Source of the DNA: Chthoniobacterales bacterium
GTDB lineage: Bacteria > Verrucomicrobiota > Verrucomicrobiia > Chthoniobacterales > UBA10450
DNA: 64,000 nucleotides
Assembly: GCA_035630155.1 (NCBI GenBank)
Contig: DASQLH010000344.1
Span: 2,880 to 66,879, forward strand
Reading direction: 5' to 3'
Shown here: positions 1-64,000 of the stretch, in pieces
How positions within the stretch are numbered: position 1 is the stretch's first letter
Layout: each line of letters begins with the position of its first letter
Notes under the pieces: model-generated
Seen by the model: the letters and a program-made list of their open reading frames with translations, nothing else
What the model was told of the DNA's origin: nothing
Database searches by the model: none
Program-made: the position numbers and the translations under genes

Positions 1-1
1 T

Positions 2-883
2 GATTCCGAACTCTCCAGAGTCGCCACCAGCGCACTCGCCTTGCAGCGCACGATAGCAGCGCTGGAAGAGCGCCAGGTAAGCGAAGGCGCCTATTTCCGC
101 ATGGAACTTTCCCAGCAGGCCTCCCTTTTGCGGCAGTGGTTCGCCAGCCGCGGCTCGAAAGAGAACCAAAAACTCCCGGCTGCTCGAAAGGAAACCCCGG
201 AGGACATGCCCGGCCGGCTCGACGCCTTCTACGTCAGCTTCGAGGATCGCTTTCGCGGGCCTCGAAAGGAAATCAAGAAACGTGTGGAATTTTATCTCCC
301 GGTCATCCGGAAAGCCCGCGCCGGCCGCCCGGAAGCGCCCGTGCTGGACGTCGGTTGCGGGCGCGGCGAATGGCTGGAGTTATTGAAGGATCACAAACTG
401 GAGGCGAGCGGCGTGGACATTAATTCCGCCATGCTGGCCCAATGCCGGGAGCGGGGACTGAAGGTTGCGCAGGGCGATGCGATTGCCCATCTCCGCGCGC
501 TGCCTGAGCACAGCCTCGGCGCGGTCACCGGCTTTCATATTATCGAACACCTGGCCCTCGAGATCCTCATGGATCTCCTCGCGGAAACTATCCGCGTCCT
601 TGTACCCGGCGGCGTCGCAATCTTCGAGTCTCCCAACTGCAAAAACCTGGTCGTCGGCGCGACTAATTTTAACATCGACCCGACGCACCGAAATCCGGTC
701 TTTCCCGAAACCGCGCAGTTCATGCTGAGCATTCACGGTTTTGAAGACGTCCAACTGAAATACCTTGCGCCCGTGGAGGCCAACCGATTTCCCGATAAGG
801 ATCCGCAATCGGCGGTCCTCAACGAACTGCTCTACGGCCCCCAGGATTTCGCCGTCATCGGAAACAAACCCTCCTCGTCTTGA
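2..883 (+). CDS. class I SAM-dependent methyltransferase; 5' end probably lies outside the window
   Basis: The frame is open from the window edge and the ORF track starts at a TTG at 41. SAM-binding motif I VLDVGCGRGEW is followed by GFHIIEHL. The N-terminal part looks coiled-coil. TTGA stop/start overlap with the next gene. Confidence 0.8.
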   Translation, partial: DSELSRVATSALALQRTIAALEERQVSEGAYFRMELSQQASLLRQWFASRGSKENQKLPAARKETPEDMPGRLDAFYVSFEDRFRGPRKEIKKRVEFYLPVIRKARAGRPEAPVLDVGCGRGEWLELLKDHKLEASGVDINSAMLAQCRERGLKVAQGDAIAHLRALPEHSLGAVTGFHIIEHLALEILMDLLAETIRVLVPGGVAIFESPNCKNLVVGATNFNIDPTHRNPVFPETAQFMLSIHGFEDVQLKYLAPVEANRFPDKDPQSAVLNELLYGPQDFAVIGNKPSSS

Positions 884-3294
884 AGCTGGCCATCGTCATA
901 CCCTGGTTCGGCCGGGACTTGAAAGGCGGGGCCGAACAGCAAGCCTGGCAGGTCGCCACGCGGCTCGCGAAACGAGGACACTCGGTCGAAGTCCTTACGA
1001 CTTGCTGCCGCTCTCACCAGGATGATTGGTCGTCAAACCATCTTCCGGCCGGCGAATCTGAGACGCCTGAAGGATTCACCATTCGGCGTTTCCCAGTCGT
1101 CCTTCGCTACCGCGGGGCCTTCGATGCGGTCTGTTCCAATCTCCTCCGCCAGCCGCCCGATGCCTTAAAGCCAGGCGTTTCCCCTGTCACTGATGAAGAG
1201 GCCCAAACCTTCGTCGATGAGCTCATCAGGTCGCCGGCCCTTCAGACATTTCTGCAACAAAAACGACTGGCGTATGACGCCTTCCTTTTTCTGCCTTATC
1301 TCTACGGACCCATCATTCACGGCGTCGCCGCGGTAGGCGACCGGGCTGTCCTTCAACCCTGCCTGCATGACGAAGCCTATGCCTACCTGCCGCAGATAGC
1401 CGACAGCTTTTATCAGGCAAACCGGTTGTTTTTTAACAGCGAAGGAGAACAGGAGTTGGCAGTGCGACTGTTCGGGCCGTGCATCCCGGCTAAATCGCAC
1501 ATCATCGGCGAAGGCGTGGAAGTTACCGATCGCGCCACGCAGGCCGGCCATTCCCGGAATGGCTCGCCCACGGAAACCGGGAACGGGCGCTACCTCTTGT
1601 ACCTGGGCCGCAAAGACGACGGCAAAAACATTCCGCTCTTGTTGCGCGCTTTCGCGCGGTTCCGCACCGTTCGCCCGAATTCTTCTTTGCGCCTGATCCT
1701 GGCCGGCGCCGGCGAAGCTTCCGTTCCGCTGCCGGCGCAGAGCGTCGATTCCGGCCTCGTCTCGGAAAAAGAAAAGGAGGAGCTCCTTCGCCATTGCGCG
1801 GCGCTCGTTCAGCCGAGCGAAAAGGAAAGCTTCTCGCGCGTCATGATGGAGGCGTGGCTGTATGGCAAGCCTGTCGCTGTGCATCGCCGCTGTGCGGCCA
1901 CCGCCATCCCGGTAAAGGCGGCGAAAGGCGGCTGGCTCGCGGATTCGGAGGACCAATGGGCGAGCCTCTTTGTGGAGCTGGATCGAACGGCCGATCCCGC
2001 GATGCGGCAGCTCGGAGAAAACGGGAGGCGCTACGCGGCCGTCGCGGCGGATTGGGAAGTCGTGATGGATCGGTATGAGGCCGCGCTCGTTTTGTCCGAA
2101 CCGAAATCACCGCCGCGCGCGGGCGCTGCACCATCTCCTCGCGTCTCGATCAATCAGTTCCTACCGAATCTGAGTTACGGCGATGCGATCTCGAACCACG
2201 CCATTTGGATTCGCGACCAACTGCGGGCGGCCGGCTACGATTCGCGGATTTACGTCCAATACATCGACCCCCAGGTGGCGGACCAATGCGAACTCTTCAC
2301 GGTCGAAAAAGTTCAACGCTCCGACGCCGCCATCTATCACCACAGTATCGGCACCGAGATCACTCCGCATCTCATCGAATTTTCCGGGCCGAAATGCCTG
2401 ATCTATCACAACATCACGCCCGGCGAATTTTTCGAAGCGTATCGGCCCGAGTTCGCCCAAATCCTCTATAAAGGACGCCATGACCTTCAGCAGCTCGGCC
2501 AGCATTTCAAACTCTCCGTCGGCGATTCCGCGTTCAATGCCGACGAACTGGCCCGGGACCGTTTTCCGAAACCAGGCGTCCTGCCGCTGGCGATCGATCC
2601 CTGCAAATGGGCCTTTCGGCCCGATCCGGCGATCATGAACCAGCTCCAGGATGGCCGCACCAACATCCTCTTCGTGGGCCGCTTTGCTCCCAACAAAAAA
2701 CAGGACGACCTCATCGTCGCCTTTTCGCATTACTTGCAGCTCGACCCCGGCGCGCGGTTGATTTTGGTGGGCAAACCGGAGTTCGCCGACCCTTACGTGA
2801 TTCATCTAGGCGATCTCGTTGGCCATCTCGGCCTGACCGATTCCGTCCTCCTGCCCGGCAGCATCGCCGACGCCCAGCTGGCTGCCTACTATCGCAGCGC
2901 TCACCTTTTCTGGTCGATGTCCGAGCACGAAGGCTTCTGTGTTCCGCTCATCGAATCGATGTGGTTCGACGTTCCGATCATCGCCTTCAAATCATCCGCG
3001 GTCCCCGAGACCCTGGCTGAAGCGGGCCTGATGTTTACCGACAAGAAGGACATGCCCGGCCTGGCCGCGCTCGCTCATCTGGTGGTGACCGACCCGGAGT
3101 TGAGAGAGAAGCTGGTCCTCGCGCAACGGAAACGCCGCCTCGAGTTCTTGCCCGAGAAGGTTTCGCCCGTGCTCATGGAGATGGTCGGGAGGCTTTTCTC
3201 TTCCGGAAAAATGACGCAAGGCCGCCCCCGCCGCGGCGCCAAAAGCAACTCAACCAATACTCGTCCGGTGAAGGCCAGGGCGCGCCGCGCGTGA
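880..3294 (+). CDS. two-module glycosyltransferase (tandem GT-B/GT4-like domains)
   Basis: 804-aa ORF. N-terminus is MKLAIVIPWFGRDLKGGAEQQ. The first GT-B C-lobe has SFSRVMMEAWLYGKPV. A second complete module (from about aa 415) has EGFCVPLIESMWFDVPIIAF, an EX7E-type signature. Confidence 0.85.
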   Translation: MKLAIVIPWFGRDLKGGAEQQAWQVATRLAKRGHSVEVLTTCCRSHQDDWSSNHLPAGESETPEGFTIRRFPVVLRYRGAFDAVCSNLLRQPPDALKPGVSPVTDEEAQTFVDELIRSPALQTFLQQKRLAYDAFLFLPYLYGPIIHGVAAVGDRAVLQPCLHDEAYAYLPQIADSFYQANRLFFNSEGEQELAVRLFGPCIPAKSHIIGEGVEVTDRATQAGHSRNGSPTETGNGRYLLYLGRKDDGKNIPLLLRAFARFRTVRPNSSLRLILAGAGEASVPLPAQSVDSGLVSEKEKEELLRHCAALVQPSEKESFSRVMMEAWLYGKPVAVHRRCAATAIPVKAAKGGWLADSEDQWASLFVELDRTADPAMRQLGENGRRYAAVAADWEVVMDRYEAALVLSEPKSPPRAGAAPSPRVSINQFLPNLSYGDAISNHAIWIRDQLRAAGYDSRIYVQYIDPQVADQCELFTVEKVQRSDAAIYHHSIGTEITPHLIEFSGPKCLIYHNITPGEFFEAYRPEFAQILYKGRHDLQQLGQHFKLSVGDSAFNADELARDRFPKPGVLPLAIDPCKWAFRPDPAIMNQLQDGRTNILFVGRFAPNKKQDDLIVAFSHYLQLDPGARLILVGKPEFADPYVIHLGDLVGHLGLTDSVLLPGSIADAQLAAYYRSAHLFWSMSEHEGFCVPLIESMWFDVPIIAFKSSAVPETLAEAGLMFTDKKDMPGLAALAHLVVTDPELREKLVLAQRKRRLEFLPEKVSPVLMEMVGRLFSSGKMTQGRPRRGAKSNSTNTRPVKARARRA

Positions 3295-3341
3295 GACCCC
3301 CGGCTTGACTTGGAGGGGAGAGCCCCGTTGATTCCCTCCTT

Positions 3342-3911
3342 ATGAATCGAGTTTCCCAATCAGGGAAGGCCGGGCTGCGTTCCGCTGCGTGCGTCACTTT
3401 TTCTGCGTTTGCCCTGCTCCTCGTGGGTGGTTGCGGCGATCGCTCCGAAACAGCCGTCGCGGAGAGCGCGCGCCCGCCGGAAGTGCAATACGGGTCGAAA
3501 ATTACTTTCGGCAAGGGCGGTAATTCCGAGCCGCACAAGAAAAACGGCTGGAGCCCGACGGAAGAAAAATTTACCTGGACTGAAGGCTCCTCGGCGCGGC
3601 TGGAGATTCCTGTCCCTGCCTCAAATGAACCGGTGACCCTGAAAATGAGAATCGCCGCTTTGATCAAGCCCCCGGAATTGCCCTTTCAGCCCGTCGAGGT
3701 GTCCATCAACGATCAGAAAATTGCAGACTGGCAAGTGGCTGAGACTTCGGAATTCGCCGCTCGGGTGCCACCGGAGCTGACGAAGCAGAGTGGCGTTTTG
3801 AAGATCGAAATCAAAACTCCTAAAGCTACGTCACCCAAAACTCTGGGGATAAGCGCCGATCCGCGGGTCCTCGGCGCCTGTGTCCTTGAACTTCAACTCG
3901 CCAAGGAGTGA
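3342..3911 (+). CDS. putative lipoprotein, function unknown
   Basis: Signal peptide with lipobox-like LLVGGC. The mature part carries an NGW..FTWTEG ... ADPRVLG pattern that also appears in the C-terminus of the next gene product. Confidence 0.65.
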   Translation: MNRVSQSGKAGLRSAACVTFSAFALLLVGGCGDRSETAVAESARPPEVQYGSKITFGKGGNSEPHKKNGWSPTEEKFTWTEGSSARLEIPVPASNEPVTLKMRIAALIKPPELPFQPVEVSINDQKIADWQVAETSEFAARVPPELTKQSGVLKIEIKTPKATSPKTLGISADPRVLGACVLELQLAKE

Positions 3912-4042
3912 TCTGTTCACAAAGGCCAGTCCAGGGCAAGGCAGGCTTCCGCGGCCACGAAACACTCCGTAGGTTTTGGCCGAATCTGTTTCCCGGCCAG
4001 GTCATTGCGAGAGAAGCGGATTGCTAGCCGCCGCGAGCTTAT

Positions 4043-5290
4043 ATGAGTGGAACATCTTCCCCCGGCTCCTTCGCCTTGAGCGACTGCCTTACCCCAGCGC
4101 AGCTCGAACAGCTCTACTACAATGTTGTCCTCCAGCACGATTTTTACGGCGATTCCTACGGCGCGGACTGGAATATTGGCCCGTATGACGAAATGGCAGC
4201 TTTGCTGGCTGAAATTTTCGAGCCAAGACAACATGTCGATGTCGGCTGCGGGAAGGGGTTCCTGGTCTTGGCGATGCGCCGGCGAGGCATCGACTCGTTT
4301 GGGATTGATTTTAGCCCCGCACTGATTAAACAGGCGCCACAAGAGGCGCAGCCTTTCCTCAAGGTGGCGACCGCGGAAAATTGGATTAACAGCGGCACCG
4401 TCACGGACGCTGATCTCATCACCTACATGGAGGTGTTTGAGCATCTCCCGGTGAATGTCTGCGCATCAGTCCTTCAGACCCTGCGAGACAATTTTCATGG
4501 GCGGCTCCTGATTACGACACCCTCCTATGGCGTAGACGACCGCTGGCACCTGGGAATTGTGACCAATGACGACGTCCCAACCTGGCGGGAAGACATGGCG
4601 AGAAATGTTCCGTTCCGTCAAATCGTCCTCCAGGATGGTTTGCCGCATCATGGGCATATTACCCTCTGTTCCTACCGGTGGTGGACAGAATTCTTCCTGC
4701 TGAACGGCTGGGTTCGTTCCCTCGACCTCGAATCGAAAGCCTCAAGGGAGTTCGGGGCGACACTGAGGAAATACCACTGGAACCCTTACATCCTGGAACG
4801 TTTGCTTCCCGATATTTTTGAAATCGACATTGCCACTTCCAACCAGCTTGGAAATGGATGGCATGACGCGGAAAGAGCGGGTCATCACGACAAAGGCCGC
4901 TGGACCAATGGCCGGGCGGAAATCTACGTCGATTCCACCAAGGAAAAATTGGTCGCGGTGGAGATCGTATTCACAGCCCCAAGCGTGAACGTGGTGAAGG
5001 ACTACACCTTATCGATTGTCGTTGAGCAGCAAGTCAAAAAGAAAGATTACGAGCTCTCCTGGGAGCCGATCTACTCGAGCTTGCCCGTAAGCGTTCCCTC
5101 TCGGGAGACATTGCAGACCTTGAAGATTGCGGTTCGTTCGCCGAACGCACAACAGACCCGGCCACGCGGAAGCACTCTCTTCCGGTTGACTATCGTATCG
5201 CTTTCCTTCTCCCCGCGAGATTATGACCTCTCGACGGACGACAGAACTCTTGGCCTATTTATTCACCGGGTCACGATCGAAAGCAGCTAA
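4043..5290 (+). CDS. class I SAM-dependent methyltransferase with a C-terminal domain of unknown function
   Basis: Motif I VDVGCGKGFLVLAM and a later YMEVFEHL. The C-terminal ~140 aa carry NGW..RWTNG ... DDRTLG. Confidence 0.8.
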   Translation: MSGTSSPGSFALSDCLTPAQLEQLYYNVVLQHDFYGDSYGADWNIGPYDEMAALLAEIFEPRQHVDVGCGKGFLVLAMRRRGIDSFGIDFSPALIKQAPQEAQPFLKVATAENWINSGTVTDADLITYMEVFEHLPVNVCASVLQTLRDNFHGRLLITTPSYGVDDRWHLGIVTNDDVPTWREDMARNVPFRQIVLQDGLPHHGHITLCSYRWWTEFFLLNGWVRSLDLESKASREFGATLRKYHWNPYILERLLPDIFEIDIATSNQLGNGWHDAERAGHHDKGRWTNGRAEIYVDSTKEKLVAVEIVFTAPSVNVVKDYTLSIVVEQQVKKKDYELSWEPIYSSLPVSVPSRETLQTLKIAVRSPNAQQTRPRGSTLFRLTIVSLSFSPRDYDLSTDDRTLGLFIHRVTIESS

Positions 5291-5339
5291 TAGTTCAGGA
5301 CGCAGCCGGACATTTTGCGTTGACTCGCGGTTCCCACAC

Positions 5340-6557
5340 ATGACCACTGCAAGGAGCTCAAGCTCGCCACGTGTCGCTTTCATTGTGCAACGCTGCGGCG
5401 TGGAGGTGAACGGCGGCGCTGAATTACATTGCCTCCAAGTCGCCCAGAGAATGGCGGAATCCTGGAATACCGAGATTCTCACCACCTGCGCGGTGGACTA
5501 CATGACCTGGGAGAATTTCTACCCCCCGGGGACAGAGCAGTTGGGGGCCACCCTCGTGCGGCGATTCCCCGTCGATCAACTGCGCGACGTTGAATCCTTT
5601 AACCGCTTGTCTTCCGAACTGCATTCCAGGCAACGCAAGGCTTCTCTCGCGGAACAGGAGGTTTGGATGCGGGCGCAAGGTCCGGTTTCGACTGGACTGC
5701 TGGATTATCTCCGAGCCGAAAACGATCGCTACGACGCCTTTATTTTCTTCGGTTATCTATATGCGACCACTTACTTCGGGCTCCCCTTGGTCCGCAATAA
5801 AGCCTGGCTGCAGCCTCTGGCCCATGATGAATGGACGATCTACTTCAGCATGTGGGACAGGCTTTTCTCGCTGCCGCAGGGCTTCATTTTTAATTCCGAG
5901 GCCGAACGGGAATTTCTCCAAAAGAGATTCCCCAAGGCCTCTCTCCGTGGCCCCGTGGCGGGTGTCGGCATCGAGTCGCCCCAGCGGATCGAGGACGAGA
6001 AATTCCTTTCGCGTTACGACCTGACTGTCCCATTTCTGCTTTATGTCGGCCGGATCGACGAGTCCAAGGGATGCGCCGTCATGTTCGAAAATTTTCTGCG
6101 CTGGAAAAAAGAGAGCGGCGCGCCTCACAAACTGCTCCTTCTGGGAAAGGAGGTAATGCCAGTGCCGTTTCACGATGACATTGTTCATCTTGGCTTCGTG
6201 GACGACGAACAAAAATGGGCTGCGCTGAAGAGGTGCGACTGGCTCGTCATGCCATCGCCCCACGAAAGCCTTTCCATGGCTTTGCTTGAAGCATGGAGTG
6301 TCGGCCGGCCGGCCCTGGTTAATGGACAGTGCGAGGTTCTGGTCAGGCATTGTCAGGAATCGCATGGCGGCCTTTGGTATAGCGATTTCGATGAATGGAG
6401 TGCCGCGCTCTCAACTGCGGATGGAAAAGCGAAGGAGATCCTTGGCCGCCAGGGTAAGGCTTATGTTGAACAGCGCTACTCCTGGGCTCGGGTTGAGGCT
6501 TGCTACCTTGAGGCGATAAATCCCGTGTTAAGTCACGAGATCGCGGACGCAAACTAA
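5340..6557 (+). CDS. glycosyltransferase family 4 (GT-B)
   Basis: The ORF track begins at 5223 and overlaps the upstream gene. The in-frame ATG at 5340 ([28 protein letters not shown]) fits a GT4 N-terminus. C-lobe motif [20 protein letters not shown]. Confidence 0.85.
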
Positions 6558-6561
6558 GGGC

Positions 6562-7680
6562 GTGAATATTCCTTTTCTCGATCTAAAGGCAGCTTACGGC
6601 GAATTACAGGCCGATCTGGACGCGGCTTACCGGCGGGTCATGGAAAGTGGCTGGTTTATTCTCGGGGATGAGGTCGATTCTTTCGAACGGGAGTTTGCGG
6701 CATCCTGTGGGCAAAAGCACTGCATCGGCGTCGCTGACGGCTTAGACGCGCTGGTTCTTATCCTGCGCGGATATGGAATAGGAGAAGGGGATGAAGTCGT
6801 AGTGCCCGCTAACACCTATATCGCCACTTGGCTCGCTGTCTCCCTGGTCGGCGCGACCCCCATTCCGGTTGAGCCGGACCCGGAAACATATAATATCGAC
6901 CCCGGCCGGATCGCCGCCGCCATCACCACGAAAACTCGCGCGCTCCTGCCCGTCCATTTGTATGGTCACCCGGCGGACATGGACCCGATCTGCACCCTCG
7001 GCCGCGAACATGGGTTGAAGGTGATAGAGGACGCTGCCCAGGCCCACGGCGCGACTTACAAAGGAAAACGGGCCGGCAGCCTGGGCGATGCCGCTGCGTT
7101 TAGCTTCTATCCTGGAAAGAATCTCGGCGCTTACGGAGATGGTGGCGCGATCGTCACCGATGATGCGGAGCTGGCGGATCGGCTGCGGGTGCTGCGGAAT
7201 TATGGATCGCGAAAGAAATACTTCAATGAAGTCAAAGGCGTCAACTCGCGGCTTGATTCGTTGCAGGCGGCCTTCCTCCGCGCCAAGCTGCCTTATCTGG
7301 ACAATTGGAACCGCAGGCGGCGAGAGATCGCGCGGCAATACCGGCTAAGTCTCGCCGAAATCCCAGGATTGCGCTTGCCGGAAGTAGCGCCAGGCGCCGA
7401 ACCAGCATGGCACTTGTTCGTTGTTCGTCATTCCGGACGAGACGCTTTGCGGCAGCATTTGACCGAGGCAGGCATCGGCACGCTGATCCACTACCCGATC
7501 CCACCGCACCTTTCCGGGGCTTATGCGGACGCGGGTTATAAGCCCGGGGATTTTCCGGTCACGGAGTCTTTGGCTAATACGGTGCTAAGCCTGCCCATGG
7601 GGCCTCACCTCTCATCACCACAGGCCACGGCCGTCATGGATCGAATGTTAAGCTGGAGCGGGCGCGGATCTCAAGGTTAA
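6562..7680 (+). CDS. DegT/DnrJ/EryC1/StrS-family PLP-dependent sugar aminotransferase
   Basis: GTG start preceded by AAGGG. N-terminus [10 protein letters not shown]..., the family-typical [20 protein letters not shown] (PLP lysine region) and [12 protein letters not shown]. Confidence 0.9.
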
Positions 7681-7685
7681 GGGGC

Positions 7686-9584
7686 ATGGTCACCATCTCG
7701 CCCGGGACCCGACAGGCTTCGCGGCTTCCCGGGAGGTTAAACGAGTGGCTCGATTCCGGGATCGGCCAGCTCTGCCTTCTAACCGTAATCGCCCTGGTCT
7801 ATTTGGTCGCGTATTGGAACTACGATGCTCTGCCCGGCGCAAGCGCTCAATATCCCCTCGGCTGGTGGGGCTGGTGGGATCAAGGGCAATATTGGAAATG
7901 CGCCGCCGGCCTCGCCCACGGAAACCTGACGGCGGAAACCTTTTGGTATCCGATCGGTTATCCCGTTTTGGGGGCTCTGTTCTACTCAATTACGCCGCAG
8001 CATGCGTTCCTGATCCCAGATTTGTTGCTGGCGCTGGGCATTGCGGCGCTGTTCTATCAAATCGCGAGAAGGTTTATCACGGCGCTCGAGACGGTTCTCC
8101 TGATGGCAGTGTTCGTCGTTTGTTATCACGGGCTTCTGGCTGACACGCTGGTCGTTCCCTGGAATACGCTTCCGACACATCTCTTCTCTTATGCGGTTAT
8201 CCTGCTGGTCGGACTCGGGCCGCCCAGAAAACACCTGGTTCTCATTGCCGCCCTTTGCGTCGGACTAATGTATCTCTGTCGTCCTGGAGATGCGTTCTGT
8301 CTTGCTCTGCTCGTCGGGGTTGCAGTATTCCGCCTCCCCTCCTGGCCTGAGCGGTTTTGGGCCGGCTTTGCATCTGTAACCATCGTTGGGGCGTTCGCGG
8401 CGTTTGTGGTGCTTCTAAATAAGTGGGTCTTCGGCCCGGGGTCGACGCCGTACGAAATGGCGGTCGCCAGTAGTGGCTTTGGCGGCTATCCAATCTGGCA
8501 AAAGGCGTTCTGGCTCCTGGTCGATAATCGCCCCGTCTTTAACGAAGCCGGAGCTACTCTCTTTTCCCACTTTCCTTGGCTTCCCCTGACCCTTCCGGGA
8601 ATCGTTTATCTCTTGCGACATAGATTGGCCGACATCATTGGCTGGTTGTTAAGCATCGGCGCCACCTGCGCCATATATTTCGAGTTCAACGATTTCTGGC
8701 CCAGTAATCTGTTTCGTTATCTCCTGATCCACTATTTGGTCTGGACGCTGCCGCTGTTGTTCCTGATCGCCTATCTCGGCCTCCGCGACGTCGCGCGAAG
8801 CCGATTGGTCCAATTGAGTCTTGGTTTAACGGCGATCCTTGTCTTCGCCCTGTGGCTGTTGACGACCCAGTTGAAGGTTACAGGCCAGCAGGCCGGCGCG
8901 GTCCCAGCGATCGGACAAATCCCCGCCAGTCCGGCGGAACCGGTGGACTGGGTTCTTTTTGAGGGGGTGACCAGCGCGCCGAAACTGCAAAGCGGCTCCC
9001 GGTCTTTAAAGCCGAGATTGGATTATGTGGAGCCCGGCCGGCCCAAGGGAGTTTTTCTTTTGCTCGCCAGAAACGCGCGTCAAGCCACGTTGACCTATGA
9101 CGCTTCCGAGGCCGGCGCTTTAGAAAAGGTGCAGTATGGACGCCTGGAATGGCGGTTTGTGTCGATCCGGCGCGCTCTCTCTCCGTTGTTGCAGAAATAT
9201 TCCCCGCGAAACGCACGAGTGGTTTCAGAAGCGAGAGTTCCAGGAGTTGATGTCGCCGGCCCTGCGGGCGTTCCGGACGGCCAGCCGGACCAGGTTATTG
9301 AGCTCGATCTGGCCCCCGCGACTTTGCGGGACATCAAGGTGTGGGACCTCCAAACGGGCGACGGCCGAGCGCATTGGATCAGCAAACCGAACCCTCAGGG
9401 TTGGTGGCTGATCAAGACAGTTCCCGGGGTCACCACATTGCCCAAGAACCGCGCTGGAATAAGACTTTGCTTTCCCGATTTCGGCCAGCTCGATCAGTCC
9501 GACTCGGCGACTCTGCGCGGCCTGGACGAGGAAGGACGCGTCATCCTGGAGTTGAACATCCGGCCGGCGGACACGAACAACTAG
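7686..9584 (+). CDS. polytopic membrane protein, candidate GT-C-type glycosyltransferase, with a conserved C-terminal extracytoplasmic domain (paralogue A)
   Basis: 632 aa with many hydrophobic spans. It aligns by eye over its whole length with the 16180..18123 product (YPLGWWGWWDQGQYWKCAAGL / YPIGWWGWADQGHYLKCAASL). The C-terminal ~110 aa are shared with two other proteins of the cluster. Confidence 0.7.
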   Translation: MVTISPGTRQASRLPGRLNEWLDSGIGQLCLLTVIALVYLVAYWNYDALPGASAQYPLGWWGWWDQGQYWKCAAGLAHGNLTAETFWYPIGYPVLGALFYSITPQHAFLIPDLLLALGIAALFYQIARRFITALETVLLMAVFVVCYHGLLADTLVVPWNTLPTHLFSYAVILLVGLGPPRKHLVLIAALCVGLMYLCRPGDAFCLALLVGVAVFRLPSWPERFWAGFASVTIVGAFAAFVVLLNKWVFGPGSTPYEMAVASSGFGGYPIWQKAFWLLVDNRPVFNEAGATLFSHFPWLPLTLPGIVYLLRHRLADIIGWLLSIGATCAIYFEFNDFWPSNLFRYLLIHYLVWTLPLLFLIAYLGLRDVARSRLVQLSLGLTAILVFALWLLTTQLKVTGQQAGAVPAIGQIPASPAEPVDWVLFEGVTSAPKLQSGSRSLKPRLDYVEPGRPKGVFLLLARNARQATLTYDASEAGALEKVQYGRLEWRFVSIRRALSPLLQKYSPRNARVVSEARVPGVDVAGPAGVPDGQPDQVIELDLAPATLRDIKVWDLQTGDGRAHWISKPNPQGWWLIKTVPGVTTLPKNRAGIRLCFPDFGQLDQSDSATLRGLDEEGRVILELNIRPADTNN

Positions 9585-9586
9585 CT

Positions 9587-10381
9587 TCAGGGCGCGGGCC
9601 GGGGATTGGCTCGCTCCTCCAATTGCACTTTGTAATCCCCGCGACTGAGATGTTTCTCAAGCCAGATATATAGACAAATAAAGAGATAGCGGCTTCCCAT
9701 CTCCTTGATCTTGAGTTTAGGGCTGCCTGTCCGCCGGTTGCGCCAGGTAATCGGGACGCTTTTCCAACTATAGCCGCGGACGATGGCTTTGAGCGGCAGC
9801 TCGACGGTCAGGTTAAAATGCGGCGCGATCAGAGGACGGCATCCGTCTATCGTTGCCTTACGATAAGCCTTAAAGGCATTAGTGATGTCATTGTGTTTCA
9901 CTCGAAAGAGAACCTGAAGAAACTTGTTCGCCATCCGATTTAGGAAAAGCTTGAGCCGCGGATAATCGACTACCCCGCCTCCCCGCATGAAACGGCTGCC
10001 GAAGACGCAGTCGTATCCTTCGTTCAGAAGCTTCCAGTAAACGACGACGTCACGCACATCATCGGATTCGTCCGCCATCATAATGACCACGGCGTCTCCT
10101 TTGGCGTGGTTCAAGCCGTAAATGATCGCGCGTCCGAACCCGTGGGGGCCGGGATTTTGAACAGGCTCCAAAGGTGAGATCCGCTGCCGCAAGTCCTCCA
10201 GGATTTTCCAAGTCCCATCCGTGCTGCCGTCATCCACCACGACGATCTCATGCGGAATACTCTGTAAGCGCAGTTCCACGTGAAGATGTTCTACGGTGGA
10301 GGCAATACATCCCTCCTCGTCGCGCGCCGGAAGGACTACCGAGAGCAACTGTAGATCGCTGCTGTTCCGCGGCTCGTTCAT
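9587..10381 (-). CDS. glycosyltransferase family 2, polyprenyl-phosphate sugar synthase type (DPM1/ArnC/GtrB-like)
   Basis: LSVVLPARDEEGCI...VVVDDGSTDGT...MMADESDD, with a C-terminal membrane-associated tail. The ORF track start is 10405. The ATG at 10381 gives a TGATG overlap with the upstream epimerase stop. Confidence 0.85.
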   Translation of the reverse strand: MNEPRNSSDLQLLSVVLPARDEEGCIASTVEHLHVELRLQSIPHEIVVVDDGSTDGTWKILEDLRQRISPLEPVQNPGPHGFGRAIIYGLNHAKGDAVVIMMADESDDVRDVVVYWKLLNEGYDCVFGSRFMRGGGVVDYPRLKLFLNRMANKFLQVLFRVKHNDITNAFKAYRKATIDGCRPLIAPHFNLTVELPLKAIVRGYSWKSVPITWRNRRTGSPKLKIKEMGSRYLFICLYIWLEKHLSRGDYKVQLEERANPRPAP

Positions 10382-11448
10382 CACGCGCCTGAAATCTCCA
10401 GCCATCTGGGATGGGCTTTGGCATGATTTGCGATCTCATCCAGAATCGAGTGGAGCGATGTGTCCGGTTTCCAATTCCAGTGCGTCGCCGCGAGGCTCGA
10501 ATCCATTACCAGCCACGGAACGTCAAACGCGCGGGGTTGCGGATTGACGGCGATCTGCCGGGGGCCGAAACGCTCTTCGCACCACTGGGTAAGCTGCGCG
10601 AGCGACATCGCGCGATCGGCTCCGCCCCCGATATTGATGGTGGCAGGCTGGGAGGTTCGGGCCGTTCGCATTTGCGCGGTGATAAGTGGGACGAGGTCGC
10701 GCGGATGCAGGCCGTCGCGCGTTTGAAAACCGGTTCCGTCGAAACCTATATACGATAACGGCGCACCCGCCAGATAACTGTTAATCCAAAAACTGAATAT
10801 CCCCTGATCGGCTTTTCCAAACTGGCCCGCGCCGGCCAAGACGCCGCAACGGTTAATCCAGACTGGGAAATCGAAGGTCTCGCCATATTCCAGCGCTATC
10901 GTCTCCGAAGCGATTTTCGACGCGCCGTAAAGCGAGACGGGGACCGCGGTGCTGAATTGCTCCGAAATTCCGCGGTTGCTGGCGCCGGCTGGCAGCGTAG
11001 CCCCCGGAGCGAGAACATAAGCGCCATCTTTCGGTTCGACCGGCAAGGAAGCAAGCGCTTTGACTGAGTACACGCGACTCGTGCTGCACAAAATAAATCC
11101 CGCGGCGCGTTCTTTGGCGAACTCCAGCAGATTGATCGTGCCGAACAGATTATGCTCCAGTAACTGCCTGCTGCTCGATTTGCCATCGGTCCCCGCAAGC
11201 ACACTCGGATTTGCCGCGGCATCAATGACCCAATCAGCGGTCGGTAAGGCTGCCAGGTCCGCCGGATTGCGCATGTCCGCGTAGAAAACTGAGACACCGC
11301 GGCGCTGCAGCGGCTCGCGATTCAAATAACTACCGGGCCGGATGAAATTATCGAAGCCGGTGATCTGCAGGGTGGGATCGTCGTCGAGCAACGCATTGAT
11401 AAGCGCGCTACCGACGAACCCGCAGCTCCCGGAGACGATGATTTTCAC
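10381..11448 (-). CDS. NAD-dependent epimerase/dehydratase family (extended SDR)
   Basis: MKIIVSGSCGFVGSALINALL Rossmann motif and a YGASK (YxxxK) catalytic motif. Confidence 0.85.
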   Translation of the reverse strand: MKIIVSGSCGFVGSALINALLDDDPTLQITGFDNFIRPGSYLNREPLQRRGVSVFYADMRNPADLAALPTADWVIDAAANPSVLAGTDGKSSSRQLLEHNLFGTINLLEFAKERAAGFILCSTSRVYSVKALASLPVEPKDGAYVLAPGATLPAGASNRGISEQFSTAVPVSLYGASKIASETIALEYGETFDFPVWINRCGVLAGAGQFGKADQGIFSFWINSYLAGAPLSYIGFDGTGFQTRDGLHPRDLVPLITAQMRTARTSQPATINIGGGADRAMSLAQLTQWCEERFGPRQIAVNPQPRAFDVPWLVMDSSLAATHWNWKPDTSLHSILDEIANHAKAHPRWLEISGA

Positions 11449-11588
11449 GTTGTGCTTGCGCGTGATAGTGCGACACCCTGTTCCCCGGCCGGCGACCGGC
11501 AGAACAACGCCCCGATCACGCCCTTCCTTGCTGAGTAGCTATCGTGATGGCCCCGGTTGTCAATCCGGTTCTACCCTGCTGGACCGTG

Positions 11589-13631
11589 TCAGTTGGCCGC
11601 CGGACCGAACACGATGCGTTCGACGCGAAACGGCGCCTGGTCTTTCGGGCGTGTTAGAAGCAGGCGAGCCAGGCCGCTTCGATTCCAAGACTCACGCGGG
11701 ATGCGAAAGGTAAGCTTGCTCCCGGTGTCCCCCTGAACGCGGGCCAGCTCCAGACGATTTAGGCGAACGCTCAAAGCAGGCGGCTCCAAGGCGGGCGCTG
11801 AATCATCGGATCTAAACCAGATCGAGCATTCGACGTCGTGTGTTGTTTGAACCCGGCGGAATTGCAAAACGCCCAAATCCTCTGTCATTTGGCCGGCCTT
11901 ATCTTCCGCTAGGTCCCAGCCAGCCACGACGTATTGGGCAGCATTGGCTTCAGGACCGGCAAAGCGGACCTCGGCGCCGGCCGGATCCAGCGTCACGCCG
12001 AAAGTGGAAATGAAAGTGCCCTCATTCAACGTGACTCCACTCAGAGAAGGAGCCGGCGTGGTGAACTTCCACACTGCGAGATCGTCCTCGTTGACGGCCT
12101 CGGCAAGCGGACGGGCATGATCCCGTCCGAACATGAAGGCCCATTCCGGTGTGATCGCATAGTTGTAGCCCAGCCGTTCAAGGGCCAATGCTACACCGAC
12201 AGCCTGGGGCCAATCGCCGTGCGGGAAGACGAGAAACTTTGTGCGTGCGCCATCGGCTTGCGTGGCGCTCGCCAGTCCACTCGACAAAGTGGGGGGGTAG
12301 GAAACCGAGGGCATCTCCGCAGCCAAACGCCAGCCTCGCGTGACGGGAACGAACAGGAGTAGGCCAAGAATTCCCAGGCCGATCGATGCTGTCCGGCTTG
12401 CCTTAACTGGAATGGCATCGCACAACACCGCTGCGACTAAAATCAGGAGGATGAAGATAAGACCGAAGTTGAAAAAACCGTTGAAGTTGAACATCGGTCC
12501 GTTTTGCATTACGCCCCAGCAGACAGTTAGTCCCGTGCTCAGGATAAAGTAAATGCCGAGCCAGGCGGCAAATCGATTCCTTCGAAAGGCCCGCCAGCCA
12601 AATCCAAGCAAACCCAGCGCGATCGCAACCCAAGCGGCGACGAAGTGCCATCGGTCCCTGAGAAACCGTAAGCTGCCACCGGTTATTTGGTCGCAAAACG
12701 TCTCAGGGTTCGCCACGTAAGAAAAGAACGTGGCGAGGTAGATCAAGGAAGCCGGCAGTGTTTTACGATCGCCGGAGTGCCCGGAAAAATGCTGCAGAAT
12801 CAGGTTTAGATTGCTTTGCCGGCCTCTTGTCGCGTCGATAACAAGAGGCACCAAGGCGAGAACGACGATCCCCCCGGAAATTAGGATAGGTCGTTTATGA
12901 AGCCTGATAGCCGCTGCGAAAGAACCGTTGGAGCGACGACTTCGCCCGAGGAGCACCGCGATGGCGAGAAGGAAACAAGGGACGACGAAAAGCGGTTGAG
13001 CGACATGACCATGGACCAGGAAGGACCCGGCCACGGTCGCCGCCACCAGGGCTTTTGCATCTCCTGAGGCCAGCGAGGCGCAGGCGATCAGGAAACAGAG
13101 AAAGGGGAACAACAGAACATGCGGGGCCCATATACTGGTAAACACGCTGTCGCGGATAACTGAATTGACCGTCGCAAAGTGAAGCCCGCCAAAAACGAGC
13201 AGCAGTGGAATCAGGAGCGGATGCGAAACTGTTCGACGAACGATACACAAAGCCCAGGCAAAGAATCCGCATTGAACGATTATCCCCGTTAGGATATGTG
13301 CGTTAAAGGGACTAGGCACGAGTCTTGTCAGGTCGTAGAAGAGCCATTCCCCCGCGGCGTAGGCATAAAAAAACGCAGGCCCCGGATGATGAAATCCCCA
13401 GCGCGAGTAGTTGCCGTAAAGCTCGTGAAAGTACTTGGCGTTACGAATCTGGAGCGCATTCGCGGCGTAGTCACCGGGCTCGGCATGTCCTTCAAGAAAG
13501 AAAAACTTGATATGGCAGAGGACAAGAATAGCCACCAACGCCATCCAAAGCGCCCAGCCGGGCACCGTCGAATCACCTGGCTGCTTTATCTCTTTTGCTG
13601 ACGAGCCACTCTGGTTCATAGGTAGAGACAA
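11589..13631 (-). CDS. large polytopic membrane protein with a C-terminal soluble domain, function unknown (glycan-cluster associated)
   Basis: 680 aa with more than 10 hydrophobic spans. N-terminal loop YSRWGFHHPGPAFFYAYAAGEW. The C-terminal ~200 aa are non-hydrophobic. Sits in the same minus-strand operon as a GT, an SDR and a GT2. Confidence 0.6.
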   Translation of the reverse strand: MSLPMNQSGSSAKEIKQPGDSTVPGWALWMALVAILVLCHIKFFFLEGHAEPGDYAANALQIRNAKYFHELYGNYSRWGFHHPGPAFFYAYAAGEWLFYDLTRLVPSPFNAHILTGIIVQCGFFAWALCIVRRTVSHPLLIPLLLVFGGLHFATVNSVIRDSVFTSIWAPHVLLFPFLCFLIACASLASGDAKALVAATVAGSFLVHGHVAQPLFVVPCFLLAIAVLLGRSRRSNGSFAAAIRLHKRPILISGGIVVLALVPLVIDATRGRQSNLNLILQHFSGHSGDRKTLPASLIYLATFFSYVANPETFCDQITGGSLRFLRDRWHFVAAWVAIALGLLGFGWRAFRRNRFAAWLGIYFILSTGLTVCWGVMQNGPMFNFNGFFNFGLIFILLILVAAVLCDAIPVKASRTASIGLGILGLLLFVPVTRGWRLAAEMPSVSYPPTLSSGLASATQADGARTKFLVFPHGDWPQAVGVALALERLGYNYAITPEWAFMFGRDHARPLAEAVNEDDLAVWKFTTPAPSLSGVTLNEGTFISTFGVTLDPAGAEVRFAGPEANAAQYVVAGWDLAEDKAGQMTEDLGVLQFRRVQTTHDVECSIWFRSDDSAPALEPPALSVRLNRLELARVQGDTGSKLTFRIPRESWNRSGLARLLLTRPKDQAPFRVERIVFGPAAN

Positions 13632-13640
13632 CTGGTCGCG

Positions 13641-16121
13641 TTAAGAACGATCCGGGGCGGTCTCGTCGTCTGTTCTGGCGTTGCCCCTGAGGCGCGCCTC
13701 CAACTCGTCCACACGGTCCTGAAGAAAACCTGTGGATCGTATTGCATCAGGACTTGCTCTCCGGCGACGAATAACCGCCAGACGCTCAGCGATTATCTGG
13801 CCGGCCGCCGCCGGGGAATGCAACGCGCGCACGTCCTCCGCCGCACGCGTGCCGCGCTTTAGCGCCTCGGCTGGGTCTTGATAGACACCCCGCATTAACC
13901 CAGCGGCGGCGTTTACATCAGGGCAGGACCAGTGTGATTCCGACGGATAGGGTTCCCGTTCGAGGCCAACTTTACATCGGCGAAAAGGACATAGGTAGCT
14001 GTTGTTCGCCGTCATGAATTCAAGGTTGCCGGAATAAGCGGTCGCAATCGTCGGTTTTCCCAAAGCCATTGCTTCCGCCATCGTCAAGCCAAAGCCTTCC
14101 GAGCGATGGAGAGACACGTAGCAATCTGAGAGGGCCGTAAGCGTGTTATTCTCTATCTGGGAAAGGTAACCGTCCATCAGTATGATATCGGGGCGTTCGC
14201 GGCTGGCATAGCGGAGCTTCTCCGTCTCGAGGGGTCGCTTGTCACCATTGATTGTTTTGATTACCAGGGCCGGCCCTTCACCGTTTGAAAAGGCTTTCGT
14301 AAAGGCCTCAATCACGCCCAGCGGATTCTTCCTTTCGAGGACGCTAAGAAAATCGAAACTGAAGAGAAAGACAAACTTGTCGGGCAAGTCCAGATCCGCG
14401 CGGGAGAGGGCCGGATCAATCTGCGGGATCAGCACCGGGAGCCGGAACTTGAAGACAGATTTGGGCGATACCTTCAGAAACGTCTCGCGCATGAACTCGC
14501 TCGCGACCCAGACTTCATCCACGTAGTCAAAGGCGACATGGAATTGCTTTGGGAAATCCTCGACTTCCCAAAACCACACGCCAATTGTGTAGCGCCCGTG
14601 CCTGAGCTCAGGTCCGGTCTGTTCCGCAAAATTAAGAAACTGATCGGGATTCACGCACACGATGTTTAGATCTGCGTCGCGAAGCTCGGCGCCGCGGCCG
14701 ACGAAGGGATAACTTTGGCGACTGGCGGTGGCGCCAAAGGGGATGGTGTTAAATGGGATGCCGGCGGCTTCCAAGCCTGTAAGGAGGGCACGCGCCGCAA
14801 CGCCGATCCCCAATTCGGCGCGAAAATAGCCGGCCACGTTCACCGGCGCGGCGGAAATTAAAGCGGATACGTCTCCGCTGGTTTCGGCCCCCGGCCGAAC
14901 ATCAAGGGGTAAGAGGACCGAGGGCAAGTCTAACTCGCGATGGCCATAACGGAGGTACCAATCACGGAAGTCGCCCGCGTCCGCCCCGCCTGGATCGGGA
15001 AAGGCCTTCTTCACATCTTTTCGCTCGTTATAGACCGCGAGCATATACCGCGTAACCACAGGTGAGGCTTTCCCGACTGGTTCGTTCAACCAATTCAAGA
15101 ACCCTTCTTCTCCTTCAGGACCAAAAGGGCTTGGCGGCTCTTTTGCCGATCCCCCTTTGTACATCCCATACGCCTCCCGATAGAGACGCAACATGCGTTG
15201 ATCGATGCGAAGACCGCTCGGGAGATAATCGAAGGGATAGGCGTGGTCGCCGAACTTGCCGTATCCAGCTTCCATGACCTTATCGCGATATTCGTCGCAT
15301 AATTTCGCGATCACGGGCCACTCGCTTAACAGAATCCGCGGCTCCAGACCCTGATGTTTGCTCAACAAATGCGGCTTGTCCGGATCATAGCCGCGAAAGT
15401 CAAAAGACCGCAGTGGCTCTCCCTCCACTTCGTAATGTTCTCCCGTCCAGGCAACCGTCTCCGGCTCCAGGCTCCAGCAACCAACCGCGAATCCAGGGAT
15501 CGTTAATACCCGATGAGGAATGGAATTGAACCAGTGCTCCCCTGCCTGACCTGAGTCGGTGCTTCTAACGTCACCGCTGGGATTTTGCTTCCGCGAGCTC
15601 TCGAACCACGAACGCAATCTCTTTTCCGCGCCACGCCGAGCTGCGATGAACCCTGGACCTAAATCGGCACCGAGCGCACTCCGCACTGTTTCCGTGGCAG
15701 TGAGCGCCTCGTTGGCGTGGATCACTTCCGAGATGTCGGACAACGAATCGTACACCTCTGTCGTTACTTCGAAATATGCCGCGGCCGTTGCACCAGAGTT
15801 CAGCACACTCCGAAGCAGCGCCGGCATGAGGAGGGCGACCAGCTGTTGTCCACTGTAGATCATCGGCAGACGCCACTCGTCGCCGGCCTCGAGGCCGAGG
15901 TCCGCCATGGATAACACGCGTGTTCCCGCCGGAAAAATTTCTGGTTCCGCCCCCTTATCGAGAATTAGGACGACGAATTCGCCTTCCGGATGGAACTTCA
16001 GGAAGGATCTCGCCAAAACGATCGCTTGCGGTATTTCGGTCGAAACGGCTATCGTGCATCCGGTTAGTGAATACAAAATGCGCGGCATGGCAGTGGGGGG
16101 CGCGGCTTGGATGTTATCCAT
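13641..16121 (-). CDS. large glycosyltransferase: C-terminal GT4/GT-B module with an uncharacterised N-terminal half
   Basis: 826 aa. The C-terminal region has SEGFGLTMAEAMALGKPTIATAYSGNLEFM (EX7E signature). I could not assign the N-terminal ~450 aa. Confidence 0.75.
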   Translation of the reverse strand: MDNIQAAPPTAMPRILYSLTGCTIAVSTEIPQAIVLARSFLKFHPEGEFVVLILDKGAEPEIFPAGTRVLSMADLGLEAGDEWRLPMIYSGQQLVALLMPALLRSVLNSGATAAAYFEVTTEVYDSLSDISEVIHANEALTATETVRSALGADLGPGFIAARRGAEKRLRSWFESSRKQNPSGDVRSTDSGQAGEHWFNSIPHRVLTIPGFAVGCWSLEPETVAWTGEHYEVEGEPLRSFDFRGYDPDKPHLLSKHQGLEPRILLSEWPVIAKLCDEYRDKVMEAGYGKFGDHAYPFDYLPSGLRIDQRMLRLYREAYGMYKGGSAKEPPSPFGPEGEEGFLNWLNEPVGKASPVVTRYMLAVYNERKDVKKAFPDPGGADAGDFRDWYLRYGHRELDLPSVLLPLDVRPGAETSGDVSALISAAPVNVAGYFRAELGIGVAARALLTGLEAAGIPFNTIPFGATASRQSYPFVGRGAELRDADLNIVCVNPDQFLNFAEQTGPELRHGRYTIGVWFWEVEDFPKQFHVAFDYVDEVWVASEFMRETFLKVSPKSVFKFRLPVLIPQIDPALSRADLDLPDKFVFLFSFDFLSVLERKNPLGVIEAFTKAFSNGEGPALVIKTINGDKRPLETEKLRYASRERPDIILMDGYLSQIENNTLTALSDCYVSLHRSEGFGLTMAEAMALGKPTIATAYSGNLEFMTANNSYLCPFRRCKVGLEREPYPSESHWSCPDVNAAAGLMRGVYQDPAEALKRGTRAAEDVRALHSPAAAGQIIAERLAVIRRRRASPDAIRSTGFLQDRVDELEARLRGNARTDDETAPDRS

Positions 16122-16179
16122 CAGACCCAGAATTAGCCACTAACCCGCACTCCCGTCATGTCGATTTTAGAGCGAAGAA

Positions 16180-18123
16180 ATGTTTTCGAAACTAGAGAAT
16201 GCTGATTCAACGAGACTAGCGCACTTGTCGCATCTCGCCAATCGGTGGCTGGAGTCTTGGGTGGGGCGGCTTTGCCTCCTTGGTGCCGTGGCCCTACTCT
16301 ACCTTTGCGCGTACCAGCAGTGTGGCTACCGTCCAGGCGCTTATTATCCGATCGGATGGTGGGGTTGGGCGGACCAGGGCCATTATTTGAAATGCGCTGC
16401 TAGCCTGGCTCAGGGGAGTCTTACGCCCGATTCTTATGTCTACGCTTTCGGGTACCCGGCTTTGGGCGCCTTGTTTTATAACTGGATGCCAAACCACGCG
16501 TTCCTGATTCCGAACCTGATCCTGGTCGTGGGTATTGCCGCTCTATTCTTTGAAATTGCCAGGCGGCTAATCACGCCTTTCGAGACGGTGTTATTAATGG
16601 CCGCATTCACCTTTTTTTATAGCGGTTTATTATCCGATATGCTGGTAGTGCCATGGAATACTATTCCGACCCACTTTCTGGCTTACGCGATGATCCTTTT
16701 GGTTGCCTTGGAACCGGTAACGAGAAAACGGCTGCTTCTCTCAGCTTTATGTGTTGGCCTTCTCTATTTGTGTCGTCAAGCAGACGCCTTTTGCATGGGG
16801 CTTTTGATTGGAATCGGTCTCTTACGCCTTCCCTCGTGGTCCGACAGAATTCGAACGGGTCTTTATTGTCTGGCCATCGTCTGTTTTTTTTGGGGATTTG
16901 TTTTGCTGGTTAATCAGGTGGTATTCGCTTCCTGGACTACGCGTTATGAGAAAATCGTTAATGGCATGGGGTTTGGGGGTTACCCAGTTTTGCGGAAGTG
17001 GTTCTGGTTTATTGTCGATAGTAGCGCAGTTTTCAACGAGCCCGGATCGACGCTGTCCTCGCGTTTCCCATGGTTTCCAGTTTTTCACGAACCCGGCACA
17101 GCGCTGTTCTCGCATCTCCCCTGGCTGCCATTGGTTATCCCTGGCGCCGTATGTTTTATACGCCGCCACTCTCTCGGCGCCTTGGGTGTGTTTTTCAGCA
17201 TCGGCGCTACGTACGTGCTTTATTTTCAGTTCAATGATTTCTGGCCTCATAACTTATTTCGCTTCCTCCTCGTTCATTATCTCTTCTGGACTTTTCCGCT
17301 CCTGGCCTTGTTCGCCTATCTAGGGGTCAAGGAGGCGTGGAAATTTGCGGCGGGCCGCTGGAGCTTCGGGATAGCACTAATGCTTAGCCTGGGGCTGTGG
17401 TTATTGACGATACGAGAGGAAGTCGCTGGCAAACTCCCAGGGCCTCCCCCTGCCGTGGGCGAGCTTACCGCTAACATCGCTCAACCGGTGGACTGGATTC
17501 TTTTCCGTGGCCTTGAAACTCCGCCAAAGCTAGCGAACGGGCACCGCGAACTCGTCCCGGTTTCCGATTTCGTCGTGCCGCTTCATTTCGAAGGCGTGTT
17601 AGTTGTTCTTTCAAAAGGGGCAAGAATTGAGTCGGTCAAATTCGACACCACGGGAATGCCGGGCTTAACCGCCATTGAATATGGCCGTTTCATTTGGCGT
17701 TTCCAATCGATCGGAAAGGCTGTTCGGACAGCGATTGATCGCTTTCGCGGAGCGCGCATTGTATCGTTAGTCAAGCTCCCAGAGATTGATGTGGCCGGTC
17801 CCACCGGGGGGCCGGATGGTCAACCGGATGAAGTGATAGAACTCGAGCTTCCAAAATCGACCTTACACAGGGTCACCGTATGGGACTTGGTATCAGACCA
17901 GGGTTCAGCACATTGGATTAGTGCTCCTCAATCACACGGCTGGTGGCCCATCAAAGCGTTGCCCTCCACGCGAACGCTACCGGAAGGGCAAAGCGGCGTT
18001 CGCCTCTGCTTCCCAAATTTTGGTAACCTCCAAGCCGCGCGCTCGGCGCGTCTCCGGGGTCTTGACGACTTTGGTCGAATCCATCTTCAAGTCATAATTC
18101 ACCCAAACAAACCCGTTCCGTAA
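16180..18123 (+). CDS. polytopic membrane protein, candidate GT-C-type glycosyltransferase, with a conserved C-terminal domain (paralogue B)
   Basis: 647 aa, collinear with the 7686..9584 product. Contains an extra 17-aa tandem duplication (FNEPGSTLSSRFPWFPV / FHEPGTALFSHLPWLPL). Carries the same C-terminal domain. Confidence 0.7.
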   Translation: MFSKLENADSTRLAHLSHLANRWLESWVGRLCLLGAVALLYLCAYQQCGYRPGAYYPIGWWGWADQGHYLKCAASLAQGSLTPDSYVYAFGYPALGALFYNWMPNHAFLIPNLILVVGIAALFFEIARRLITPFETVLLMAAFTFFYSGLLSDMLVVPWNTIPTHFLAYAMILLVALEPVTRKRLLLSALCVGLLYLCRQADAFCMGLLIGIGLLRLPSWSDRIRTGLYCLAIVCFFWGFVLLVNQVVFASWTTRYEKIVNGMGFGGYPVLRKWFWFIVDSSAVFNEPGSTLSSRFPWFPVFHEPGTALFSHLPWLPLVIPGAVCFIRRHSLGALGVFFSIGATYVLYFQFNDFWPHNLFRFLLVHYLFWTFPLLALFAYLGVKEAWKFAAGRWSFGIALMLSLGLWLLTIREEVAGKLPGPPPAVGELTANIAQPVDWILFRGLETPPKLANGHRELVPVSDFVVPLHFEGVLVVLSKGARIESVKFDTTGMPGLTAIEYGRFIWRFQSIGKAVRTAIDRFRGARIVSLVKLPEIDVAGPTGGPDGQPDEVIELELPKSTLHRVTVWDLVSDQGSAHWISAPQSHGWWPIKALPSTRTLPEGQSGVRLCFPNFGNLQAARSARLRGLDDFGRIHLQVIIHPNKPVP

Positions 18124-18181
18124 GCGATCTTCCTGCGTCACTTGTGCCTGCGACGATCCCAGGACGCACGGGCCGGTTAAC

Positions 18182-20053
18182 TTACAACGGCTCGTCAGCC
18201 CACAGCCGAACAAGCCACGAACCGCACAAGGCGACTCCGACGGCGTCGGCATCCGCCACGCCTGGACGGTCCCGTTCCCAGGAAACACGCAAGGAGAGCG
18301 GGACCTTCCAGGGCTCATTTGGGCGAAGGAGGACGCTGTTTGTTGACTTTTGCTCCCAGTGCTTGCTTCCGTCCGTCACAATAATCGAGTGTTTCGGAAA
18401 GTCCGACTGCGAAGAGGCACGGAGCGTAAGCCGGAGCGGAGCTCGTTGCATAATCGCCCGATCCTCCACCACAACCGCCAAGGAACCAGGGTCTAATCTT
18501 GCTGAATACCTCACTCGACTGGCTCGATGGATTTCAAAGCCGAGCAACAGCAGGAGAACGGCAACCGCCGTAAGAATCCTCGATCGATAAATCGTTGCTG
18601 CTGCCGCCATGGCGACCCAGACAGCACAGGCTCCGGCCGCCTTAAGAAGATAATCAGTATCCCCAAACAGGCCCAACCAAAAGCCGAGGTGAATCCATGG
18701 CACTATTTCGAAGAGACGATCATAGGGGAACGGCCCGCTTCGCGCAGCCAGGTGGAGGCCGGGATCAATTATAAGCATGACCGTATTTGCGAGCGACACC
18801 AGGCCGAGCAGCGCATAAAGGATTGCCTTTCCCAGCGTAAGCATTCGGCCTTGGAAAAAGCCGATCAGGCATATGGCCAAGACCGGGACGCCTATTACCC
18901 AAAAGCGCGCCGGAAATGTCTCCCCGGGGTTCTCACCCACTGTGGTGGTTACCAACGTAACCAAAAATGCAGACGCTGGAACACTCCACTCTCTGCGCTG
19001 CCAAAGCCCCTCAATTAATCCAACGAAGGAAAGAAGAAATATCGGCGCGTACGGCAAGAGACCGAAGTGGGAGTTTAAAAGAGCCGCTATGATCCCTCCC
19101 AAGGAAAATGTAGGCCGGCCGCTCGTCACGGACCCCAGCATGCTTCCATAAATCAGGCAATTGTACAAAATGACCGCTGTCACAGCGGCTAGATAAATGC
19201 CGGTAACTTTAACAACGATAATCCCTGAAGTGCCCGGCTTACGTCGCCATCCTAGTTTCAAAAACAGGTAGAGTGAGACGGCGACCAAGAGTGGAAGAGC
19301 ACGGAGGTGGACGAGAGGGGCCAGGCAGCTGCATATGATGCTTGGGGCGAAATCTCGCAATCTTTCCGTTCCCGTCCCGATCAGATTCCAAAACGCAATG
19401 CAGACGAGGAGAAACAAGATGGCCTCGGGCAAGGCGAGGAAGTAATAAGGGAACATGGGAAAGAAGAGTGCGGCAGGAATAAGACATCCCAGAGCCGAAG
19501 TGATTGGCAGCTTCTGCGCGATGAGCAATTTGGCCAGAAAGCATAATCCAACCAGCCCGGTCATCAGCGAGATAAGGCGGATCTGCGCAAGCGACAGACC
19601 TGTAACGAAAGGTGAAAGAAGCAACGACCATACGATGGAATGGACCGGCTTATCCGGATCTGGCTGGACGTCGTTAAGAGGCTGTGCCGCTAGTTCGAAA
19701 CCGGGCAATCTCTCGTGCCTAAGCTTTTCATAGCCGTCCTCGCTCATGAGGGGCTTGCCTTCAACCTTCAAGGAGAGGGCATAGAGTAAATAACGGGGCT
19801 CGTCACCCGTATATGCCAGTCTTTCGGTGAGACGGGCGGTCAGGCCTAGGATCGGCACTGCCGCAACGACCAGATAAAGTATCCACTTCGGCAGGAGCCT
19901 GGGAAGGTTGAACGGTTGCACGTAAGGGAGTTGAATTCTCGGGCTGACTATTTTGAGATCGATCGAACCTCTTAGCGACGTTTGGAAGCACACACCGGCG
20001 CTGCTCAAGAAGAGGTCATATGGGTCCTCCGGAGAGTAACGGCCGAACGGCAC
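18182..20053 (-). CDS. polytopic membrane protein, GT-C-fold glycosyltransferase candidate (ArnT/PMT-like)
   Basis: 623 aa with many TM spans. The first loop contains TGDEPRYLLYALSL, which resembles the DE.RY motif of ArnT-type GT-C enzymes. Confidence 0.65.
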   Translation of the reverse strand: MPFGRYSPEDPYDLFLSSAGVCFQTSLRGSIDLKIVSPRIQLPYVQPFNLPRLLPKWILYLVVAAVPILGLTARLTERLAYTGDEPRYLLYALSLKVEGKPLMSEDGYEKLRHERLPGFELAAQPLNDVQPDPDKPVHSIVWSLLLSPFVTGLSLAQIRLISLMTGLVGLCFLAKLLIAQKLPITSALGCLIPAALFFPMFPYYFLALPEAILFLLVCIAFWNLIGTGTERLRDFAPSIICSCLAPLVHLRALPLLVAVSLYLFLKLGWRRKPGTSGIIVVKVTGIYLAAVTAVILYNCLIYGSMLGSVTSGRPTFSLGGIIAALLNSHFGLLPYAPIFLLSFVGLIEGLWQRREWSVPASAFLVTLVTTTVGENPGETFPARFWVIGVPVLAICLIGFFQGRMLTLGKAILYALLGLVSLANTVMLIIDPGLHLAARSGPFPYDRLFEIVPWIHLGFWLGLFGDTDYLLKAAGACAVWVAMAAAATIYRSRILTAVAVLLLLLGFEIHRASRVRYSARLDPGSLAVVVEDRAIMQRAPLRLTLRASSQSDFPKHSIIVTDGSKHWEQKSTNSVLLRPNEPWKVPLSLRVSWERDRPGVADADAVGVALCGSWLVRLWADEPL

Positions 20054-20140
20054 GTCGAAGATGATTGGCCGGTGTCGCTGGATTTTGCTCGCACGGTCGG
20101 TAAGCTAGAACAACATTAGCGGTCGGTAAGACACAAAAGT

Positions 20141-20848
20141 GTGGCAATGAAGGTTTCTGTCGTAATTCCCTGTTATAACGAGAGCAAGACGATTGAGGAG
20201 ATCGTGCAGGCTGTCCGCTGTTCGGGCATTCCCGATCTCGAGATTGTCGTGGTGGACGATTGCTCCACCGATGGGACGCGAGAACTCCTGGAAACCCGGC
20301 TGCGCGATAAAACCGATGTCATTCTGTATCATTCGGAAAATCAGGGAAAGGGAGCCACGTTGCGCACCGGTTTTGGCGCCGCGACCGGTGATGTCATCAT
20401 CGTTCAGGACGCGGACCTCGAATACGACCCTCAGGAATACCATCTCTTGCTCGACCCGATTGCGGCCGGCAAGGCGGATGTGGTTTACGGTTCTCGTTTC
20501 ATGGGAGGCCGCGCTCATCGCGTCGTTTATTTTTGGCACATGGTCGGCAATCGATTTCTCACGCTCTTGTCGAATATGTTTACAAATTTGAACCTGACGG
20601 ACATGGAGACCTGCTATAAGGCGTTCCGCCGCGAAGCTCTGGCTAACATTGTCATCGAGGAAGATCGCTTCGGTTTTGAGCCGGAGATTACGGCCAAGGT
20701 AGCAAAAAGTGGGTACAGGGTTTTCGAGGTCGGTATCTCATACAATGGCCGAACCTATGAGGAGGGCAAAAAGATAGGATGGCGGGACGGACTTCGGGCC
20801 GTGTATGCGATTGTGAAGTACAACGTTTTCCGACGCAGCCGGCGCTGA
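20141..20848 (+). CDS. glycosyltransferase family 2, polyprenyl-phosphate sugar synthase type
   Basis: MKVSVVIPCYNESKTIEEIV...VVVDDCSTDGT...IVQDADLEYDPQEY. Confidence 0.9.
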   Translation: MAMKVSVVIPCYNESKTIEEIVQAVRCSGIPDLEIVVVDDCSTDGTRELLETRLRDKTDVILYHSENQGKGATLRTGFGAATGDVIIVQDADLEYDPQEYHLLLDPIAAGKADVVYGSRFMGGRAHRVVYFWHMVGNRFLTLLSNMFTNLNLTDMETCYKAFRREALANIVIEEDRFGFEPEITAKVAKSGYRVFEVGISYNGRTYEEGKKIGWRDGLRAVYAIVKYNVFRRSRR

Positions 20849-21369
20849 TGGGATCTCCCGCACCCAGTGCCATGGCCTCAAAGATTTTCGCCCTTAGCGT
20901 CCTCGTGGGGATCATGATGACCACGGCCTGCAAAAAAGCGCCTGAGGTAAAGTCCACCGAAACAAAAGCCGCGGAGCCGGTGGCTGCTGAAATTACTCCG
21001 CCCGGATGGATACGCCCCGAATTGACCTTTCTCCGCAAGCCCGGCATCGATCTGGCCGGGCCCGCCGCCGTGCCTGACGGAGAACCCGACCTGGTCCTGG
21101 AGGTAATTCTTGAGCCGGCGCTTCTCAAGGAAGTCGCAATTTGGGAAGTTCACGGCAATGCAAATCTCGGTTCCTGGACAAGTGCTCCAAACAACCATGG
21201 TTGGTGGTTAATCAAAACGGATCTGGAACCAGAACAAAATCCCAAAGCCAGCCGGTCACGAATTCGGCTGTGCTTCCCCGACAACAACGACCCGCGGTTA
21301 ACCAGGTTGACCGTCAAAGCTTCGCGATCGAACGGCGCCGTCCTGTTCCAGCAAACGGTAAGCAAGTGA
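20848..21369 (+). CDS. putative lipoprotein consisting mainly of the cluster-specific C-terminal domain
   Basis: The ATG at 20848 overlaps the GT2 stop (TGATG); an alternative ATG lies at 20872. Signal/lipobox MASKIFALSVLVGIMMTTAC. The remainder aligns with the C-termini of the 7686 and 16180 products (IDLAGPAAVPDGEPD...WTSAPNNHGWWLIKT...IRLCFPD). Confidence 0.7.
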   Translation: MGSPAPSAMASKIFALSVLVGIMMTTACKKAPEVKSTETKAAEPVAAEITPPGWIRPELTFLRKPGIDLAGPAAVPDGEPDLVLEVILEPALLKEVAIWEVHGNANLGSWTSAPNNHGWWLIKTDLEPEQNPKASRSRIRLCFPDNNDPRLTRLTVKASRSNGAVLFQQTVSK

Positions 21370-21402
21370 GCTTGCGGGAGCGACCCACAGGTTCCCTCGA
21401 AA

Positions 21403-23256
21403 TTAGCCGCTCTGCAGGCGCAACCGCGGCAGCAGCTCAGCGAGGATTTGGGACACAGATTCCCCGGCCGTTTGCTCGTGCGTTCGCACCGCAATTTCCG
21501 GATCTTCCGGCGGTTCGTAGGGAGCGTCGATGCCGGTGAAACCTTTGAGCTGCCCGGCTCGCGCCTTTTGGTAAAGTCCCTTTGGATCGCGCTGCTCGCA
21601 AACGGCCAAGGGCGCATCGACAAAGATTTCCACGAACTCCGCTCCCGCTTGCAAGGCAATGGCGCGTGCCCGAGTTCGATCGGCGCGATAAGGCGAAATG
21701 AAGGAAGTGATCACCACCGTGCCCGCATCCGCCATGAGCTTCGCTACTTCGCTCACCCGCCGGATGTTCTCGGCGCGGTCCTCAGGCGCGAAGCCCAGAT
21801 TCGAGTTCAAGCCGTGGCGCAAGTTGTCGCCATCGAGCACATAGGTGTGCATCGAGAGACGAAAAAGTTCGTTCTCGAGCGCACGCGCGATGGTGGACTT
21901 ACCAGCGCCGGAAAGTCCCGTTAGCCAGACGACCGCGCCGCGATGCTGATTCCGCAGCGCGCGCCGCTCGGCCGTGATTTCGCTTTCGCTCCAGAAAATG
22001 TTCTCGCTCTTGATCTCTTTCCGGCTGGAATAAACCGCACCGGAGATGATCCCGCCCCCCACGAGCGTGCCCCCATCCGCCAGGACAAAGCGGCCCATGC
22101 TCGGCACGCGATCGTGATTATCGAGAACGAGCGGCGCCCGGGTCTGCAGCGTTATTTCGGCGACTTCGTTGATGCGAAGTTCCGCTCGATCGATCGCAGC
22201 GGAATCGAGCGTTGCCGCGTCGATCACTTTGCCGACGGCCGCCACATGGCATTCGACGTCCTGCGTTACCAGTTTTAACCGATAACGCGCGCCGACGCGC
22301 AGCGGCTCGGGTCCGATCCAAAAAACTTTGGCGTGGACCCGATTCGACTCGATCGGTGCATCATTTTCATGCGAAGCGACATGCCCGCGCTCGATGAAAA
22401 TATGGTCGTGCAGAGTGATGCCGATTGACTCACCGGCTCGCGCGGATTCGGGCGAGGCACCACCCCATCGCTCGATTGTGGCCACCCGCGCCGTCTTGTT
22501 ATGAGGCGAGAAGAGAAGCTGATCGCCAACCCGCAAAGTTCCAGATTCGATCCGGCCGGCAAAGATGCGGCGGTTCTCCATCCGATACACATCCTGGATG
22601 GGAAAACGGAGCGGCTGTTTTTCGGCAGAGGCGGGTGCGGGGAGTTCGTCGATCGCCTGGAGCAAATTGCGTCCCTTGAACCACGCCACGGTCGCACCCC
22701 CCTCGCGCGTGACATTCACGCCCGTGCTCGACGAGATCGGGATGAAAGCGTCGGGTTTCAGTCCCAGCTCATGCAAGAATGCAGAATAGTTTTTCTCGAT
22801 CTCGCGAAATGGCGCTTCCGCATAATTCACCAAATCCATTTTGTTCACGGCTATGATCAGCTGCTGAATCCCGAGCAGACTTAGCAACTGCCCGTGCCGG
22901 CGGCTTTGTTCGCGGACGCCTTCATCGGCGGCGATCACCACCACCGCGGCATCGGCGCTGGCCGCGCCCGTGATCATATTCTTGAGGAATTCCTGGTGGC
23001 CCGGCGCGTCGATGATGACGTAATTGCGGCGCGCGGTGCGAAACTGGATCTGCGTCGTATCGATCGTGATATTTTGCTCCTGCTCCTCGGAAAGCGCATC
23101 GAGCACGAACGCGTATTCGAACGGCCGGCCCTGCGCCTGACTGCTCGCCCGCAGCGCCTCGATCTTCCCCTCGGGAAGCGACCCCGTTTCCTCCAGGATC
23201 CGCCCGATCAAAGTCGATTTGCCGTGATCGACGTGGCCGACGAAAACGAGCTTCAC
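21403..23256 (-). CDS. cysNC: bifunctional sulfate adenylyltransferase subunit 1 / adenylylsulfate kinase
   Basis: N-terminal GTPase [16 protein letters not shown] and DAPGHQEF. C-terminal APS kinase P-loop [14 protein letters not shown]. Confidence 0.93.
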
Positions 23257-24068
23257 ATGAACCCCTTTGCTCGCAGCTTTTGCATCGCATGCGGCTCATA
23301 ATGATCTTGCGCGCGGCCGGCGCGCTCGCTGGATCTTGTTTGCTCGAGTTCGGCAATGATCGCGTCAATTGTCGTCGCGTTGCTTGGAATCGGATGAGTG
23401 ATGGGCATGCAGCCTAACGAGCGGAAGCGCTGGCCGTTTCGCGCAAAATAAAGAGGCGGGATGGGAATATTCTCGCGCTGAAGGTAGCGCCAGATGTCGA
23501 GCTCCGTCCAATCGAGCAGCGGTTGCACGCGCAGGTGTTCGCCCGGCGCGTTCTTCGTGGCGAATTGTCCCCAGAACTGCGGTGGCTGATGTTTGTAGTG
23601 CCACTCGGAATCGGCATCGCGCGGTGAGAAATAACGTTCCTTCGCCCGGGTCGCATCCTCGTCGCGGCGGATGCCGGTAATGAGCGCGTCCCACTTGTGT
23701 TCCGCGATCGCCTGCTTCAACGCGACGGTTTTCAGCTCGTGCGTCACCGTCACCGGATCGTGCGTCTCATAACCGATGCCGCGCGCGCGCGCTTCGGTGT
23801 TCACCTTCACGATCACCGTGATGCCGTATTGCTTGATCGCCCATTCGCGGAATTCGAGCATCTCCGGAAACTCGTAGGTCGTGTCGATATGCAAAAGCGG
23901 ATACGGGACCTTGCCGAAAAACGCTTTGAGCGTAAGCCACAGCAGGACGTTGGAATCTTTGCCCATCGACCAGGGCATCGCCAGGTTGCGAAAAGCGTGG
24001 CTCGCCTCCCGGAGAATGAAAACGCTGTGGTTTTCCAGGGCGTCGAGATGTGTGTGCTCGCCTTTCAT
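23253..24068 (-). CDS. cysD: sulfate adenylyltransferase subunit 2
   Basis: [21 protein letters not shown]...[11 protein letters not shown] (PP-loop), [15 protein letters not shown], and C-terminal SERAGRAQD...[12 protein letters not shown] overlap with cysNC. The longer ORF-track version reads through the tRNA and is rejected. Confidence 0.92.
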
Positions 24069-24079
24069 TGAGCTGAGAG

Positions 24080-24152
24080 AGCCGGCAGACGGATTCGAAC
24101 CGACGACCTGCTGATTACAAATCAGCTGCTCTACCAACTGAGCTATGCCGGC
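24080..24152 (-). tRNA. tRNA-Thr (anticodon UGU)
   Basis: The reverse complement reads GCCGGCATAGCTCAGTTGGTAGAGCAGCTGATTTGTAATCAGCAGGTCGTCGGTTCGAATCCGTCTGCCGGCT. It has a 7-bp acceptor stem, D arm GCTC/GAGC, anticodon stem GCTGA/TCAGC with loop TTTGTAA, and a TTCGAAT T-loop. CCA is not encoded. Confidence 0.9.
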
Positions 24153-24334
24153 GTTTGCGAGGGACGTTCCCGCGTTCTCTCTGGCGAGGCAAGTCGAATC
24201 CGCCACTGCGCGCAACGCCCGCGCTGTCTTTAATTGGAGTTGCCTCCGGTGTGCCCGGGTGACACACTGGATCCCAATCCCCCTCTCCCCTGCGGCATCC
24301 GCCAAAATTCGAAAGGGGGTCCAATTCGACCTCT

Positions 24335-25015
24335 ATGTTTACGGACGCGACTCACATCAGGATCAACGGCGAACGCGGCGTGCTTTACACCGGAGATGGT
24401 GACCGGCTTTACGTGCGCTTCGGGGGATCCGTCACGTGGCGCAACTTCAATCCCGGCGCGCTCGAATCGAGGGGCGGATTCAGCGAACGTCACGGCGCCA
24501 TTAATATCATTCAGCGTTACGCCGTATTTCCGGACGAGATGATTGGATGGAACGCGCTCATGGCTCTGCTGGTCGGCCCGAGTTACATTGACCTCACGCT
24601 CTGGACGTTTGTTCGCCGATATTACGGGAGCGGTCCCGAGCTGGCTTCCTATCGCCAGGCGGTCCAAAGGACTTTTCCGGCCCTTAATCTCCACAAAGTC
24701 CACCTGCGGGAATTATCGAGTGGCCAGCTGTCGCTGCTCGCCGAGACGATTAAGACGCAGGAAGGTTGGAGACCCGGGAAAGCGAACGACATGCAGCGCG
24801 TGATCGCCACCCGCAATAAGTCCAAAAGTGATAAGACGTTGGCTCATTTTCAGCTCGAAGGCAGCGGTGGCTTCATCACCCTGGCATCCGCCATCTCCCA
24901 AACACGCCAGGGCAAGATCTACGCGGTCGTGGTCGAGGCGAGCACTCCCTACCTGCGGTCGTTTCCCGGATCAGAGGAGAATTTCGACGACATCGTTGTT
25001 CCCAATCCGTCGTAA
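24335..25015 (+). CDS. hypothetical protein
   Basis: 226-aa ORF with coding-like composition and no signal peptide. I recognise no family; the only motif noted is WRNFNPGAL. Confidence 0.55.
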   Translation: MFTDATHIRINGERGVLYTGDGDRLYVRFGGSVTWRNFNPGALESRGGFSERHGAINIIQRYAVFPDEMIGWNALMALLVGPSYIDLTLWTFVRRYYGSGPELASYRQAVQRTFPALNLHKVHLRELSSGQLSLLAETIKTQEGWRPGKANDMQRVIATRNKSKSDKTLAHFQLEGSGGFITLASAISQTRQGKIYAVVVEASTPYLRSFPGSEENFDDIVVPNPS

Positions 25016-25028
25016 AACGCGGGAAAGG

Positions 25029-25619
25029 TTGGTGAGCGTCTTCGTCTGCGCCATCGCCTGGCTGCTCCTGCTCTGCCCTGCGGTCGCGGCCGATCCTACG
25101 GCCAGGGAACGATACGCGCCCGAGCCCGCTGACGGGTATCCGCAAATCCTCCAGAGACGCGATTACCGCACGATTACCTTTATCGAAGCGTGGTACAAAA
25201 AGTTGTCGGCGCTCGCCCCGGCGCGTCCGTGGCCAGCGACTGCGCGCGCTGAGATGGATCACGGTGCGCTTCTGATACGCTCGCAGACGGAAGCGCAAAC
25301 GGCCGTCGCCCTTCGGATGGAAGACGAGAAACGCGTCCTCCTTGGCGGCCGGCCGTTTGATGACTCGGCGACCGCAATCCTTTGCTCTACTTTGCTCAAG
25401 ATCTTTTCCGACTTGGAAAAATCGGAGAAATGCCGGCAGGTAAGCTTCGCTCAATTTGCCACGAGAACGTATCGCAGGCGCACTCTGATCGCTTTCGACT
25501 TTGGTCCGCGCGTGCTCGAGATTGATTGCCTGTCGAACGGTCCCGAGGACGACGAGCGCCTCTACATCCTGGATTTAATCGATCGCTCAGAGTCCTATTT
25601 TTGGCCCAACGGCCACTAG
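25029..25619 (+). CDS. hypothetical secreted protein
   Basis: The ORF-track start at 24828 overlaps the previous gene by about 190 nt. A TTG/GTG at 25029/25032 follows GGGAAAGG and yields the signal peptide VSVFVCAIAWLLLLCPAVAA. Confidence 0.5.
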   Translation: MVSVFVCAIAWLLLLCPAVAADPTARERYAPEPADGYPQILQRRDYRTITFIEAWYKKLSALAPARPWPATARAEMDHGALLIRSQTEAQTAVALRMEDEKRVLLGGRPFDDSATAILCSTLLKIFSDLEKSEKCRQVSFAQFATRTYRRRTLIAFDFGPRVLEIDCLSNGPEDDERLYILDLIDRSESYFWPNGH

Positions 25620-25642
25620 CTCACGAGACCCCGCCGCTTCGC

Positions 25643-26332
25643 CTACAAGCGGGAGCGCACGTCCACCGTTAGCGGCTCGGCCGTTTCAAGGGTCTTGATT
25701 ACCGTGCTGAGATAAACGGACTCGGGATAATACGCCTTGTACTTTGTGATCTCCGCCCGGTTCATCACCTTGAATCCATAGCGCTCGAACATCTTCTCCC
25801 CGCGCCGGCTCTCGAAGGTGACAATCTGGCCATAAACGTGTTTTTCGCCGCAACCGTAGAGATAGCTAAAGTACGCGCTCAAGAGCGCGCGCGTGGTCGA
25901 CATCTTGCGCGCATCGGGCAGGAGGTTGATGTGGAAATGCGGGGTGCGGCGCGGCGCGGCGGGCACTTCGCGCCAGCCGTGGCTGATCATCCAGCGGATG
26001 AAGCGCTTCGAGCGCTCATCGTAACGCGGATAGCGCCAGAGCGCCCGCAAGAAGAGGCGGACATTCTGTCGAAAAGAATAGAATTGGTTCCAGAGCGGCT
26101 TGCGCGAGCCGAGCAGGTAGCCGCGGATTTCGCCGTTCACTTCCAGCACGAACGACGATTCCGGCTCCTTGTCCGTGTAATAGGTCGTAAGGAAATCCGC
26201 GAACAATTCGTGGTCGTGAAAAACGGGATCGATCGGGTCGCCGAGGAAGCCGGTCTGGCAACACAAACGCCGCACCGCCGCGCGGTCGGTCGCGCGGTAA
26301 CTGCGGATCGTGAATGCTTTTTCCTCTTTCAT
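25643..26332 (-). CDS. GNAT-family N-acetyltransferase
   Basis: The ATG at 26332 (MKEEKAFTIRSYRATDRAAVRRL) forms an ATGA overlap with the upstream GT4 stop. GNAT-like core LEVNGEIRGYLLG ... ERYGFKV. Confidence 0.7.
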   Translation of the reverse strand: MKEEKAFTIRSYRATDRAAVRRLCCQTGFLGDPIDPVFHDHELFADFLTTYYTDKEPESSFVLEVNGEIRGYLLGSRKPLWNQFYSFRQNVRLFLRALWRYPRYDERSKRFIRWMISHGWREVPAAPRRTPHFHINLLPDARKMSTTRALLSAYFSYLYGCGEKHVYGQIVTFESRRGEKMFERYGFKVMNRAEITKYKAYYPESVYLSTVIKTLETAEPLTVDVRSRL

Positions 26333-27522
26333 CGGCTCAACCCTTTGTACGCTGCGCAGACCTCGCGGTAAATGCAAAACAACCGCTCGAAGACGCGGGG
26401 CCACGCATACCGCTCGGCCGCGGCCTGGGCGGCGGCGGCTCCCATCGCTTTCAGGTCGCCCTTTGCGAATTGCTCGATCGCTTCCGCCAGCGCTTCCGGG
26501 GTATTCTCGCGCGCCCAGAGATCCTGATCGTGGAAAATGATCCGGTCCATTTGCGATCCCCGAATCCCGACGACAGGAGTAGCACAGGCCTGGCTCTCCA
26601 GCGCCACGAGTCCGAATGTCTCTTGCGTGCCCGGGTGAACGAACACGTCTGCCGCGCGATAGAAGCGCGCAAGTTCCAGCGAGTCGGTGCAGTACTGAAT
26701 CCATTTAACGTTTCCCGTTTGCGTCTCCAGGCGGCGCAATTGTTCTCGTTGGGGGCCGTCACCGACGACCAGCAGATGGAACTCGCCGGCCTTGGACTTC
26801 GCCGCCAAATTCTTGAAAGCCTTGAAAAGCACTGCTGTGTTTTTTTCCGGCGCCAGGCGGCCGACATACAAAAGAAGCTTCGACTGAGGTGCGATCCCAA
26901 GCGCGCGGCGCGTGTCGGTGGGGTCGTCGGAAGTCGGAGAAAATCGCTCCGTGTTCACGCCGAGATTTACTTCACGAACGTTGCGGACCCCCCATTCTTT
27001 CAGCACGCTCGCGAGCTGCGGCGACGGAACGAGCGTCGCCTGGAAGCGATTGTAAAGTTTCCGCACGTAAGAGCGCGACGCCGCCATCAATGATTTGGCT
27101 CCGCGTTTCCCCAGCAATTTTGCCGCGCCGCGCAGATACGCTTCCGGAAAATGCGAATGGTAAAACGCGACAACTGGAATTCGCAGCGCCTTGCCGGCCG
27201 ATGCCGCTTTCCAACCAACCTGATAAGGGTCGGCCGATTCGATAATGTCCGGTCGCTCCCGTCTCAGGATTTCGCCGACCGCGCGCAGATTTATGAGGGC
27301 GCGGTAGCGGGACGTTCGAGAAACCAGCGGCGAACGGATGGAATAAATTCGGGAACGTTCGCCGGCTACAACGTCCGTTTTCTCGCCCGGCACAATGAGA
27401 ACGTGTTCGTCGTCCGGTGAACGCTTCTGGATGTGTTCTATCTTCTCGTGGACGTAGCGTTTCACGCCGCCACTGAGCGGTGAGTAGAATTGAGTGAGAT
27501 CGCAGATCTTCAACGGCTCCAC
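26329..27522 (-). CDS. glycosyltransferase family 4 (GT-B)
   Basis: GTG start. N-terminus FYSPLSGGVKRYV. C-lobe QETFGLVALESQACATPVVG (EX7E). Confidence 0.85.
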   Translation of the reverse strand: MEPLKICDLTQFYSPLSGGVKRYVHEKIEHIQKRSPDDEHVLIVPGEKTDVVAGERSRIYSIRSPLVSRTSRYRALINLRAVGEILRRERPDIIESADPYQVGWKAASAGKALRIPVVAFYHSHFPEAYLRGAAKLLGKRGAKSLMAASRSYVRKLYNRFQATLVPSPQLASVLKEWGVRNVREVNLGVNTERFSPTSDDPTDTRRALGIAPQSKLLLYVGRLAPEKNTAVLFKAFKNLAAKSKAGEFHLLVVGDGPQREQLRRLETQTGNVKWIQYCTDSLELARFYRAADVFVHPGTQETFGLVALESQACATPVVGIRGSQMDRIIFHDQDLWARENTPEALAEAIEQFAKGDLKAMGAAAAQAAAERYAWPRVFERLFCIYREVCAAYKGLSR

Positions 27523-27585
27523 TGTAGCCGCTTCGCCATGCGAAGCGCGAGCACAGCGCGGCTCGGTGCGGCGGCTACAGGCTAC
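27522..27585. repeat. intergenic palindromic repeat, copy A (CTGTAGCCGC ... GCGGCTACAG)
   Basis: Terminal inverted decamers lie at 27522-27531 and 27571-27580, with an inner hairpin GCTTCGC-cat-GCGAAGC. The first ~33 nt are near-identical to 51394-51426. Confidence 0.7.
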
Positions 27586-28505
27586 TTCCCCAATCCGCTG
27601 AGATACTTTTCCGCCTCCATCGCGGCCGCACAGCCGGACCCGGCCGCGGTAATCGCCTGTTTGTAAACCCGATCGGCCACGTCACCGGCGATGAAAACGC
27701 CCGGGTGCTTGCTTTCCGCGAGATGCCTGACCAGGAGATAACCATCCGGGTCCGTCTCCAGTTTTCCCTGGAACGCTTTCGTGTTCGGATCGTGTCCGAT
27801 GGCGACGAAAACGCAGGCGACGGGCAGCTCTCGCTCTTCGTGAGTAATGACGTTGCGCAACCTCACGGCAGACATCTCTCCCTTTTCATCGGGGACATAA
27901 CGCGTGACGACCGTGTTCCAGATCGGCTCGATCTTTTCGCAGGCGAGGACGCGGTCCGCCATGATCTTGGAGGCGCGCAGCTCGTCGCGCCGGTGGATGA
28001 GATAAACCTTTGAGGCGAAGCGGGTGAGGAAGAGCGCTTCTTCAGCCGCGGAATCTCCGCCACCGATCACGCAGACAGGCACGTTCCGGTAAAACGCGCC
28101 GTCGCAGGTCGCGCACGACGTGAGGCCATGGCCGACGAGCTTCTCCTCATTCTCCAACCCCAGCCACCGCGCCGAGGCGCCGCTGGCCACGATGAGAGCG
28201 CGCGTCTCCAGCCATTCGTCATCGGCTTTGATGCGAATATGATCCGCGAGCGGCTCGAAATCGGTCACCACCGAATAGGCGAAGCGGGCGCCGAATTTCT
28301 CCGCCTGCGTGTGCATGTTGATGATGAGCTGCGGTCCATCGATTCCTTCCGGGAAACCGGGGAAATTCTCGACCAACGTCGTCGTCGAGAGCTGACCGCC
28401 AGGCTGAGTTCCTTCGAGCACGAGCGGACTCAGGTTCGCGCGCGCGGCATAAATCGCCGCCGTCAATCCCGCGCACCCGCTCCCGACGATGATCACTTTC
28501 TCCAT
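27582..28505 (-). CDS. trxB: thioredoxin-disulfide reductase
   Basis: MEKVIIVGSGCAGLTAAIYAARA (FAD motif), the redox CATCDG motif and VIGGGDSAAEEA (NADPH motif). Start chosen at the ATG at 28505. Confidence 0.93.
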   Translation of the reverse strand: MEKVIIVGSGCAGLTAAIYAARANLSPLVLEGTQPGGQLSTTTLVENFPGFPEGIDGPQLIINMHTQAEKFGARFAYSVVTDFEPLADHIRIKADDEWLETRALIVASGASARWLGLENEEKLVGHGLTSCATCDGAFYRNVPVCVIGGGDSAAEEALFLTRFASKVYLIHRRDELRASKIMADRVLACEKIEPIWNTVVTRYVPDEKGEMSAVRLRNVITHEERELPVACVFVAIGHDPNTKAFQGKLETDPDGYLLVRHLAESKHPGVFIAGDVADRVYKQAITAAGSGCAAAMEAEKYLSGLGK

Positions 28506-28629
28506 AAGGAAACGTAGCACACCGCGCAAGGGAACACAGACTTGCAACTTGCAGTCTGTGCGTCCCGCAAGTTTTCTACCTCCGCCCTTACCTTAATCGA
28601 CAGGATGAATAGGTTGGCTATTTTGCGCG

Positions 28630-29424
28630 ATGCCGGAACTGGCCGAAGTGGAATTTTATCGCAGGCAATGGGATCCCGGCCTCGGCCAGAAGATCGCGAC
28701 GGTAGAACTGCACGCCCAGAAGAGAATCTTTCGCGGCTCGGATCCGCGCGTGCTGAAGCGGGAATTAACCGGGTGCCGTTTTCTGCGCTCGTTCGCCTGG
28801 GGGAAGCAGATGCTCTTCGAATTCTCCGGCGGCAACTGGATTGGCCTTCACCTCGGCATGACCGGCAAATTGCGGATCGAGCCGCCCCGCTTTCGTCCCG
28901 AGAAGCATGACCACCTTGTCTTGCGCCAAACCAAACGTGCCCTCGTTTTCCGCGACGCTCGGCTCTTCGGACGCGTGCGCTTTCATCACGGAAAAACGCC
29001 TCCGGATTGGTGGCGATCGGGCGCGCCTGACATTGCATCCGAAACATTCGATCGCGCATTCCTCGACGCGTTCCTGCGGCGCCATGCGCGCGCCCCCGTG
29101 AAAGCCGTTCTGTTATTGCAAAGCGGCTTTGCCGGCATCGGCAACTGGATGGCCGACGAGATTCTTTGGCGCGCGAAGATTTCCCCGCTGGCCCCGGCCG
29201 GGACCCTCTCCGCGGCGCGGCGCGCGCGCTTGTTCAACGAGACCCGCTTCGTCGCGAGCGAATCTTTGCGCATCGTCGGCCCCGATTTCGCCGATCTGCC
29301 CCGTGATTGGCTCATCCATCAAAAGTGGAAACGTGAAGGCGTCTGTCCGCAGCATCGAACGCCGTTGCAGAAAGCGATGATCGGCGGTCGGACAACGGCC
29401 TGGTGCGTGCGCTGCCAGAGATAG
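28630..29424 (+). CDS. mutM: Fpg/Nei-family DNA glycosylase (formamidopyrimidine-DNA glycosylase-like)
   Basis: N-terminal MPELAEVE (catalytic Pro2/Glu3 context), an H2TH region and a C-terminal zinc finger C..H......GRTTAWCVRCQ. Confidence 0.85.
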   Translation: MPELAEVEFYRRQWDPGLGQKIATVELHAQKRIFRGSDPRVLKRELTGCRFLRSFAWGKQMLFEFSGGNWIGLHLGMTGKLRIEPPRFRPEKHDHLVLRQTKRALVFRDARLFGRVRFHHGKTPPDWWRSGAPDIASETFDRAFLDAFLRRHARAPVKAVLLLQSGFAGIGNWMADEILWRAKISPLAPAGTLSAARRARLFNETRFVASESLRIVGPDFADLPRDWLIHQKWKREGVCPQHRTPLQKAMIGGRTTAWCVRCQR

Positions 29425-29439
29425 GCGCGTGCCCCACGC

Positions 29440-29763
29440 TTATTTAGCGTCCGCCGTGATTGTCCAGGTCTGCGGCAGCTCGTGCGACGGGAAGAAAGAA
29501 ACGATCGTGAAGAGGAGCCCAACGCCCGCGGCGCCAGCGAGGAAGCAGAGCGGATAGAGCACCATCATATCGGGATTTTCTGCCGCTTCCGGGCCTTCCG
29601 TCAGGACGACATAGACCCCATAACCGAAGCCGGCGACAATCATGCTGCCAAACCAGGCGAGGACGACGGCGAGTTGCATCCAAACGGTGGTTCCCCATCC
29701 CTTGTTACGCAGATTGGTTCCCATTTTCTTCCACAGGAAAGAGAGAAGGAGGATTTCGATCAT
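29440..29763 (-). CDS. small integral membrane protein, unknown function
   Basis: 107 aa from the ATG at 29763, with three hydrophobic spans. Directly downstream of the zinc-ribbon gene. Confidence 0.5.
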   Translation of the reverse strand: MIEILLLSFLWKKMGTNLRNKGWGTTVWMQLAVVLAWFGSMIVAGFGYGVYVVLTEGPEAAENPDMMVLYPLCFLAGAAGVGLLFTIVSFFPSHELPQTWTITADAK

Positions 29764-29811
29764 AATGGTTATGTTTTTATTGGGTTCGATTCTGAGGAGC
29801 GGCAATCGTGA

Positions 29812-30090
29812 TTAGTGAGTCGAGAGGTAGCTCTTGATGAGGTAGCGCAACGCAACACCGCCCACGCTCACATAAGCGATGTACGTGATGTGTTTCCAAA
29901 GCCACCCAAGGCCACCGTTCAAGCGGTGGTCTTCGAGATCGGCTTGTGCGGCTGCCTCCGCTTTCATTGCCCGGTCGGCGCACAGGGCACAAATCCGACG
30001 CTTTTTTACGGTCTTAACAAAGGCGCTCGCCGTTTCTTGCCCGCAATTTGCGCATATCGCTAGTGCAGGCGCCGATTGGGAAGAACTCAT
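29812..30090 (-). CDS. small zinc-ribbon protein with a C-terminal TM helix, unknown function
   Basis: CANCG...CALCADR (CxxC x2) followed by a hydrophobic helix ITYIAYVSVGGVAL. Confidence 0.5.
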   Translation of the reverse strand: MSSSQSAPALAICANCGQETASAFVKTVKKRRICALCADRAMKAEAAAQADLEDHRLNGGLGWLWKHITYIAYVSVGGVALRYLIKSYLSTH

Positions 30091-30262
30091 TGTTATGGCT
30101 TAAGCAGGGGCAATGCCGCTGAAGGCGGGCTCGACGCTAAGCCCTTAAAGCTTTTCGCGCGGAAGCAACGTCCGATGGTAGAAATCCAAATAGACGGTCG
30201 TCGCACGCATGCAGCCCCCAGTCTAAGCAGGCCATCGGACGCGACGGCGCGCGTCCCTCCAA

Positions 30263-31810
30263 TTAAGTCACATAGACCGTGATCTTGTGAAATCCCGTCG
30301 TCCCTGATTTGAAAGGGCGATCTTCGTCCCACTCCTGCACGGCGCCTTCGCCGTCGGTCGCCCGAACCACGAGGGTGTAATTGTCTGGGCCTGGCGGCCG
30401 CCAATCATAGCTCCAAAGCGTCCATGATAATTTCGTTCCGGGATAATCGAGCTTCGCTTCCTGCCAGTTTCCACCATCGTCAAAACTCACTTCGACGCGC
30501 GAGACGCCGCGATCGCCGCCGAATGCCATGCCGCGCACCGCGATACCGTTGGCGGCCGCTTCGCTGCGGGAGATCGAATAATTGTCCGGCTGATCGAAGC
30601 GCGATCGCGTCGGAACGATGAAGTCCGGGCCCCAGCCTTGTTTTTCGTAGAACCCAATCGCGCTTTCATCGGCGACCTCGATCCGCGTGATCCATTTCAC
30701 GTGTTTTTCGCCGAAGTACCCGGGAACAATTGCCCGGGCCGGAAATCCATGCCGGTTGGGCAACGTTTCACCATTCATCTCGTAGACCACCAGCGTCGTC
30801 GGGTCCATCGCCTTTTCGAGCGGGAAAGTGTCGGTGTAGTTATCGACGCCGTGCAGCCGCACTTTCGCGGCGCCGGGCAACGGTGTGGCCGCGTTCAAGA
30901 GCACATTCATCGGCACGCCTTTCCAAAGAGCATTGCTCATGAGCCCTGCATCGAGACCATTGCTGATGCACATTAACGTCGTCTCCTGCGTGACTGCGGG
31001 GAGCGATTTGAGGCGCTCCAAGCGATAGGTCTGGCGCGTTTTGACCAGACCGGTGACCTCCAACCGCCAGAGCGATGGGTTCACCTGCGGATCAACGACG
31101 TTTTTCGTCACGCAGTAGAATTGGTCATTGGGCGTGATCGGCTGGACGACGCGGCCTTTGTACTGAGTGCCGTCATAGCTGAATGTCGCGATGCCGTAGA
31201 GTCTGCGCAGAAGTTCGTAACCACCTCCGGCAATCAGAATGCCCACGCCGCCTAGAACCAATGCCCGCCGGCCAATCGGCGGACTGAATTCCAGATCGTT
31301 AATCTGCCCGCGCGGACGCGTGAGAAAACGAAAAGCGAACACCAGCGTGCGCTCGAAAATGAAAAATGCGCAGAGCAGACCGAGGAGCGTAACGCCCGTC
31401 GCCCGGTTGATTGGCAGCCCGTAATAATGGGTGCCCAGAACCGGCCACAAGAAAAAGGCGCTCGCTGCAAGCGGAAGAAGAATGAAAAAGGCGCCGGTGA
31501 AAAGATAACCTGGCTCGCGCCAGCGGCGCACCGCGATGCCGTAGACCATTCCTCCCAAACCACCGACTAGGACTTGCCCGACGATCACGGAAGCAACGCC
31601 GAGCTGCTTCATGTTGTTGTAGCCGCCGACTCGGCCCATGAGCGAAAGAAATATCTCCGCCGGAATAAACACCGAGATGCGATCCCCGAGGATGGCGAGC
31701 GGGGTTGCGATGCCGAAGAACCAGGCGAGCAAGAGCATTGCTGCCGTCATGAGCAGGCCCGCAACGAAGCCCGCGAAAAATCCGGCGCCGATGGCTCTCC
31801 CACGGGTCAT
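30263..31810 (-). CDS. molybdopterin-dependent oxidoreductase (sulfite-oxidase fold) with an N-terminal membrane domain
   Basis: The N-terminal ~190 aa hold several TM spans. The catalytic part has the TLMCISNG Cys ligand context, ...FPARAIVPGYFGEKHVKW, and a C-terminal dimerisation-like domain. Confidence 0.8.
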   Translation of the reverse strand: MTRGRAIGAGFFAGFVAGLLMTAAMLLLAWFFGIATPLAILGDRISVFIPAEIFLSLMGRVGGYNNMKQLGVASVIVGQVLVGGLGGMVYGIAVRRWREPGYLFTGAFFILLPLAASAFFLWPVLGTHYYGLPINRATGVTLLGLLCAFFIFERTLVFAFRFLTRPRGQINDLEFSPPIGRRALVLGGVGILIAGGGYELLRRLYGIATFSYDGTQYKGRVVQPITPNDQFYCVTKNVVDPQVNPSLWRLEVTGLVKTRQTYRLERLKSLPAVTQETTLMCISNGLDAGLMSNALWKGVPMNVLLNAATPLPGAAKVRLHGVDNYTDTFPLEKAMDPTTLVVYEMNGETLPNRHGFPARAIVPGYFGEKHVKWITRIEVADESAIGFYEKQGWGPDFIVPTRSRFDQPDNYSISRSEAAANGIAVRGMAFGGDRGVSRVEVSFDDGGNWQEAKLDYPGTKLSWTLWSYDWRPPGPDNYTLVVRATDGEGAVQEWDEDRPFKSGTTGFHKITVYVT

Positions 31811-31893
31811 CTCGCGAGACTACAGCGCCAACCGCCGGACTGAATACAAATTTAGCCCAGCGCTCCATCGCCACTCTGCATTATGCTAATCGG

Positions 31894-32547
31894 ATGCCAG
31901 TAACGAGGATTGCCTTCTCCCTGTTTGTTGGCGTTCTGCTTGGCTGGAACGAGCTCGTCCACGCACAGCGACCGACGAGCGAACCCTATAAAGGCGATCT
32001 CGCCATTTTCGAAGGCCCTGAGCGCGCGCAGAAACTCCAGGTCGATCGCGTGATGGATTTGCTCGGCATCAAACGCGGCTCGCACGTCGCCGATATCGGC
32101 GCGGGTTCGGGCTGGTTCACCGTGCGCAGCGCGCGGAGAGTTGGGACCGACGGCAGCGTTTACGCGGTCGAGATCAATCCGGAATATCTCCGCCACATCA
32201 AACGGCGGGCGAAACGGGAGAAGCTTTCGAATATTCGAACCGTGCTCGGAAAACCGGATGATCCAATGCTGCCGCGAAGCAGCGTCGATGCGGTCCTCCT
32301 CCTCAAGACCTATCACGAAATTGCGCAGCCGATCGCGTTCCTGCGCCGGTTGCGTCCCGCGCTGCGTTCCGGCGCGCGGCTCGGAATTATCGACAAGAGC
32401 GGAAAGGGCGACGATCACGGAGTGAACGCGGACGTGGCCATCAAAGAAGCCGCGCAGGCAGGACTCGCGCTGGTCGCGCGACACGACTTCGTGAAAAGCG
32501 ACAGCGTGGATTATTTCCTCATTTTCACTTTGCGAGGAGCAGAGTAA
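31894..32547 (+). CDS. class I SAM-dependent methyltransferase with an N-terminal signal/anchor sequence
   Basis: Hydrophobic N-terminus IAFSLFVGVLLGW and motif I VADIGAGSGWFTV. Confidence 0.75.
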   Translation: MPVTRIAFSLFVGVLLGWNELVHAQRPTSEPYKGDLAIFEGPERAQKLQVDRVMDLLGIKRGSHVADIGAGSGWFTVRSARRVGTDGSVYAVEINPEYLRHIKRRAKREKLSNIRTVLGKPDDPMLPRSSVDAVLLLKTYHEIAQPIAFLRRLRPALRSGARLGIIDKSGKGDDHGVNADVAIKEAAQAGLALVARHDFVKSDSVDYFLIFTLRGAE

Positions 32548-32579
32548 ATCCCGCCGGCCTGAGGGCGGGCCGGCTCCAG

Positions 32580-33272
32580 TTAGCTGCGCTCGGCAGCGAC
32601 GCGAAAAAGAGTCGCGATGATCCGCGTGCCGGCGACGAATGTTCCGCGCAGCGTTCCCGACACTTTTGATTCACCACCCGTCCGGCAGCGATGATCGACC
32701 GGGATCTCCAGCGTGCGCAAGCCGGCCCGCGGCGCGCGCATCTGCATCTCGAGGTTCCAGCCGTAGGTGGCTTCCTTCATCCCCAGTTTTTCCAGCGCAC
32801 CCCGCCGGATGGCGCGAAACGGACACATATCGGAATAACGAACGCCGTAGAGCAATCGAAGAAGCACGCCCGCAATTCGGCCGGCGAAAACCTGTTGGAA
32901 ATTCATGCTGCCTCGCTCGCGCTTTCCACGCGTGCGCGAGCCGATCACGAAATCTTGTTCGTTCCGAATGATCGGTTGGACCAGTTGCCCCATGAACTCC
33001 GGGCAATCGCTCCCATCGCCATCGAGAAAGACGACAATTTCGCAATTTGCGGACAGCGCACGAATCCCCGCGGCACAGGCGCGGCCATAACCGGGTGTCG
33101 GCTCTGGCGCGACTTTCGCACCCGCCGCTCGCGCGTGTTCGGCTGTGCGATCCGTGCTGCCGTTATCAACCACAATGACTTCGCCTGGCAATCCGGTCGC
33201 CAGGCAATCGCGCACCACAGCCGCGATCGGCTCTTCTTCATTCAAAGCTGGAATGATCACCGAAATCTTCAT
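32580..33272 (-). CDS. glycosyltransferase family 2
   Basis: MKISVIIPALNEEEPI...VIVVDNGSTDRT...FLDGDGSD. Confidence 0.85.
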   Translation of the reverse strand: MKISVIIPALNEEEPIAAVVRDCLATGLPGEVIVVDNGSTDRTAEHARAAGAKVAPEPTPGYGRACAAGIRALSANCEIVVFLDGDGSDCPEFMGQLVQPIIRNEQDFVIGSRTRGKRERGSMNFQQVFAGRIAGVLLRLLYGVRYSDMCPFRAIRRGALEKLGMKEATYGWNLEMQMRAPRAGLRTLEIPVDHRCRTGGESKVSGTLRGTFVAGTRIIATLFRVAAERS

Positions 33273-34285
33273 CCCAGGACCAGCCAGGCCAGCGTGAAAT
33301 AAAAGGCGAGCGCGAAGAAATCTGTGACGGCGAGAGTGACCGGGCCGGCTGCGATTTTCGGATCAAGCTTCAGCCAATGCAGCAACGACGGAACACTAAA
33401 GCCGAACAGGCAGGCCGTCACCAGAGACACGGTAATGGTGCAACCGACAACCAGCGCCCCGTCCACGTCCTGGCGCCAGATCCAGACGATCGCGCCGACC
33501 AGAACTCCGCACGCGGTCCCGAGCAGCAGCGCGGTCACAATTTCACGGCGGAAATTATGGAGAAACCAGGCGCGTGTCAGCGTGTTCACCCGCAACGCCT
33601 GGATCGTGAGCGTCATCGATTGCATGCTCACGCTTTCGTTCAGGCCGAGCACCATGGTGAGGAAAAAAGCGATCACCAGGCTGTTGGCGAGGGTGGCTTC
33701 GAAGGCGCCGGCGAGCAGAGCGCAAACGGTGCCGGCTGCGACGGTCGCGAGCAGCCAGGGGAACCGGTAGCGAAAAACTCGCCAGGGCGACGCGCCGCGG
33801 ACTTGGGCGATGCGAAAGCCGAGCACTTCGAAAACATCGTCCGCAAGATTCGCCACGGCGGGGCGCGGCGCCTCCCTTTTGCCGGCCTCCAGCATTTCTT
33901 CGGCAAACAAGCTGACATCAACGACGCCGACAACGCGGTGCCCCCGATCGACGACTGGAAAGGCGAAGAACTTGTAGAGAACAAAAAATTCGCACGCTTC
34001 GAGCACCGTAGCGGTTGCCGGAATCGCAATGACCCGGCGCACCATGATTTCCTCCAGCCGCGTCTCGAGCGGCGCCGTAAGCAAGCGGCGTGTCGGCAAA
34101 ACACCGACGAGACGTTCCTCGGGATCGACCGCGAAAAAATAGATGACGCGTTCGCCCACGCCTTCGCGGCGGATCTGGTCGAGCGCGTCCGCGACACTCA
34201 TTTCGGCATCGAGCAGCGGGAAATCCTTGCGTGCGTGCTCGACGACCGAAGAATTGAAATCGGGGATCTTAACGGCCTCGCTCAC
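33269..34285 (-). CDS. MgtE-like divalent-cation transporter (CBS pair plus MgtE membrane domain, no N-domain)
   Basis: A CBS-like region is followed by FRYRFPWLLATVAAG... and five TM spans typical of the MgtE C-terminal domain. At 338 aa it is shorter than canonical MgtE. Confidence 0.7.
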   Translation of the reverse strand: MSEAVKIPDFNSSVVEHARKDFPLLDAEMSVADALDQIRREGVGERVIYFFAVDPEERLVGVLPTRRLLTAPLETRLEEIMVRRVIAIPATATVLEACEFFVLYKFFAFPVVDRGHRVVGVVDVSLFAEEMLEAGKREAPRPAVANLADDVFEVLGFRIAQVRGASPWRVFRYRFPWLLATVAAGTVCALLAGAFEATLANSLVIAFFLTMVLGLNESVSMQSMTLTIQALRVNTLTRAWFLHNFRREIVTALLLGTACGVLVGAIVWIWRQDVDGALVVGCTITVSLVTACLFGFSVPSLLHWLKLDPKIAAGPVTLAVTDFFALAFYFTLAWLVLG

Positions 34286-35417
34286 CGCTCGACTTTACGC
34301 GATGAACGATCCCTTTGCTGCGGAGAACATCCGCGGCCTCGCTAAAATAATCGCGCACGTCCGCCTGCTGTCGGATCCAATCGAGATAGCGGCCGATTCC
34401 GGTTGCGAGATCGACTTGGGGCGCGTAACCAGCCGCGCGGATACGCTCCGTGCCGCTGGTGAGATGCCGCATTTCACCGGGACGAAATTCACCCTTCGCT
34501 TCGGGCGCGATCTGAATGCCGAGCGCGTCGGAAATTTGCTCCGCCACTTTCCGAATACTGACGCCTTCGCCGCTGCCGACATTGACGGGCAGGCCATCGA
34601 GCTTGTCGCTTTCGGCCACGAGCAAATTCGCGCGCGCGATATCTTCGACGAAGGAGAAGTCGCGCGTCTGTTCCCCATCTTCATAGAGGACCGGCGGGAG
34701 ATCGTTGAGAAGCCGGGTGCAAAAAATCGCGATGACGCCAGTGTAGGGGTTGAAGATCGATTGGCGGGGACCGTAGGTGCACGAGTAGCGCAACGCGACG
34801 GTCGGAATGCCGATCTGTTTGCCCCAAAGCAACACGAGTTTTTCCTGATCGACTTTGGTGAGGCCATAAACGGTTTCGCCGCCGACCGGCGCGCGCTCGG
34901 GAGTCGGCGCGCTTTCCGTGACCGCCTCGCAGATGGGACAATGCACGGCCCAATCGCCGGCTTGCAGTTGTTCGACCGGGCGAACGTCGGGAAAAACGAG
35001 CCCGTGCTCCGGACAGGTCGCGGCGCCTTCGCTGTAAACCGCCTGTGAAGAAGCGACGACGATTTTCTTAATCGGCAGATTTTGTTCGCGAATGATCTCC
35101 AGCATTTGCGCGGTGCCGAAGCTGTTCACGTAAACGTATTTCGCAATCTCGGGCATGTAACCGCCGTAGGCCGCCTGGTGAAAGACAACGTCGATGTCTT
35201 GCAGCGCGGAGCTGATGGTCTGCCGGTCGGCGACGTCGCCCTCGATGAACTCGGTGTCGTCTCTGATCCAGGCCGGCTTGCCTTTGCGATGCGTCTGCGG
35301 CTCAAGGTTATCGAGGATGCGAACGCTCCATCCTTCGCGCTGCAATAAATCGGCGACATGCGAGCCAATCAGCCCGGCCCCGCCGGTAACCAGAGCGCGT
35401 TTCTGATGCGAACTCAT
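34269..35417 (-). CDS. NAD-dependent epimerase/dehydratase (extended SDR) with an inserted Cys/His zinc-ribbon-like segment
   Basis: ALVTGGAGLIGSHV and YGLTK (YxxxK). A ~45-aa insert, CPEH...HCPIC, lies between the catalytic Ser region and the YxxxK. Confidence 0.85.
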   Translation of the reverse strand: MSSHQKRALVTGGAGLIGSHVADLLQREGWSVRILDNLEPQTHRKGKPAWIRDDTEFIEGDVADRQTISSALQDIDVVFHQAAYGGYMPEIAKYVYVNSFGTAQMLEIIREQNLPIKKIVVASSQAVYSEGAATCPEHGLVFPDVRPVEQLQAGDWAVHCPICEAVTESAPTPERAPVGGETVYGLTKVDQEKLVLLWGKQIGIPTVALRYSCTYGPRQSIFNPYTGVIAIFCTRLLNDLPPVLYEDGEQTRDFSFVEDIARANLLVAESDKLDGLPVNVGSGEGVSIRKVAEQISDALGIQIAPEAKGEFRPGEMRHLTSGTERIRAAGYAPQVDLATGIGRYLDWIRQQADVRDYFSEAADVLRSKGIVHRVKSSGERGR

Positions 35418-36241
35418 GGTTGTGACTTGTCGGGCCAGATGCGCTGCCGGCCTTCGCGTCGCAAGAGCTCGTCCAGGAACTGGCGGGTCGCGGGCGCAGG
35501 ATAACCGGCGCTTGCGCTACCATTCGCGCCGAAGAATTCCTGACAAAGACGATTGAGCGTGGCGCGATCGTCCACGTCATACCAGGTTGGCAGGAGGTGC
35601 ACCGGGAGATGGATCTCTCGAGCACGCTGAACGGTTTGTTCGAGAACGCGGTCGGTGCTCCAATCGATGCCTTCGAAAAGCTGCCGGTGGAGTTTCTTTA
35701 AGCCGATCAAATAATATCCACCGTCATCGGAAGGCCCAAGCACCACCGAATCGTTTTCATCGGATAAAAGTCTGACTGCTTCGGCGAACGCCTTTTGCGG
35801 GACGGTTGGGCTGTCCGAATCAATCAGACACAGCGAATCAAACCCGAGCTGGAGAAGATCTTCGGTGGCGCAAACCAGTCTTTTGCCAAACGCGTCGCCC
35901 CGTTGCGGCACAAGCTCGAATTCGTCGGGCAATATCCCAACGTAAGCTGCTTCCGCCCCGACCGGCGTGTAAACGGCAATGCCCCGCGCGGTTCCCTGCT
36001 CCGCTGTTTTCATGATCGCCGCGGCGGTGTCGCGCAGGAAACAAGTGTTGAGCGCCGCCGCTTCCTCGGACGAGAGCGGAGGCGTCAGCCGGGTCTTAAC
36101 CTTTCCGGCCTGCGGCGCCTTCGTCATGACCGCAAGAGCACAGAGGCCCGCGGGAATTTGGCCGGAGACACCGGGATCGAGGACGCGATAAACAGCCTTC
36201 ATGCCGGCGTGCTCTCTGCGTTTGAACGCAGCGCGGGTCAA
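35414..36241 (-). CDS. DUF2064 (TIGR04282-like) nucleotidyl/glycosyl-transferase-fold protein
   Basis: Family hallmark AVMTKAPQAGKVKTRLTPPLSSEEAAALNTCFLRDT. The TTG at 36241 overlaps the upstream stop; an alternative ATG lies at 36202. Confidence 0.8.
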   Translation of the reverse strand: MTRAAFKRREHAGMKAVYRVLDPGVSGQIPAGLCALAVMTKAPQAGKVKTRLTPPLSSEEAAALNTCFLRDTAAAIMKTAEQGTARGIAVYTPVGAEAAYVGILPDEFELVPQRGDAFGKRLVCATEDLLQLGFDSLCLIDSDSPTVPQKAFAEAVRLLSDENDSVVLGPSDDGGYYLIGLKKLHRQLFEGIDWSTDRVLEQTVQRAREIHLPVHLLPTWYDVDDRATLNRLCQEFFGANGSASAGYPAPATRQFLDELLRREGRQRIWPDKSQP

Positions 36242-37002
36242 CCCTTTTCACAGAGGGCGTATTGATATCGCCCGTCCGTCCACGTCTCCATCTTCCGCCA
36301 GGGCTGCGAAGCGAAGAGCCGATTCATTTCGCGGAGCGAGAGCACTTTCGCCCGGCTCGGCTCGCGGTAGCCGTTCTTGAAATTCGTGAGTCCCGCCAGC
36401 ACCCACATGGTGAAAAGCGGAATCGAGGCCCAGAACGCGTACCGCGGTTCGGCGATGAAACAACGTCCCCCAGGGCGCAGCACCCGAAACATCTCCGCGA
36501 CCGCACGCCGACGATTTGGCAAGACGGTGAAAAGGCGCGACGCAATCATCACGTCGAAGCTCCCGGCGGGGTGCGAAAGCTCGAGGACGTTGTCGCTTCG
36601 GAAACGGCAATGGTTGAGGCCGAGCTCGTTTCTTTTTTCCCGGGCCCACTTCAACTGGCTGGGCGACTGATCTATTCCGATCACCGATATCTCGCGAAAG
36701 CGTTCCGCTAAGTTACAGGAATAGAATCCGGGCCCACAGCCAAGCTCGATGACTTTCTCGCCGGCCGCCGGCTTTCCATTTGGCCAAAGCGCACGGATCA
36801 TCCGCTCGGTGTCGTCACGGAAAAGCTTTTCGCGGCAGAAGATATAGAGCCAGGCGAAACGCTCGAACAAGCTGTCTTCCGCGGTGTCGTCGAGTTCGTC
36901 GCCCACCACGGGCCTGAGCGGGTCCACGGTTGCGGCTTGCGCCAGAGGGAAAATGGGCGGTTCCGCGAGCGAAGAGGGACTGGATGGGAGAGTTTTTAAC
37001 AC
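36238..37002 (-). CDS. class I SAM-dependent methyltransferase
   Basis: Motif I VIELGCGPGFYSCNLA and a later LRPGGRCFI. Confidence 0.8.
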   Translation of the reverse strand: MLKTLPSSPSSLAEPPIFPLAQAATVDPLRPVVGDELDDTAEDSLFERFAWLYIFCREKLFRDDTERMIRALWPNGKPAAGEKVIELGCGPGFYSCNLAERFREISVIGIDQSPSQLKWAREKRNELGLNHCRFRSDNVLELSHPAGSFDVMIASRLFTVLPNRRRAVAEMFRVLRPGGRCFIAEPRYAFWASIPLFTMWVLAGLTNFKNGYREPSRAKVLSLREMNRLFASQPWRKMETWTDGRYQYALCEKG

Positions 37003-37225
37003 CTTCTTTAAGAATTATTTTTGAATCACGAAACAGTTCTTAATCTTATCGTCGCGAACAACTCGTTTGGACTCGCCCTTCCACCTCTCACCGCGCACGA
37101 CTGGCGTCCTGTTGATAACACCGCACGCCAGAACCGACAAGCGAAGGGCGAAAAGGCAGACGCAACAACCCGGGTCTTATTCGAACTTGTTGGCTTCTTG
37201 TTGAGCGATCGTTTAACAACGCGAA

Positions 37226-38047
37226 ATGAAGTGGACGAAAGCGGTGATTCTCGGGCTCCTGGTCCTGGCCACGGCCGCCGTGCGCGCAGCCGAACCGACG
37301 CTGCTCGAGATCCAAAAGATTCTCGAAAGCAAGAGGTTCGTGGATTTGACGCACGCGTTCGAGCCAGGGATCCCACGGTGGAAGGGGTTCCCGGACGAAA
37401 AGAGAGAGACGGCGTATTGGTATGAAAAGGGACGTGGATCACTCGGCACAGGATTTTTCACGGAGATTTTTACCCATGTCGGGCAATGGGGAACGCACGT
37501 CGATCCGCCGGCGCATTTCATTCGCGGGTTGCGGACTGTCGATCAAATTACCCTAAAGGAAATGATCCTGCCGCTGGTGGTTATCGACGTTCATGACGAG
37601 GCGGCGAAAAATCCCGATTACACGTTGAGCCTCGAACGCGTCAAGAAATGGGAAGCGGATCACGGGCGCATCCCGCAGGGCGCTTTCGTGGCCATGAGGA
37701 CGGACTGGTCCAAGCGGTGGCCGGACGCCGCGGCGATGGAAAACAAGGACGCAGCGGGCGTTTCCCATTATCCCGGCTGGAGCATGCCGGCGCTAAAGTA
37801 TCTCTACGAAGAATGCAAAATCACCGCCTCAGGCCATGAGACGACGGACACTGATCCAGGAATCGCCACGTCCAAAGAGGATTACTCCCTCGAAACTTAC
37901 ATTCTTAAAACCAATCATTACCAAATCGAGTTGCTGACCAATCTCGATCAGGTCCCGGAAAGTGGCGCCCTGATCGTCGCGACGTTCCCGAAGCCAAAAG
38001 GAGGTTCGGGTTTTCCGGCGCGCGTTTTTGCGATCTGCCCGCCGTAG
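37226..38047 (+). CDS. cyclase-family protein (kynurenine-formamidase-like fold), secreted
   Basis: Signal peptide AVILGLLVLATAAVRA and the metal-binding signature HVGQWGTHVDPPAHF. Confidence 0.8.
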   Translation: MKWTKAVILGLLVLATAAVRAAEPTLLEIQKILESKRFVDLTHAFEPGIPRWKGFPDEKRETAYWYEKGRGSLGTGFFTEIFTHVGQWGTHVDPPAHFIRGLRTVDQITLKEMILPLVVIDVHDEAAKNPDYTLSLERVKKWEADHGRIPQGAFVAMRTDWSKRWPDAAAMENKDAAGVSHYPGWSMPALKYLYEECKITASGHETTDTDPGIATSKEDYSLETYILKTNHYQIELLTNLDQVPESGALIVATFPKPKGGSGFPARVFAICPP

Positions 38048-38059
38048 GAGGAGCATGCA

Positions 38060-38929
38060 ATGGACTTGCTGGGCGAACTCGAAACGCGAGTCGTCTGCGG
38101 CGATGGCGCGATGGGGACGCTGTTGCTGAATGCCGGCGCGCTGATCGAACGCTGCCTCGAGGAGCTTAGTGTCTCCGAACCGGAACGCATTCGAAACATC
38201 CATGAGGAATACATCGCGGCGGGCTCGCGTGTCATCACGACGAACACTTTTGGGGCGAACGCGGTGCGCCTTGGCCGGTTCGGCATGGAGAAGCGCGTTT
38301 GCGAGATCAATCGGGCGGCGGTCGCAGTAGCGAAGGGCGCCGCAGGCGGGCGAGAGATCTTCATCGCCGGGAACGTCGGACCGCTGGGCATTACGGCGGA
38401 TGAAGCAGACGCGGGAGGAATTGATCGGGCGTCGTGTTTCCGCGAACAAATAACGGTCTTGGCGGATGGCGGGGTTGACGTGATTTTTTTTGAGACGTTC
38501 ACGCAACTCGACGAGATGGAGATTGCATTACAGGCAAAGAACGCGGTGAGCGATCTGCCAGAGATCTGCTGCTTCGCGTGCGGAGCCGATGGACGGTTGC
38601 GTTGCAGGACAATGTTGGCCGAAGCATTTACGAGGCTGCGCGATATGGGCGCGAAAATTATCGGCGTGAATTGCCTGAACGATCCGAGAAAAATGGCGGA
38701 GCTACTGCAGCACGTTACGGTTGAAGGTCCGCTCGCCGTTTATCCCACGGCCGGAAACCCCATGCCCAAAGAGGGCCGTCTTGCCTACGAGGTAACTCCG
38801 GAATCGTTCGCGGCCGATGCGCGCGACCTCGTGGCGAAGGGCGCCCGCCTGATCGGTGGTTGTTGCGGGACGACCCCGGCCCACATAGCCGCGCTTTCCA
38901 GGATGATCCGGGATCTCGAGCGGTCTTAA
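38060..38929 (+). CDS. homocysteine S-methyltransferase-domain protein
   Basis: GDGAMGTLL at the N-terminus, the NTFGAN motif, and zinc-ligand context GVNCL ... GGCCGTTPAHI. Confidence 0.85.
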   Translation: MDLLGELETRVVCGDGAMGTLLLNAGALIERCLEELSVSEPERIRNIHEEYIAAGSRVITTNTFGANAVRLGRFGMEKRVCEINRAAVAVAKGAAGGREIFIAGNVGPLGITADEADAGGIDRASCFREQITVLADGGVDVIFFETFTQLDEMEIALQAKNAVSDLPEICCFACGADGRLRCRTMLAEAFTRLRDMGAKIIGVNCLNDPRKMAELLQHVTVEGPLAVYPTAGNPMPKEGRLAYEVTPESFAADARDLVAKGARLIGGCCGTTPAHIAALSRMIRDLERS

Positions 38930-39003
38930 TCGCGGCGCTCGCTCCCGGCGAAAGCTCTTGCGGGGTATTTGCGCCGCAGGTTTGCCGCGATGAATGTTGC
39001 GCA

Positions 39004-39789
39004 ATGGTCCACATCCGGCGCGCAATCATTATTCAGCTTGCTGGCCTGATCCTGGTCGCCGTCTCGTTATTTTTTCTCAGCCGCGCCTTTCCGCTGGTCG
39101 ATATCATCGCGGATATTCAACAGCGCGTCATGAGGTGGGGCGCGTGGAGTGCGATTTGGTATCCGCTGCTTTATGCGTGTTGCAATGTGCTTCTTCTGCC
39201 GGGCGGGGTGTTGAGTGTGGGCGCGGGGTTTTTCTTTGGGCTTTGGTGGGGTTTCCTGATCGCGCTGGTGGGCAACGTGGGAGGCGCGGCGATTTCGTTC
39301 TTCATCAGCCGGTGGATCGGCCGGGCATGGCTGAAAAGGAAATTGATGAGGAACCAGACGCTGGTTGCGTTGGAGCCCGCCGTCGAGCGGGAGGGATGGA
39401 AGATCATTTTGCTCAGCCAGCTGCACCCGCTTTTTCCCACGAGTCTGCTCAACTATCTCTACGGGCTGACCCGGATCCGCTTTCGGACCTGCATGCTTTG
39501 GGTGGCGATCGGACAGGCGCCGGGGCTCTTCCTTTATTGTTACTTGGGAACGCTGGGGCAGCTCGGGTTAAACCTGGCGCGAGGCAAGAGTCATCCGGCG
39601 GCGATCGAATACTGGATTTGGTTAGGCGGTTTTGCGAGTGCGGCGATTATACTTATCCTGTTGGGAAGGATAGCCTTACGGTTGCTAAAACAGGCCGAAA
39701 TAGATGCGGCGGCGGATGTTTCCATGGCCGACGAGAGTCCTAAGCTCGCGACGAGGGAAGCCGGCCAGTTGGCAGCCCAAGAAAAATGA
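39004..39789 (+). CDS. TVP38/TMEM64 (DedA-related) family membrane protein
   Basis: The ATG at 39004 gives MVHIRRAIIIQLAGLILVAV. LLPGGVLSVGAGFFFG...ISFFISRWIG is typical of the family. The longer upstream extension and the alternative-frame ORF 38994..39743 are rejected. Confidence 0.8.
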   Translation: MVHIRRAIIIQLAGLILVAVSLFFLSRAFPLVDIIADIQQRVMRWGAWSAIWYPLLYACCNVLLLPGGVLSVGAGFFFGLWWGFLIALVGNVGGAAISFFISRWIGRAWLKRKLMRNQTLVALEPAVEREGWKIILLSQLHPLFPTSLLNYLYGLTRIRFRTCMLWVAIGQAPGLFLYCYLGTLGQLGLNLARGKSHPAAIEYWIWLGGFASAAIILILLGRIALRLLKQAEIDAAADVSMADESPKLATREAGQLAAQEK

Positions 39790-39810
39790 TTCTGGATGCT
39801 TCATTAAATA

Positions 39811-39840
39811 TTCGTCATAAGTTGGTTACACCTATATAAT
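39811..39840 (+). promoter_or_regulatory. possible sigma70-type promoter for mnmG (TTCGTC-18 nt-TATAAT)
   Basis: AT-rich intergenic tract. TATAAT lies at 39835-39840 and a weak -35-like hexamer at 39811-39816. This is pattern match only. Confidence 0.3.
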
Positions 39841-39885
39841 GAGTCTCCCAAGCTTATATCTCGGGACGGGCGTTCCACGTGGAAC

Positions 39886-41748
39886 ATGAAAGCTCCTAAA
39901 AAGTATGGCGTTGTCGTCATCGGCAGCGGGCATGCGGGCGTGGAAGCCGCATTGGCGGCCGCCCGGCTGGGGAGCACGACGCTCCTGCTGACCCAAAATC
40001 TCGACACCGTCGCCCAGATGTCGTGCAACCCTGCGATAGGTGGACTCGCAAAAGGGCACATCGTCCGGGAGATCGATGCGCTCGGTGGAGCGATGGGAAC
40101 CAATGCCGACGCAACGGGAATTCAGTTTCGGATGCTGAATCGGACCAAGGGGCCGAGTGTCCGAGCGCCTCGGGCGCAGTGCGACAAGAAAGCCTACCAA
40201 TTCCGCATGAAGGCGGTGCTGGAGCGGGCGACCGGATTGGACATCAAACAGGCGACCGTAGGGCACATTCAGGTGAGCGGCTCGCGCGTGGTCGGAGTTG
40301 AAACAGACATTGGAGTTGGGTTCATCGCGGATTCGGTGGTGGTCACCTCGGGAACCTTTCTCCGCGGGCTCCTCCATGTGGGCGAACATTCAAAGCCAGG
40401 CGGACGAATGGCCGACGCGAGTTCCGCCCTGAGCGATTGTCTGCGGGGGCTTGGATTTGAGGTGGGTCGTTTCAAGACGGGGACGCCTTGTCGGGTGAGC
40501 CGCCGATCGATCGACTTCACGAAGTGCGAAAAGCAGCTAGGCGATGATCCGCCTCCGCGATTCAGCTTTTGCCCACCGGCCCTGGCCGGGCAGGACGATA
40601 TTTTTACTCTCAATTCACAGGGGTTCCATGTGGAACAAATGCCTTGCTGGATCACCTACACTACGCCGGAGACTCACGAAATCATCCGGCGAAATCTCGC
40701 CAAGTCCGCCCTGTATTCCGGACGCATTGAGGGGACGGGACCGCGGTATTGTCCTTCCATCGAAGACAAGGTAGTCAAATTCGCGGACAAGGTCGCCCAC
40801 CAGGTATTCCTGGAACCCGAGGGGAGGCACACGGAGGAATTCTATGTGAATGGCTTGTCAACAAGTCTCCCCTATGATGTCCAACTGGAATTCATCCGGT
40901 CGATTCCCGGGATGGAAAACGCGGAGCTGATGCGCCCCGGATATGCGGTTGAGTACGACTATTTCCCGCCCACCCAATTGCGGCCGACACTTGAGACCAA
41001 GCACGTAGAAGGCCTTTATTTCGCAGGTCAAGTCAACGGCACATCCGGATACGAAGAAGCTGCTGCTCAAGGACTTATAGCTGGTTCGAATGCCGCTCTG
41101 AAAGCCCAGCAACGCGCGCCCTTCACCCTTTCACGGCAGGAAGCCTATATCGGGGTGCTCATAGACGATCTGACGACACATGGCACCGACGAACCGTACC
41201 GTATGTTCACCAGCCGCGCGGAAGAGCGGCTTTCCCTGCGGCAGGACAATGCCGACCAGCGGCTCACCGGCAAGGGGTTCGAAGTGGGTTTGGTCGACGA
41301 AACCCGATATTCAGTTTTCCACGCCAAGATGGATCAGCTCGAAAAGCTGCGGGCGGCGATGAGCGAAATACGGGTCGAAGGCCGGCCGCTCGCCACGTTG
41401 TTAAAAATGCCCGAGTTCAAACTCGATTCCTTGCCACTCGAGATCCGCCAGCTCGCCCCGCCCGATCTGTGGGAGCTGGTCGAAACCGATCTGAAATACG
41501 AAGGCTATATCCAGCGCCAGGCCAGGCAAAATTCCAAACTCTTTCGAGACCAGGCGCGTCCGATTCCCGCGGACCTCGATTACGAGACAATATCCGGTCT
41601 GCGTCGTGAAACGCGCCAGAAGCTGGCAGCAATCCGCCCGCCGTCGCTGGGACATGCCGCGCAAGTCAGCGGAATTACTCCGGCCGACGTGTCGATCATT
41701 TCCATCTGGCTCCAAAAAAAGAAGCTGACCGAGCCAGCCACCGGCTAG
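39886..41748 (+). CDS. mnmG: tRNA uridine 5-carboxymethylaminomethyl modification enzyme MnmG (GidA)
   Basis: [44 protein letters not shown], and 620 aa in length. Confidence 0.95.
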
Positions 41749-41772
41749 CCGCGCTCCCGAAGACAAAGTGCC

Positions 41773-42402
41773 GTGTGGTTAATTATCTTAGCTTTTTCCG
41801 CGCTCGGTTATCTCTTCGGTTCGTTCCCGGCCGGATACATTGCCGGCCGCATGGCCGGGGTTGATGTCCGAACGCGCGGCAGCGGAAACATCGGAGCCAC
41901 CAACGTCCTTCGCGTCCTGGGAAAACGATGGGGCTACGCGGTCTTTTTCCTTGACGCCTTCAAAGGATTCGCGGCGGTCCGGCTGACATTTTTTTTCGTC
42001 AAAGGGCTGCCGGCGGCCCAGCCCTACGCGGAATATTTTGCGATCCTTACAGCCGTGATGTGCATCGTCGGCCACACGTTTCCGATTTGGCTCGGCTTCA
42101 AAGGGGGCAAAGGCGTTGCCACCTCCGCCGGCGCGCTCTTTGGTCTGATGCCGCTGGTGGTTCCATTCGTCGTCTTGATTTGGGTGATCGCTTTTGAGAC
42201 GACGCGCTATGTGTCGGTGGCGTCGATCGTCGCGGCGATCTCATTGCCGATTGTGGTCGGCCTGGCTCTCCGCTGGAAATTTCTGGAAGGCCCCGCCTTT
42301 TTGTATTTTACGATCTTGATCGCGCTCCTGGTGCTCTGGAGCCACCGCTCGAATTTTTCTCGTCTTCTCCACGGAACCGAACAACGTTTCACCCGAAAGT
42401 GA
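41773..42402 (+). CDS. plsY: acyl-phosphate:glycerol-3-phosphate acyltransferase PlsY
   Basis: GSGNIGATNVLRVLG and GFKGGKGVAT. Multi-TM, 209 aa. Confidence 0.93.
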   Translation: MWLIILAFSALGYLFGSFPAGYIAGRMAGVDVRTRGSGNIGATNVLRVLGKRWGYAVFFLDAFKGFAAVRLTFFFVKGLPAAQPYAEYFAILTAVMCIVGHTFPIWLGFKGGKGVATSAGALFGLMPLVVPFVVLIWVIAFETTRYVSVASIVAAISLPIVVGLALRWKFLEGPAFLYFTILIALLVLWSHRSNFSRLLHGTEQRFTRK

Positions 42403-43400
42403 GTATTCAACGCACCGCCATTGTGGGCGCAGGAGGCTGGGGAACGGCGCTCGCCGTTCTCTGGGCGAAGCGCGGAAACGCCATCACGCTCTGGGGCAAC
42501 GACGCCAGCCGGGCAGCGGCCCTTCGCGAAACGCGCGAGAACACGGAATATCTCCCGGGCGTAAACGTGCCCGACTCAGTGCTCGTCACGAGCGACGTCG
42601 CCGATTGCGTCGGTGCCGAGTTGATTGTCTTCGTGACGCCTTCAGTGGCATTGCGTTCCGTGGCCGGGCGCTTGAAGGACGCAGGCCTGAATTCGAAAGC
42701 CATTCTCTTGAGCGGCACGAAAGGGATCGAGCACGGGAGCGGAATGCGGATGACCCAGATCCTCAATGAAATTTTTCCGGAGAACACCGCGGCCGTTTTG
42801 TCGGGCCCCAATCTGGCGGTGGAAGTCTCGCGCGATTTGCCGACCGCGGCGGTGCTTGGGTGCCGCAACGCCGGCTGCGCGGAGGAACTGCAAAGCTACC
42901 TTGGCAGCGAACGCTTCCGGATTTATTCCAGCGACGAGACGATCGGCATCGAGCTCGGGGGCGCCTTGAAAAATGTGTTCGCGATTGCGGCCGGGGCGAG
43001 CGACGGCCTCGGACTCGGCGATAATTCGAAGGCCGCGCTGGTCACGCGCGCGCTCGCGGAATTGCTCCGGCTGGGAACGGCGATGGGCGGAAACCCGCGG
43101 ACGTTTTACGGCTTGAGCGGCGCCGGGGATCTCATCGCCACGTGCTTCAGCCAGCTCAGCCGCAATCGCCGCGTCGGAGAAAAGCTGGGCCGCGGCGAGT
43201 CGCTCCAACAGATTGCCGCAAGCACACATATGGTGGCCGAGGGAATTCCGACGGCGAAAAGCGCTTACGAATGCGCGCGCAAATTGCAGATCGAAACACC
43301 AATCATCGATCAGATTTATTCGGTGCTCTACGAAGAGAAACCTCCCGACCAGGCGATGCAGGAATTGCTCGGTCGCGATCAAAAAGCGGAGCGCGGCTGA
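42399..43400 (+). CDS. gpsA: NAD(P)H-dependent glycerol-3-phosphate dehydrogenase
   Basis: VGAGGWGTALA, GALKNVFAIAAG, and GDLIATCFS..SRNRRVGEKLG. GTGA overlap with plsY. Confidence 0.93.
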   Translation: MSIQRTAIVGAGGWGTALAVLWAKRGNAITLWGNDASRAAALRETRENTEYLPGVNVPDSVLVTSDVADCVGAELIVFVTPSVALRSVAGRLKDAGLNSKAILLSGTKGIEHGSGMRMTQILNEIFPENTAAVLSGPNLAVEVSRDLPTAAVLGCRNAGCAEELQSYLGSERFRIYSSDETIGIELGGALKNVFAIAAGASDGLGLGDNSKAALVTRALAELLRLGTAMGGNPRTFYGLSGAGDLIATCFSQLSRNRRVGEKLGRGESLQQIAASTHMVAEGIPTAKSAYECARKLQIETPIIDQIYSVLYEEKPPDQAMQELLGRDQKAERG

Positions 43401-43410
43401 AGGCCGGCCG

Positions 43411-43989
43411 TTACGCTTCGCAGAAGCGCGCGATCACTTCCGGATAGAGCGTGCGCTCGGCGACCTGGATCCGGGCGTGTAAAGATTCCGCGGTATCACC
43501 CGGCATTACCGGGACTTTCCGTTGCGCGATGATCTCACCGCTGTCGATCCCCGCATCGACGTAGTGGACGGAACAGCCGGTCATTTTTTCTCCGGCATCC
43601 AGCGCCTGCTTCCAGGCCTCGACGCCGGGGAATTTTGGCAGCAGCGACGGATGCAAATTAATGATGCGGCGGGGAAAGGCGGTGAGCATTGGCTCTTTTA
43701 ACACCCGCATGAAACCGGCCAGCACGACCAGCTCCACGTCTGCGTCCCGCAGCAATTTCACCAATTCCATTTCCACGGACGGCTCGAGCCGGGTGCGAAA
43801 TTTGCCCGGCGGAAGATAGGCGTTTGGGACACCGAACTCGCGCGCGATATCGAGAATGCCGGCATCGAAGACATCGGAGATAACCACGCGCGCTTCCGCC
43901 GCGAGTTTGCCAGCGCTGATCTGTTCGAGGATCGCGCGGCCATTACTTCCCTTGCCCGAGCCGAGAATTCCGAGCGTGAGTTTCTTCAT
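43411..43989 (-). CDS. purN: phosphoribosylglycinamide formyltransferase
   Basis: LGILGSGKGSN, VVLAGFMRVL, NLHPSLLPKFPG and HYVDAGIDSGEII. Confidence 0.92.
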   Translation of the reverse strand: MKKLTLGILGSGKGSNGRAILEQISAGKLAAEARVVISDVFDAGILDIAREFGVPNAYLPPGKFRTRLEPSVEMELVKLLRDADVELVVLAGFMRVLKEPMLTAFPRRIINLHPSLLPKFPGVEAWKQALDAGEKMTGCSVHYVDAGIDSGEIIAQRKVPVMPGDTAESLHARIQVAERTLYPEVIARFCEA

Positions 43990-44474
43990 GACGGGCTGAC
44001 CCTTTTGATCTTTTCGATCAGCGTCGAAGTGGAATGCCCTTTCTCGAAGGGCAGGATCCGAATCTCCGCGCCGGCGCGGTCGAGTGCGGCGCGCTCCTCG
44101 GCGTTGAGAGTTTCTGTTGTGTAATCACCGCCTTTGACATAAATCGCCGGCCGCACTTTCTGAAGCAGTTGCGTCGCGCGGACCTCCGCGAAGACGAGGA
44201 CGTGATCCACGCATTCGAGCGCGGCGATCATTTCAGCGCGATCCGCTTCGCGGTTGAGCGGCCGGCCTTCGCCTTTGAGGGCGCGGACAGATTCATCACC
44301 GTTGATCGCCACCGCCAGCGCATCGCCCAACCCGCGCGCGGCCTGGAGATAGCGCACATGCCCGGCGTGAAGCAGATCAAAGCAGCCGTTGGTGAGGACG
44401 AGCTTGCGGCCTTGAGCGCGCATCTCGTCCGCGATGATGCTCAACTGTCCCTCATCGACGATTTTTTTCTTCAT
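43986..44474 (-). CDS. cytidylyltransferase-fold adenylyltransferase (RfaE domain II-like, D-beta-D-heptose 1-phosphate adenylyltransferase)
   Basis: LTNGCFDLLHAGHVRYL. 162 aa. ATGA overlaps on both sides. Confidence 0.8.
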   Translation of the reverse strand: MKKKIVDEGQLSIIADEMRAQGRKLVLTNGCFDLLHAGHVRYLQAARGLGDALAVAINGDESVRALKGEGRPLNREADRAEMIAALECVDHVLVFAEVRATQLLQKVRPAIYVKGGDYTTETLNAEERAALDRAGAEIRILPFEKGHSTSTLIEKIKRVSPS

Positions 44475-45358
44475 GGCTTCGGCACCACGAAATTTAATGC
44501 ACGCGGCAAAATTTCAAAACACGCGGGTTCATTGCCGACCAGCTCGCCATCGACATTGAACCACATTCCCGGCTTCGAATTCACGGTGAGCTTCGCCGCC
44601 CGCCGGAAGACGACCGCGTCGCTGGAGAGATGCGCGCCCACCATCACTTGCGCCGCGAGCAAAGCCAGCTCCGCCGCAGAACGCTTCTGGATCAGGATGA
44701 TGTCGAGCATTCCATCATCGAGCGACGCCTCCGGGGCGATCAAAGTCCCGCCCGCGACGTAGCGCCCATTTGCGACCACGACATTGTAAAGGTCGAGCAT
44801 CAGCGACTCCGTATTGTCGAGGGCCAGGGTTGTGCGATAAGCGCGCAGATCGGGCAGTGCCGCGGCGGCGCTTCGCAGATACGCCAGCGGTCCCCAGTTT
44901 TTTTTCATTTCCGGCGTCAATTTCTCGTTCACCAGCCCGCTGAATCCGCCGGCGGAAACATTCAGAAAATAACGAACCTTGTCGCTCGTCACGCGCACGA
45001 GATCAATGGCGCGGGTGTGTCCGACACGTAGGACCTCTAGCGCCGCCTCCAGGTCGGTCGGCAATCCAATTGTCCGCGCGAAATCATTTCCGGTGCCGAG
45101 CGGGATCAGGCCCACGCGCGTTTCGCCGGCATTTTCCTGAAGCCCGTTGATCACTTCGTTGAGCGTCCCGTCGCCGCCGGCTGCGACGATCATTTTGCAG
45201 CCATTACGCAATGCCCCGCGCGCGAAGCGAGCCGCGGATCCCGACTTCGTCGTCATCCGCACTTCCGCGTCAGGAAGTTGCGCGATCTGTTTCACGAGAT
45301 CATCGAGATCGCGCACCGACCCGGCCGAAGGATTAAGAATTACGGAGATATTCGGCAT
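44471..45358 (-). CDS. diacylglycerol-kinase-family lipid kinase (YegS/BmrU-like)
   Basis: The ATG at 45358 gives MPNISVILNPSAGS. AAGGDGTLNEVINGL and IPLGTGNDFAR are present. Confidence 0.85.
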   Translation of the reverse strand: MPNISVILNPSAGSVRDLDDLVKQIAQLPDAEVRMTTKSGSAARFARGALRNGCKMIVAAGGDGTLNEVINGLQENAGETRVGLIPLGTGNDFARTIGLPTDLEAALEVLRVGHTRAIDLVRVTSDKVRYFLNVSAGGFSGLVNEKLTPEMKKNWGPLAYLRSAAAALPDLRAYRTTLALDNTESLMLDLYNVVVANGRYVAGGTLIAPEASLDDGMLDIILIQKRSAAELALLAAQVMVGAHLSSDAVVFRRAAKLTVNSKPGMWFNVDGELVGNEPACFEILPRALNFVVPKP

Positions 45359-45569
45359 TAGGCGGCTGGGCAACGGGCAACCGTGCATTCTTCCAGTGCC
45401 TGAGAGGGTCCGCAAACCGAACCGGCGGATGACAGGGCATTCGTGGGCATTTGCTCGCCGCGCGGAAAAAACCCGTCAAATGCGGGAACCGTTTCGCCTC
45501 TCTCAATCGATTCATGGAATGCTGAGTGTGTTTTCAGTCCCTCACCGAGCACCGAAAGGCAGCTGAATT

Positions 45570-48500
45570 ATGAATCCTTACCTTCGCGGACGTATCGTCG
45601 TTATCTTTCTGGCCATTGCCTTGTGTCTGCTACCGCATTTTGCCACCACGGCCAATGCGCAAGCCGGTTCAACCGATCGCCTCTGGCAAGGCGTCGATCG
45701 AATCCCGGCCGCGCCAGCTAATGCGCGCGCCGGAATAAGGCCGACGACATTCAAAACGTTCACTTTGGATGCGGCCATGCTCCAATCCGCGCTGGCCCAG
45801 GCGCCTCGGGAGTTCACGGCCCGGCCGCCTCAGGACACCGGACTCGAAATCACTCTGCCGCGGCCAGACGGAAGCCTGGCGCGCTTTAAGATCGAAGAAG
45901 TGGCCTTGATGGAACCAGGCCTGGCGGCCAAGTTTCCCGGGTTCAAGACGTATCGCGGGCGCGGCCTCGACGACCCGATGGCTTCTCTCCATCTGGATGT
46001 GAACCCCTGGACGTTTCACGCGCAAGTGCTCTCACCCTCTGGGATTTACTACGTCGATCCTTATTGGAAGCATGACGGCAGCGTCTACATGAGCTACGCC
46101 AAGAGCGATCTGACTGCCGCGGGAAGGGAGTTCAAGTGCCTTTTCGAGAACGAGATTGCTCAAAAATCGCAGCTAGCCGCAACTGCGCCCGCTGCTCCGA
46201 CTGGGGTGAACAATGTGATCTCTGGCAAAAACTTGCGGACCTATCGGCTGGCCTGCGCTACCTCAATTATGTACAGCCGCTACCACGGTGGAGACCCCAC
46301 CCCCGACGTGGCGAAGGTCCTGGCTGCGCTGGTGACCATGAACAATCGCGTCTCGGGCGTGTATGAGACCGAGTTAGGAATCCGGATGGTTTTGGTTGCC
46401 AACCAGGACCAGATCATCGCGAGCGCCACCAACCCGACACCTTACACCGATACCCCCGGAGACATTGGTTCGAATCCCGCCTATCTCGATCAAAAGATCG
46501 GACCGGACAATTATGACATTGGTCACGTGGTCACGACCGGCAGTGGCGGCATTGCCGGTCTGGGCGTGGTCTGCCGTGGATTTAACCCTGCGTCTGGCGG
46601 CAGTGCCAAAGCGCGTGGAACGACCGGTATCGATCCCCCTGAAGGCGATGGGTTCTGGATCGATTTCGTGGCGCATGAGATGGGTCACCAGTTCGGCGGC
46701 AATCATACTTTTGATGGCACCGGCACCAATTGCGGGACGAACCAGAACGAATCGACCGCCTATGAGGTGGGCAGTGGTAATACCATACAGGCTTATGCGG
46801 GAATTTGCGGAAACCAAAATCTCCAGTCCCACAGCGACGCCTATTTTCACTTTGCCAGCTTGGAAGAGATGTTTGGGTTTGCCGCTGGCGGCGTTGCGGC
46901 GTCCGTCCCTGCCATTACTCTCGCCAGAGCTGTATCTGCTCCGCAGCCCGCCGGGCCGGATGCCAATCCAGGCTCCGGAACATTGGACCCGACACCCGGC
47001 GCAACTCTTTCCTGGACTGGCACCGCAGCGGGCGGGACCGCACCGGATGAAGCTTCCTGTATCGAAGGCGTGAATTGCGACACCTTCGTCCTCACTCTCT
47101 CGGGAGCGCCAGGGGATTGGCGCGAGAAGACGGCGCGCATCACCTTTACCTGGCCAAATGCGGTCGATGATTACGATATCTATGTCCACAAGGGCGCGCC
47201 TGATGGAGAGATCGTGGACGACGCGGCCACGGGCGATCAGCCCGAGGTCATCAACCTGGATCCAGAAAACACCAGCGTAGGGACGGGCGTCTTTTATGTG
47301 CATGTCGTCTATTTTGCAGTTGTGCCGCCGGCTCAGCAGTACACCGCCGTCGCCACGGTGATCGATCAATCGAATCCCGGAACCGCGCCCACCTGTGCCG
47401 TGGTCACCGCCACCGGGAACAATCCGCCCAACGTCGATGCCGGAGCGGACTACAAGATCCCGGCACGCACTCCATTTGCCCTGACCGCCAACGGAAGTGA
47501 TCCGGATGGCAACCCGATCACCTATTGCTGGGAAGAAGCCGACCTCGGCCCCGCCCCGAAGGACGCAAATACACCGGACGACGGACAGAATCCGATCTTC
47601 CGCTCATTTCCACCGACGCTGAACCCGACGCGCATCTTTCCGCAGCTGCAGTACGTCCTCAACAATGCCAACAACCCACCCGTGAATTACCCGTGTCCAG
47701 AAGAAAGCGTGCCCTGTGTCACGGGAGAAATGCTACCCACCACTTCGCGCGCCTTGAACTTCAAGGTCACTGCGCGCGACAACATATTCGGCGGGCACAG
47801 CATCGATGCCATGAAGATTGATGTGATCGACAGTGGCGCGGGCTTCGCGGTTACGTCTCCGAATACTGCCGTCTCAATCCCGGGCGGCAGCATTCAAACG
47901 GTGACGTGGGACATCGCGAACAGCACCATTCCGGAGATCAACACCACGCACGTGAACATCGCCCTTACGACTGACGGCGGGAACACCTACGTCCCGCTCG
48001 CCACGAATGTGCCTAACGATGGCAGCGAGTCAGTGGTCGTTCCGAATGTGAACTCGAGCACCGCTCGGATCAAAGTGGAAGCTGTCGGCAATATCTTCTT
48101 CGACATCTCGAATGAGAATTTCACTATCGTCAGTACCATTCCGCCTCAGGCGCAGCTGCTTAATATTTCGAGCCGCTCGCGCGTGCAGACAGGCGATAAC
48201 GTGTTGATCGGCGGCTTCATTGTCACCGGCACCGACCCCAAGCAGGTGATGCTGCGCGCGATTGGCCCCTCGATGAAAGTCGGCGCCACACCGGTCACAG
48301 GCCGCATGGAGGACCCGGTGCTTGAGTTGCGCAATAGCGCCAACGCGCTCGTCACCAGTAATGACAACTGGAAGGATTCGCCGGAGCGAACGCAAATCGA
48401 AGGAAGCGGCATCGCCCCGACCGACGACCGGGAATCCGCGATCCTGCGCACCCTGGTCCCAGGCAACTACACCGTGGTTCTGCGAGGGACGAACAACACC

Positions 48501-48944
48501 ACCGGCATCGCGCTGGTGGAAGTGTACGACATGGGTTTGCCAGCTAATTCCATCCTGGCGAATATCAGTTCGCGCAGCTTCATTGAAACTGGGGATAACG
48601 TTCTCATTGGCGGCTTTATCGCCGGCATCACCTCCGGCAATAATCCGATCGGCACCGCGATTCTGGTGCGCGCGCTTGGCCCCTCGCTCAAGAGCCAGCT
48701 CCCGAACGCCATCGATGATCCGACCCTTGAACTGCGCGATTCAAACGGCACCACGCTCGCGAACAACGACAACTGGAGAGATTCGCCTGAGCGGACGCAA
48801 ATCGAAGCGACTGGCATCGCGCCGAGTAACGACCTTGAATCTGCGATCCTCCGCACAGTTACGCCAGCCCCCTACACGGCAATCGTCCGGGGCAAGAACG
48901 GCGGCATCGGTGTCGGCGTCGTGGAGGTCTATAATATCCGGTAG
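45570..48944 (+). CDS. large secreted zinc metalloprotease (metzincin, reprolysin-like) with two C-terminal ~125-aa repeat modules
   Basis: Signal peptide IVVIFLAIALCLLPHFATTANA. The zinc motif is HEMGHQFGGNH (HExxHxxGxxH). The C-terminal tail (about 48150-48941) is two tandem modules (NISSRS..TGDNVLIGGFI...NDNW.DSPER.QIE..GIAP..D.ESAI). Confidence 0.85.
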   Translation: MNPYLRGRIVVIFLAIALCLLPHFATTANAQAGSTDRLWQGVDRIPAAPANARAGIRPTTFKTFTLDAAMLQSALAQAPREFTARPPQDTGLEITLPRPDGSLARFKIEEVALMEPGLAAKFPGFKTYRGRGLDDPMASLHLDVNPWTFHAQVLSPSGIYYVDPYWKHDGSVYMSYAKSDLTAAGREFKCLFENEIAQKSQLAATAPAAPTGVNNVISGKNLRTYRLACATSIMYSRYHGGDPTPDVAKVLAALVTMNNRVSGVYETELGIRMVLVANQDQIIASATNPTPYTDTPGDIGSNPAYLDQKIGPDNYDIGHVVTTGSGGIAGLGVVCRGFNPASGGSAKARGTTGIDPPEGDGFWIDFVAHEMGHQFGGNHTFDGTGTNCGTNQNESTAYEVGSGNTIQAYAGICGNQNLQSHSDAYFHFASLEEMFGFAAGGVAASVPAITLARAVSAPQPAGPDANPGSGTLDPTPGATLSWTGTAAGGTAPDEASCIEGVNCDTFVLTLSGAPGDWREKTARITFTWPNAVDDYDIYVHKGAPDGEIVDDAATGDQPEVINLDPENTSVGTGVFYVHVVYFAVVPPAQQYTAVATVIDQSNPGTAPTCAVVTATGNNPPNVDAGADYKIPARTPFALTANGSDPDGNPITYCWEEADLGPAPKDANTPDDGQNPIFRSFPPTLNPTRIFPQLQYVLNNANNPPVNYPCPEESVPCVTGEMLPTTSRALNFKVTARDNIFGGHSIDAMKIDVIDSGAGFAVTSPNTAVSIPGGSIQTVTWDIANSTIPEINTTHVNIALTTDGGNTYVPLATNVPNDGSESVVVPNVNSSTARIKVEAVGNIFFDISNENFTIVSTIPPQAQLLNISSRSRVQTGDNVLIGGFIVTGTDPKQVMLRAIGPSMKVGATPVTGRMEDPVLELRNSANALVTSNDNWKDSPERTQIEGSGIAPTDDRESAILRTLVPGNYTVVLRGTNNTTGIALVEVYDMGLPANSILANISSRSFIETGDNVLIGGFIAGITSGNNPIGTAILVRALGPSLKSQLPNAIDDPTLELRDSNGTTLANNDNWRDSPERTQIEATGIAPSNDLESAILRTVTPAPYTAIVRGKNGGIGVGVVEVYNIR
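48150..48941 (+). repeat. left arm of a ~0.8 kb inverted repeat (protease tail-coding segment)
   Basis: Encodes the same two-module tail as 51529-52300 on the opposite strand. Even the antisense spurious ORFs (48146..48466 and 52001..52375) translate to similar peptides, so the similarity is at nucleotide level. Confidence 0.8.
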
Positions 48945-49044
48945 GGAAACGGCAAGCGATGAAAGGAGCACGCCCTCGCGCTGGGGAGTGACCAGTGATG
49001 CGCAAACCACGCTAGGAAACTGGCGCACTCCCGACTCCGTGAGA

Positions 49045-49125
49045 CCCTCACCCAGCCCTCTCCCTCAGGGAGAGGGAGTTCCTTCTCCCTTTGGGAGAAG
49101 GTTAGGATGAGGGCCGATTTCGGCC
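49045..49125. repeat. nested palindromic element between convergent genes (possible bidirectional terminator or REP-like element)
   Basis: Hairpin 1 is CCCTCTCCC-tca-GGGAGAGGG (49056-49076). Hairpin 2 is CCTTCTCCC-ttt-GGGAGAAGG (49081-49101). Both are enclosed by CCCTCACCC (49045-49053) and GGATGAGGG (49105-49113). A third small hairpin, GGCCGA..TCGGCC, lies at 49112-49125. No U-tracts. Confidence 0.6.
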
Positions 49126-49126
49126 A

Positions 49127-50518
49127 CTAGACGCCTGGCATCGCCTTCTTCAACGGTTTGAGCAAAACCAGCAGCACGATCGCCATGAACAGCGCTGCGC
49201 CGCTTAAGGTCAGCCAGAAGGTCGAGTGCAGCCAATCGTCCCAGAGCTCGCCGATCTGGGTGAGCTTGTTGCCGATGGCCGTGGCCACGAACCAGCCTCC
49301 CATCATCACTCCACGAAACCGGATCGGCGCGACCTTGGAGACGAGCGACAAACCCATCGGCGACAGCATTAATTCGCCGAGCGTCAGCACGCCATACGCT
49401 CCGACGAGCCACGCCGGCGAGACTTTGAAAGCATAAGGGTCGCTGCCGGTTACCGTCGCTTCTCCCACGCGGGCGGCGATGAAAAGGATGAAGAACGAAA
49501 GGCCGGTCAGCATCATCCCGAATGCCATCTTCGTGGGCGTGGAAGGCTCGAGTCCTTTGCGGTCGAGCCAGCGCCAGAATGCGACCAGCGGGAAGGTTAA
49601 GACAATGACCCAACCGGCGTTGAGCGCGAGAGAGATGATGCCGGAAGCTTTCCAATCCGTGTTGTCATTCGCCCAATAAGTCAGGGTTGAGCCGTTTTGG
49701 TGGAAGACCATCCAGAAAACAATCACGATGAGAAACACGACAATTAGCGCGCCGATCCGTTTCCATTCCGGGACAGCATCCATCGTATCCTGACGGCTGG
49801 CATTCAGCTCGGCTTGCCGGCTCACCGCAGTCGGCGCCGCATCGACCGTGACCGCGGCGCTGTCGGCTGTTTCATCCGCGCTCACCTGTCCGGGGCGATC
49901 GGTCCCCACGATGTGGCGCTTAAACTTCCACAAGATGAAGACCGATATGGCCATCCCGCCGGCCGCCACGGCGAAGGCGGGATGATAACCCCAATTGCGC
50001 TGCACGATTTCGGCCGTCACCGGGGCGAGAAACGCGCCCACGTTAATGCCCATGTAAAAGATGTTGTAAGCGCGATCCTTGAGGTGGCTTCCTTCGCTAT
50101 AAAGATTGCCGACCATCGCCGACACGTTCGGCTTGAAGAAACCGTTGCCGATCACCAGACAGGTCAGCGCGAGGTAAACGACCGGGATCGAGCGAATGGA
50201 AAGGAGGAGGTGACCCGCCATAAAGAACAGGCCGCCGATCATTACCGCCTTCCGATAACCAAGCTTCCGATCCGCGAGCCAGCCTCCAATCAACGGGCTG
50301 GCGTAAACGAACATCAGATAATTGGCGTAAAGCGCGGTGGCGCTGTCCACGGACCAGGCAAATCCCTGCCCGGTCGTGTCGCGCAGGTAGAGCGTGAACA
50401 TCGCCAGCATCGAGTAGAAGCTGAAGCGCTCCCACATCTCCGTTGCGAAAAGCACGTAGAGCCCCTTCGGATGTTTTTCCTCATGAGGCGGCGCGCCGGT
50501 GATTGCGGTCGTGGTCAT
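49127..50518 (-). CDS. POT/PTR2-family di/tripeptide:proton symporter
   Basis: The family signature is ATEMWERFSFYSMLAMFTLYL (ExxERFxYY). 463 aa, about 12-14 TM spans. Confidence 0.9.
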   Translation of the reverse strand: MTTTAITGAPPHEEKHPKGLYVLFATEMWERFSFYSMLAMFTLYLRDTTGQGFAWSVDSATALYANYLMFVYASPLIGGWLADRKLGYRKAVMIGGLFFMAGHLLLSIRSIPVVYLALTCLVIGNGFFKPNVSAMVGNLYSEGSHLKDRAYNIFYMGINVGAFLAPVTAEIVQRNWGYHPAFAVAAGGMAISVFILWKFKRHIVGTDRPGQVSADETADSAAVTVDAAPTAVSRQAELNASRQDTMDAVPEWKRIGALIVVFLIVIVFWMVFHQNGSTLTYWANDNTDWKASGIISLALNAGWVIVLTFPLVAFWRWLDRKGLEPSTPTKMAFGMMLTGLSFFILFIAARVGEATVTGSDPYAFKVSPAWLVGAYGVLTLGELMLSPMGLSLVSKVAPIRFRGVMMGGWFVATAIGNKLTQIGELWDDWLHSTFWLTLSGAALFMAIVLLVLLKPLKKAMPGV

Positions 50519-50574
50519 ACGCTGGTTGTCCCTCTCTCAGAGGTTTAGCATTCCTGACGGGAACTAAAAGAGTT

Positions 50575-51354
50575 TCACTCGGAAAAATCGCGCGCGGGAT
50601 CCTGGCGGAAGAACTGGCTCACCGCGGCATAGAGCTCCGGATGCCGTTCGCGCAAGGCGCGCGGCAGCTCGAAGAAAGCTTCGGTGACAACGGCGAAGAA
50701 TTCCGCCGGGTTGGTCGCGCCATAGATATCGAGCACGGTCGGCGAGCCCGCGTCCGCGGCGGCGCGCAACGCTTCGAATTCCTTCTTCATCACCCGCGCC
50801 CAGGCAAGGTAATCGCTTCGGGTGGCCAGGGGAGGCGCGCCATCGGTGCCGTAATCTTCAAAATCGAGCTGATGAGCGAATTCGTGCAGGACGAGGTTTT
50901 CGCCATCCGAAGGATCGAGGCCGCCCTGCTTGGCGGCGTCCCAGGCGAGCACCAGAGAGCGCATGTGGCGTTCCGTATGCCCCAGCAGGTCTTCGCCGCC
51001 CTCTTCCCAAACATCGCCGCCGACATAACGATCGCCGGGCACGGTGTAACCGGACGGGTAAACCAAGATCGAAGTGAGCTGAGGGTAGTAGTCCGTTTTG
51101 CGATGAAGCAGGAGGAGACACGCCTGTGCGGCGATGGTAACGCGAATCTCATCGGTGAGCTCGAGGCCTCCGCAGCCCTCAAAGTTCTTTTCCGCCAGGA
51201 ACACCTGAACGTGACCGAGGAGCTCGGTCCGATCTTCTGGCGGAAGTTTGCCAAAGATCGGAACATTGCGCGCCAGGATCGAGTGCCACGCGGACGGGAT
51301 CAGCCGGGCCCGTAGTCGTTCTCGGCGACGCTCTTTCGGAAAGCGGAAAATCAC
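50575..51354 (-). CDS. zinc-dependent peptidase, MtfA-like (M90 family)
   Basis: NLVLHEFAHQLD zinc motif, the overall length, and the N-terminal RRERLRARLIPSAW... pattern typical of MtfA-like proteins. Confidence 0.75.
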   Translation of the reverse strand: MIFRFPKERRRERLRARLIPSAWHSILARNVPIFGKLPPEDRTELLGHVQVFLAEKNFEGCGGLELTDEIRVTIAAQACLLLLHRKTDYYPQLTSILVYPSGYTVPGDRYVGGDVWEEGGEDLLGHTERHMRSLVLAWDAAKQGGLDPSDGENLVLHEFAHQLDFEDYGTDGAPPLATRSDYLAWARVMKKEFEALRAAADAGSPTVLDIYGATNPAEFFAVVTEAFFELPRALRERHPELYAAVSQFFRQDPARDFSE

Positions 51355-51393
51355 GCTGGATAGTAGGGCTTAACACTGCCCCAATCATGTCTT

Positions 51394-51517
51394 CTGTAGC
51401 CGGTTCGCTATGCGAAGCGCGGGAACGACGCTCGCAGCTCAAGCCCGCGCTGCCCACCCGCCTTCGCTTCGCTTCGGCGTGGCAAACAGGGCAGCGGCTA
51501 CAGAAGAGAGGCTACAG
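51394..51517. repeat. intergenic palindromic repeat, copy B (long form)
   Basis: CTGTAGCCGGTTCGCTATGCGAAGCGCGGGAAC at 51394-51426 is near-identical to copy A. GCGGCTACAG lies at 51494-51503, with a second GGCTACAG at 51510-51517. Confidence 0.7.
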
Positions 51518-51525
51518 CAAAGCGC

Positions 51526-53964
51526 CTACCGGATATTATAAATTTCCACCACGCCGACGCCGTTGTTCTTGCCGCGGACGATCGCGGTGTATTGGCCCGG
51601 AGCCACGACACGGTAGATGGCCGACTCGAGGTCGTTAGTCGGTGCAACGCCGGTGGCTTCGATTTGCGCGCGTTCCGGCGAATCCTTCCAGTTGTCGTTG
51701 CTCGTAATCGCGGCGCCGTTGGCGTCACGCAACTCGAGAAGCGGGTCGTCGATCGCGTTCGGCAACTGGCTCTTGAGCGATGGGCCGAGCGCGCGCACGA
51801 GGATCGCGGTGTTGGCCGGATGATGGCCCGCAATGAAACCGCCGATCAGGACGTTGTCGCCGGTTTCGATAAAGCTGCGCGAGCTGATGTTGGCCAGGAG
51901 GGAATTAACCGACAACCCGAGATCGTAGAGTTCGACGAGCGCGATGCCGGTGGTGTTATCTTTTCCTTTCACGATCGCGGTGTAGGCGCCGGGCGCGAGG
52001 TTGCGCAGGATCGCTGATTCGTTGTCGTGGCTCGGGGCGATGCCGGTCGCTTCGATTTGGGTGCGCTCCGGCGAATCCTTCCAGTTGTCGTTGCTGGTCA
52101 CGAGCGCGCCACTGCTGTTGCGCAATTCGAGCACCGGATCCTGCATGCGGCCGGTAACCGGGTTGCCGCCGACGTTCATGGATGGACCCATCGCGCGCAG
52201 CAGCACTTGCTTCGGATCTGTGCCGGTAACAATGAAGCCGCCGATCAAAACGTTGTCCGCTGTCTGGACATGGGCGCGGCTCGAAATATTGAGCAATTGC
52301 GCCGGCACCGGGACGGGAGTCGTCCCAATGGCCAGGTTGACCGCCGCCAACGCGTCGATGCGGCCCCAGCCGTAGGTGTTGTTCGGCACCTGCGTGGCGC
52401 TGTCCCCGCCACAAGCTTCCGTCGTGGCCTTCTTTTCGGCGCTTTGCTCGATGATCTCTTCAATGCGATCGACATTGCCGGCCAGTGCCGGGTTCGCGGA
52501 GATGACTAGCGCGACCAATCCCGCCACGTGCGGACCCGCCATGCTGGTGCCGCTGAGGCTGCCATACTCGGTATCGCTTCCGCGCAATGCGGAACGGATG
52601 CTGGAGCCGGGCGCACTGATATTCGGCTTCAAATAAAATGGCTCGGCCGGATTTTCCGGATCGATCGCCGCTGGACCGCGGCTGCTGAAGCTCGAGGCCA
52701 AATCGGTCGTGTGCGTTGTCGACCCCACCGTGAACGCCTCGGGGTAGCGCGCCAGCGGATGAAAGATGGTATTGCATTCCGGGCCGTCGTTCCCGGCAGA
52801 CGCGACATAAACAATGCCCGCGGCCCGGCTTGCTTTGAGTGAATCGCGGAGCGGATTTGCCTCGGGCGGACAACCCTCGAGGCAGCCCCAGGAATTGTTG
52901 ATCACATGCGGCGCTTTGCTGGGGTCAGGGTCCGCGCCGTTCACTTTAGTGGGCGCGAGGAAGAATTGCATGCACTCCAGGTAAGTGGGGACGTTGCCGA
53001 CGCCGTTGCTCATGTTGCGGCAGGCCATCCATTTGGCTTCAGGGGCCATGCCGATCTGGTTGCCGGCGCCGTCGTCACCCGCCATCGAGCCGACCGTATG
53101 CGAGCCGTGGCCGCCGCCCAAAATCTCATCGTCGTCACACGGCAAAGGCGAGGGCTGGCCCGCGCCGAGGACGCCGCCGGGATTACAGGCGTTCAACGGT
53201 TCGGGCGGCCAATTCGGAATGTGGATCGCGTCGTGCCAGTTGTAATCGTGGGTCGAAGTCTCGGGCGTGCCGCCCCAGCCGCGATACTGGTTCCGGAGCG
53301 CATTATGCGTGAACCGCACGCCGGTGTCCGCCCCAGCCACGATCACGCCTTGCCCGCGGTAGCCCATGGCCCAAACTTCGGGAGCTTTTACCTTGGCCAG
53401 GCCCGGCTCAGCAGCCGTAACCGCATTGGGTGAGGAAGGACCTTGGCTGCCGTCAGCCGCGGAAGCGGAAGTCTGTTGCGGCGGAAGTTTCACCCCGCCT
53501 TTGCCGACCGGATGAATGGCGGCGACTTCGGGAAGTGCGGCCACGGCTTGGACAACCGCAAGGCTGCCCTTGGCCCAAAGCGTATTCGAGATCCAGAAGG
53601 ATTGGAACGGCGCGCCGAGCTGAGTCAGCGTCTGCTTCACGTTTGCCTGCGTCGCTTGCGCCGTGCTGGTCAATTGTTGATAAACGTATTGACCCTTCTC
53701 CTCCTTAGTTGTGAGCGCGCTCGAGCCGCTCAGGTCGGCCTGCTGCTTCATATAAATAAGGAATTCGGTCTCGGCCAGACCCGCGGCGCTCAAGACATTG
53801 GCATCCACTTTCGTTTGCCAGGATGACGCGTTGACCGCGTTGGCATTCGACGGCGGCGCCGCGAAACCAAAATAGACCATGAGCGTGGCTGCGAAAAAGA
53901 AGGCGCACCCCGTAATCGCGCGGAGATTGAAAAAGCCGGATTCCGAGACCGTTTTCGTTTGCAT
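51526..53964 (-). CDS. secreted S8-family subtilisin-like serine protease with the same two-module C-terminal tail
   Basis: The ATG at 53964 gives MQTKTVSESGFFNLRAITGCAFFFAATLMVYFG (signal). The catalytic triad contexts are VAGADTGV (D), GGGHGSHTVGS (H) and LSGTSMAGPHVAG (S). The tail is about 80% identical by hand alignment to that of the 45570 product. Confidence 0.88.
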   Translation of the reverse strand: MQTKTVSESGFFNLRAITGCAFFFAATLMVYFGFAAPPSNANAVNASSWQTKVDANVLSAAGLAETEFLIYMKQQADLSGSSALTTKEEKGQYVYQQLTSTAQATQANVKQTLTQLGAPFQSFWISNTLWAKGSLAVVQAVAALPEVAAIHPVGKGGVKLPPQQTSASAADGSQGPSSPNAVTAAEPGLAKVKAPEVWAMGYRGQGVIVAGADTGVRFTHNALRNQYRGWGGTPETSTHDYNWHDAIHIPNWPPEPLNACNPGGVLGAGQPSPLPCDDDEILGGGHGSHTVGSMAGDDGAGNQIGMAPEAKWMACRNMSNGVGNVPTYLECMQFFLAPTKVNGADPDPSKAPHVINNSWGCLEGCPPEANPLRDSLKASRAAGIVYVASAGNDGPECNTIFHPLARYPEAFTVGSTTHTTDLASSFSSRGPAAIDPENPAEPFYLKPNISAPGSSIRSALRGSDTEYGSLSGTSMAGPHVAGLVALVISANPALAGNVDRIEEIIEQSAEKKATTEACGGDSATQVPNNTYGWGRIDALAAVNLAIGTTPVPVPAQLLNISSRAHVQTADNVLIGGFIVTGTDPKQVLLRAMGPSMNVGGNPVTGRMQDPVLELRNSSGALVTSNDNWKDSPERTQIEATGIAPSHDNESAILRNLAPGAYTAIVKGKDNTTGIALVELYDLGLSVNSLLANISSRSFIETGDNVLIGGFIAGHHPANTAILVRALGPSLKSQLPNAIDDPLLELRDANGAAITSNDNWKDSPERAQIEATGVAPTNDLESAIYRVVAPGQYTAIVRGKNNGVGVVEIYNIR
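51529..52300 (-). repeat. right arm of the ~0.8 kb inverted repeat (protease tail-coding segment)
   Basis: See the left arm at 48150-48941. Confidence 0.8.
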
Positions 53965-54089
53965 GAAGTGAATTCGGCCCTGCGGTTGCCCTTGGCTCCT
54001 TCCACAATGATCTTGCGCGGTCGCCGAAAAAAGCTTTGAGGGCGGCAGCCCGGCGCAAAACGCACAGCCCAAGCAAATTGCGTTGTGCG

Positions 54090-55862
54090 TTACGTCTGCA
54101 ATGGCCAGAACAACTGAAGCGTTAGCAGGACCACGATGGTCAGGACGGTGGTTAACCCAAGTCCGACTTTCACGAAGTCCAGGAAGCGGTATTTGCCGGG
54201 CCCGTAAACAAGAATGCACGAAGGTTCGAATGGCGTGATGAACGATACCGACGCGGCCAGCATGATCGCGATCGCGAAGGTGCGTTCGTTGGCCCCGAGT
54301 TGATGCGCGGCGCTGATCGCGACCGGCAGGACCACGAGAGCGGCAGCGGCGTTCGACATCGGTTGCGTGAGAATAATCGTCAGGACAAAAAACCCGCCGA
54401 GGATCGCGAGAATCCCGAACGGCTGGAACCACTGCACAATGAGCCCCGCCAGGTAGGCTGCGGCGCCGGTCTTGTCCATCGCCGTGCCGAACGCCGTCAT
54501 GCCGCCGATCAGGACCAGCAACCGCCAGTCGACGAATTCATAAGCGCGCTCGATGCTGATGCAGCGCAACAGGATCGTGAGCACCGCCGCGGAGAGAAAC
54601 GCGATCGAGAGCGGCACCCAGCCGAGGCCGCCGATGAGCACCGCCGCGCCGAAGAAAATAATAGTGAGCAATCCTTTACGCGGGTGATAGAGCGGCTCGC
54701 TGACTTCACCCAGGAGCGAGAGTCCGGGCAGGCCGCGCAAAGAATTGATGCGCATTTCTTCGCCTTGCACCAGCAGAAGATCGCCCACGCGCAGCACGGT
54801 GTCGCTCACCTGCTCACGCAACGATTGCCCATGCCGGAAAATCGCCAGAACAGTCAGGCCGGAGTACTGCCGGAAGTTCGCCTCTTTGAGCGTGCGCCCG
54901 TGGAGCTCACTTTGCGGTGTGAGCAGGACTTCCGCGATCCGCATTTGACCCGTCTGTAAATCGAGATCGCCGAGCTTGAACTCCGGTTTGATCTCGATGC
55001 CCTCGATCTTCTTCACCTTCATCAACGTGTCGGCTTTGCCCTCGACCAGGAGCGTGTCGCCCTCGGCCAGCCGCACTCCCCGTCCCGGCAAAATTTCCGT
55101 ATCGCCGCGGATAATCTTCAGGATCTGGAATTCGAGCACGTTCAGGTCGGAGTCGTAGCTGTCTTGTCCGACCAGGGGCGAGTTCGGCAGCACGATGATC
55201 TCGCTCACGTACTCGCGCATGGCGTAATCCACCGTCAGGCTCGCCTGCTGATGCTGGGGCAACATCCGTTTGCCGATCGTCATCATGTAGGCGATGCCGA
55301 CCGCCACGATGATCAGCCCCATCGGAGTGATCTCGAACATGCTCAGCTCCGGCATGCCGGCTTTCTTGATGTAACCGCTCACCGCCACGTTGGTCGAAGT
55401 GCCGATCAACGTGCAGGTGCCGCCCATGATTGAGGCGAACGCCAGGGGCATGAGCAGCTTCGAAGGGCTAAGTGTCGCACGCCGCGCCACGCCGATCGTT
55501 GGCGGCAGGAACATCGCGGTGACGGTCGTGTTGTTCATGAAGGCCGAAGTGCCCGCCGTGCTCGACATCAGCAGGAGGAGAAGGCGGTTCGGATTTGTGC
55601 CCGCCATCTTGAGAATGCGCGCCCCGAGCAAATCGAGCACCCCCGTTTCCTGGAGCGCGCCGCTGATCACGAAGATCGCGCCCAGGATGATGATGATGTC
55701 GTTGCTGAACCCCTCGAACGCTTCCTTCGGCGCCAGCACTCCGCCGACGACCAGGGCGATCAGGAGGAGGAATGTGACAATATCGACCGAGATCCGTTCC
55801 GTCGCGAAGAGCGCGATGGCGATGACCAGCAGCAGCAGGACGAAAGCAATCGAAAGCGTCAT
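54090..55862 (-). CDS. SLC13/DASS-family permease with central TrkA-C domains
   Basis: The ATG at 55862 gives MTLSIAFVLLLLVIAIALF. Two hydrophobic halves flank a soluble insert of about 180 aa with the TrkA-C-like pattern (VLPNSPLVGQ..., LTPQSELHGRTLKE). Confidence 0.8.
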   Translation of the reverse strand: MTLSIAFVLLLLVIAIALFATERISVDIVTFLLLIALVVGGVLAPKEAFEGFSNDIIIILGAIFVISGALQETGVLDLLGARILKMAGTNPNRLLLLLMSSTAGTSAFMNNTTVTAMFLPPTIGVARRATLSPSKLLMPLAFASIMGGTCTLIGTSTNVAVSGYIKKAGMPELSMFEITPMGLIIVAVGIAYMMTIGKRMLPQHQQASLTVDYAMREYVSEIIVLPNSPLVGQDSYDSDLNVLEFQILKIIRGDTEILPGRGVRLAEGDTLLVEGKADTLMKVKKIEGIEIKPEFKLGDLDLQTGQMRIAEVLLTPQSELHGRTLKEANFRQYSGLTVLAIFRHGQSLREQVSDTVLRVGDLLLVQGEEMRINSLRGLPGLSLLGEVSEPLYHPRKGLLTIIFFGAAVLIGGLGWVPLSIAFLSAAVLTILLRCISIERAYEFVDWRLLVLIGGMTAFGTAMDKTGAAAYLAGLIVQWFQPFGILAILGGFFVLTIILTQPMSNAAAALVVLPVAISAAHQLGANERTFAIAIMLAASVSFITPFEPSCILVYGPGKYRFLDFVKVGLGLTTVLTIVVLLTLQLFWPLQT

Positions 55863-55968
55863 CGGAAGTAATCGCGGGTCACCCCTCCGCTGCGCGGAGG
55901 ATGGGCAAAACATCCGGATTCGCGAAGAAAATTCCCCGCGCGGGATGAAAAATCGCCCTCTATTTTGG

Positions 55969-56358
55969 TCAGACTTTCCGCTTCGAGCGCTCTTTCCAGG
56001 CGGTGACCGCCGAGCGAAGGAGATCTTTCAGTCCCGATTTTTCCAAGTCCGCAGGTTTGGCGAAGGCGACGTAGCGATGCAGCTTGCCAGGACCTTCCAA
56101 AAGTCCGTGCGGGTCCGGGAGCCGGGCTCCGTGAACGATACCCAGTTTCACCCCTTTTTTGCTCGGGATGATTGTGCAAAGGAGACCGCTGTAACCGGGG
56201 CCGAAGCCGTAACCAATCACCCGGCCTGTCCGGTCGAGTTCTTCCTGCGCACCAGGGACGGCCCCTTGGACGACCTCGCGCAACCGTCGTGCCACGTCGG
56301 CGATGGCGTCCGGGTATTCGCTCAGGAATTCAAGAACATCATCGTCGGCTTGCTTCAT
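55969..56358 (-). CDS. DUF1801 (YdhG-like) domain protein
   Basis: 129 aa. The DVLEFLSEYPDAIADVARRLREVV ... GYGFGPGYSGLLCTI ... KGVKLGIVHG pattern is typical of DUF1801. Confidence 0.7.
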   Translation of the reverse strand: MKQADDDVLEFLSEYPDAIADVARRLREVVQGAVPGAQEELDRTGRVIGYGFGPGYSGLLCTIIPSKKGVKLGIVHGARLPDPHGLLEGPGKLHRYVAFAKPADLEKSGLKDLLRSAVTAWKERSKRKV

Positions 56359-56409
56359 ACCGGGGGGGGTTGCTCCGAGATATCCACGGCATGGCCGGCA
56401 TCATGCAGC

Positions 56410-56928
56410 CTATTTCACGACCAGCTTCACTTTGGCCTCTTTGTTCGCGTGCTCTCCGATGTTGCAATGGGCGTCGTAAGAACCTGGTTTGAGGTCCACC
56501 TGCATGGTCTTGCTGTCCTTCGGCGCGATCGCGAACCAGAAGCTCTTGTCGAGATGTTCGCCTTCAATCTCGAAATTGTGTTTCTGCTTTCCGCTGTTCG
56601 TCACGACGAACGCTGTCTTGCCGGGGCGCAGGCTCGCCGGCATCTGAACGCCGCCGTCGGTGATCGTCACATTGACTTTGCGGGCGTCCGCATCCGGCGT
56701 GTCGATCTTGTGCTCGATCGCCTTAACCGTTTCCTTCGTCTTCTTTGCGACCGCCTTGCTGGTCTCCTTCGTCGTTTTTACGACGGCTTTGCTGACTTCT
56801 TTCGTCTTTTTCTTGGTCTCATCCCAAACCTCTTCCGTTTTCTCTGCGACGGTTTTCTCCTCCGCCTGCGCCACCGCGAAACAAAAGGCACAGGCCAGGA
56901 ATGCGATAACAAATTTCGTCGTGTTCAT
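56410..56928 (-). CDS. secreted cupredoxin-like protein with an N-terminal Lys-rich tandem repeat
   Basis: Signal peptide FVIAFLACAFCFAVAQA, then three ~11-aa repeats (KKTKEVSKAVV / KTTKETSKAVA / KKTKETVKAIE). The C-terminal beta-sandwich has HNFEIEG and YDAHCNIGEH (His/Cys/His ligand-like spacing). Confidence 0.65.
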   Translation of the reverse strand: MNTTKFVIAFLACAFCFAVAQAEEKTVAEKTEEVWDETKKKTKEVSKAVVKTTKETSKAVAKKTKETVKAIEHKIDTPDADARKVNVTITDGGVQMPASLRPGKTAFVVTNSGKQKHNFEIEGEHLDKSFWFAIAPKDSKTMQVDLKPGSYDAHCNIGEHANKEAKVKLVVK

Positions 56929-56949
56929 ACTTTATCATTCGTAGCGCAG

Positions 56950-57353
56950 CGGTCGCCCGGTTGCGCGTGAGCAGGGTCGTGACCGTGATCGATGCCGGCC
57001 GCATTCTCAATCCGCTCGCCGGCCGGAACCAGATCGAGGGCGCCGTCGTGATGGGAATCGGAATGGCGCTGTTGGAGCACACCCATTACGACCCACAGAA
57101 CGGCGCGCCCATCAACAGCAAACCTGGCCCATTACATGGTGGCAGTGAACGCCGACGTGCCCAAGCTCGAGGTGCATTTCCTCGATTACCCCGACAAGGA
57201 ACTCAATGCAGTCGGCGCGCGCGGCATCAGCGAGATCGGCTAGCCGGCGCCGCCGCCGCCATCACCTCGGCGACCCATCACGCGACCGATGTGCGCGTCC
57301 GCGAACTGCCGATCAAGCTCGAGGACCTTCTCACCTCGTCCATCCTGGCCTGA
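56950..57353 (+). pseudogene. 3' remnant of a xanthine dehydrogenase / aldehyde oxidase-family molybdopterin-binding subunit (5'-truncated, at least 2 frameshifts)
   Basis: Frame 1 reads VVTVIDAGRILNPLAGRNQIEGAVVMGIGMALLEHTHYDPQNGAPIN. Frame 2 reads LAHYMVAVNADVPKLEVHFLDYPDKELNAVGARGISEIG then a stop. Frame 3 reads LAGAAAAITSATHHATDVRVRELPIKLEDLL. Only the last ~130 codons of a normally >700-aa protein are present. Confidence 0.8.
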
Positions 57354-57499
57354 GGCGACAGCTTTTCATTTCCTCGGAAAGACATGCTTCCGCCGGTCTC
57401 TAAATTGGCTGCCCGGGATCATGAGGCCGTCCATTGGACAATAGACGTTTTCGTCAAAAACTCTCTTGGAGTGTGCATCCCACACGCTTCCTCCGCACA

Positions 57500-58231
57500 T
57501 TATCGCACCGGTGACTCACACCGCTCTTGATGGATAAGGTACATTGCGAAGCAAACCAATATTGCGAATAACTCGCCACTGTGGACGATGACGATGCATT
57601 GCTTCCACTGGAAGTTCTGTTTGTACGCGAAGACGGTTAGCCCGACGTGAATCGCGATTAGCGCGAAATTAAGTATCGTCGTGGCCGTCCCAATGGGCGT
57701 CTTCACTGAACGAACGCTGTTCTCCGCGTTCTGCGACTCCCATGCCATCGGAGCACCGCCCAACCGAGCATTGATCTTCCGTTCGATCGCCGCACACTGC
57801 CGGGCCTCGACGAGCAGCATGTACAAGTTAGACATCTGCAGGAGAAGATACGCGAAGATCACCGTAGGCAGACCGACGACGACCACCTTGACCTGCCACG
57901 AATACATGTCCTGCGAGTACGCGGTAACCGTGAGCGCGCCGCCCAAGAGTGCGCCAAGGACTGTTGTGTCGCGACGAAAATTCGAGAGGAACAGTAACAT
58001 CTCCTTCCGAAGTGTGCTGTACTCTTCCAGCGCAGCTTTCAGCCAAAGTTCGCTGTTCTCGGACTGTGGCACACCCGCACCTATAGCGATAGAACCCGCG
58101 CTTTGGAAGGCGGAAATTATGCAAAGCCGCAGTTTGCCAAAGGCAACATGGGTCAGTTTTGATGCGCGGCATTTCCGCCGCATGCCGAGAACTGCCCTGT
58201 CCAACACCGACGCAATCGAACTGGCTTTCAT
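57500..58231 (-). CDS. 4-TM membrane protein, unknown function (partner of the HEPN-like gene)
   Basis: 243 aa. A soluble N-terminal ~75 aa (..LWLKAALEEYSTLRKEML) is followed by four hydrophobic helices. It lies 30 nt downstream of, and co-directional with, 58262..59311, in a region visibly more AT-rich than its flanks. Confidence 0.6.
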   Translation of the reverse strand: MKASSIASVLDRAVLGMRRKCRASKLTHVAFGKLRLCIISAFQSAGSIAIGAGVPQSENSELWLKAALEEYSTLRKEMLLFLSNFRRDTTVLGALLGGALTVTAYSQDMYSWQVKVVVVGLPTVIFAYLLLQMSNLYMLLVEARQCAAIERKINARLGGAPMAWESQNAENSVRSVKTPIGTATTILNFALIAIHVGLTVFAYKQNFQWKQCIVIVHSGELFAILVCFAMYLIHQERCESPVR

Positions 58232-58261
58232 CCGGCTTGCCCAAGACTCACAGATCCGTTC

Positions 58262-59311
58262 TCAGGAAAGCGGAATGTCTGGCGGTGGCGGCGACTCCCA
58301 AGTGTCGATTAGCGTCCGAATTTGTGCATCGAGAGCTTCGATGAGTGTCTCCACTGCACGTGTAAGTTCGGCTACTGCATCAGCCGTTATCGATATCGTT
58401 TTGCCGTCCTTCGTAAAACCGTTTCGATGCACTAAATCGTGTCTAATTAGGATCGCTTTGAAAATATCCCCGATTCCCCGGGGGAACTCCACGCCCAACA
58501 CTGTTGCGTACATCTTGCGAACTTTTTCGAGCCGATGAAACGGAAACACGCTTAGATGCTCCGATACAATTTCGTGAACTTTGTCAAGATGCTGAAACAG
58601 TTGCGACACGCTCAGCGAACGTTCCTTGAAACTGGGCTCGGATTCTACGAACTTTCGGAAAAGGCTCGGGTATTTATTTATCAGTGATATGAAAACGTCT
58701 GATAGATATGCCTCTAGCACGGTCACTGCGTTCGCATATAGCAGCGCCAGCAGCGTCAGCAGCGCAGGCTTCTCAGTCGCACCGACGTGTAATGCAGCGA
58801 GCCTCCGAAGCGTGTCGATACTCGCCTCGAATCGTTGAAAAAATTCAGACGCAGAATAGTCTAGGTCGAAGTCTTCACGCCCCGGAACCGATGCCCACTC
58901 AGTCGTACCCTCTTCGGATTCTAGCTCCTGTGCGACAGCTTCGATGAAATTTTCTGGGACACACTGCCCGAATTCTGACCAAAGAATTTCTTCGGCATCG
59001 TGCGGTCCGCCCCAGATGTAAATATAACCACCCTCCGCTGATTCATATGGCGTGTTCTCCGCGGGATTTTCGTACCGCTGCCGGAACCAATGCTTGATTA
59101 TGCGCTTCTGATGCGCTGGCCCCAGCTCTGCGAATTCTGTCGCGTTGTACTCAGCACCTGTCTCTGGATCGAAGTATTCTGACATCGCCGAAAGCGGGTC
59201 GACAGTACAACTGTCGTGGGCGCTTTCAAGCAACAGGTCAAAATTGCGCCGGAATGTACGACAACTACGTTCAGACAGAGGCGGGTCTGTTTCCGACGAG
59301 CATGAGCACAT
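58262..59311 (-). CDS. hypothetical protein with a C-terminal HEPN-like (Rx4H) domain
   Basis: 349-aa ORF, with an alternative ATG at 59185 (MSEYFDPETG). The C-terminal all-helical region ends in ILIRHDLVHRNG (R-x4-H, encoded at 58427-58444), as in RiboL-PSP/Abi-type HEPN domains. I do not recognise the acidic N-terminal ~170 aa. Confidence 0.6.
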   Translation of the reverse strand: MCSCSSETDPPLSERSCRTFRRNFDLLLESAHDSCTVDPLSAMSEYFDPETGAEYNATEFAELGPAHQKRIIKHWFRQRYENPAENTPYESAEGGYIYIWGGPHDAEEILWSEFGQCVPENFIEAVAQELESEEGTTEWASVPGREDFDLDYSASEFFQRFEASIDTLRRLAALHVGATEKPALLTLLALLYANAVTVLEAYLSDVFISLINKYPSLFRKFVESEPSFKERSLSVSQLFQHLDKVHEIVSEHLSVFPFHRLEKVRKMYATVLGVEFPRGIGDIFKAILIRHDLVHRNGFTKDGKTISITADAVAELTRAVETLIEALDAQIRTLIDTWESPPPPDIPLS

Positions 59312-59326
59312 GCACTTCAGTTGCGA

Positions 59327-59518
59327 TCAGGACTGACGCTCGCTGGCGTGCAAGAGCGCGACTTGCTTCCGGCCGAGCCAGACGGTGAGGAAGCGCCAGA
59401 TCACGGCCAAGGGCACGGCGACGAAGGAGAGTCCGGTGAGGCCGAGGCTGAGGAAGGACAGAAGTGACAGGACGGAGGTCGGCGGGCGGGAAGCAGAGGT
59501 TCGCCATGGCGAATCCAT
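59327..59518 (-). CDS. possible small hydrophobic protein (63 aa)
   Basis: The ORF translates to SVLSLLSFLSLGLTGLSFVAVPLAVIWRFLTVWLG (one or two TM helices). It lies just upstream of, and co-directional with, the HEPN-like gene. There is no other support and it could be spurious. Confidence 0.25.
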   Translation of the reverse strand: MDSPWRTSASRPPTSVLSLLSFLSLGLTGLSFVAVPLAVIWRFLTVWLGRKQVALLHASERQS

Positions 59519-59552
59519 CCGTTGGCGGATCGGAGGTCAGATGGATCGATCG

Positions 59553-59596
59553 GAACTGAAAGCTTCCCAATGGGAAGGTCAGCGAGGATGGAGGAT
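59553..59596 (+). repeat. local dispersed repeat E, copy 1
   Basis: GAACTGAAAGCTTCCCAAT (59553-59571) and AGCGAGGATGGAGGAT (59581-59596). These match 60296-60314 (one mismatch) and 60331-60346 (identical). Confidence 0.75.
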
Positions 59597-59714
59597 GGCG
59601 GAGGGTTCTAGAAGTAGAAATTAGAAAGTAGGAAGTAGAAGACGGGATTCGCCTGCGCTGAGACTCCGGCGTGGCAAGACGGAGGGCAGAGTGCCGGCGG
59701 CCCGAAGGCGCGAA

Positions 59715-59757
59715 AATTCCCGATCGCGCGATGCTAGATCAATTCCTGGAATGGTCG
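59715..59757 (+). pseudogene. relic fragment of a second DUF433 gene
   Basis: GCGCGATGCTAGATCAATTCCTGGAATGGT matches GCGCGACGCTAGACCAATTCCTGGAATGGT inside the intact DUF433 gene (about 60571-60600) at 27 of 30 positions. It would encode ..MLDQFLEW.. and then diverges. Confidence 0.6.
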
Positions 59758-59758
59758 A

Positions 59759-59971
59759 TCAGCGCTTGGCTGCTGCAAGAGGAATGTGGCTGGTGACAAG
59801 TTCCCGCAGGTCGAGTTTCTTGCTCGCGTGGTCGATATCAATGCCCGCCAGATTGCCTTCGGCATCGTAATCCAGAACAACGCCCGCGGAAACTTCTTGG
59901 CTCTCAACACTCGGCTTCTCTGAAAGATCGATGTAAAGGGAATCGGTCTCGGGAAAATAGTTCAGTTTCAT
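59759..59971 (-). CDS. DUF2283-family protein (putative antitoxin partner of DUF4258)
   Basis: MKLNYFPETDSLYIDLSEKPS...VVLDYDAEGNLAGIDIDHASK is the canonical DUF2283 pattern. ATGA-type 4-nt overlap with the upstream gene. Confidence 0.8.
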   Translation of the reverse strand: MKLNYFPETDSLYIDLSEKPSVESQEVSAGVVLDYDAEGNLAGIDIDHASKKLDLRELVTSHIPLAAAKR

Positions 59972-60210
59972 GGCTGGAAGCGACGGTCTAAGAATGCGTT
60001 GTGGATGGTGAGCCTATCGGAAAGCGTCACAACTCGCAAGAACCGTCCTTGCAACTCGTCCACGGCGCCCCAAAACCGATAACGATCCTGCTCTTGGAGT
60101 TCGACGCGAATCGGTGAGCGCACGACTCGCACGCACATCTCCTTGGTCAGGTACGGTCGTTTGCGCATGACCTGGGTTTCGAAGTACGAGGTGAATTCGT
60201 AGTCGGGCAT
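59968..60210 (-). CDS. DUF4258-family protein (putative toxin)
   Basis: 80 aa. Its size, genomic pairing with DUF2283, and the ...RFLRVVTLSDRLTIHNAFLDRRF C-terminus are consistent with DUF4258. Confidence 0.65.
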   Translation of the reverse strand: MPDYEFTSYFETQVMRKRPYLTKEMCVRVVRSPIRVELQEQDRYRFWGAVDELQGRFLRVVTLSDRLTIHNAFLDRRFQP

Positions 60211-60295
60211 GCGTGCATCGTATCAGAAATCGGTTGCGGGTTGCCAGAGCGGACGCCAGTTCCTTCCACGTCGACCTTCAAGGTGAAACGGATCT

Positions 60296-60346
60296 GAACG
60301 GAAAGCTTCCCAATTAAACCGGAGAGTGGAAGCGAGGATGGAGGAT
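60296..60346 (+). repeat. local dispersed repeat E, copy 2
   Basis: See copy 1. It is followed by a 13-nt direct repeat CAGAGGTCGG(A/C)AGC occurring twice (about 60362-60395). Confidence 0.75.
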
Positions 60347-60449
60347 CGAGAATGGCGAAGACAGAGGTCGGAAGCCGGAGATCAGAGGTCGGCAGCGAAA
60401 GCGGAATCTCTGATTGCTCCCGACAGTGGCGGCGACTAAACTTTCGATC

Positions 60450-60746
60450 ATGCTCGATTGGACAAAGTGCACAGCGGTCGAACGCTCCCCGGCGCGAGTA
60501 AGTGGCGCCTGGGTATTTCGCGGGACGCGCGTGCCGGTAAAGGCGCTGTTCGAGAACCTGGAAGATGGCGCGACGCTAGACCAATTCCTGGAATGGTTTC
60601 CCGGCGCGACCCGCGAGCAAGCTCTGGCCGTCCTGGAGTTCACCGAGGGTGACGTTGAGCGAATTCTGGTAAATCGCCTGGCGGGACCGTTTAAGCCGTT
60701 GGAAACGGATTGGAGAGAACGCGTGCGCCAGTCCGCGGCGAAATAG
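60450..60746 (+). CDS. DUF433-domain protein (antitoxin-like HTH), no adjacent toxin
   Basis: The ATG at 60450 gives MLDWTKCTAVERSPARVSGAWVFRGTRVPVKALFENLEDGATLDQFLEWFPGATREQALAVLEF, matching the DUF433 pattern (G.p.i.GTRipV..l...l..G.s...il..yP.lt.e.i.aaL.y). Confidence 0.75.
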   Translation: MLDWTKCTAVERSPARVSGAWVFRGTRVPVKALFENLEDGATLDQFLEWFPGATREQALAVLEFTEGDVERILVNRLAGPFKPLETDWRERVRQSAAK

Positions 60747-60761
60747 CGGTGAGGCTGCTAC

Positions 60762-60806
60762 TATTCGCCATCCTCAATCTTCCATCCTCGCTGATCCTCT
60801 TCCGCG
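60762..60806 (-). repeat. local dispersed repeat E, copy 3 (inverted)
   Basis: The reverse complement of 60777-60792 is AGCGAGGATGGAAGAT, a 15/16 match to the E core. The flanking GAGGATGGCGAA also matches copy 2. Confidence 0.65.
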
Positions 60807-60834
60807 CTACCATCTACCCTTTAGAGGAAAAACC

Positions 60835-61818
60835 ATGAGCCAAGGCTCGCGTGTCCGCGGCGTTCTGGCTCCTGTTGTCACTCCGTTCCGAGCCGATTTC
60901 TCGCCTGATAAAGAACGTTTTATCGCGCATTGCCAATGGCTGCTTTCGCAGAACTGCGGGCTGGCGGCGTTCGGCACCACCAGCGAGGCGAACTCGCTGG
61001 CGGCCGAAGAGCGCTCGACGCTACTCGATGGCCTGGTCGCGACCGGAGTCGACACGTCGCGCATGATGGTGGGAACCGGTTGTTGTTCGATCACGGAAAC
61101 AGTCAGACTCACGTCGCAGGCGGTAAAGCATGGTTGCGCAGGTGTCTTAATGCTGCCGCCTTTCTATTACAAAGGTGTCAGCGAAGAAGGTCTCTACCGC
61201 TATTCCAGCGAGGTCGTGCAGCGCGTCGGCGATCCACGGCTGAGAATTTATCTATACCATATCCCGCCGGTGGCGGTGGTCGGCATTACACCGGGCTTGG
61301 TCGAGCGCCTCCTGAAGTCGTATCCCAACGCCATCGCCGGGATGAAAGACAGCTCGGGCGATTGGAACAACACGAAGATTTTCCTCGACGCGTTCGCCGA
61401 GTCCGGTTTTGACGTGTTTGCCGGCAGCGAATCGTTCCTCCTCGCTAATATGCGGAATGGCGGCGCCGGCACTATTTCCGCGACCGCCAACGTTAACCCG
61501 GCCGCAATTCACAAGCTCTACGCGGAGTGGAAGAATGCAGATGCCGACGACCAGCAGGCAAACTTAAACGTCGTACGCGACGCGTTCGGCAAGAAATACC
61601 CGATGATAAGCGCGTTGAAGCAAGGCATCGCGATCTACGCGAACGATCCGGCGTGGACGAAGGTGCGGCCGCCGCTGGTCGAACTCACGGCAGAGCAGGC
61701 CAAGACGCTCGCCGCGGAACTCAAAGCGATCTCCTTTACGATGCCGGGATTGAAGTGCGTGCGAAGCGAGGATGGACCTGCCCGCAAAGCTGCGCGTAGC
61801 GTTGCAGGCGGGGAATAG
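60835..61818 (+). CDS. dihydrodipicolinate synthase / N-acetylneuraminate lyase-family (class I aldolase) protein
   Basis: GVLAPVVTPF..., GLAAFGTTSEANSLAAEER, YLYHIPPVAVV and IAGMKDSSGD (Schiff-base Lys context). Confidence 0.85.
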   Translation: MSQGSRVRGVLAPVVTPFRADFSPDKERFIAHCQWLLSQNCGLAAFGTTSEANSLAAEERSTLLDGLVATGVDTSRMMVGTGCCSITETVRLTSQAVKHGCAGVLMLPPFYYKGVSEEGLYRYSSEVVQRVGDPRLRIYLYHIPPVAVVGITPGLVERLLKSYPNAIAGMKDSSGDWNNTKIFLDAFAESGFDVFAGSESFLLANMRNGGAGTISATANVNPAAIHKLYAEWKNADADDQQANLNVVRDAFGKKYPMISALKQGIAIYANDPAWTKVRPPLVELTAEQAKTLAAELKAISFTMPGLKCVRSEDGPARKAARSVAGGE

Positions 61819-61858
61819 AGATTGAGGATAGAAGTGCCGACCGGAGCCGAATCCGGAT

Positions 61859-63142
61859 CTACGATTCTCGGGCGTCGCTCCGTTTCCCCAGCCACCATCC
61901 GTTCACGGCCCAGACGGTCGCCACGATCGCGCCGATCAAGGCGACGGCGGAAGTGCCGAGCGCGCCGCCTTCCAAGGCGGTGCTCACTTGCGCGGTGATG
62001 GCGTCGGACCCGCGATAAACGGGGACGTCGATAACGTTCTTCGCTTTGTACTTGGTCTCGTTATCGACCCGGCTGAAAAGAATCTCGCGGCCGGGGCGAA
62101 CAAAAGCGTATTCGCCGACGCGGCGCAAAACGAACACCACGGCAAGAACGGCGAACGTGCCCACCGCGGCGAGGGAGAGGAAACCGAAAATCATGATGAC
62201 CGGCACAAGGGCCAGCAGGACGCTCAGCCCCAGGCGCGAAGCGATCCGCCCGGTGAGGAAGAGCTGACACAGGATCGTGAGCGCTTGCACGGTCCAATCG
62301 AGCGCGGCGAAAATCTTGGTCCGCTCCTGCGGATCGGCGAAGGTCTCTTTGACGAGCCGTAATTGCTCGAAGTAAAGAAACGTGTTAGCGGCCGCCAGAA
62401 GCACCACGAACAGGGCGATGGCCAACAGATAGGGCGATCGCAAGACCAGCATGAAGCCCGCGAACGGATTGCCGCCGATCGGCCGATCTTCCTGATGCCC
62501 TTCGCGGCGCCCCTTCCAAATCCTCAGCAATGCTTGCTGGCAAAGGATGGCCACGACGAACATCGCCGCGCCCACAAAAAGAACGCCGCTATTCCCTAGC
62601 CTGGACACGGTCAGATAGGTGATGCTGGGGCCCGCGAAAGCGCCGGCTGTTCCGCCTGCCGCGATGACGCCAAACAAACGCTTGGCCTGCCGGCTATCGA
62701 ATAGCTCCAACAAAAACGCCCAGAACACCGACGTGAGAAACAAGGCGAGAACACTGATGAAAACGTAAAAGAACTGACCGACGGCGATGCTGCCCTCATT
62801 GGCCCGCAGCACAATGCCGATGACGGCGAGGGAGACAGCGACGAATCCATAAATCAGCGGCAAGAACACGCTGCGCTTCAATCGTGCGACCAGCCAGCCG
62901 AAGACCGGAATGATGATAATCGAGCCGACTGACGTCCAAAGATAAAGATCGGCTACGCGATCACGGCCGAGAATGGTGCCGACGGTTTCACGGACGGGAC
63001 GCACGCAGAAATACCCGCCCAGGACGAAGAAGAAGAGGAGGAACGAGGCGATGACGGCGGGCATCTCATGCTTCTCGACCAAAGCGACTCGGCCGAGCAG
63101 GCGGCCGAACACAGTTGGATGCTTGGCGCGCTCAGCTTTCAT
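61859..63142 (-). CDS. MFS-like transporter (resembles the ATP/ADP-translocase-type / NTP exchange family N-terminus)
   Basis: 427 aa with about 12 TM spans. The N-terminal EKHEMPAVIASFLLFFFVLGGYFCVRPVRETVG resembles the TLC-family opening motif. Substrate unknown. Confidence 0.6.
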   Translation of the reverse strand: MKAERAKHPTVFGRLLGRVALVEKHEMPAVIASFLLFFFVLGGYFCVRPVRETVGTILGRDRVADLYLWTSVGSIIIIPVFGWLVARLKRSVFLPLIYGFVAVSLAVIGIVLRANEGSIAVGQFFYVFISVLALFLTSVFWAFLLELFDSRQAKRLFGVIAAGGTAGAFAGPSITYLTVSRLGNSGVLFVGAAMFVVAILCQQALLRIWKGRREGHQEDRPIGGNPFAGFMLVLRSPYLLAIALFVVLLAAANTFLYFEQLRLVKETFADPQERTKIFAALDWTVQALTILCQLFLTGRIASRLGLSVLLALVPVIMIFGFLSLAAVGTFAVLAVVFVLRRVGEYAFVRPGREILFSRVDNETKYKAKNVIDVPVYRGSDAITAQVSTALEGGALGTSAVALIGAIVATVWAVNGWWLGKRSDARES

Positions 63143-63267
63143 CGGGTCCCAAGCTCGCGAATATGCGATCTGAGTTCACGCACGACGATACGCTGGCGCA
63201 GAGAAGAAAAAAGGCGGCCCATCTGGAGTTCAAGATCTTATCATACATCATCGAAAATCCTGCAGCG

Positions 63268-63343
63268 CTGTAGCAACGGTCCCGCAGTTGCGGGATCGCC
63301 GTTTTTTGCGGGACTGCGCCTCGACATAGCGAGGCGGCTACAG
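63268..63343. repeat. intergenic palindromic repeat, copy C
   Basis: CTGTAGC (63268-63274) ... GCGGCTACAG (63334-63343), with inner hairpins CCCGCA-gt-TGCGGG and CGCCTCG-acatag-CGAGGCG. Confidence 0.6.
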
Positions 63344-63357
63344 CGTCGGATCGTTTA

Positions 63358-64000
63358 TCAAGTCGTGGCGGCCTCCTCCTTCCAGCGTCTTCGAAGATAG
63401 ATCGCGTTAATGATCCAGGCGATCGGATTGAAGCTGAGAATCGTGAGCGCGATCCAGGCCCAGGGACGGCGCTGAGCAAAGAACCAGGCGAGAACACCGT
63501 ATATGACGCCGCAAAGGAGAATGCCCATCAGACCGAAATCGAGCAAACGGCCAAGAAGAAGTCCACCGATGAACGCCATCATGCTGAAATAGTAGCCCCA
63601 TCGATAATTCCTCTTCTCCGGATTACGCTCGCGGAATCGGCGGTTGAAGACGAAGGCCGCGATGATTGGCACAATCAGGGCGGCCAGCGGAACACCGATG
63701 AGCCCAAGCGCGACCAAAACTGGCCCGGTCCTGCCACTCGTGGTTGCGGCGGTTCTTGGACTAGCCGGTGCAGCTTCGTTGGTCTCGCCGACAGTGACGA
63801 CGACTTTTCCCCGGGCGCGCCCCGTTTCGAGATACCGCATAGCCTCAGGCAGCTCATTAAAAGGATAAGTCTTGTCGATGACCGGCGTGACCTTTCCGGA
63901 CTGGATCAGATCGGCCAGGAACGTCAGGTCCTTTTGGTTCATCTGCGCCAGCATCCCGCCCACCTCCTGAGTCAGGAAGCGTTTTAGCCCAATCATTTTG
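63358..64000 (-). CDS. MDR-superfamily (zinc-type/quinone) oxidoreductase C-terminal part fused to a 3-TM tail; 5' end lies outside the window
   Basis: The frame is open to the window edge. LADLIQSGKVTPVIDKTYPFNELPEAMRYLETGRARGKVVVTV is the typical end of an MDR enzyme. It is followed by a Pro/Thr linker and three hydrophobic helices. Confidence 0.7.
   Translation of the reverse strand, partial: KMIGLKRFLTQEVGGMLAQMNQKDLTFLADLIQSGKVTPVIDKTYPFNELPEAMRYLETGRARGKVVVTVGETNEAAPASPRTAATTSGRTGPVLVALGLIGVPLAALIVPIIAAFVFNRRFRERNPEKRNYRWGYYFSMMAFIGGLLLGRLLDFGLMGILLCGVIYGVLAWFFAQRRPWAWIALTILSFNPIAWIINAIYLRRRWKEEAATT

Follow-up and report, generated by a model that had tools for sequence, protein, structure and literature searches.

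A candidate acceptor-glycan-binding domain shared by GT-C-like membrane proteins and a lipoprotein of a soil Verrucomicrobiota bacterium

The genes at issue lie within a 64,000-nt stretch (the window) of contig DASQLH010000344.1, which comes from a soil bacterium of the Verrucomicrobiota, and all coordinates given below are those of the window. Two of the genes encode polytopic membrane proteins that look GT-C-like, P0001 (7686..9584, + strand; 632 aa) and P0002 (16180..18123, +; 647 aa). These are paralogous over their full length (50% identity) and have the same architecture: a membrane part, a first beta domain (beta domain 1) and then the subject of this study, which I will call domain X. 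Their membrane family will be referred to as TM family 1. Directly 5' of P0001 is a gene for a DegT/ArnB-type sugar aminotransferase (6562..7680, +; Pfam E = 3.7e-120). Farther along, P0005 (18182..20053, -) represents a second GT-C-like family (TM family 2), with a 'TGDEPRY' loop and without domain X. It is transcribed divergently from a pair of genes, one for a GT2 of 235 aa (20141..20848, +; Pfam Glycos_transf_2, 4e-35) and one for P0003 (20848..21369, +), a lipoprotein of 173 aa in which a signal peptide and lipobox are followed by a linker of about 30 residues and then domain X. A second GT2, of 272 aa (9587..10405, -; Pfam Glycos_transf_2, 1e-23), is convergent with P0001. A 148-aa open reading frame at 18144-18590 was considered as a possible GtrA and rejected, since it has no Pfam match and overlaps P0005.

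The original prediction held that the C-termini of P0001 and P0002 and most of the mature part of P0003 are related. The three open reading frames are present at the positions and lengths given above, and the kinship of the three segments is significant in formal alignment, both by BLASTP and by a domain HMM built from 24 domain sequences. The lipoprotein aligns by BLASTP with the C-terminus of P0001 at E = 1e-25 (51% identity over 83 aa) and with that of P0002 at E = 2e-20 (39% identity over 87 aa). The HMM places the first copy of domain X at 9228..9569 (+; P0001 residues 515-628; E = 3e-46), the second at 17767..18108 (+; P0002 residues 530-643; E = 1.7e-42) and the third at 21028..21366 (+; P0003 residues 61-173, its entire folded part; E = 7e-41), limits that differ from those first proposed by a few codons at most. 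With E-values from 1e-20 to 1e-46, chance similarity among the copies is ruled out. An origin of domain X by internal duplication is rejected as well, since profile-profile comparison with beta domain 1 of the same proteins reveals no kinship (probability 0.2%). Domain X is a genuine domain of about 113 residues. The count of three copies holds for the window, but the genome has four in all: the additional one lies beyond the window on contig C96, in the 714-aa protein P0063, where it is joined to a different membrane domain.

The motif first noticed by eye is recovered in the alignments of domain X, whose invariant or nearly invariant positions are D..GP...PDG..D, W, W, N..GWW.I, (I)RLCFPD and G. 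The signature includes three Asp within one loop and four Trp, plus Asn, Arg and Cys, and as judged from the alignments it exceeds what a pattern of core residues only would hold.

The AlphaFold model of P0003 gives domain X eight strands, with block-mean pLDDT of 73-95 over the domain, mostly 78-95. In the model of P0001 the strands of domain X span residues 511-625, at block means mostly of 77-89, with a drop to 71 at residues 621-630. All Foldseek matches to P0003 are Ig/FN3-like, with probabilities up to 0.98, and include FlaF/FlaG, butyrophilin, CD22 and EpoR; their E-values of 0.03-0.2 and TM scores of 0.25-0.39 over the full 173 aa make them non-specific. Domain X is therefore best described as a predicted eight-strand Ig-like beta-sandwich, an assignment at the level of superfamily. 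A beta-sandwich fold is what it has in common with generic Ig-like domains (Big, PKD, FN3-like E-set) and archaeal FlaF/FlaG, its top Foldseek matches, but those matches are weak, there is no common sequence signature and none of the corresponding Pfam families is matched.

In the model of P0001, the beta domains come after a helix that ends near residue 391, with domain X farthest from the membrane, beyond beta domain 1. The C-terminal domain foreseen in the original prediction is thus upheld as shared, but in P0001 and P0002 it is predicted to be only the second of two periplasmic beta domains. The cytoplasmic loops of P0001 bear clusters of Arg and Lys, and these charged loops together with the model indicate that its C-terminus is probably outside. 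For domain X generally, the lipobox of the free copy and the positive-inside rule point to an extracytoplasmic location. Its predicted position, extracytoplasmic and after the last TM helix, is that of a CBM appended to a GT-C enzyme.

The assignment of the membrane proteins themselves calls for some care. The AlphaFold model of P0001 is confident (pLDDT 89.6, pTM 0.85) and has about 11 TM helices, with residues 45-108 forming a helical loop. A search found 51 homologues of P0001. D65 of the 'WDQ' motif, which lies in the first periplasmic loop, is kept by 90% or more of 47 homologues. Helix count, structured loop and conserved acidic residue in the model are those of a GT-C fold. The best Foldseek matches are STT3, PglB, DPY19 and AglB, with probabilities of 0.98-1.0, yet with E-values of 3.6e-3 to 3e-2 and TM scores of 0.22-0.34. 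Neither P0001 nor P0002 matches any curated GT-C family in Pfam or NCBIfam, and one homologue, P0047, matches PMT_2 at 3e-5 with 24.7 bits, short of the cut-off of 26.1 bits. The confident model, the weak structural matches and the sub-threshold match of the homologue bear out the earlier description of the carriers as putative GT-C proteins. I call P0001 and P0002 GT-C-like and infer GT-C catalysis from structural scores that are weak (TM about 0.3).

Domain X is an optional C-terminal module of this family. About 15 members of TM family 1, of roughly 505 aa, do not have it, and in others its place is taken by Laminin_G_3 (a lectin domain of the ConA-like type), DUF7024 or FG-GAP repeats. In the homologues P0018, P0019 and P0021, GtrA is fused at the N-terminus. 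The P0002 gene has a lower GC content (52.9%), and L017 and L098, two closely related contigs, lack it at the corresponding position.

The free form had been taken for a lipoprotein directly following a polyprenyl-phosphate GT2, and both parts of that description stand. The lipobox of P0003, VLVGIMMTTAC, was recognized by a PROSITE-type pattern and ends in Cys28 (codon 20929-20931); in all, seven of nine homologues fit the pattern, and of the two that do not, one is a truncated gene call. That P0003 might be a mis-called open reading frame is ruled out by eight conserved homologous clusters and by conserved synteny. The stop codon of the 235-aa GT2 overlaps the ATG of P0003 (TGATG), so the two are translationally coupled. 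The best NCBIfam similarities of this GT2 are to AglJ, PpgS, ArnC and dolichyl-P-hexose transferase, polyprenyl- or dolichyl-phosphate sugar synthases, all under their cut-offs. Orthologues of the GT2, 90-97% identical, lie upstream of the lipoprotein gene in four other loci (5/5 with the window), and the whole arrangement, an orthologue of P0005 divergent from a GT2 gene followed by the lipoprotein gene, is likewise found in all five. The lipoproteins form a monophyletic clade (support 100/100), by which the lipoprotein form of domain X is of single origin.

P0005 shows a weak match to LA_3751/LA_3752 in NCBIfam and is homologous to P0063, the carrier of domain X on contig C96 (E = 8e-33). 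In P0063, domain X is fused to a TM family unrelated to that of P0001 and P0002. A distant P0005-like gene occurs in another genome (G002), in which there is no domain X.

As far as sampled, domain X is confined to Verrucomicrobiota, and the proteins with it number at least about 60, of three architectures. It was found in two of 40 genomes of the genus and in none of 400 sampled across the phylum. A metagenome scan with one alignment (A1) gave three loci, each encoding a TM family 1 protein with domain X. A search of representative sequences gave 841 matches at E <= 1e-3, mostly to the membrane family, the profile of 624 positions covering the membrane part by way of three full-length membrane proteins in its alignment (A5); matches to domain X alone, in other architectures, ranked below the best 150. 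A word-index search with the domain of P0063 alone returned only P0063, and a scan of genome contigs with the pattern PDG[QK]PD[EQR]V[IV], taken from alignment A6, found no relative. Homologues from Fundidesulfovibrio and from an 'Acidobacteriota' contig (L043 and L044) are not counted as members because the signature is absent and the HMM is silent, even with filters off. The C-terminal domains of these two do align in tblastn.

The genes around the membrane proteins recur as well. The order DegT then TM family 1 protein with domain X, and the adjacency of the latter to the 272-aa GT2, are kept in L101. A GT2 of the type that precedes the lipoprotein gene directly follows the membrane protein in L014, L100 and L102. 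In L013 and L014, DegT is in the same cluster, separated from the membrane protein by genes for GT2 and GtrA, the latter adjoining the membrane gene. Among relatives one finds the gene order FdtA, DegT, GT2, GtrA, the TM family 1 protein with domain X, GT2. In the window, GT2 genes flank P0001 and precede P0003, so that GT2 lies next to GT-C-like genes as in three-component systems. The co-occurrence of GT-C and GT2 neighbors, which had been suggested as a check, recurs in the independent contigs L013, L014, L017 and L098-L102. In this genome (91% complete), no flippase of the GtrA family reached the cut-off.

Because GT-C-like hosts go together with GT2 synthases and, in relatives, with adjacent or fused GtrA, the clusters that contain domain X look like three-component periplasmic glycosylation systems. 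They match GtrA/GtrB/GtrC systems (ArnC/ArnEF/ArnT-like) in their set of genes, namely a DegT/ArnB-type aminotransferase, a GT2 synthase, GtrA (in the relatives) and a GT-C-like enzyme. They differ in that the membrane enzymes here are under all GT-C cut-offs of Pfam and NCBIfam and in that this genome has no detected GtrA. Classical GtrC and ArnT are not known to carry domain X.

The closest precedent by description is ORF12 of Citrobacter youngae O1, a GT136 enzyme of the GT-C type that acts in a three-component system for pentofuranose, has 11 TM helices and ends in an Ig-like CBM (Kelly et al. 2024, PMC11127046). Its CBM binds the unmodified O-polysaccharide, and catalysis persists without it (PMC11127046). 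ORF12 and the proteins considered here are alike in being GT-C or GT-C-like, with about 11 TM helices followed by an Ig-like periplasmic beta domain, and in belonging to a pathway of the GT2/flippase/GT-C type. The module is also optional in both, ORF12 being active without its CBM and many members of TM family 1 having no domain X. The likeness is one of description, and there are differences: P0001 and P0002 have two beta domains, of which domain X is the second; domain X is found on a second membrane family too, and also free, as a lipoprotein; and glycan binding has been shown for ORF12, whereas for domain X it is suggested by analogy. A second precedent is given by the mycobacterial arabinosyltransferases EmbA/B/C and AftD, in which an extracytoplasmic beta-sandwich is likewise appended to a GT-C enzyme. 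According to the passages of the same paper that concern them, the CBMs of EmbC and AftD bind the acceptor polysaccharide and aid efficient elongation (PMC11127046). Compared with these enzymes as portrayed there, domain X gives no detectable sequence match or specific fold match, the phylum, size and domain order differ, and those passages describe no free lipoprotein form.

On these grounds, domain X may be an accessory, CBM-like module that binds or positions the acceptor glycan in three-component glycosylation, a reading whose chances I put at about even. A cytoplasmic GT2 would charge polyprenyl phosphate with a sugar, the lipid-linked sugar would be flipped across the membrane, and a GT-C-fold membrane enzyme would pass the sugar on to its periplasmic acceptor, a glycan. 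In P0001, P0002 and P0063, the fused copies, which would follow a first beta domain placed after the final TM helix, would bind or position the acceptor in cis. P0003, anchored to lipid, would act in trans for its neighbor P0005. That P0005 lacks domain X but has a paralogue, P0063, to which the domain is fused amounts to a link of the Rosetta-stone type, and a partnership of P0003 with P0005 in trans is what I infer. The particular arrangement in which the lipoprotein serves as a trans-acting, lipid-anchored acceptor-binding subunit, and P0005, the GT2 of about 235 aa and the lipoprotein together make up a 'split' P0063, is put forward tentatively and is on balance doubtful. No description of a detachable, membrane-tethered CBM partner was found in the literature consulted on three-component glycosylation systems. 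An extracytoplasmic accessory role had been part of the original prediction: binding or docking would fit the evidence and the ORF12 precedent, while control of chain length, also suggested, has no specific support.

Whether domain X belongs to a family already described bears on any such reading. The full proteins P0001, P0002 and P0003 match no family at E <= 1 in Pfam-A (2025 copy) or NCBIfam 20.0, and the 24 isolated domains, compared with Pfam at E <= 10, gave three unrelated single matches and nothing consistent. A profile of domain X had a best E-value of 0.58 against PDB sequences, hence no match, and neither that search nor the 50 best Foldseek matches (none at E < 0.03) revealed kinship with a CBM. 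Ig-like domains are frequently very divergent, and the comparison with Pfam was by hmmscan instead of HHpred, with InterPro, CATH and the CAZy families of CBMs lying outside the search, so a divergent member of, for example, a Big-, PKD- or CARDB-type family or of a CBM family might have slipped through. Given how uniformly the searches turned up empty, I consider this quite improbable. Judged against Pfam-A, NCBIfam and PDB sequences, domain X is, at the level of sequence, the unrecognized domain it was first taken to be, a previously unnamed family.

The Foldseek matches, non-specific (E >= 0.03) and none of them a CBM, sit uneasily with acceptor binding. They include stator proteins (FlaF/FlaG) and Ig domains of cell adhesion, and would suit an Ig domain that binds no carbohydrate, either joining the lipoprotein and the GT-C-like enzymes into a complex, perhaps with components of the outer membrane or of export, or acting as a spacer that fixes the distance of the periplasmic part from the membrane. 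The presence of several copies per cluster, three in the window and three in L013 (counting a tandem pair in P0007), fits docking too, but many genomes or contigs have one copy only (G024, L014, L100-L102), and homotypic pairing between different carriers therefore cannot be required. The signature is nearly invariant across clusters whose sugar-synthesis genes differ, which is unexpected of a reader of variable glycans and suits a conserved protein partner; it could reflect such a partner, a metal site or a structural role. Yet a conserved acidic loop accompanied by several conserved Trp would be more usual at a ligand site than in a spacer, lectin-type modules fill the same slot in other family members, and the published precedents at the corresponding position are CBMs. 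Docking or spacing without carbohydrate binding seems to me unlikely. The same invariant motif, whose D..GP...PDG..D loop could bind a cation, and the linkage to one type of GT2 (followed by the lipoprotein in all five loci, and following the membrane protein in L014, L100 and L102) would also fit a domain X that handled the donor, binding the polyprenyl-phosphate sugar made by the GT2, or a needed metal ion, and delivering it to the GT-C site. Known GT-C enzymes, however, hold the lipid-linked donor between them by the membrane domain and the first loop on the periplasmic side (PMC11127046), and domain X is predicted to be membrane-distal in P0001 and is set on a linker of about 30 residues in P0003, while the copy on contig C96 has no GT2 nearby. 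A donor-side role is very improbable.

As an add-on, domain X is of a known kind; what is new is its sequence family. Its practical impact is limited, since the family is rare and found in one phylum only as far as sampled. GT-C enzymes that decorate surface glycans are poorly annotated, above all in uncultured soil Verrucomicrobiota, and the definition of domain X provides an annotation handle for the proteins that carry it. It adds a case to an emerging rule, that GT-C enzymes come with exchangeable periplasmic recognition modules, and in TM family 1 the slot may hold FG-GAP repeats, DUF7024 or a ConA-like lectin domain instead of domain X. A GT-C-like protein, a GT2 and a lipoprotein, conserved as a trio, offer a simple, testable system for the action of such a module in trans.

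Two paralogous membrane proteins in the window, P0001 (632 aa, 7686-9584) and P0002 (647 aa, 16180-18123), and the small protein P0003 (173 aa, 20848-21369) end in a common domain, which I will call domain X. The open reading frames are as first described. P0001 and P0002 are related over their full length (50% identity), and BLASTP aligns P0003 to the C-terminus of P0001 (E = 1e-25, 51% identity) and to that of P0002 (E = 2e-20, 39% identity). An HMM built from 24 diverse copies (alignment A3, 114 positions) places the domain at residues 515-628 of P0001 (nt 9228-9569, E = 3e-46), 530-643 of P0002 (nt 17767-18108, E = 1.7e-42) and 61-173 of P0003 (nt 21028-21366, E = 7e-41). The three-way similarity is real and far past chance. 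The motif of the original prediction reappears in the alignments, where the invariant or nearly invariant features are D-x2-GP-x3-PDG-x2-D, two separate Trp, N-x2-GWW-x-I, (I)RLCFPD and a late Gly. Searching the whole genome turned up one more copy, the fourth, at the end of P0063, a 714-aa membrane protein encoded on the minus strand of another contig, C96 (15423-17567; L008:10423-12567). That gene has genes for a methyltransferase and for a DPP-IV/S9 peptidase as neighbors, and no GT2 nearby.

The domain had been called unrecognised, and so it proved. P0001, P0002 and P0003 have no match at E ≤ 1 in Pfam-A (2025 copy) or NCBIfam 20.0, the 24 isolated domain sequences searched against Pfam at E ≤ 10 gave just three unrelated single matches, and a profile run against all PDB sequences matched nothing (best E 0.58). 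Thus no known Pfam-A or NCBIfam domain accounts for the segment, and its alignment is significant. Structure prediction, also proposed at the outset, gave an Ig-like sandwich. The AlphaFold2 model of P0001 (47-sequence alignment; mean pLDDT 89.6, pTM 0.85) has a helical membrane domain to about residue 391, followed by two beta domains, beta-1 (residues 392-505) and domain X (residues 511-628 in the model). In the model of P0003, the N-terminus is disordered and domain X is a sandwich of eight strands and one short helix (block-mean pLDDT 73-95). Foldseek against PDB returned for domain X only generic Ig/FN3-like sandwiches (FlaF/FlaG, butyrophilin, CD22, EpoR; E ≥ 0.03), and the periplasmic part of the full-length P0001 model matched tandem-Ig Fab chains. 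Profile-profile comparison found no relation between beta-1 and domain X, which, together with the generic matches, makes domain X a new family by sequence and an ordinary Ig-like domain by fold. Judging from strand periodicity, W99, W120, I122, L141 and F143 (P0003 numbering) probably face the core; candidate residues of an exposed site are W119, R140, C142, N115 and those of the D68/D77/D81 loop.

Domain X is rare. It occurs in two of 40 genomes of the genus, the present one (four copies) and Verrucomicrobiota bacterium isolate BP_768 (JBEEHG010000071.1; one copy), in none of 24 other genomes of the order and in none of 400 sampled across the phylum (11 candidates scored per genome). The membrane family of P0001 and P0002 (TM family 1) is broader, extending through Verrucomicrobiota, Nitrospirae and many Proteobacteria; among its best 80 named loci, domain X was found only in BP_768 and, as a divergent copy (E = 1e-15), in an Opitutaceae MAG. 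Two 613-aa homologues, from Fundidesulfovibrio agrisoli SG106 and the 'Acidobacteriota' MAG bins.47, have C-terminal domains without the domain X signature and are near-identical over the C-terminal 260 residues compared despite different phylum labels; mis-binning of the short MAG contig may explain this.

As a unit, the cluster behaves like a variable glycan island. The GC content of P0002 is 52.9% (vs 57-60% around it), and the gene is missing in two close relatives (L017, L098) between an 826-aa GT4 and P0005, a GT-C-like membrane protein without domain X (18182-20053, minus strand); it seems either to have been inserted recently or to have been lost in the relatives. Relative to P0001, P0002 carries an in-frame 17-residue tandem duplication (EPGSTLSSRFPWFPVFH / EPGTALFSHLPWLPLVI). 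Directly bordering the island are genes for CysNC and CysD (sulfate activation to PAPS; 21403-24305, minus strand), a right-hand border conserved in L014, L017 and L098. No sulfotransferase family appeared among the Pfam matches of the genes scanned.

The predicted link to GT-C-like and GT2 neighbors holds. The top Foldseek matches of the P0001 model are STT3, PglB, DPY19 and AglB (probability 0.98-1.0, yet E 3.6e-3 to 3e-2 and TM ~0.3), the Asp of a WDQ motif in the first periplasmic loop is nearly invariant in the P0001 family, and one homologue has a PMT_2 match below threshold. Arg/Lys clusters at residues 9-17, 128-129, 181-182, 311-313 and 367-373, read against the model, point to 11 TM helices, the N-terminus lying on the inner and the C-terminus on the outer side, which agrees with the export that the lipoprotein copy implies. 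Upstream of P0001 lies a DegT/ArnB-type aminotransferase, and a GT2 and an epimerase/dehydratase face it. A 600-kb metagenome contig has the gene order FdtA - DegT - GT2 (307 aa) - GtrA - TM family 1 with domain X - GT2 (229 aa) - GT4 - CysNC - CysD - ... - TrxB - MutM, and its right flank is syntenic with the window. In three metagenome homologues of P0001 (P0018, P0019 and P0021; 773-778 aa), a GtrA/DPMS TM domain (PF04138) is fused N-terminally, which ties the family to lipid-linked sugar flipping. No GtrA above cut-off was found in the present genome (91% complete). The 235-aa GT2 preceding P0003 (20141-20848, plus strand) is most similar to polyprenyl/dolichyl-phosphate sugar synthases (AglJ, PpgS, ArnC), every one below cut-off. 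This gene context fits a three-component periplasmic glycosylation system. In L017, a gene for a GT87-family GT-C (8638-9918, minus strand; PimE-like, polyprenyl-P-mannose dependent) separates the lipoprotein gene from that of the ~240-aa GT2, a hint that this GT2 may make a polyprenyl-phosphate hexose.

Domain X is also modular. About 30 of 47 P0001 homologues possess it, and about 15 (roughly 505 aa) stop after beta-1; in more distant members of the family its slot holds a ConA-like Laminin_G_3, FG-GAP repeats or DUF7024. P0063 and P0001 have domain X alone in common (E = 2e-20), and the membrane part of P0063 is homologous to P0005 (E = 8e-33), which represents a second GT-C-like family (TM family 2) with a 'TGDEPRY' loop and a weak LA_3751/LA_3752 match. 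The domain thus comes in at least three architectures: TM family 1 plus beta-1, TM family 2 plus a beta domain, and lipoprotein. A maximum-likelihood tree of 55 copies unites those of the lipoproteins in one clade (support 100/100) on a long stem and places that of P0063 as a long branch within TM family 1 diversity, which suggests that the domain was released once as a lipoprotein and transferred once to the P0063 type. The lipoprotein homologue P0007 (L013:10001-10783) has two tandem copies, each the other's closest relative, and so duplicated recently.

P0003 is indeed a stand-alone lipoprotein by its sequence: a PROSITE-type lipobox (VLVGIMMTTAC, Cys28) is present in it and in six of eight homologues (7/9 proteins; of the two without it, one is a truncated gene call), followed in P0003 by a low-complexity linker of ~30 residues and domain X. 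The ATG of P0003 and the stop codon of the GT2 gene overlap (TGATG), with an identical 1-nt overlap in L098. In all five independent contexts (the window, L013, L017, L098 and L099), a P0005 orthologue on the minus strand diverges from a GT2 of ~235 aa followed by the lipoprotein; identity is 62-84% for the P0005 orthologues and 90-97% for the GT2 genes. Only three of the five contexts also have a P0002-like gene. At loci without the lipoprotein (L014, L100, L102), the gene for TM family 1 with domain X is directly followed by the same GT2 type. Since P0005 lacks domain X, its paralogue P0063 has the domain fused and the lipoprotein always occurs together with P0005 orthologues, a Rosetta-stone argument suggests that P0005 receives domain X in trans from the lipoprotein. 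A counter-case is G002, a genome with a P0005-like gene (40% identical) and no domain X. The same cluster may hold a second pair of free lipoprotein and fused C-terminal module: a 189-aa protein (3342-3911, plus strand) weakly resembles the last ~130 aa of the 680-aa GT-C-like P0004 (11589-13631, minus strand; E = 1e-4) and the C-terminal part of a methyltransferase (4043-5290, plus strand; E = 0.005).

Among documented cases, GT136 ORF12 of Citrobacter youngae comes closest. This GT-C enzyme belongs to a three-component system and has 11 TM helices; its C-terminal Ig-like CBM (residues 503-652) binds unmodified O-polysaccharide and, with the enzyme over-expressed, is not needed for catalysis. 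The same paper cites the CBMs of EmbC and AftD as acceptor-binding (PMC11127046). By analogy, the likeliest role of domain X, one I would give about an even chance, is to bind or position the acceptor. The optional nature of the module, the lectin-type alternatives in the same slot and the conserved Trp/Asp-rich signature support this role. The main rival, a protein-docking or spacer role, gains from a motif that is near-invariant across clusters with different sugar genes, and I consider it rather unlikely. That domain X is a known family that the Pfam, NCBIfam and PDB searches missed is very unlikely, and a role in handling the donor or a metal more unlikely still.

If domain X acts on the acceptor, the domain, predicted to be periplasmic, would bind or position it for its GT-C-like host, and P0003 would provide the domain to P0005. 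As far as in-silico tests reach, the original reading of an accessory module is supported. The type of module is known, an Ig-like periplasmic add-on of GT-C enzymes; as a sequence family domain X is new and narrow in distribution, and its unusual trait is the conserved free lipoprotein form.

Follow-up and report, generated by a model that had tools for sequence, protein, structure and literature searches.

Classical pre-peptidase C-terminal (PPC) domains are beta-jelly-rolls, ~100-130 residues long, that form the C-terminal part of secreted peptidases and are often cleaved off after secretion. The collagen-binding domains (CBDs) of ColG and ColH serve as a non-covalent binding handle and give a secreted metalloprotease a C-terminal tandem pair of the same fold, while the proteases Tk-SP and KP-43 carry this fold as a single domain that follows the S8 catalytic domain and stabilizes its own protease. 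Type IX C-terminal domains and PEP-CTERM are C-terminal modules that, in a given lineage, recur on many exported proteins of unrelated kinds; the type IX system recognizes the C-terminal domains of its substrates. Among curated sequence models, only NCBIfam NF038127 ('DVUA0089 family protein', FDP_fam) gave recurrent matches to the tail modules analyzed here, and its namesake DVUA0089, a functionally uncharacterized Desulfovibrio protein, is co-regulated with exopolysaccharide and biofilm genes (PMC4641369). A literature search covering Chthoniobacterales C-terminal domains, PPC in Verrucomicrobia, Udaeobacter peptidases, and DVUA0089 found no paper on this module.

The DNA analyzed (the window) is a stretch of 64,000 nt from a Chthoniobacterales bacterium (GCA_035630155.1, contig DASQLH010000344.1, positions 2,880-66,879, forward strand), and all coordinates given below are window positions. 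An M12B metalloprotease gene on the plus strand and an S8 subtilase gene on the minus strand converge on genes for a POT transporter and an M90/MtfA peptidase. The M12B gene (45570-48944, +) encodes a reprolysin-like secreted zinc metalloprotease of 1124 aa with an N-terminus that resembles a signal peptide (positive in a crude signal-peptide test); its catalytic metzincin domain (aa 223-425; 46236-46844, +; PF13583) was matched by Pfam Reprolysin_4/2/3/5 (E 3.5e-27), and the motif HEMGHQFGGNH was read directly in the protein. The S8 gene (51526-53964, -) encodes 812 aa from an ATG at 53964, a start that agrees with the 808-829 aa lengths of homologues. Its N-terminal motif MQTKTVSESGFFNLR, which is kept in homologues, precedes a hydrophobic segment, and its subtilase domain (aa 204-534; 52363-53355, -; PF00082, E 1.5e-37) shows the D/H/S motifs GADTGV, HGSHTVG, and SGTSMAGPH. 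The gene for the POT/PTR2 proton-dependent oligopeptide transporter (49127-50518, -; 463 aa; PF00854, E 9.4e-53) lies between the two, as does, 56 nt upstream of it, the gene for the M90 (MtfA-like) zinc peptidase (50575-51354, -; 259 aa; PF06167, E 6.6e-83), which has a HEFAHQLD motif and in which no signal peptide was seen on reading of the N-terminus. The preliminary description had termed this arrangement an island, a label not supported in a region of flat GC with syntenic flanking housekeeping genes.

Both proteases finish in two modules of ~125-133 aa and stop at E-V/I-Y-N-I-R; the genes, their coordinates, and the sharing of a two-module tail by two unrelated secreted enzymes were as the preliminary description had claimed. 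In the M12B protein, module 1 spans aa 861-993 (48150-48548, +; module alignment, HMM 5e-74, AlphaFold2 jelly-roll with pLDDT 92-94) and module 2 spans aa 994-1124 (48549-48941, +; module alignment, HMM, and AlphaFold2 model), ending in EVYNIR-stop. The S8 modules, placed by module alignment and HMM, correspond to aa 555-687 (51904-52302, -) and aa 688-812 (51529-51903, -), the latter ending in EIYNIR-stop. Between the two proteins, module 1 is 78% identical in amino acids (about 104 of 133 codons, compared with the 102/129 of an earlier hand alignment) and 80% in nucleotides, and module 2 is 82% and 77% identical, respectively; the two modules within one protein share 55-59% amino acid identity. 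Purifying selection acts on the tails (dN/dS about 0.1-0.2).

Structure prediction indicated that the tail is a tandem of ~128-residue beta-jelly-rolls forming a divergent, uncurated branch of the PPC/collagen-binding-domain fold. The tandem AlphaFold model (pLDDT 94.2) had as top matches the N-terminal domain of DeCLIC and the tandem collagen-binding domain s3a-s3b of ColG, and the single-module AF2 model had a pLDDT of 92.2. The resemblance to PPC or collagenase-type beta-sandwich domains previously suspected from sequence was thus borne out by models matching PPC and ColG (TM 0.55-0.68). For PPC (5sv5), the single-module TM was 0.57 (query) and 0.68 (target), with a Foldseek probability of 1.00 and an E value of 5.9e-4, yet sequence identity to the tail modules is 10-13%. 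The PF04151 gathering threshold of 25.9 bits was reached by 0 of 51 modules, two of which match at E 0.025; the window modules gave no match to this model even at E<=10, and neither this genome nor 20 relatives yielded a canonical PPC domain. The tail is C-terminal in both window proteases, as in PPC carriers, but it always occurs as an ordered pair, at ~140 modules per genome and mostly on cargo other than peptidases. Against ColG/ColH CBDs (5iku, 1nqj, 2o8o, 3jqw), the single module gave TM values of 0.54-0.59 (0.54 over 128 columns for the ColG type) and the whole-tail model matched 5iku with an E value of 8.9e-6; there is, however, no detectable sequence similarity, and a collagen-specific role is unlikely given the range of cargo. 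Tk-SP (3afg, 9ues) and KP-43 (1wmd) gave TM values of 0.55-0.60, the C-terminal jelly roll of Tk-SP reaching 0.60, but in these enzymes one domain serves its own protease, whereas the tail is a pair common to dozens of unrelated proteins.

Sequence models placed the tail less closely. NF038127 matched 29 of 51 modules weakly (best E 1.5e-6) and only over model positions ~45-112 of 150; relative to its 29-bit cut-off, the S8 protein, in module 1, scored 28.8 bits, the M12B tail 21.8, and M12B module 1 19. A tail-profile search of PDB sequences returned only spurious summed matches to designed Kelch propellers, and a single-module profile search of the same sequences returned nothing. The tail differs from type IX C-terminal domains in being twice as long, duplicated, and also found at N-terminal and internal positions; a search of the genome with TIGR04183 gave no match, although its control was also empty and the result is weak alone. 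Unlike PEP-CTERM, the tail ends in a beta-strand (EVYNIR-stop) without a terminal transmembrane helix. PF07589 (PEP-CTERM) had no match in the genome, with an uninformative control, and two exosortase genes lie elsewhere in the genome.

The tail belongs to a very large family that has neither a name nor a Pfam model. An HMM search of the 4.3 Mb draft genome recovered 164 modules in 83 ORFs, with 69 terminal pairs ending in E-[VIA]-Y-x-[LIV]-x-stop and a signal-peptide-like start in 51 of 63 complete tail ORFs. In public data, 19,291 cluster representatives match the tail at E<=1e-3, and all 18 sampled genomes of the genus carry from 43 to >139 modules each; the distribution is lineage-restricted and patchy, with high expansion in this genus of probable Chthoniobacterales, an assignment drawn from two source names, of Chthoniobacterales and Verrucomicrobiaceae MAGs. 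Across Verrucomicrobiota, the genome's own family and f17 (6 of 15) are tail-positive, whereas other families are negative. Cargo includes proteases, a lipase, a phosphoesterase, sialidase-like and ice-binding-like proteins, a dehydrogenase, and propellers, and only ~9 of the 69 tail-bearing proteins resemble proteases in motif content or homology. With ~70 proteins of the genome carrying the tail, the special link that had been drawn between the two window proteases finds no support. Among 257 public members, 243 have the pair at the extreme C-terminus, where its last strand is conserved, as do 69 of ~75 in this genome; in four ORFs here and 14 of the 257 public members it is N-terminal or internal, and the end motif continues into a linker. 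Module copy number is mostly even (2, 4, or 6), and modules 1 and 2 largely segregate into different clades, with 127 of 138 assigned correctly. The N-terminal and internal pairs, the even copy numbers, and the module clades point to a portable unit of binding type and not to a signal that must be C-terminal. The tail marks much of the exoproteome of an uncultured, abundant soil lineage, and a curated model of it would improve soil metagenome annotation.

The tail-coding DNA of the two proteases forms an inverted repeat of ~0.8 kb, in which a repeat search delineated the stretches 48136-48626/51826-52316 (491 nt, 79%), 48611-48913/51551-51853 (75%), and 48905-48945/51525-51565 (85%). As had been claimed, the arms are similar at the DNA level: their identity was 78.4%, compared with 67.8 +/- 1.2% expected from the protein alignment with random codon choice, and the same-codon fraction at identical residues was 0.61, compared with 0.36 for random choice and ~0.45 for distant tails of the same genome. 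An identity above the protein-only expectation indicates that the arms are homologous as DNA, yet they are far from near-identical. The idea that recent duplication or ongoing gene conversion keeps the two tails alike draws on this excess, on the rank of the M12B-S8 pair (~14th in similarity among 2346 tail pairs of the genome), and on tail dS values that were lower than those of the catalytic parts in 8 of 8 orthologue comparisons. Arm dS was nevertheless 0.72 for module 1 and 1.14 for module 2 (dN 0.12-0.13), the longest identical word was 26 nt, and sliding-window identity ranged from 0.70 to 0.86 with no high-identity tract; genuinely young duplicates of the tail within this genome (C208 array) look quite different, at 97-99% amino acid identity. 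Tail phylogeny tracked the host gene and not the genome: the 15 nearest M12B tails come from different genomes and cluster in one clade (support 99/96), and the window S8 tail adjoins the S8 tail of another genome. The dS between M12B and S8 tails within a genome was 0.81-1.08 in all five genomes compared, versus 0.31-0.98 between orthologous tails, and the signature of concerted evolution (within-genome copies closer than orthologues) did not appear in the tail tree, which groups by host gene. This divergence, its equality across five genomes, and the grouping by host gene leave recent duplication, conversion, and inversion unsupported; recent exchange is largely refuted and in our judgment highly improbable. 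Very old or short conversion events between the arms may have occurred, given a same-codon fraction of 0.61 against the family baseline of 0.45. An invertible 2.6 kb POT-M90 segment, with the arms as recombination sites, had also been envisaged. The geometry would allow it, since a crossover in colinear inverted tails leaves both protease genes intact, but with arms that are 20-23% diverged and share no exact match beyond 26 nt, no recombinase Pfam match in the four genes, a single cassette orientation in the window and two related loci (L003, L030), and M12B and S8 tails that stay apart in the tree, we regard inversion as extremely improbable. The preliminary description had staked its account on arms more alike than their proteins predict and on a tail outside the known sorting or adhesion domains; the former is what we observed, whereas the tail proved to belong to a widespread portable domain family of binding or anchoring type. 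The claims that set the locus apart, recent tail exchange and an invertible segment, fail, and a large uncurated domain family remains.

Gene identities and tail homology are directly established, as are the age, distribution, and fold of the tail; from these we favor, at a probability of roughly 0.6, an old and vertically kept generic tail pair on exported proteins that would tether them non-covalently to a shared ligand, within a four-gene peptide-scavenging locus. In this reading the inverted repeat is the sequence that encodes a single protein module carried by two convergent genes: M12B and S8 acquired the same pair subtype before the compared related species split, and each gene has since kept its own copy under purifying selection, with no detectable arm exchange or inversion. 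The pair is the organism's generic exoprotein tail on ~70 Sec-exported proteins, nearly always at the extreme C-terminus. We infer the export route, in which cargo would pass through Sec and then across the outer membrane, possibly by a type II secretin route; three secretins are present in the genome. Judging from fold and architecture, the most likely role of the tail is to anchor numerous exoproteins to one common ligand, bound non-covalently and most plausibly a cell-surface or matrix polymer, an arrangement that would hold scavenging enzymes and what they produce near the cell. Knowing the ligand would reveal how these oligotrophs hold secreted hydrolases and products nearby. The tandem pair could instead be a sorting signal for dedicated outer-membrane export or attachment machinery like type IX. 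Such a signal would account for the extreme C-terminal placement with its conserved last strand, for the ~70 diverse cargo proteins per genome, and for the lineage-restricted, patchy distribution; an N-terminal SESGFFNLR-type motif, 7 of whose 8 genome-wide matches are tail proteins, might share the same pathway in a subset. Pairs that are N-terminal or internal and followed by other domains speak against it, the nearest folds are ligand-binding or stabilizing domains and not known secretion tags, no candidate machinery was identified, and ORF maps of four arrays of tail genes (C208, C295, C215, C261; neighbors unannotated) revealed no obvious conserved partner gene; we consider a sorting signal unlikely. 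A further extension, in which tail and SESGFFNLR-type motif together mark substrates of a dedicated export-and-retention pathway in Chthoniobacterales and Pedosphaera-like Verrucomicrobiota, is doubtful; if true, that pathway would be a lineage-specific counterpart of type IX/PEP-CTERM sorting for ~2% of the proteome. No likelier than a sorting signal is an intramolecular folding, stabilizing, or pro-domain that is removed or serves its own cargo without a common external ligand, on the model of the Ca2+-dependent Tk-SP C-terminal jelly roll or classical PPC domains. The best single-module structural matches (Tk-SP, KP-43 C-terminal domains, and PPC) and the protease nature of both window proteins agree with such a domain, but proteases make up a minority of tail proteins, stand-alone proteins consisting of a signal peptide and a pair exist (C226), and the highly conserved polar motifs NISTR, NDNW, and ESA recur on unrelated cargo, which indicates a common partner. 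Two observations sit less easily with tethering: the ~95% of the family with the pair at the very C-terminus and a conserved terminal strand would also suit a sorting signal, and the frequent removal of classical PPC domains after secretion speaks against tethering that lasts.

At the locus itself, we infer a functional coupling of the four genes: peptides released by the proteases would enter the cell through the POT permease, and the M90 peptidase, presumably cytoplasmic, would trim them. Synteny was compared on metagenome contigs, because species representatives of the genus hold M12B homologues of only 36-49% identity. The protease-importer-peptidase module put forward in the preliminary description finds support as an arrangement: the order M12B-POT-M90-S8 recurs unchanged in L003 and L030, two of the five related loci in which the conserved flanking genes are retained, but the POT-M90 cassette is missing from the other three, where the middle slot contains an M4 protease-type gene (L001, probably also L029) or is empty (L031). 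A four-gene functional unit would therefore be optional. In each of the three genomes with the cassette, it points the same way. The conserved convergent protease pair thus frames a slot whose contents vary among close relatives from importer plus peptidase to another protease to nothing.

The intergenic DNA of the window holds two further elements. A palindromic dispersed repeat of 118 nt (51390-51507), with 12-nt terminal inverted repeats TCTTCTGTAGCC...GGCTACAGAAGA, separates the start codon of the M90 gene from the stop codon of the S8 gene and gave 50 BLAST hit lines over the draft genome. A GC-rich terminator-like hairpin (49056-49078) lies within the 182-nt gap that separates the convergent M12B and POT stop codons, and an 84-nt stretch containing it is 95% identical in L003.

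The M12B protease gene (45570-48944, + strand) encodes a 1124-aa protein with a Pfam reprolysin-type M12B domain (E = 3.5e-27) and the zinc motif HEMGHQFGGNH, and it converges on an S8 subtilase gene (51526-53964, - strand) whose 812-aa reading from the ATG at 53964, which carries a Peptidase_S8 domain (E = 1.5e-37) and the subtilase D/H/S motifs, fits the lengths of its homologues (808-829 aa). Between them lie a PTR2/POT transporter gene (49127-50518, - strand; E = 9.4e-53) and a Peptidase_M90 gene (50575-51354, - strand; E = 6.6e-83), separated by 56 nt and encoded on the same strand as the S8 gene. Both proteases have signal-peptide-like N-termini, and each terminates in a pair of 125-133-residue modules, with the stop directly after E-V/I-Y-N-I-R. 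The ORF map, the Pfam matches and the module alignment thus bore out two elements of the preliminary description, namely the gene layout (two proteases, POT, M90) and the common two-module tail ending in (E)(V/I)YNIR. The M12B protein also contains a segment between catalytic domain and tail (aa 466-599; 46965-47366) that opens several large tail proteins of the draft genome (on contigs C323 and C261), and a second pre-tail segment (aa 609-855; 47394-48134) common to the C323 M12B paralogue and the M12B homologues of the genus.

This tail is generic. Searching the 4.3 Mb draft with an HMM made from the window's own four modules detected 164 modules in 83 ORFs; in 69 ORFs an ordered pair finished within 0-2 residues of the stop and carried the end motif E-[VIA]-Y-x-[LIV]-x, and 51 of the 63 complete tail ORFs had a signal-peptide-like ATG start. 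The cargo in this genome comprised GSDH dehydrogenase, M10 matrixin, CAP, GDSL lipase, BNR/sialidase-like, phosphoesterase, ice-binding-like, CBM96 and beta-propeller proteins as well as paralogues of both window proteases, and homologues elsewhere added He_PIG, Calx-beta, cupredoxin, FG-GAP, NHL, Kelch, PKD, beta-helix and metallophosphatase domains. Against 1.84 billion cluster representatives the tail profile matched 19,291 proteins at E<=1e-3, 15,825 of them at E<=1e-10; close relatives, as read from two homologue source names, were Chthoniobacterales/Verrucomicrobia. All 18 sampled genomes of the genus were positive, each with 43 to >139 modules, modules occurred in just 2 of 12 other families of the order, and positives in a 200-genome sample of the phylum were confined to two families, the window's own and one more (6/15). 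Tail genes often occurred in same-strand arrays on contigs of the draft, namely C208 (7 genes), C295 (4), C215 (3) and C261 (3); the C208 tails are 97-99% identical as proteins, yet use different codons at ~15-19% of identical residues.

The unit is the pair, and it has no strict tie to the C-terminus. Of 257 public members, 243 had it C-terminally, 8 just after the signal peptide and 6 internally, and these proteins carried 2 (185), 3 (10), 4 (59) or 6 (3) module copies. In four ORFs of the window's genome the pair sits between a signal peptide and other domains (Kelch-like repeats in one), and there the "end motif" continues into the linker. Modules 1 and 2 fell largely into separate clades (127 of 138 split correctly); the module duplication is therefore ancestral, and the pair travels as a block.

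A repeat search resolved the tail-coding DNA of the two protease genes into inverted arms of 491 nt (79% identity), 303 nt (75%) and 41 nt (85%), jointly spanning 48136-48945 and 51525-52316. In codon alignments, M12B and S8 module 1 were 78% identical in amino acids and 80% in nucleotides (dS 0.72, dN 0.13), and module 2 was 82% and 77% identical (dS 1.14, dN 0.12). The DNA-level similarity proposed earlier held, with nucleotide identity at 78.4% against 67.8 +/- 1.2% expected from random codon choice on the protein alignment; the same codon was used at 0.61 of identical residues, compared with ~0.45 among distant tails of the same genome. It follows that the arms are homologous DNA short of full saturation and not recent copies. 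Their longest identical word was 26 nt, and since identity per 90-nt sliding window spanned just 0.70-0.86, no conversion-like tract was seen between them. Genuinely recent tail duplicates do exist in this genome, in the C208 array (97-99% amino acid identity), unlike the M12B/S8 pair.

Public data contain tail-bearing homologues of both the M12B and the S8 protease. In a maximum-likelihood tree of 55 tails, one clade (support 99/96) united the 15 closest M12B tails, which come from different genomes, and S8 tails clustered with one another; each window tail was sister to the tail of the same protease in another genome. Within the five genomes having both genes, M12B-versus-S8 tail dS was 0.81-1.08, compared with 0.31-0.98 for orthologous tails between genomes; the shared tail subtype was therefore gained before the species compared split, and each copy then evolved with its own gene. 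The recent duplication or gene conversion first suggested is not upheld, because the tree follows the host gene, the module dS values are high and no tract is present. Concerted evolution of the arms was likewise rejected, as M12B tails group with M12B tails and S8 with S8 across genomes. In all eight orthologue comparisons of the window with the related contigs L001, L003, L030 and L031, the tail of a gene had a lower dS than its catalytic part (for example 0.31 vs 0.60 and 0.74 vs 1.22), which may reflect constraint on codon use or, now and then, exchange with further copies of the tail.

In metagenome contigs with related loci, the two proteases sit in a conserved frame: gpsA, purN-like, CTP-transferase-like and DAG kinase genes, M12B (+), a slot, S8 (-), a CitMHS/TrkA_C transporter gene and a cupredoxin-like gene. 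The slot holds POT(-) and M90(-) in the window (48945-51525) and, in the same orientation, in L003 and L030. In L001 it holds a tail-bearing M4 protease of 1344 aa (13526-17560), and the L029 slot is occupied by a long gene on the + strand (12565-16299) that extends past the contig end and is probably the same M4-type gene; no M4 catalytic homologue was found in the window's draft genome. The L031 slot is 432 nt of non-coding DNA (10591-11022) with no BLAST match to the POT-M90 cassette. Because the frame is conserved, the slot variable and GC flat over the region, the locus is a core chromosomal site and not the island it had been called. Nor did an invertible intervening segment find support, as no inverted POT-M90 cassette was seen in the three genomes carrying it. 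In L030 the DAG kinase and M12B genes are separated by an insertion comprising an RHS/YD-shell repeat gene with two small ORFs (6064-8190), and L032 carries another M12B homologue in different gene surroundings. The window also has a 118-nt palindromic element (51390-51507) with 12-nt terminal inverted repeats, located between the start of the M90 gene and the stop of the S8 gene; it is one member of a dispersed family, with 50 BLAST hit lines over the draft genome, and looks REP- or MITE-like.

AlphaFold2, run on paralogue alignments, modelled the pair at pLDDT 94.2 and a single module at 92.2, each module having nine strands and a short helix. Foldseek matched the pair to the two-lobed N-terminal domain of the DeCLIC channel (E = 5e-6) and the ColG tandem collagen-binding domain (5iku, E = 9e-6), and its top matches for one module were the jelly roll at the C-terminus of the Tk-SP subtilase (3afg, TM 0.60), a PPC domain (5sv5, TM 0.57/0.68), the ColG and ColH collagen-binding domains (TM 0.54-0.59) and the KP-43 subtilase (TM 0.45), the single-module matches all at probability 1.00 and 8-13% sequence identity. 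The PPC/collagenase-type sandwich proposed from the sequence was thereby recovered at fold level. By sequence, the window modules drew no relevant Pfam match at a threshold as loose as E<=10, a single hit at E = 0.22 being at chance level, and the tail had no match in the PDB, while of 51 modules 2 matched the PPC model (E = 0.025) and 29 matched NF038127 below that model's cut-off. Sequence models thus barely register the relationship, and the tail family is a divergent, uncurated branch of this sandwich fold.

Four observations point to a common partner for all tail carriers: unrelated cargo proteins share the conserved polar motifs of the tail, some stand-alone proteins consist of nothing but a signal peptide and the pair, the pair is tolerated at different positions, and the nearest folds are binding domains. 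The most likely role would be that the tail tethers its carriers non-covalently to a polymer of the cell surface or matrix (probability roughly 0.55). A role as a stabiliser or pro-domain and one as a sorting signal appear unlikely, each to about the same degree. Three encoded secretins may offer an outer-membrane route. The genome also encodes two exosortases, but their substrates bear a terminal helix that the tails lack. Peptides released by the secreted proteases could be imported by POT and trimmed by the cytoplasmic M90 peptidase; as a secrete-import-trim module this chain is coherent and is kept in two relatives, but it is optional in the others.

S8 homologues from other genera of the order (L033 and L034; 599 aa, 47-48% identical) lack the tandem tail and end in a different ~65-residue module (..Y-R-L-E..W..F-Y-R-V/L...P-stop), which had no Pfam match and, by a crude regex, no counterpart in the window's genome. 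The window S8 N-terminus (53964 to ~53836, - strand) reads M-x-K-x3-S-E-S-G-F-F-N-L-R, followed by a ~20-residue hydrophobic segment and FAAPP. This motif was kept in 22 of 28 S8 homologues among the matches listed and also occurs on several other large tail proteins of the genome (on C157, C261, C295 and C323); seven of eight genome-wide regex matches were tail proteins. It resembles prepilin signals at G-F but differs from them at position +5, where R replaces E.

Follow-up and report, generated by a model that had tools for sequence, protein, structure and literature searches.

Two neighbouring open reading frames (ORFs) on the minus strand of a 64,000-nt stretch of DNA from a Chthoniobacterales bacterium (the window) encode a HEPN-like protein and a membrane protein with four transmembrane helices (4-TM protein). 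An original prediction, made from the DNA sequence, held that the two genes form a pair, a candidate for an undescribed defence or abortive-infection (Abi) system. Does the locus encode such a two-gene system, or a single gene of interest next to an unrelated one? The best explanation, to which we assign a probability of roughly 0.7, is that 58262..59185(-) is a stand-alone, horizontally acquired candidate gene for an Abi-like HEPN RNase and that the downstream 4-TM gene is unrelated to it.

Gene boundaries, composition and surroundings

The two ORFs were found as predicted and are listed here with the likely genes within them and the spacer between these.
57500..58231, minus strand: maximal ORF of the membrane protein (243 aa, start ATG 58231, VEX43_17365)
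57500..58072, minus strand: probable gene of the 4-TM protein (190 aa, start GTG 58072; from the starts of relatives)
58073..58261, minus strand: probable intergenic spacer of ~190 nt (from homologue starts, flat G+C and a homology breakpoint)
58262..59311, minus strand: maximal HEPN ORF (349 aa; from the ORF list)
58262..59185, minus strand: likely HEPN/RES-NTD1 + HEPN coding sequence (307 aa from M43; from homologue starts)

The HEPN ORF is probably over-extended at its 5' end and starts at M43, because the relatives start at this position (MSEYFDPE in the homologue alignment), residues 1-43 are disordered in the structure model (pLDDT <50), and GC1/2/3 are flat in the extension, which lacks the coding G+C pattern. 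The NCBI version of the gene (VEX43_17370) encodes 323 aa. The membrane ORF is probably over-extended as well, with GTG 58072 as the start codon, because all 39 relatives start at the ELW..LEEY helix; moreover, codon-position G+C is flat over 58073-58231. With these starts, the gap between the two genes is probably ~190 nt rather than the predicted 30 nt, which holds for the maximal ORFs, i.e. only with ATG 58231 as the start of the membrane gene (58232-58261).

The G+C content of 57500-59311 is 0.530 compared with 0.585 ± 0.021 for stretches of the same length (lowest 0.9%), in agreement with the predicted AT-shifted islet. The HEPN gene is foreign by its GC3 of 0.53, compared with 0.66-0.82 for host genes, whereas the membrane gene has a host-like GC3 of 0.71; a foreign composition at third codon positions was found in one of the two genes only.

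The toxin-antitoxin (TA)-type neighbours and the pseudogene scar that had been noted beside the pair were identified as follows.
56961..57353, plus strand: pseudogene scar, a C-terminal fragment of a molybdopterin-cofactor-binding gene of the xanthine dehydrogenase/aldehyde oxidase type (PF20256)
59759..59971, minus strand: DUF2283 gene (Pfam E=1.5e-18)
59968..60210, minus strand: unassigned 80-aa ORF overlapping the DUF2283 gene by 4 nt
60414..60746, plus strand: DUF433 gene, divergent from the HEPN gene (Pfam E=4e-14)

The pseudogene scar matches PF20256 (MoCoBD_2) with E=1.2e-15 at profile positions 219-271 of 283 only. At the locus of the closest relative of the HEPN gene (L082, 88% identical), the DUF433 gene is a conserved upstream neighbour (95.7% nucleotide identity with L082 257-510), the small two-gene module at 59759..60210(-) is absent, and the DUF433-to-HEPN spacing is 250 nt compared with 1194 nt in the window.

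Domains and motif of the HEPN protein

Two domains and the predicted catalytic signature were located in the HEPN protein, numbered according to the 349-aa ORF.
58892..59098, minus strand: HEPN/RES-NTD1 (PF18870), residues 72-140 (Pfam)
58319..58753, minus strand: RiboL-PSP/MAE_18760-type HEPN domain (PF18735), residues 187-331 (Pfam)
58427..58444, minus strand: R-x4-H motif RHDLVH, R290-H295, predicted catalytic signature (translation)

The motif ILIRHDLVHRNG and the helix AVTVLEAYLSDVFISLINKYP are both present in the translation of the HEPN ORF, and a total of 145 homologues of the protein were found. Consistent with the predicted RiboL-PSP-type domain, PF18735 matches 24 of 28 aligned homologues at E<=1e-3 (best 1e-12); the window protein itself matches 160/191 profile positions with E=2.4e-5 and 24.8 bits, which is below the gathering threshold of 28.4. 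Moreover, the predicted R-x4-H signature was corroborated: R290, H291, H295 and R296 are invariant in sets of 28 and 38 sequences that are just 27-89% identical to the window protein, and this invariance across divergent sequences suggests that a catalytic site is under selection. Judged by its sequence, the product of the upstream gene is a RiboL-PSP-type member of the HEPN family.

The N-terminal ~170 aa had been regarded as unassignable. By contrast, we found that PF18870 (HEPN/RES-NTD1) matches 20 of the 28 family members (best E 5.8e-7), and the window protein with E=3e-4 and 21.5 bits (Pfam gathering score 27.4). Inside this domain lies a near-invariant WF..YENPAENTPYESAEGGYIYIWGGP motif, and the invariant columns are W75, F76, P83, P88, E93, G94, G95, Y96, I99, G101, G102 and P103. 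The fusion of the two domains was published in 2013, when the HEPN/RES-NTD1 + HEPN architecture was described computationally as Abi-like (Anantharaman, Makarova, Burroughs, Koonin and Aravind 2013, Biol Direct 8:15; PMC3710099). The proteins described there share with the window protein the two-domain architecture, the R-x4-H motif, a bacterial origin, a patchy or mobile distribution and the Abi-like prediction, and show no essential difference from it; the window protein, a divergent member from Chthoniobacterales, falls just under both Pfam thresholds.

In the homologue alignment, conservation is stronger in NTD1 than in the HEPN domain. A fast-evolving phage sensor would not usually be conserved so strongly.

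Distribution and context of the HEPN family

Relatives of the HEPN protein are encoded at no fewer than 214 genome loci in many phyla, on at least 80 plasmids (51 of them conjugative), on at least 27 IMG/VR viral contigs and in 7 phage records; the protein also matches phrog_17908 in PHROGs (E=5.8e-28). Elements of E. coli, Klebsiella and Citrobacter are among the plasmid and prophage carriers; WP_014639476.1 is one such prophage/plasmid homologue of E. coli. Some relatives lie in defence islands together with NERD, Ymh-HEPN, KAP NTPase, PLD, Swt1-HEPN/DUF499 and Schlafen genes, and others sit among housekeeping genes. Within 3 kb of 46 full-length HEPN loci, no gene family recurs except at three syntenic cyanobacterial loci, and neither a separate antitoxin gene nor a conserved neighbour was found at these 46 loci. 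In total, we conclude that the HEPN family is widespread, mobile and stand-alone, with no obligate partner.

Neither an Rfam match nor a meaningful tandem repeat was found at the HEPN locus, and a type III TA or AbiF-like reading with an RNA antitoxin was rejected on these grounds.

Proposed mechanism and related systems

As an Abi-like RNase, the protein would combine NTD1 as a putative sensor or autoinhibitory module with a C-terminal RiboL-PSP/MAE_18760-type HEPN domain acting as a metal-independent RNase. The protein would dimerise through its HEPN domains, so that two R-x4-H motifs form a single active site; NTD1 would release the RNase on sensing a trigger, and cleavage of RNA might then arrest the infected or stressed cell. 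This proposal follows what is established for HEPN RNases; the analysis itself provides the domains, the motif conservation, the mobility and the lack of an obligate partner. In the literature searched, no RNase activity, toxicity or phage phenotype was found for any member of the HEPN family.

In a review table, PF18735 is listed in the validated anti-phage systems PD-T4-2, PD-T4-5 and PD-T7-3 (Vassallo et al. 2022) and ApeA (Gao et al. 2020) (PMC10952713). These single- or two-gene systems resemble the window protein in their reported PF18735 HEPN domain and differ from it in their N-terminal domains. Neither the HEPN protein nor the membrane protein matches any model in PADLOC-DB v2.0.0 at E<=1, in line with the expectation that the locus is not an already classified system. 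PADLOC presumably holds models for PD-T4-2, PD-T4-5, PD-T7-3 and ApeA. Homologues P0024 and P0090 and a homologue on a Pseudomonas plasmid gave nothing at E<=0.01 in PADLOC, and the E. coli homologue gave an irrelevant match to PglX only (E=0.009).

The stand-alone, tail-activated HEPN protein Tha of S. aureus prophages cleaves RNA non-specifically once a phage protein has activated it (Rostol et al. 2024, PMC11087260). Likened by description, the mechanism of Tha is the one proposed for the window HEPN protein; however, Tha is under the control of Ith, an inhibitor gene that overlaps it in antisense, and no conserved equivalent of Ith was found in the 46 HEPN loci.

The HEPN protein could instead be the toxin of a TA-like addiction module that serves stabilisation of mobile DNA or stress arrest rather than phage defence, with NTD1 as an in-cis antitoxin. 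The mechanism of such a module overlaps that of the Abi-like RNase, and the biological role alone differs. RES toxins share NTD1 (PMC3710099), the HEPN gene is common on conjugative plasmids, it lies among TA-type genes in the window and, elsewhere, in HicB and ParE-type contexts, and the strong conservation of NTD1 is more regulator-like than phage-sensor-like. However, there is neither a separate antitoxin gene nor a conserved neighbour, signs of an RNA antitoxin are lacking, and related PF18735 HEPN proteins have been reported in phage defence; we consider an addiction module unlikely.

Relation of the membrane gene to the HEPN gene

The 190-aa membrane protein has four family-conserved hydrophobic segments (residues 36-52, 64-80, 129-145 and 160-176), as expected from the four TM helices predicted. 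Its family is rare, with 39 representatives at E<=1e-3 among 1.84 billion sequences, and the family profile found 4 proteins in a 5.8-billion-protein set (word-indexed search). Conserved residues are E17, Y18, D35, P69, F73, I96, E97, M109, W111 and E112, and conserved motifs are EY..LR.EM, FHRRD, EA..CA.IE and M.WES. The protein has no match in Pfam, PADLOC, NCBIfam or PHROGs, tblastn against plasmids and phages as well as a scan of viral contigs returned nothing, and a metagenome scan returned two short loci only.

Conservation of the pair was not borne out, since homologues of the two genes are never adjacent in any locus examined (80 HEPN loci and six membrane-family contexts). Specifically, tblastn with the membrane protein detected no homologue at the 80 HEPN loci, a co-directional downstream ORF with at least two hydrophobic segments is present at only 2 of 57 HEPN loci, and a HEPN partner is lacking in 6/6 contexts recovered for the rare membrane family besides the window. 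Moreover, at L082 homology to the window ends at position 58252, ~10 nt beyond the stop codon of the HEPN gene; an unrelated gene for a 179-aa soluble protein follows, and the membrane gene is absent.

The membrane gene has other neighbours elsewhere. Its family is recurrently linked to an AAA_28 P-loop protein alone, once as a fusion (AAA_28 E=1.4e-30) and once in an operon in which the two genes overlap by 4 nt and the AAA_28 protein is 41% identical to the fused domain; the latter locus also has a ParE pair. In other contexts, the co-directional neighbour is a 301-aa protein that weakly matches CAP12/Pycsar TIR (E=0.011), an upstream 438-aa protein (L001) or an IS91-like fragment. The 438-aa protein was considered as a hidden HEPN protein and rejected (BLASTP E=0.64, no Pfam HEPN match).

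In the window, the two genes may be co-transcribed, because they are co-directional on the minus strand and the spacer between them has no terminator-like site; a sigma-70 promoter scan returned no site at all and is uninformative for this phylum. This arrangement would agree with a genuine lineage-specific two-gene conflict system in which the 4-TM protein is a modular partner (effector, anchor or immunity protein) of varied cytoplasmic proteins, as would the conflict or mobile contexts of the membrane family with their differing co-directional neighbours (AAA_28 and ParE, TIR-like, 438-aa, IS91-like). A HEPN-TM defence system of phage-inducible chromosomal islands has, moreover, been mentioned (PMC12948488). 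Likened by description, that system combines a HEPN protein with a membrane component, i.e. the pairing originally proposed here, and differs in that the HEPN gene in the window has no conserved partnership with the membrane gene. HEPN-TM reportedly goes back to Fillol-Salom et al. 2022 and is said to be 'FS_HEPN_TM' in DefenseFinder. However, no membrane gene accompanies the 88%-identical HEPN gene found at the same locus of the chromosome, the two genes are unlike in GC3, the gap is probably ~190 nt, membrane ORFs are downstream of very few HEPN genes, no HEPN gene occurs at the other membrane-family loci, and PADLOC has no model that matches either protein. A two-gene system of this kind is, in our estimate, quite improbable. 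Equally doubtful is that the 4-TM family is an undescribed modular component of conflict systems, with an AAA_28 NTPase, a TIR-like protein and, here, the HEPN/RES-NTD1 RNase candidate as partners; if it were, the window would hold a HEPN + membrane system newly put together in this lineage.

Altogether, the membrane gene is a chance neighbour and no demonstrated partner of the HEPN gene, and the two are not a new two-gene defence system. A local rearrangement at a variable site of the chromosome, rather than a shared function, best accounts for their juxtaposition.

Structure models and fold searches

The model of the HEPN domain is all-helical with a pLDDT of 93.3, and the full-length two-domain model has a pTM of 0.58. 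The structural HEPN match that had been expected was not obtained: Foldseek returned nothing at E<=0.001 with the full-length model against PDB or with the high-confidence HEPN-domain model against PDB and BFVD. Matches of the HEPN-domain model to HepT-type HEPN toxins (E=1.8-3.8) were non-significant, and a phage MAE_28990/MAE_18760-like HEPN protein matched with E=0.6 and TM 0.50. A profile search of PDB sequences detected no solved relative. Because Foldseek gave no significant HEPN match, fold-level support for the HEPN assignment is suggestive only.

A C-terminal helical bundle without catalytic activity, in a non-nuclease protein that acts in binding or as a scaffold, would fit the lack of significant matches to solved HEPN structures, the lack of a solved relative by sequence and the sub-threshold Pfam score of the window protein, but is very improbable given the invariance of R290/H295 as well as H291 and R296 over such divergent sequences and the family-level Pfam support down to E=1e-12.

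The HepT-MntA (HEPN-MNT) type VII TA systems (PDB 5yep, 7ae6, 7ae9 and 8xeh) share with the window protein the R-x4-H RNase chemistry, which is predicted in the latter. By contrast, the window HEPN domain is larger (~190 aa), is preceded by NTD1 and has no significant structural or sequence match to them (5yep_C, TM-score 0.52 normalised to the target, non-significant). No MNT nucleotidyltransferase gene is present among the neighbours in the window or as a conserved neighbour at the 46 HEPN loci, and an MNT-HEPN toxin-antitoxin reading was rejected for lack of this gene.

Significance

If the HEPN protein is a stand-alone Abi-like RNase, the window adds one more member, this one from Verrucomicrobiota, to a large predicted family. 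Interest rests with the HEPN family rather than with the locus in the window, where the two-gene proposal fails. The family was named computationally in 2013 with a predicted function only and is absent from PADLOC, yet it is present on many conjugative plasmids and prophages; through an enterobacterial member, the known defence systems could gain one that consists of a single gene. The link between the membrane family and the AAA_28 P-loop protein is one small new lead.

The two open reading frames and their composition

The original prediction held that two minus-strand ORFs are a candidate for an undescribed two-gene defence or abortive-infection pair next to toxin-antitoxin-type genes and a pseudogene scar. 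Both ORFs were found with the proposed spacing of 30 nt between the maximal ORFs, the quoted motifs were present in the translations, and the neighbouring features were also found:

56961-57353: molybdopterin-enzyme gene, C-terminal fragment
57500..58231, minus strand: membrane-protein ORF, maximal ORF of 243 aa
58262..59311, minus strand: HEPN ORF, maximal ORF of 349 aa
59759-60210: DUF2283 gene (Pfam) overlapping an unassigned 80-aa ORF
60414-60746: DUF433 gene (Pfam)

VEX43_17370 and VEX43_17365, which are annotated as "hypothetical" in a Chthoniobacterales (Verrucomicrobiota) metagenome-assembled genome, are exact copies of both products. The 5' ends of both ORFs are probably over-extended. 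The HEPN-protein homologues start at M43, residues 1-43 are disordered in the predicted structure, and the 5' extension lacks the GC3>GC1>GC2 pattern typical of the genes in this genome; all relatives of the membrane protein start at the ELW..LEEY helix, with which a GTG at 58072 is compatible. With M43 and GTG 58072 taken as the starts, the products would comprise 307 aa and 190 aa and the gap would be ~190 nt.

The G+C content of 57500-59311 is 0.530 vs 0.585 +/- 0.021 for same-length windows across the 64-kb window, i.e. the proposed AT-shifted islet is among the lowest 0.9%. Judged by third-position G+C, the foreign look appears confined to the HEPN gene: GC3 is 0.53 in this gene and 0.71 in the membrane gene, the surrounding host genes having 0.66-0.82.

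The HEPN protein belongs to a predicted Abi-like family

In Pfam, the window protein gave sub-threshold matches to HEPN_RiboL-PSP (PF18735; residues 187-331, E=2.4e-5) and to HEPN/RES N-terminal domain 1 (NTD1; PF18870; residues 72-140, E=3e-4). Among 28 aligned homologues with 34-89% identity to it, PF18735 was matched by 24 (best 1e-12) and PF18870 by 20 (best 5.8e-7); both assignments are supported at the family level. The N-terminal region, previously regarded as unplaceable, is therefore assigned to a named domain, for which Anantharaman et al. 2013 (PMC3710099) list fusions both with MAE_28990-superfamily HEPN domains (MAE_18760 family) and with RES toxins. In line with the proposed R-x4-H motif (R290 and H295), the RHDLVHR residues R290, H291, H295 and R296 are invariant in alignments of 28 and of 38 sequences.

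Support from the fold was less than had been hoped for. A confident helical bundle was modelled for the C-terminal domain (pLDDT 93.3, pTM 0.87), but Foldseek gave no match in PDB at E<=0.001, and the HepT-type HEPN toxins 7ae6, 7ae9, 5yep and 8xeh were found only at E=1.8-3.8, none of them significant. In BFVD, the best match was an uncharacterised siphovirus protein (E=0.011, TM 0.66) and the third-ranked a phage "MAE-28990/MAE-18760-like HEPN" protein (E=0.6, TM 0.50); no solved relatives were found by sequence among PDB sequences. The predicted HEPN identity is supported at the family level, and the fold-level matches are suggestive.

The most conserved stretch of the protein, NPAENTPYESAEGGYIYIWGGP (residues 83-103, within 58892-59098, minus strand), is nearly invariant across phyla. 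The model shows it as a loop of low confidence (pLDDT 53-70), possibly a site for binding or for an interface that takes on its fold only within a complex.

The HEPN gene is mobile and has no conserved partner

The HEPN family is mobile. When one genome per species was scanned, relatives were encoded at 214 loci, in Verrucomicrobiota, Desulfobacterota, Myxococcota, Proteobacteria, Cyanobacteria, Acidobacteriota, Planctomycetota, Nitrospirota and others. Relatives are also present on 80 plasmids (51 conjugative), on which their annotation reads "HEPN domain-containing" or "HEPN-associated N-terminal domain-containing" protein, as well as on 27 IMG/VR contigs and in 7 phage records; moreover, the HEPN protein matched phrog_17908 (E=5.8e-28).

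Seven lines of evidence concur that the HEPN gene has no conserved partner, two of them being the mobility of the family and the third-position G+C of the two genes. Using tblastn, no membrane-protein homologue was detected in 80 kept HEPN loci. Separately, HEPN was absent among the neighbours of the membrane family in its six other contexts. ORF clustering revealed no recurrent neighbour family within 3 kb of 46 full-length loci, except in three syntenic cyanobacterial loci, and a co-directional ORF with at least two hydrophobic segments starting within 300 nt downstream was found in 2 of the 57 full-length loci having enough downstream sequence. P0002, which at 88% identity is the closest relative, is encoded on a 3-kb contig; this contig and the window have the upstream DUF433 gene in common (95.7% nucleotide identity). 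Homology between the two spans 59201 to 58252 of the window, ending ~10 nt beyond the HEPN stop codon, and the next gene on the contig encodes an unrelated soluble 179-aa protein instead. Therefore, a near-identical HEPN gene in the same chromosomal spot manages without the membrane gene. By Pfam annotation, every neighbourhood of eight relatives is different: DUF433; NERD, Ymh-type HEPN and RHS; KAP NTPase; PLD; transposases and HicB; PD-(D/E)XK, Swt1-HEPN/DUF499 and Schlafen; and housekeeping genes alone. In total, an undescribed HEPN and membrane pair is not supported.

On the E. coli plasmid pMS20655A (NZ_CP082081.1; 3944-5923 of the recovered locus), a 31%-identical HEPN homologue lies between replication genes and hokD/rusA in a lambdoid-prophage-like block. 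The gene 15 nt downstream encodes a 333-aa protein that weakly matches GNAT (E=9e-4) and is a candidate lineage-specific partner; this homologue offers an easy entry for experiments. Related Chthoniobacterales contigs (L084-L086), compared with 60829-61761 of the window, have a DHDPS gene (92% nucleotide identity) in common with it, as well as a gene for an MFS/TLC transporter. Their HEPN gene, 53% identical, lies on the opposite side of DHDPS, adjoining a KAP NTPase. The DHDPS surroundings seem to be a variable spot that hosts this HEPN family repeatedly.

The membrane gene belongs to a rare family

The downstream ORF is a genuine gene whose family is rare: when 1.84 billion representatives were searched exhaustively with HMMER, 39 proteins were found at E<=1e-3, nearly all of 180-215 aa. 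As predicted, four hydrophobic segments are conserved across the family, and the charge distribution suggests an N-in/C-in topology. E17, Y18, D35, P69, F73, I96, E97, M109, W111 and E112 are near-invariant. The protein had no match in Pfam, NCBIfam, PADLOC or PHROG, and the family was not found on searching plasmids, phages and viral contigs.

Six other contexts of this 4-TM family were recovered:

L001: 516 nt downstream of an unrelated 438-aa protein
L117, 5001-6190: after a ParE pair, with a 4-nt overlap with an AAA_28 P-loop gene
L125: between a 301-aa protein and a 290-aa membrane protein
P0132: fusion to an AAA_28 domain (E=1.4e-30)
Fifth context: adjoining an IS91-like transposase fragment
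Sixth context: beside a convergent 403-aa gene

AAA_28 is the sole repeated link, the two AAA_28 sequences being 41% identical, and the 4-TM and AAA_28 proteins may together be a two-component module that is undescribed and separate from the HEPN gene. In PADLOC, the AAA_28 protein of L117 has a weak match to the VakA model (E=1.5e-6).

The co-directional upstream neighbours in L001 (1880-3196) and L125 (3993-4898) start with a strand-loop pattern (MHLVYFSHSY and VFVAMPF, respectively) and, from their translations, are possibly TIR- or deoxyribosyltransferase-like. A weak CAP12/Pycsar TIR match was found in the L125 protein only (E=0.011), and the two neighbours have no detectable similarity to each other. 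From the six contexts examined, we consider it improbable that the 4-TM family serves as a modular partner whose cytoplasmic components can be exchanged.

Predicted function of the HEPN protein

The sequences show the domain make-up of the protein, the invariance of its motif, the mobility of the family, the foreign composition of the gene and the lack of an obligate partner. By analogy with established HEPN RNases and the Abi-like architecture argument of PMC3710099, we infer that NTD1 would hold the HEPN RNase inactive until a trigger is met; the HEPN domains would then dimerise, creating a composite R-x4-H site that would cut RNA, and this cleavage would arrest the cell. Among characterised HEPN proteins, a stand-alone analogue is found in S. 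aureus prophages: Tha, which phage tail proteins activate and whose RNase activity is non-specific (PMC11087260). PF18735 is listed for PD-T4-2, PD-T4-5, PD-T7-3 and ApeA in a review table (PMC10952713). No PADLOC model was matched by the window HEPN protein (E<=1) or, at E<=0.01, by the relatives P0024, P0090 and the Pseudomonas plasmid homologue, and the E. coli homologue gave just an irrelevant PglX hit (E=0.009).

A toxin-antitoxin or addiction role is a live alternative, and we keep it because NTD1 carries more invariant positions in the alignment than the HEPN domain; such invariance is easier to reconcile with contact to a conserved ligand or host factor, or with an antitoxin acting in cis, than with a phage sensor under rapid evolution. 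No RNA antitoxin-like feature was found. Altogether, the sequence evidence points to a stand-alone HEPN protein of predicted function, from an Abi-like family already defined by computation, and next to its gene an unrelated membrane gene of a rare family in a variable, scarred chromosomal spot.

Repeats and a second G+C-poor segment

Between the HEPN and DUF2283 genes, the upstream region and 5' portion of the DUF433 gene recur as a decayed partial copy (59545-59755 vs 60291-60597); the repeats D1, D2 and D3 show 84-92% identity at distances of 750-842 nt. Because of this partial duplicate, and because the DUF2283/80-aa pair is absent from the locus of P0002, the region looks like a scar from insertion of the DUF2283/80-aa module. 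Inverted repeats of 29 nt, 90% complementary, lie either side of the DUF433 gene (60331-60359 and 60764-60792), with a third copy at 59574-59605; their core, AGCGAGGATGGAGGAT, occurs 3 times in the window vs 0 expected. Possible readings of these repeats are a small mobile cassette and a regulatory element.

The sole other equally G+C-poor stretch of the window (15850-18200; 0.523-0.529) spans the 5' end of an 826-aa gene, whose translation we would guess to be glycosyltransferase-like, as well as a multi-TM gene of 647 aa. Possibly, this segment serves polysaccharide synthesis and was acquired horizontally.
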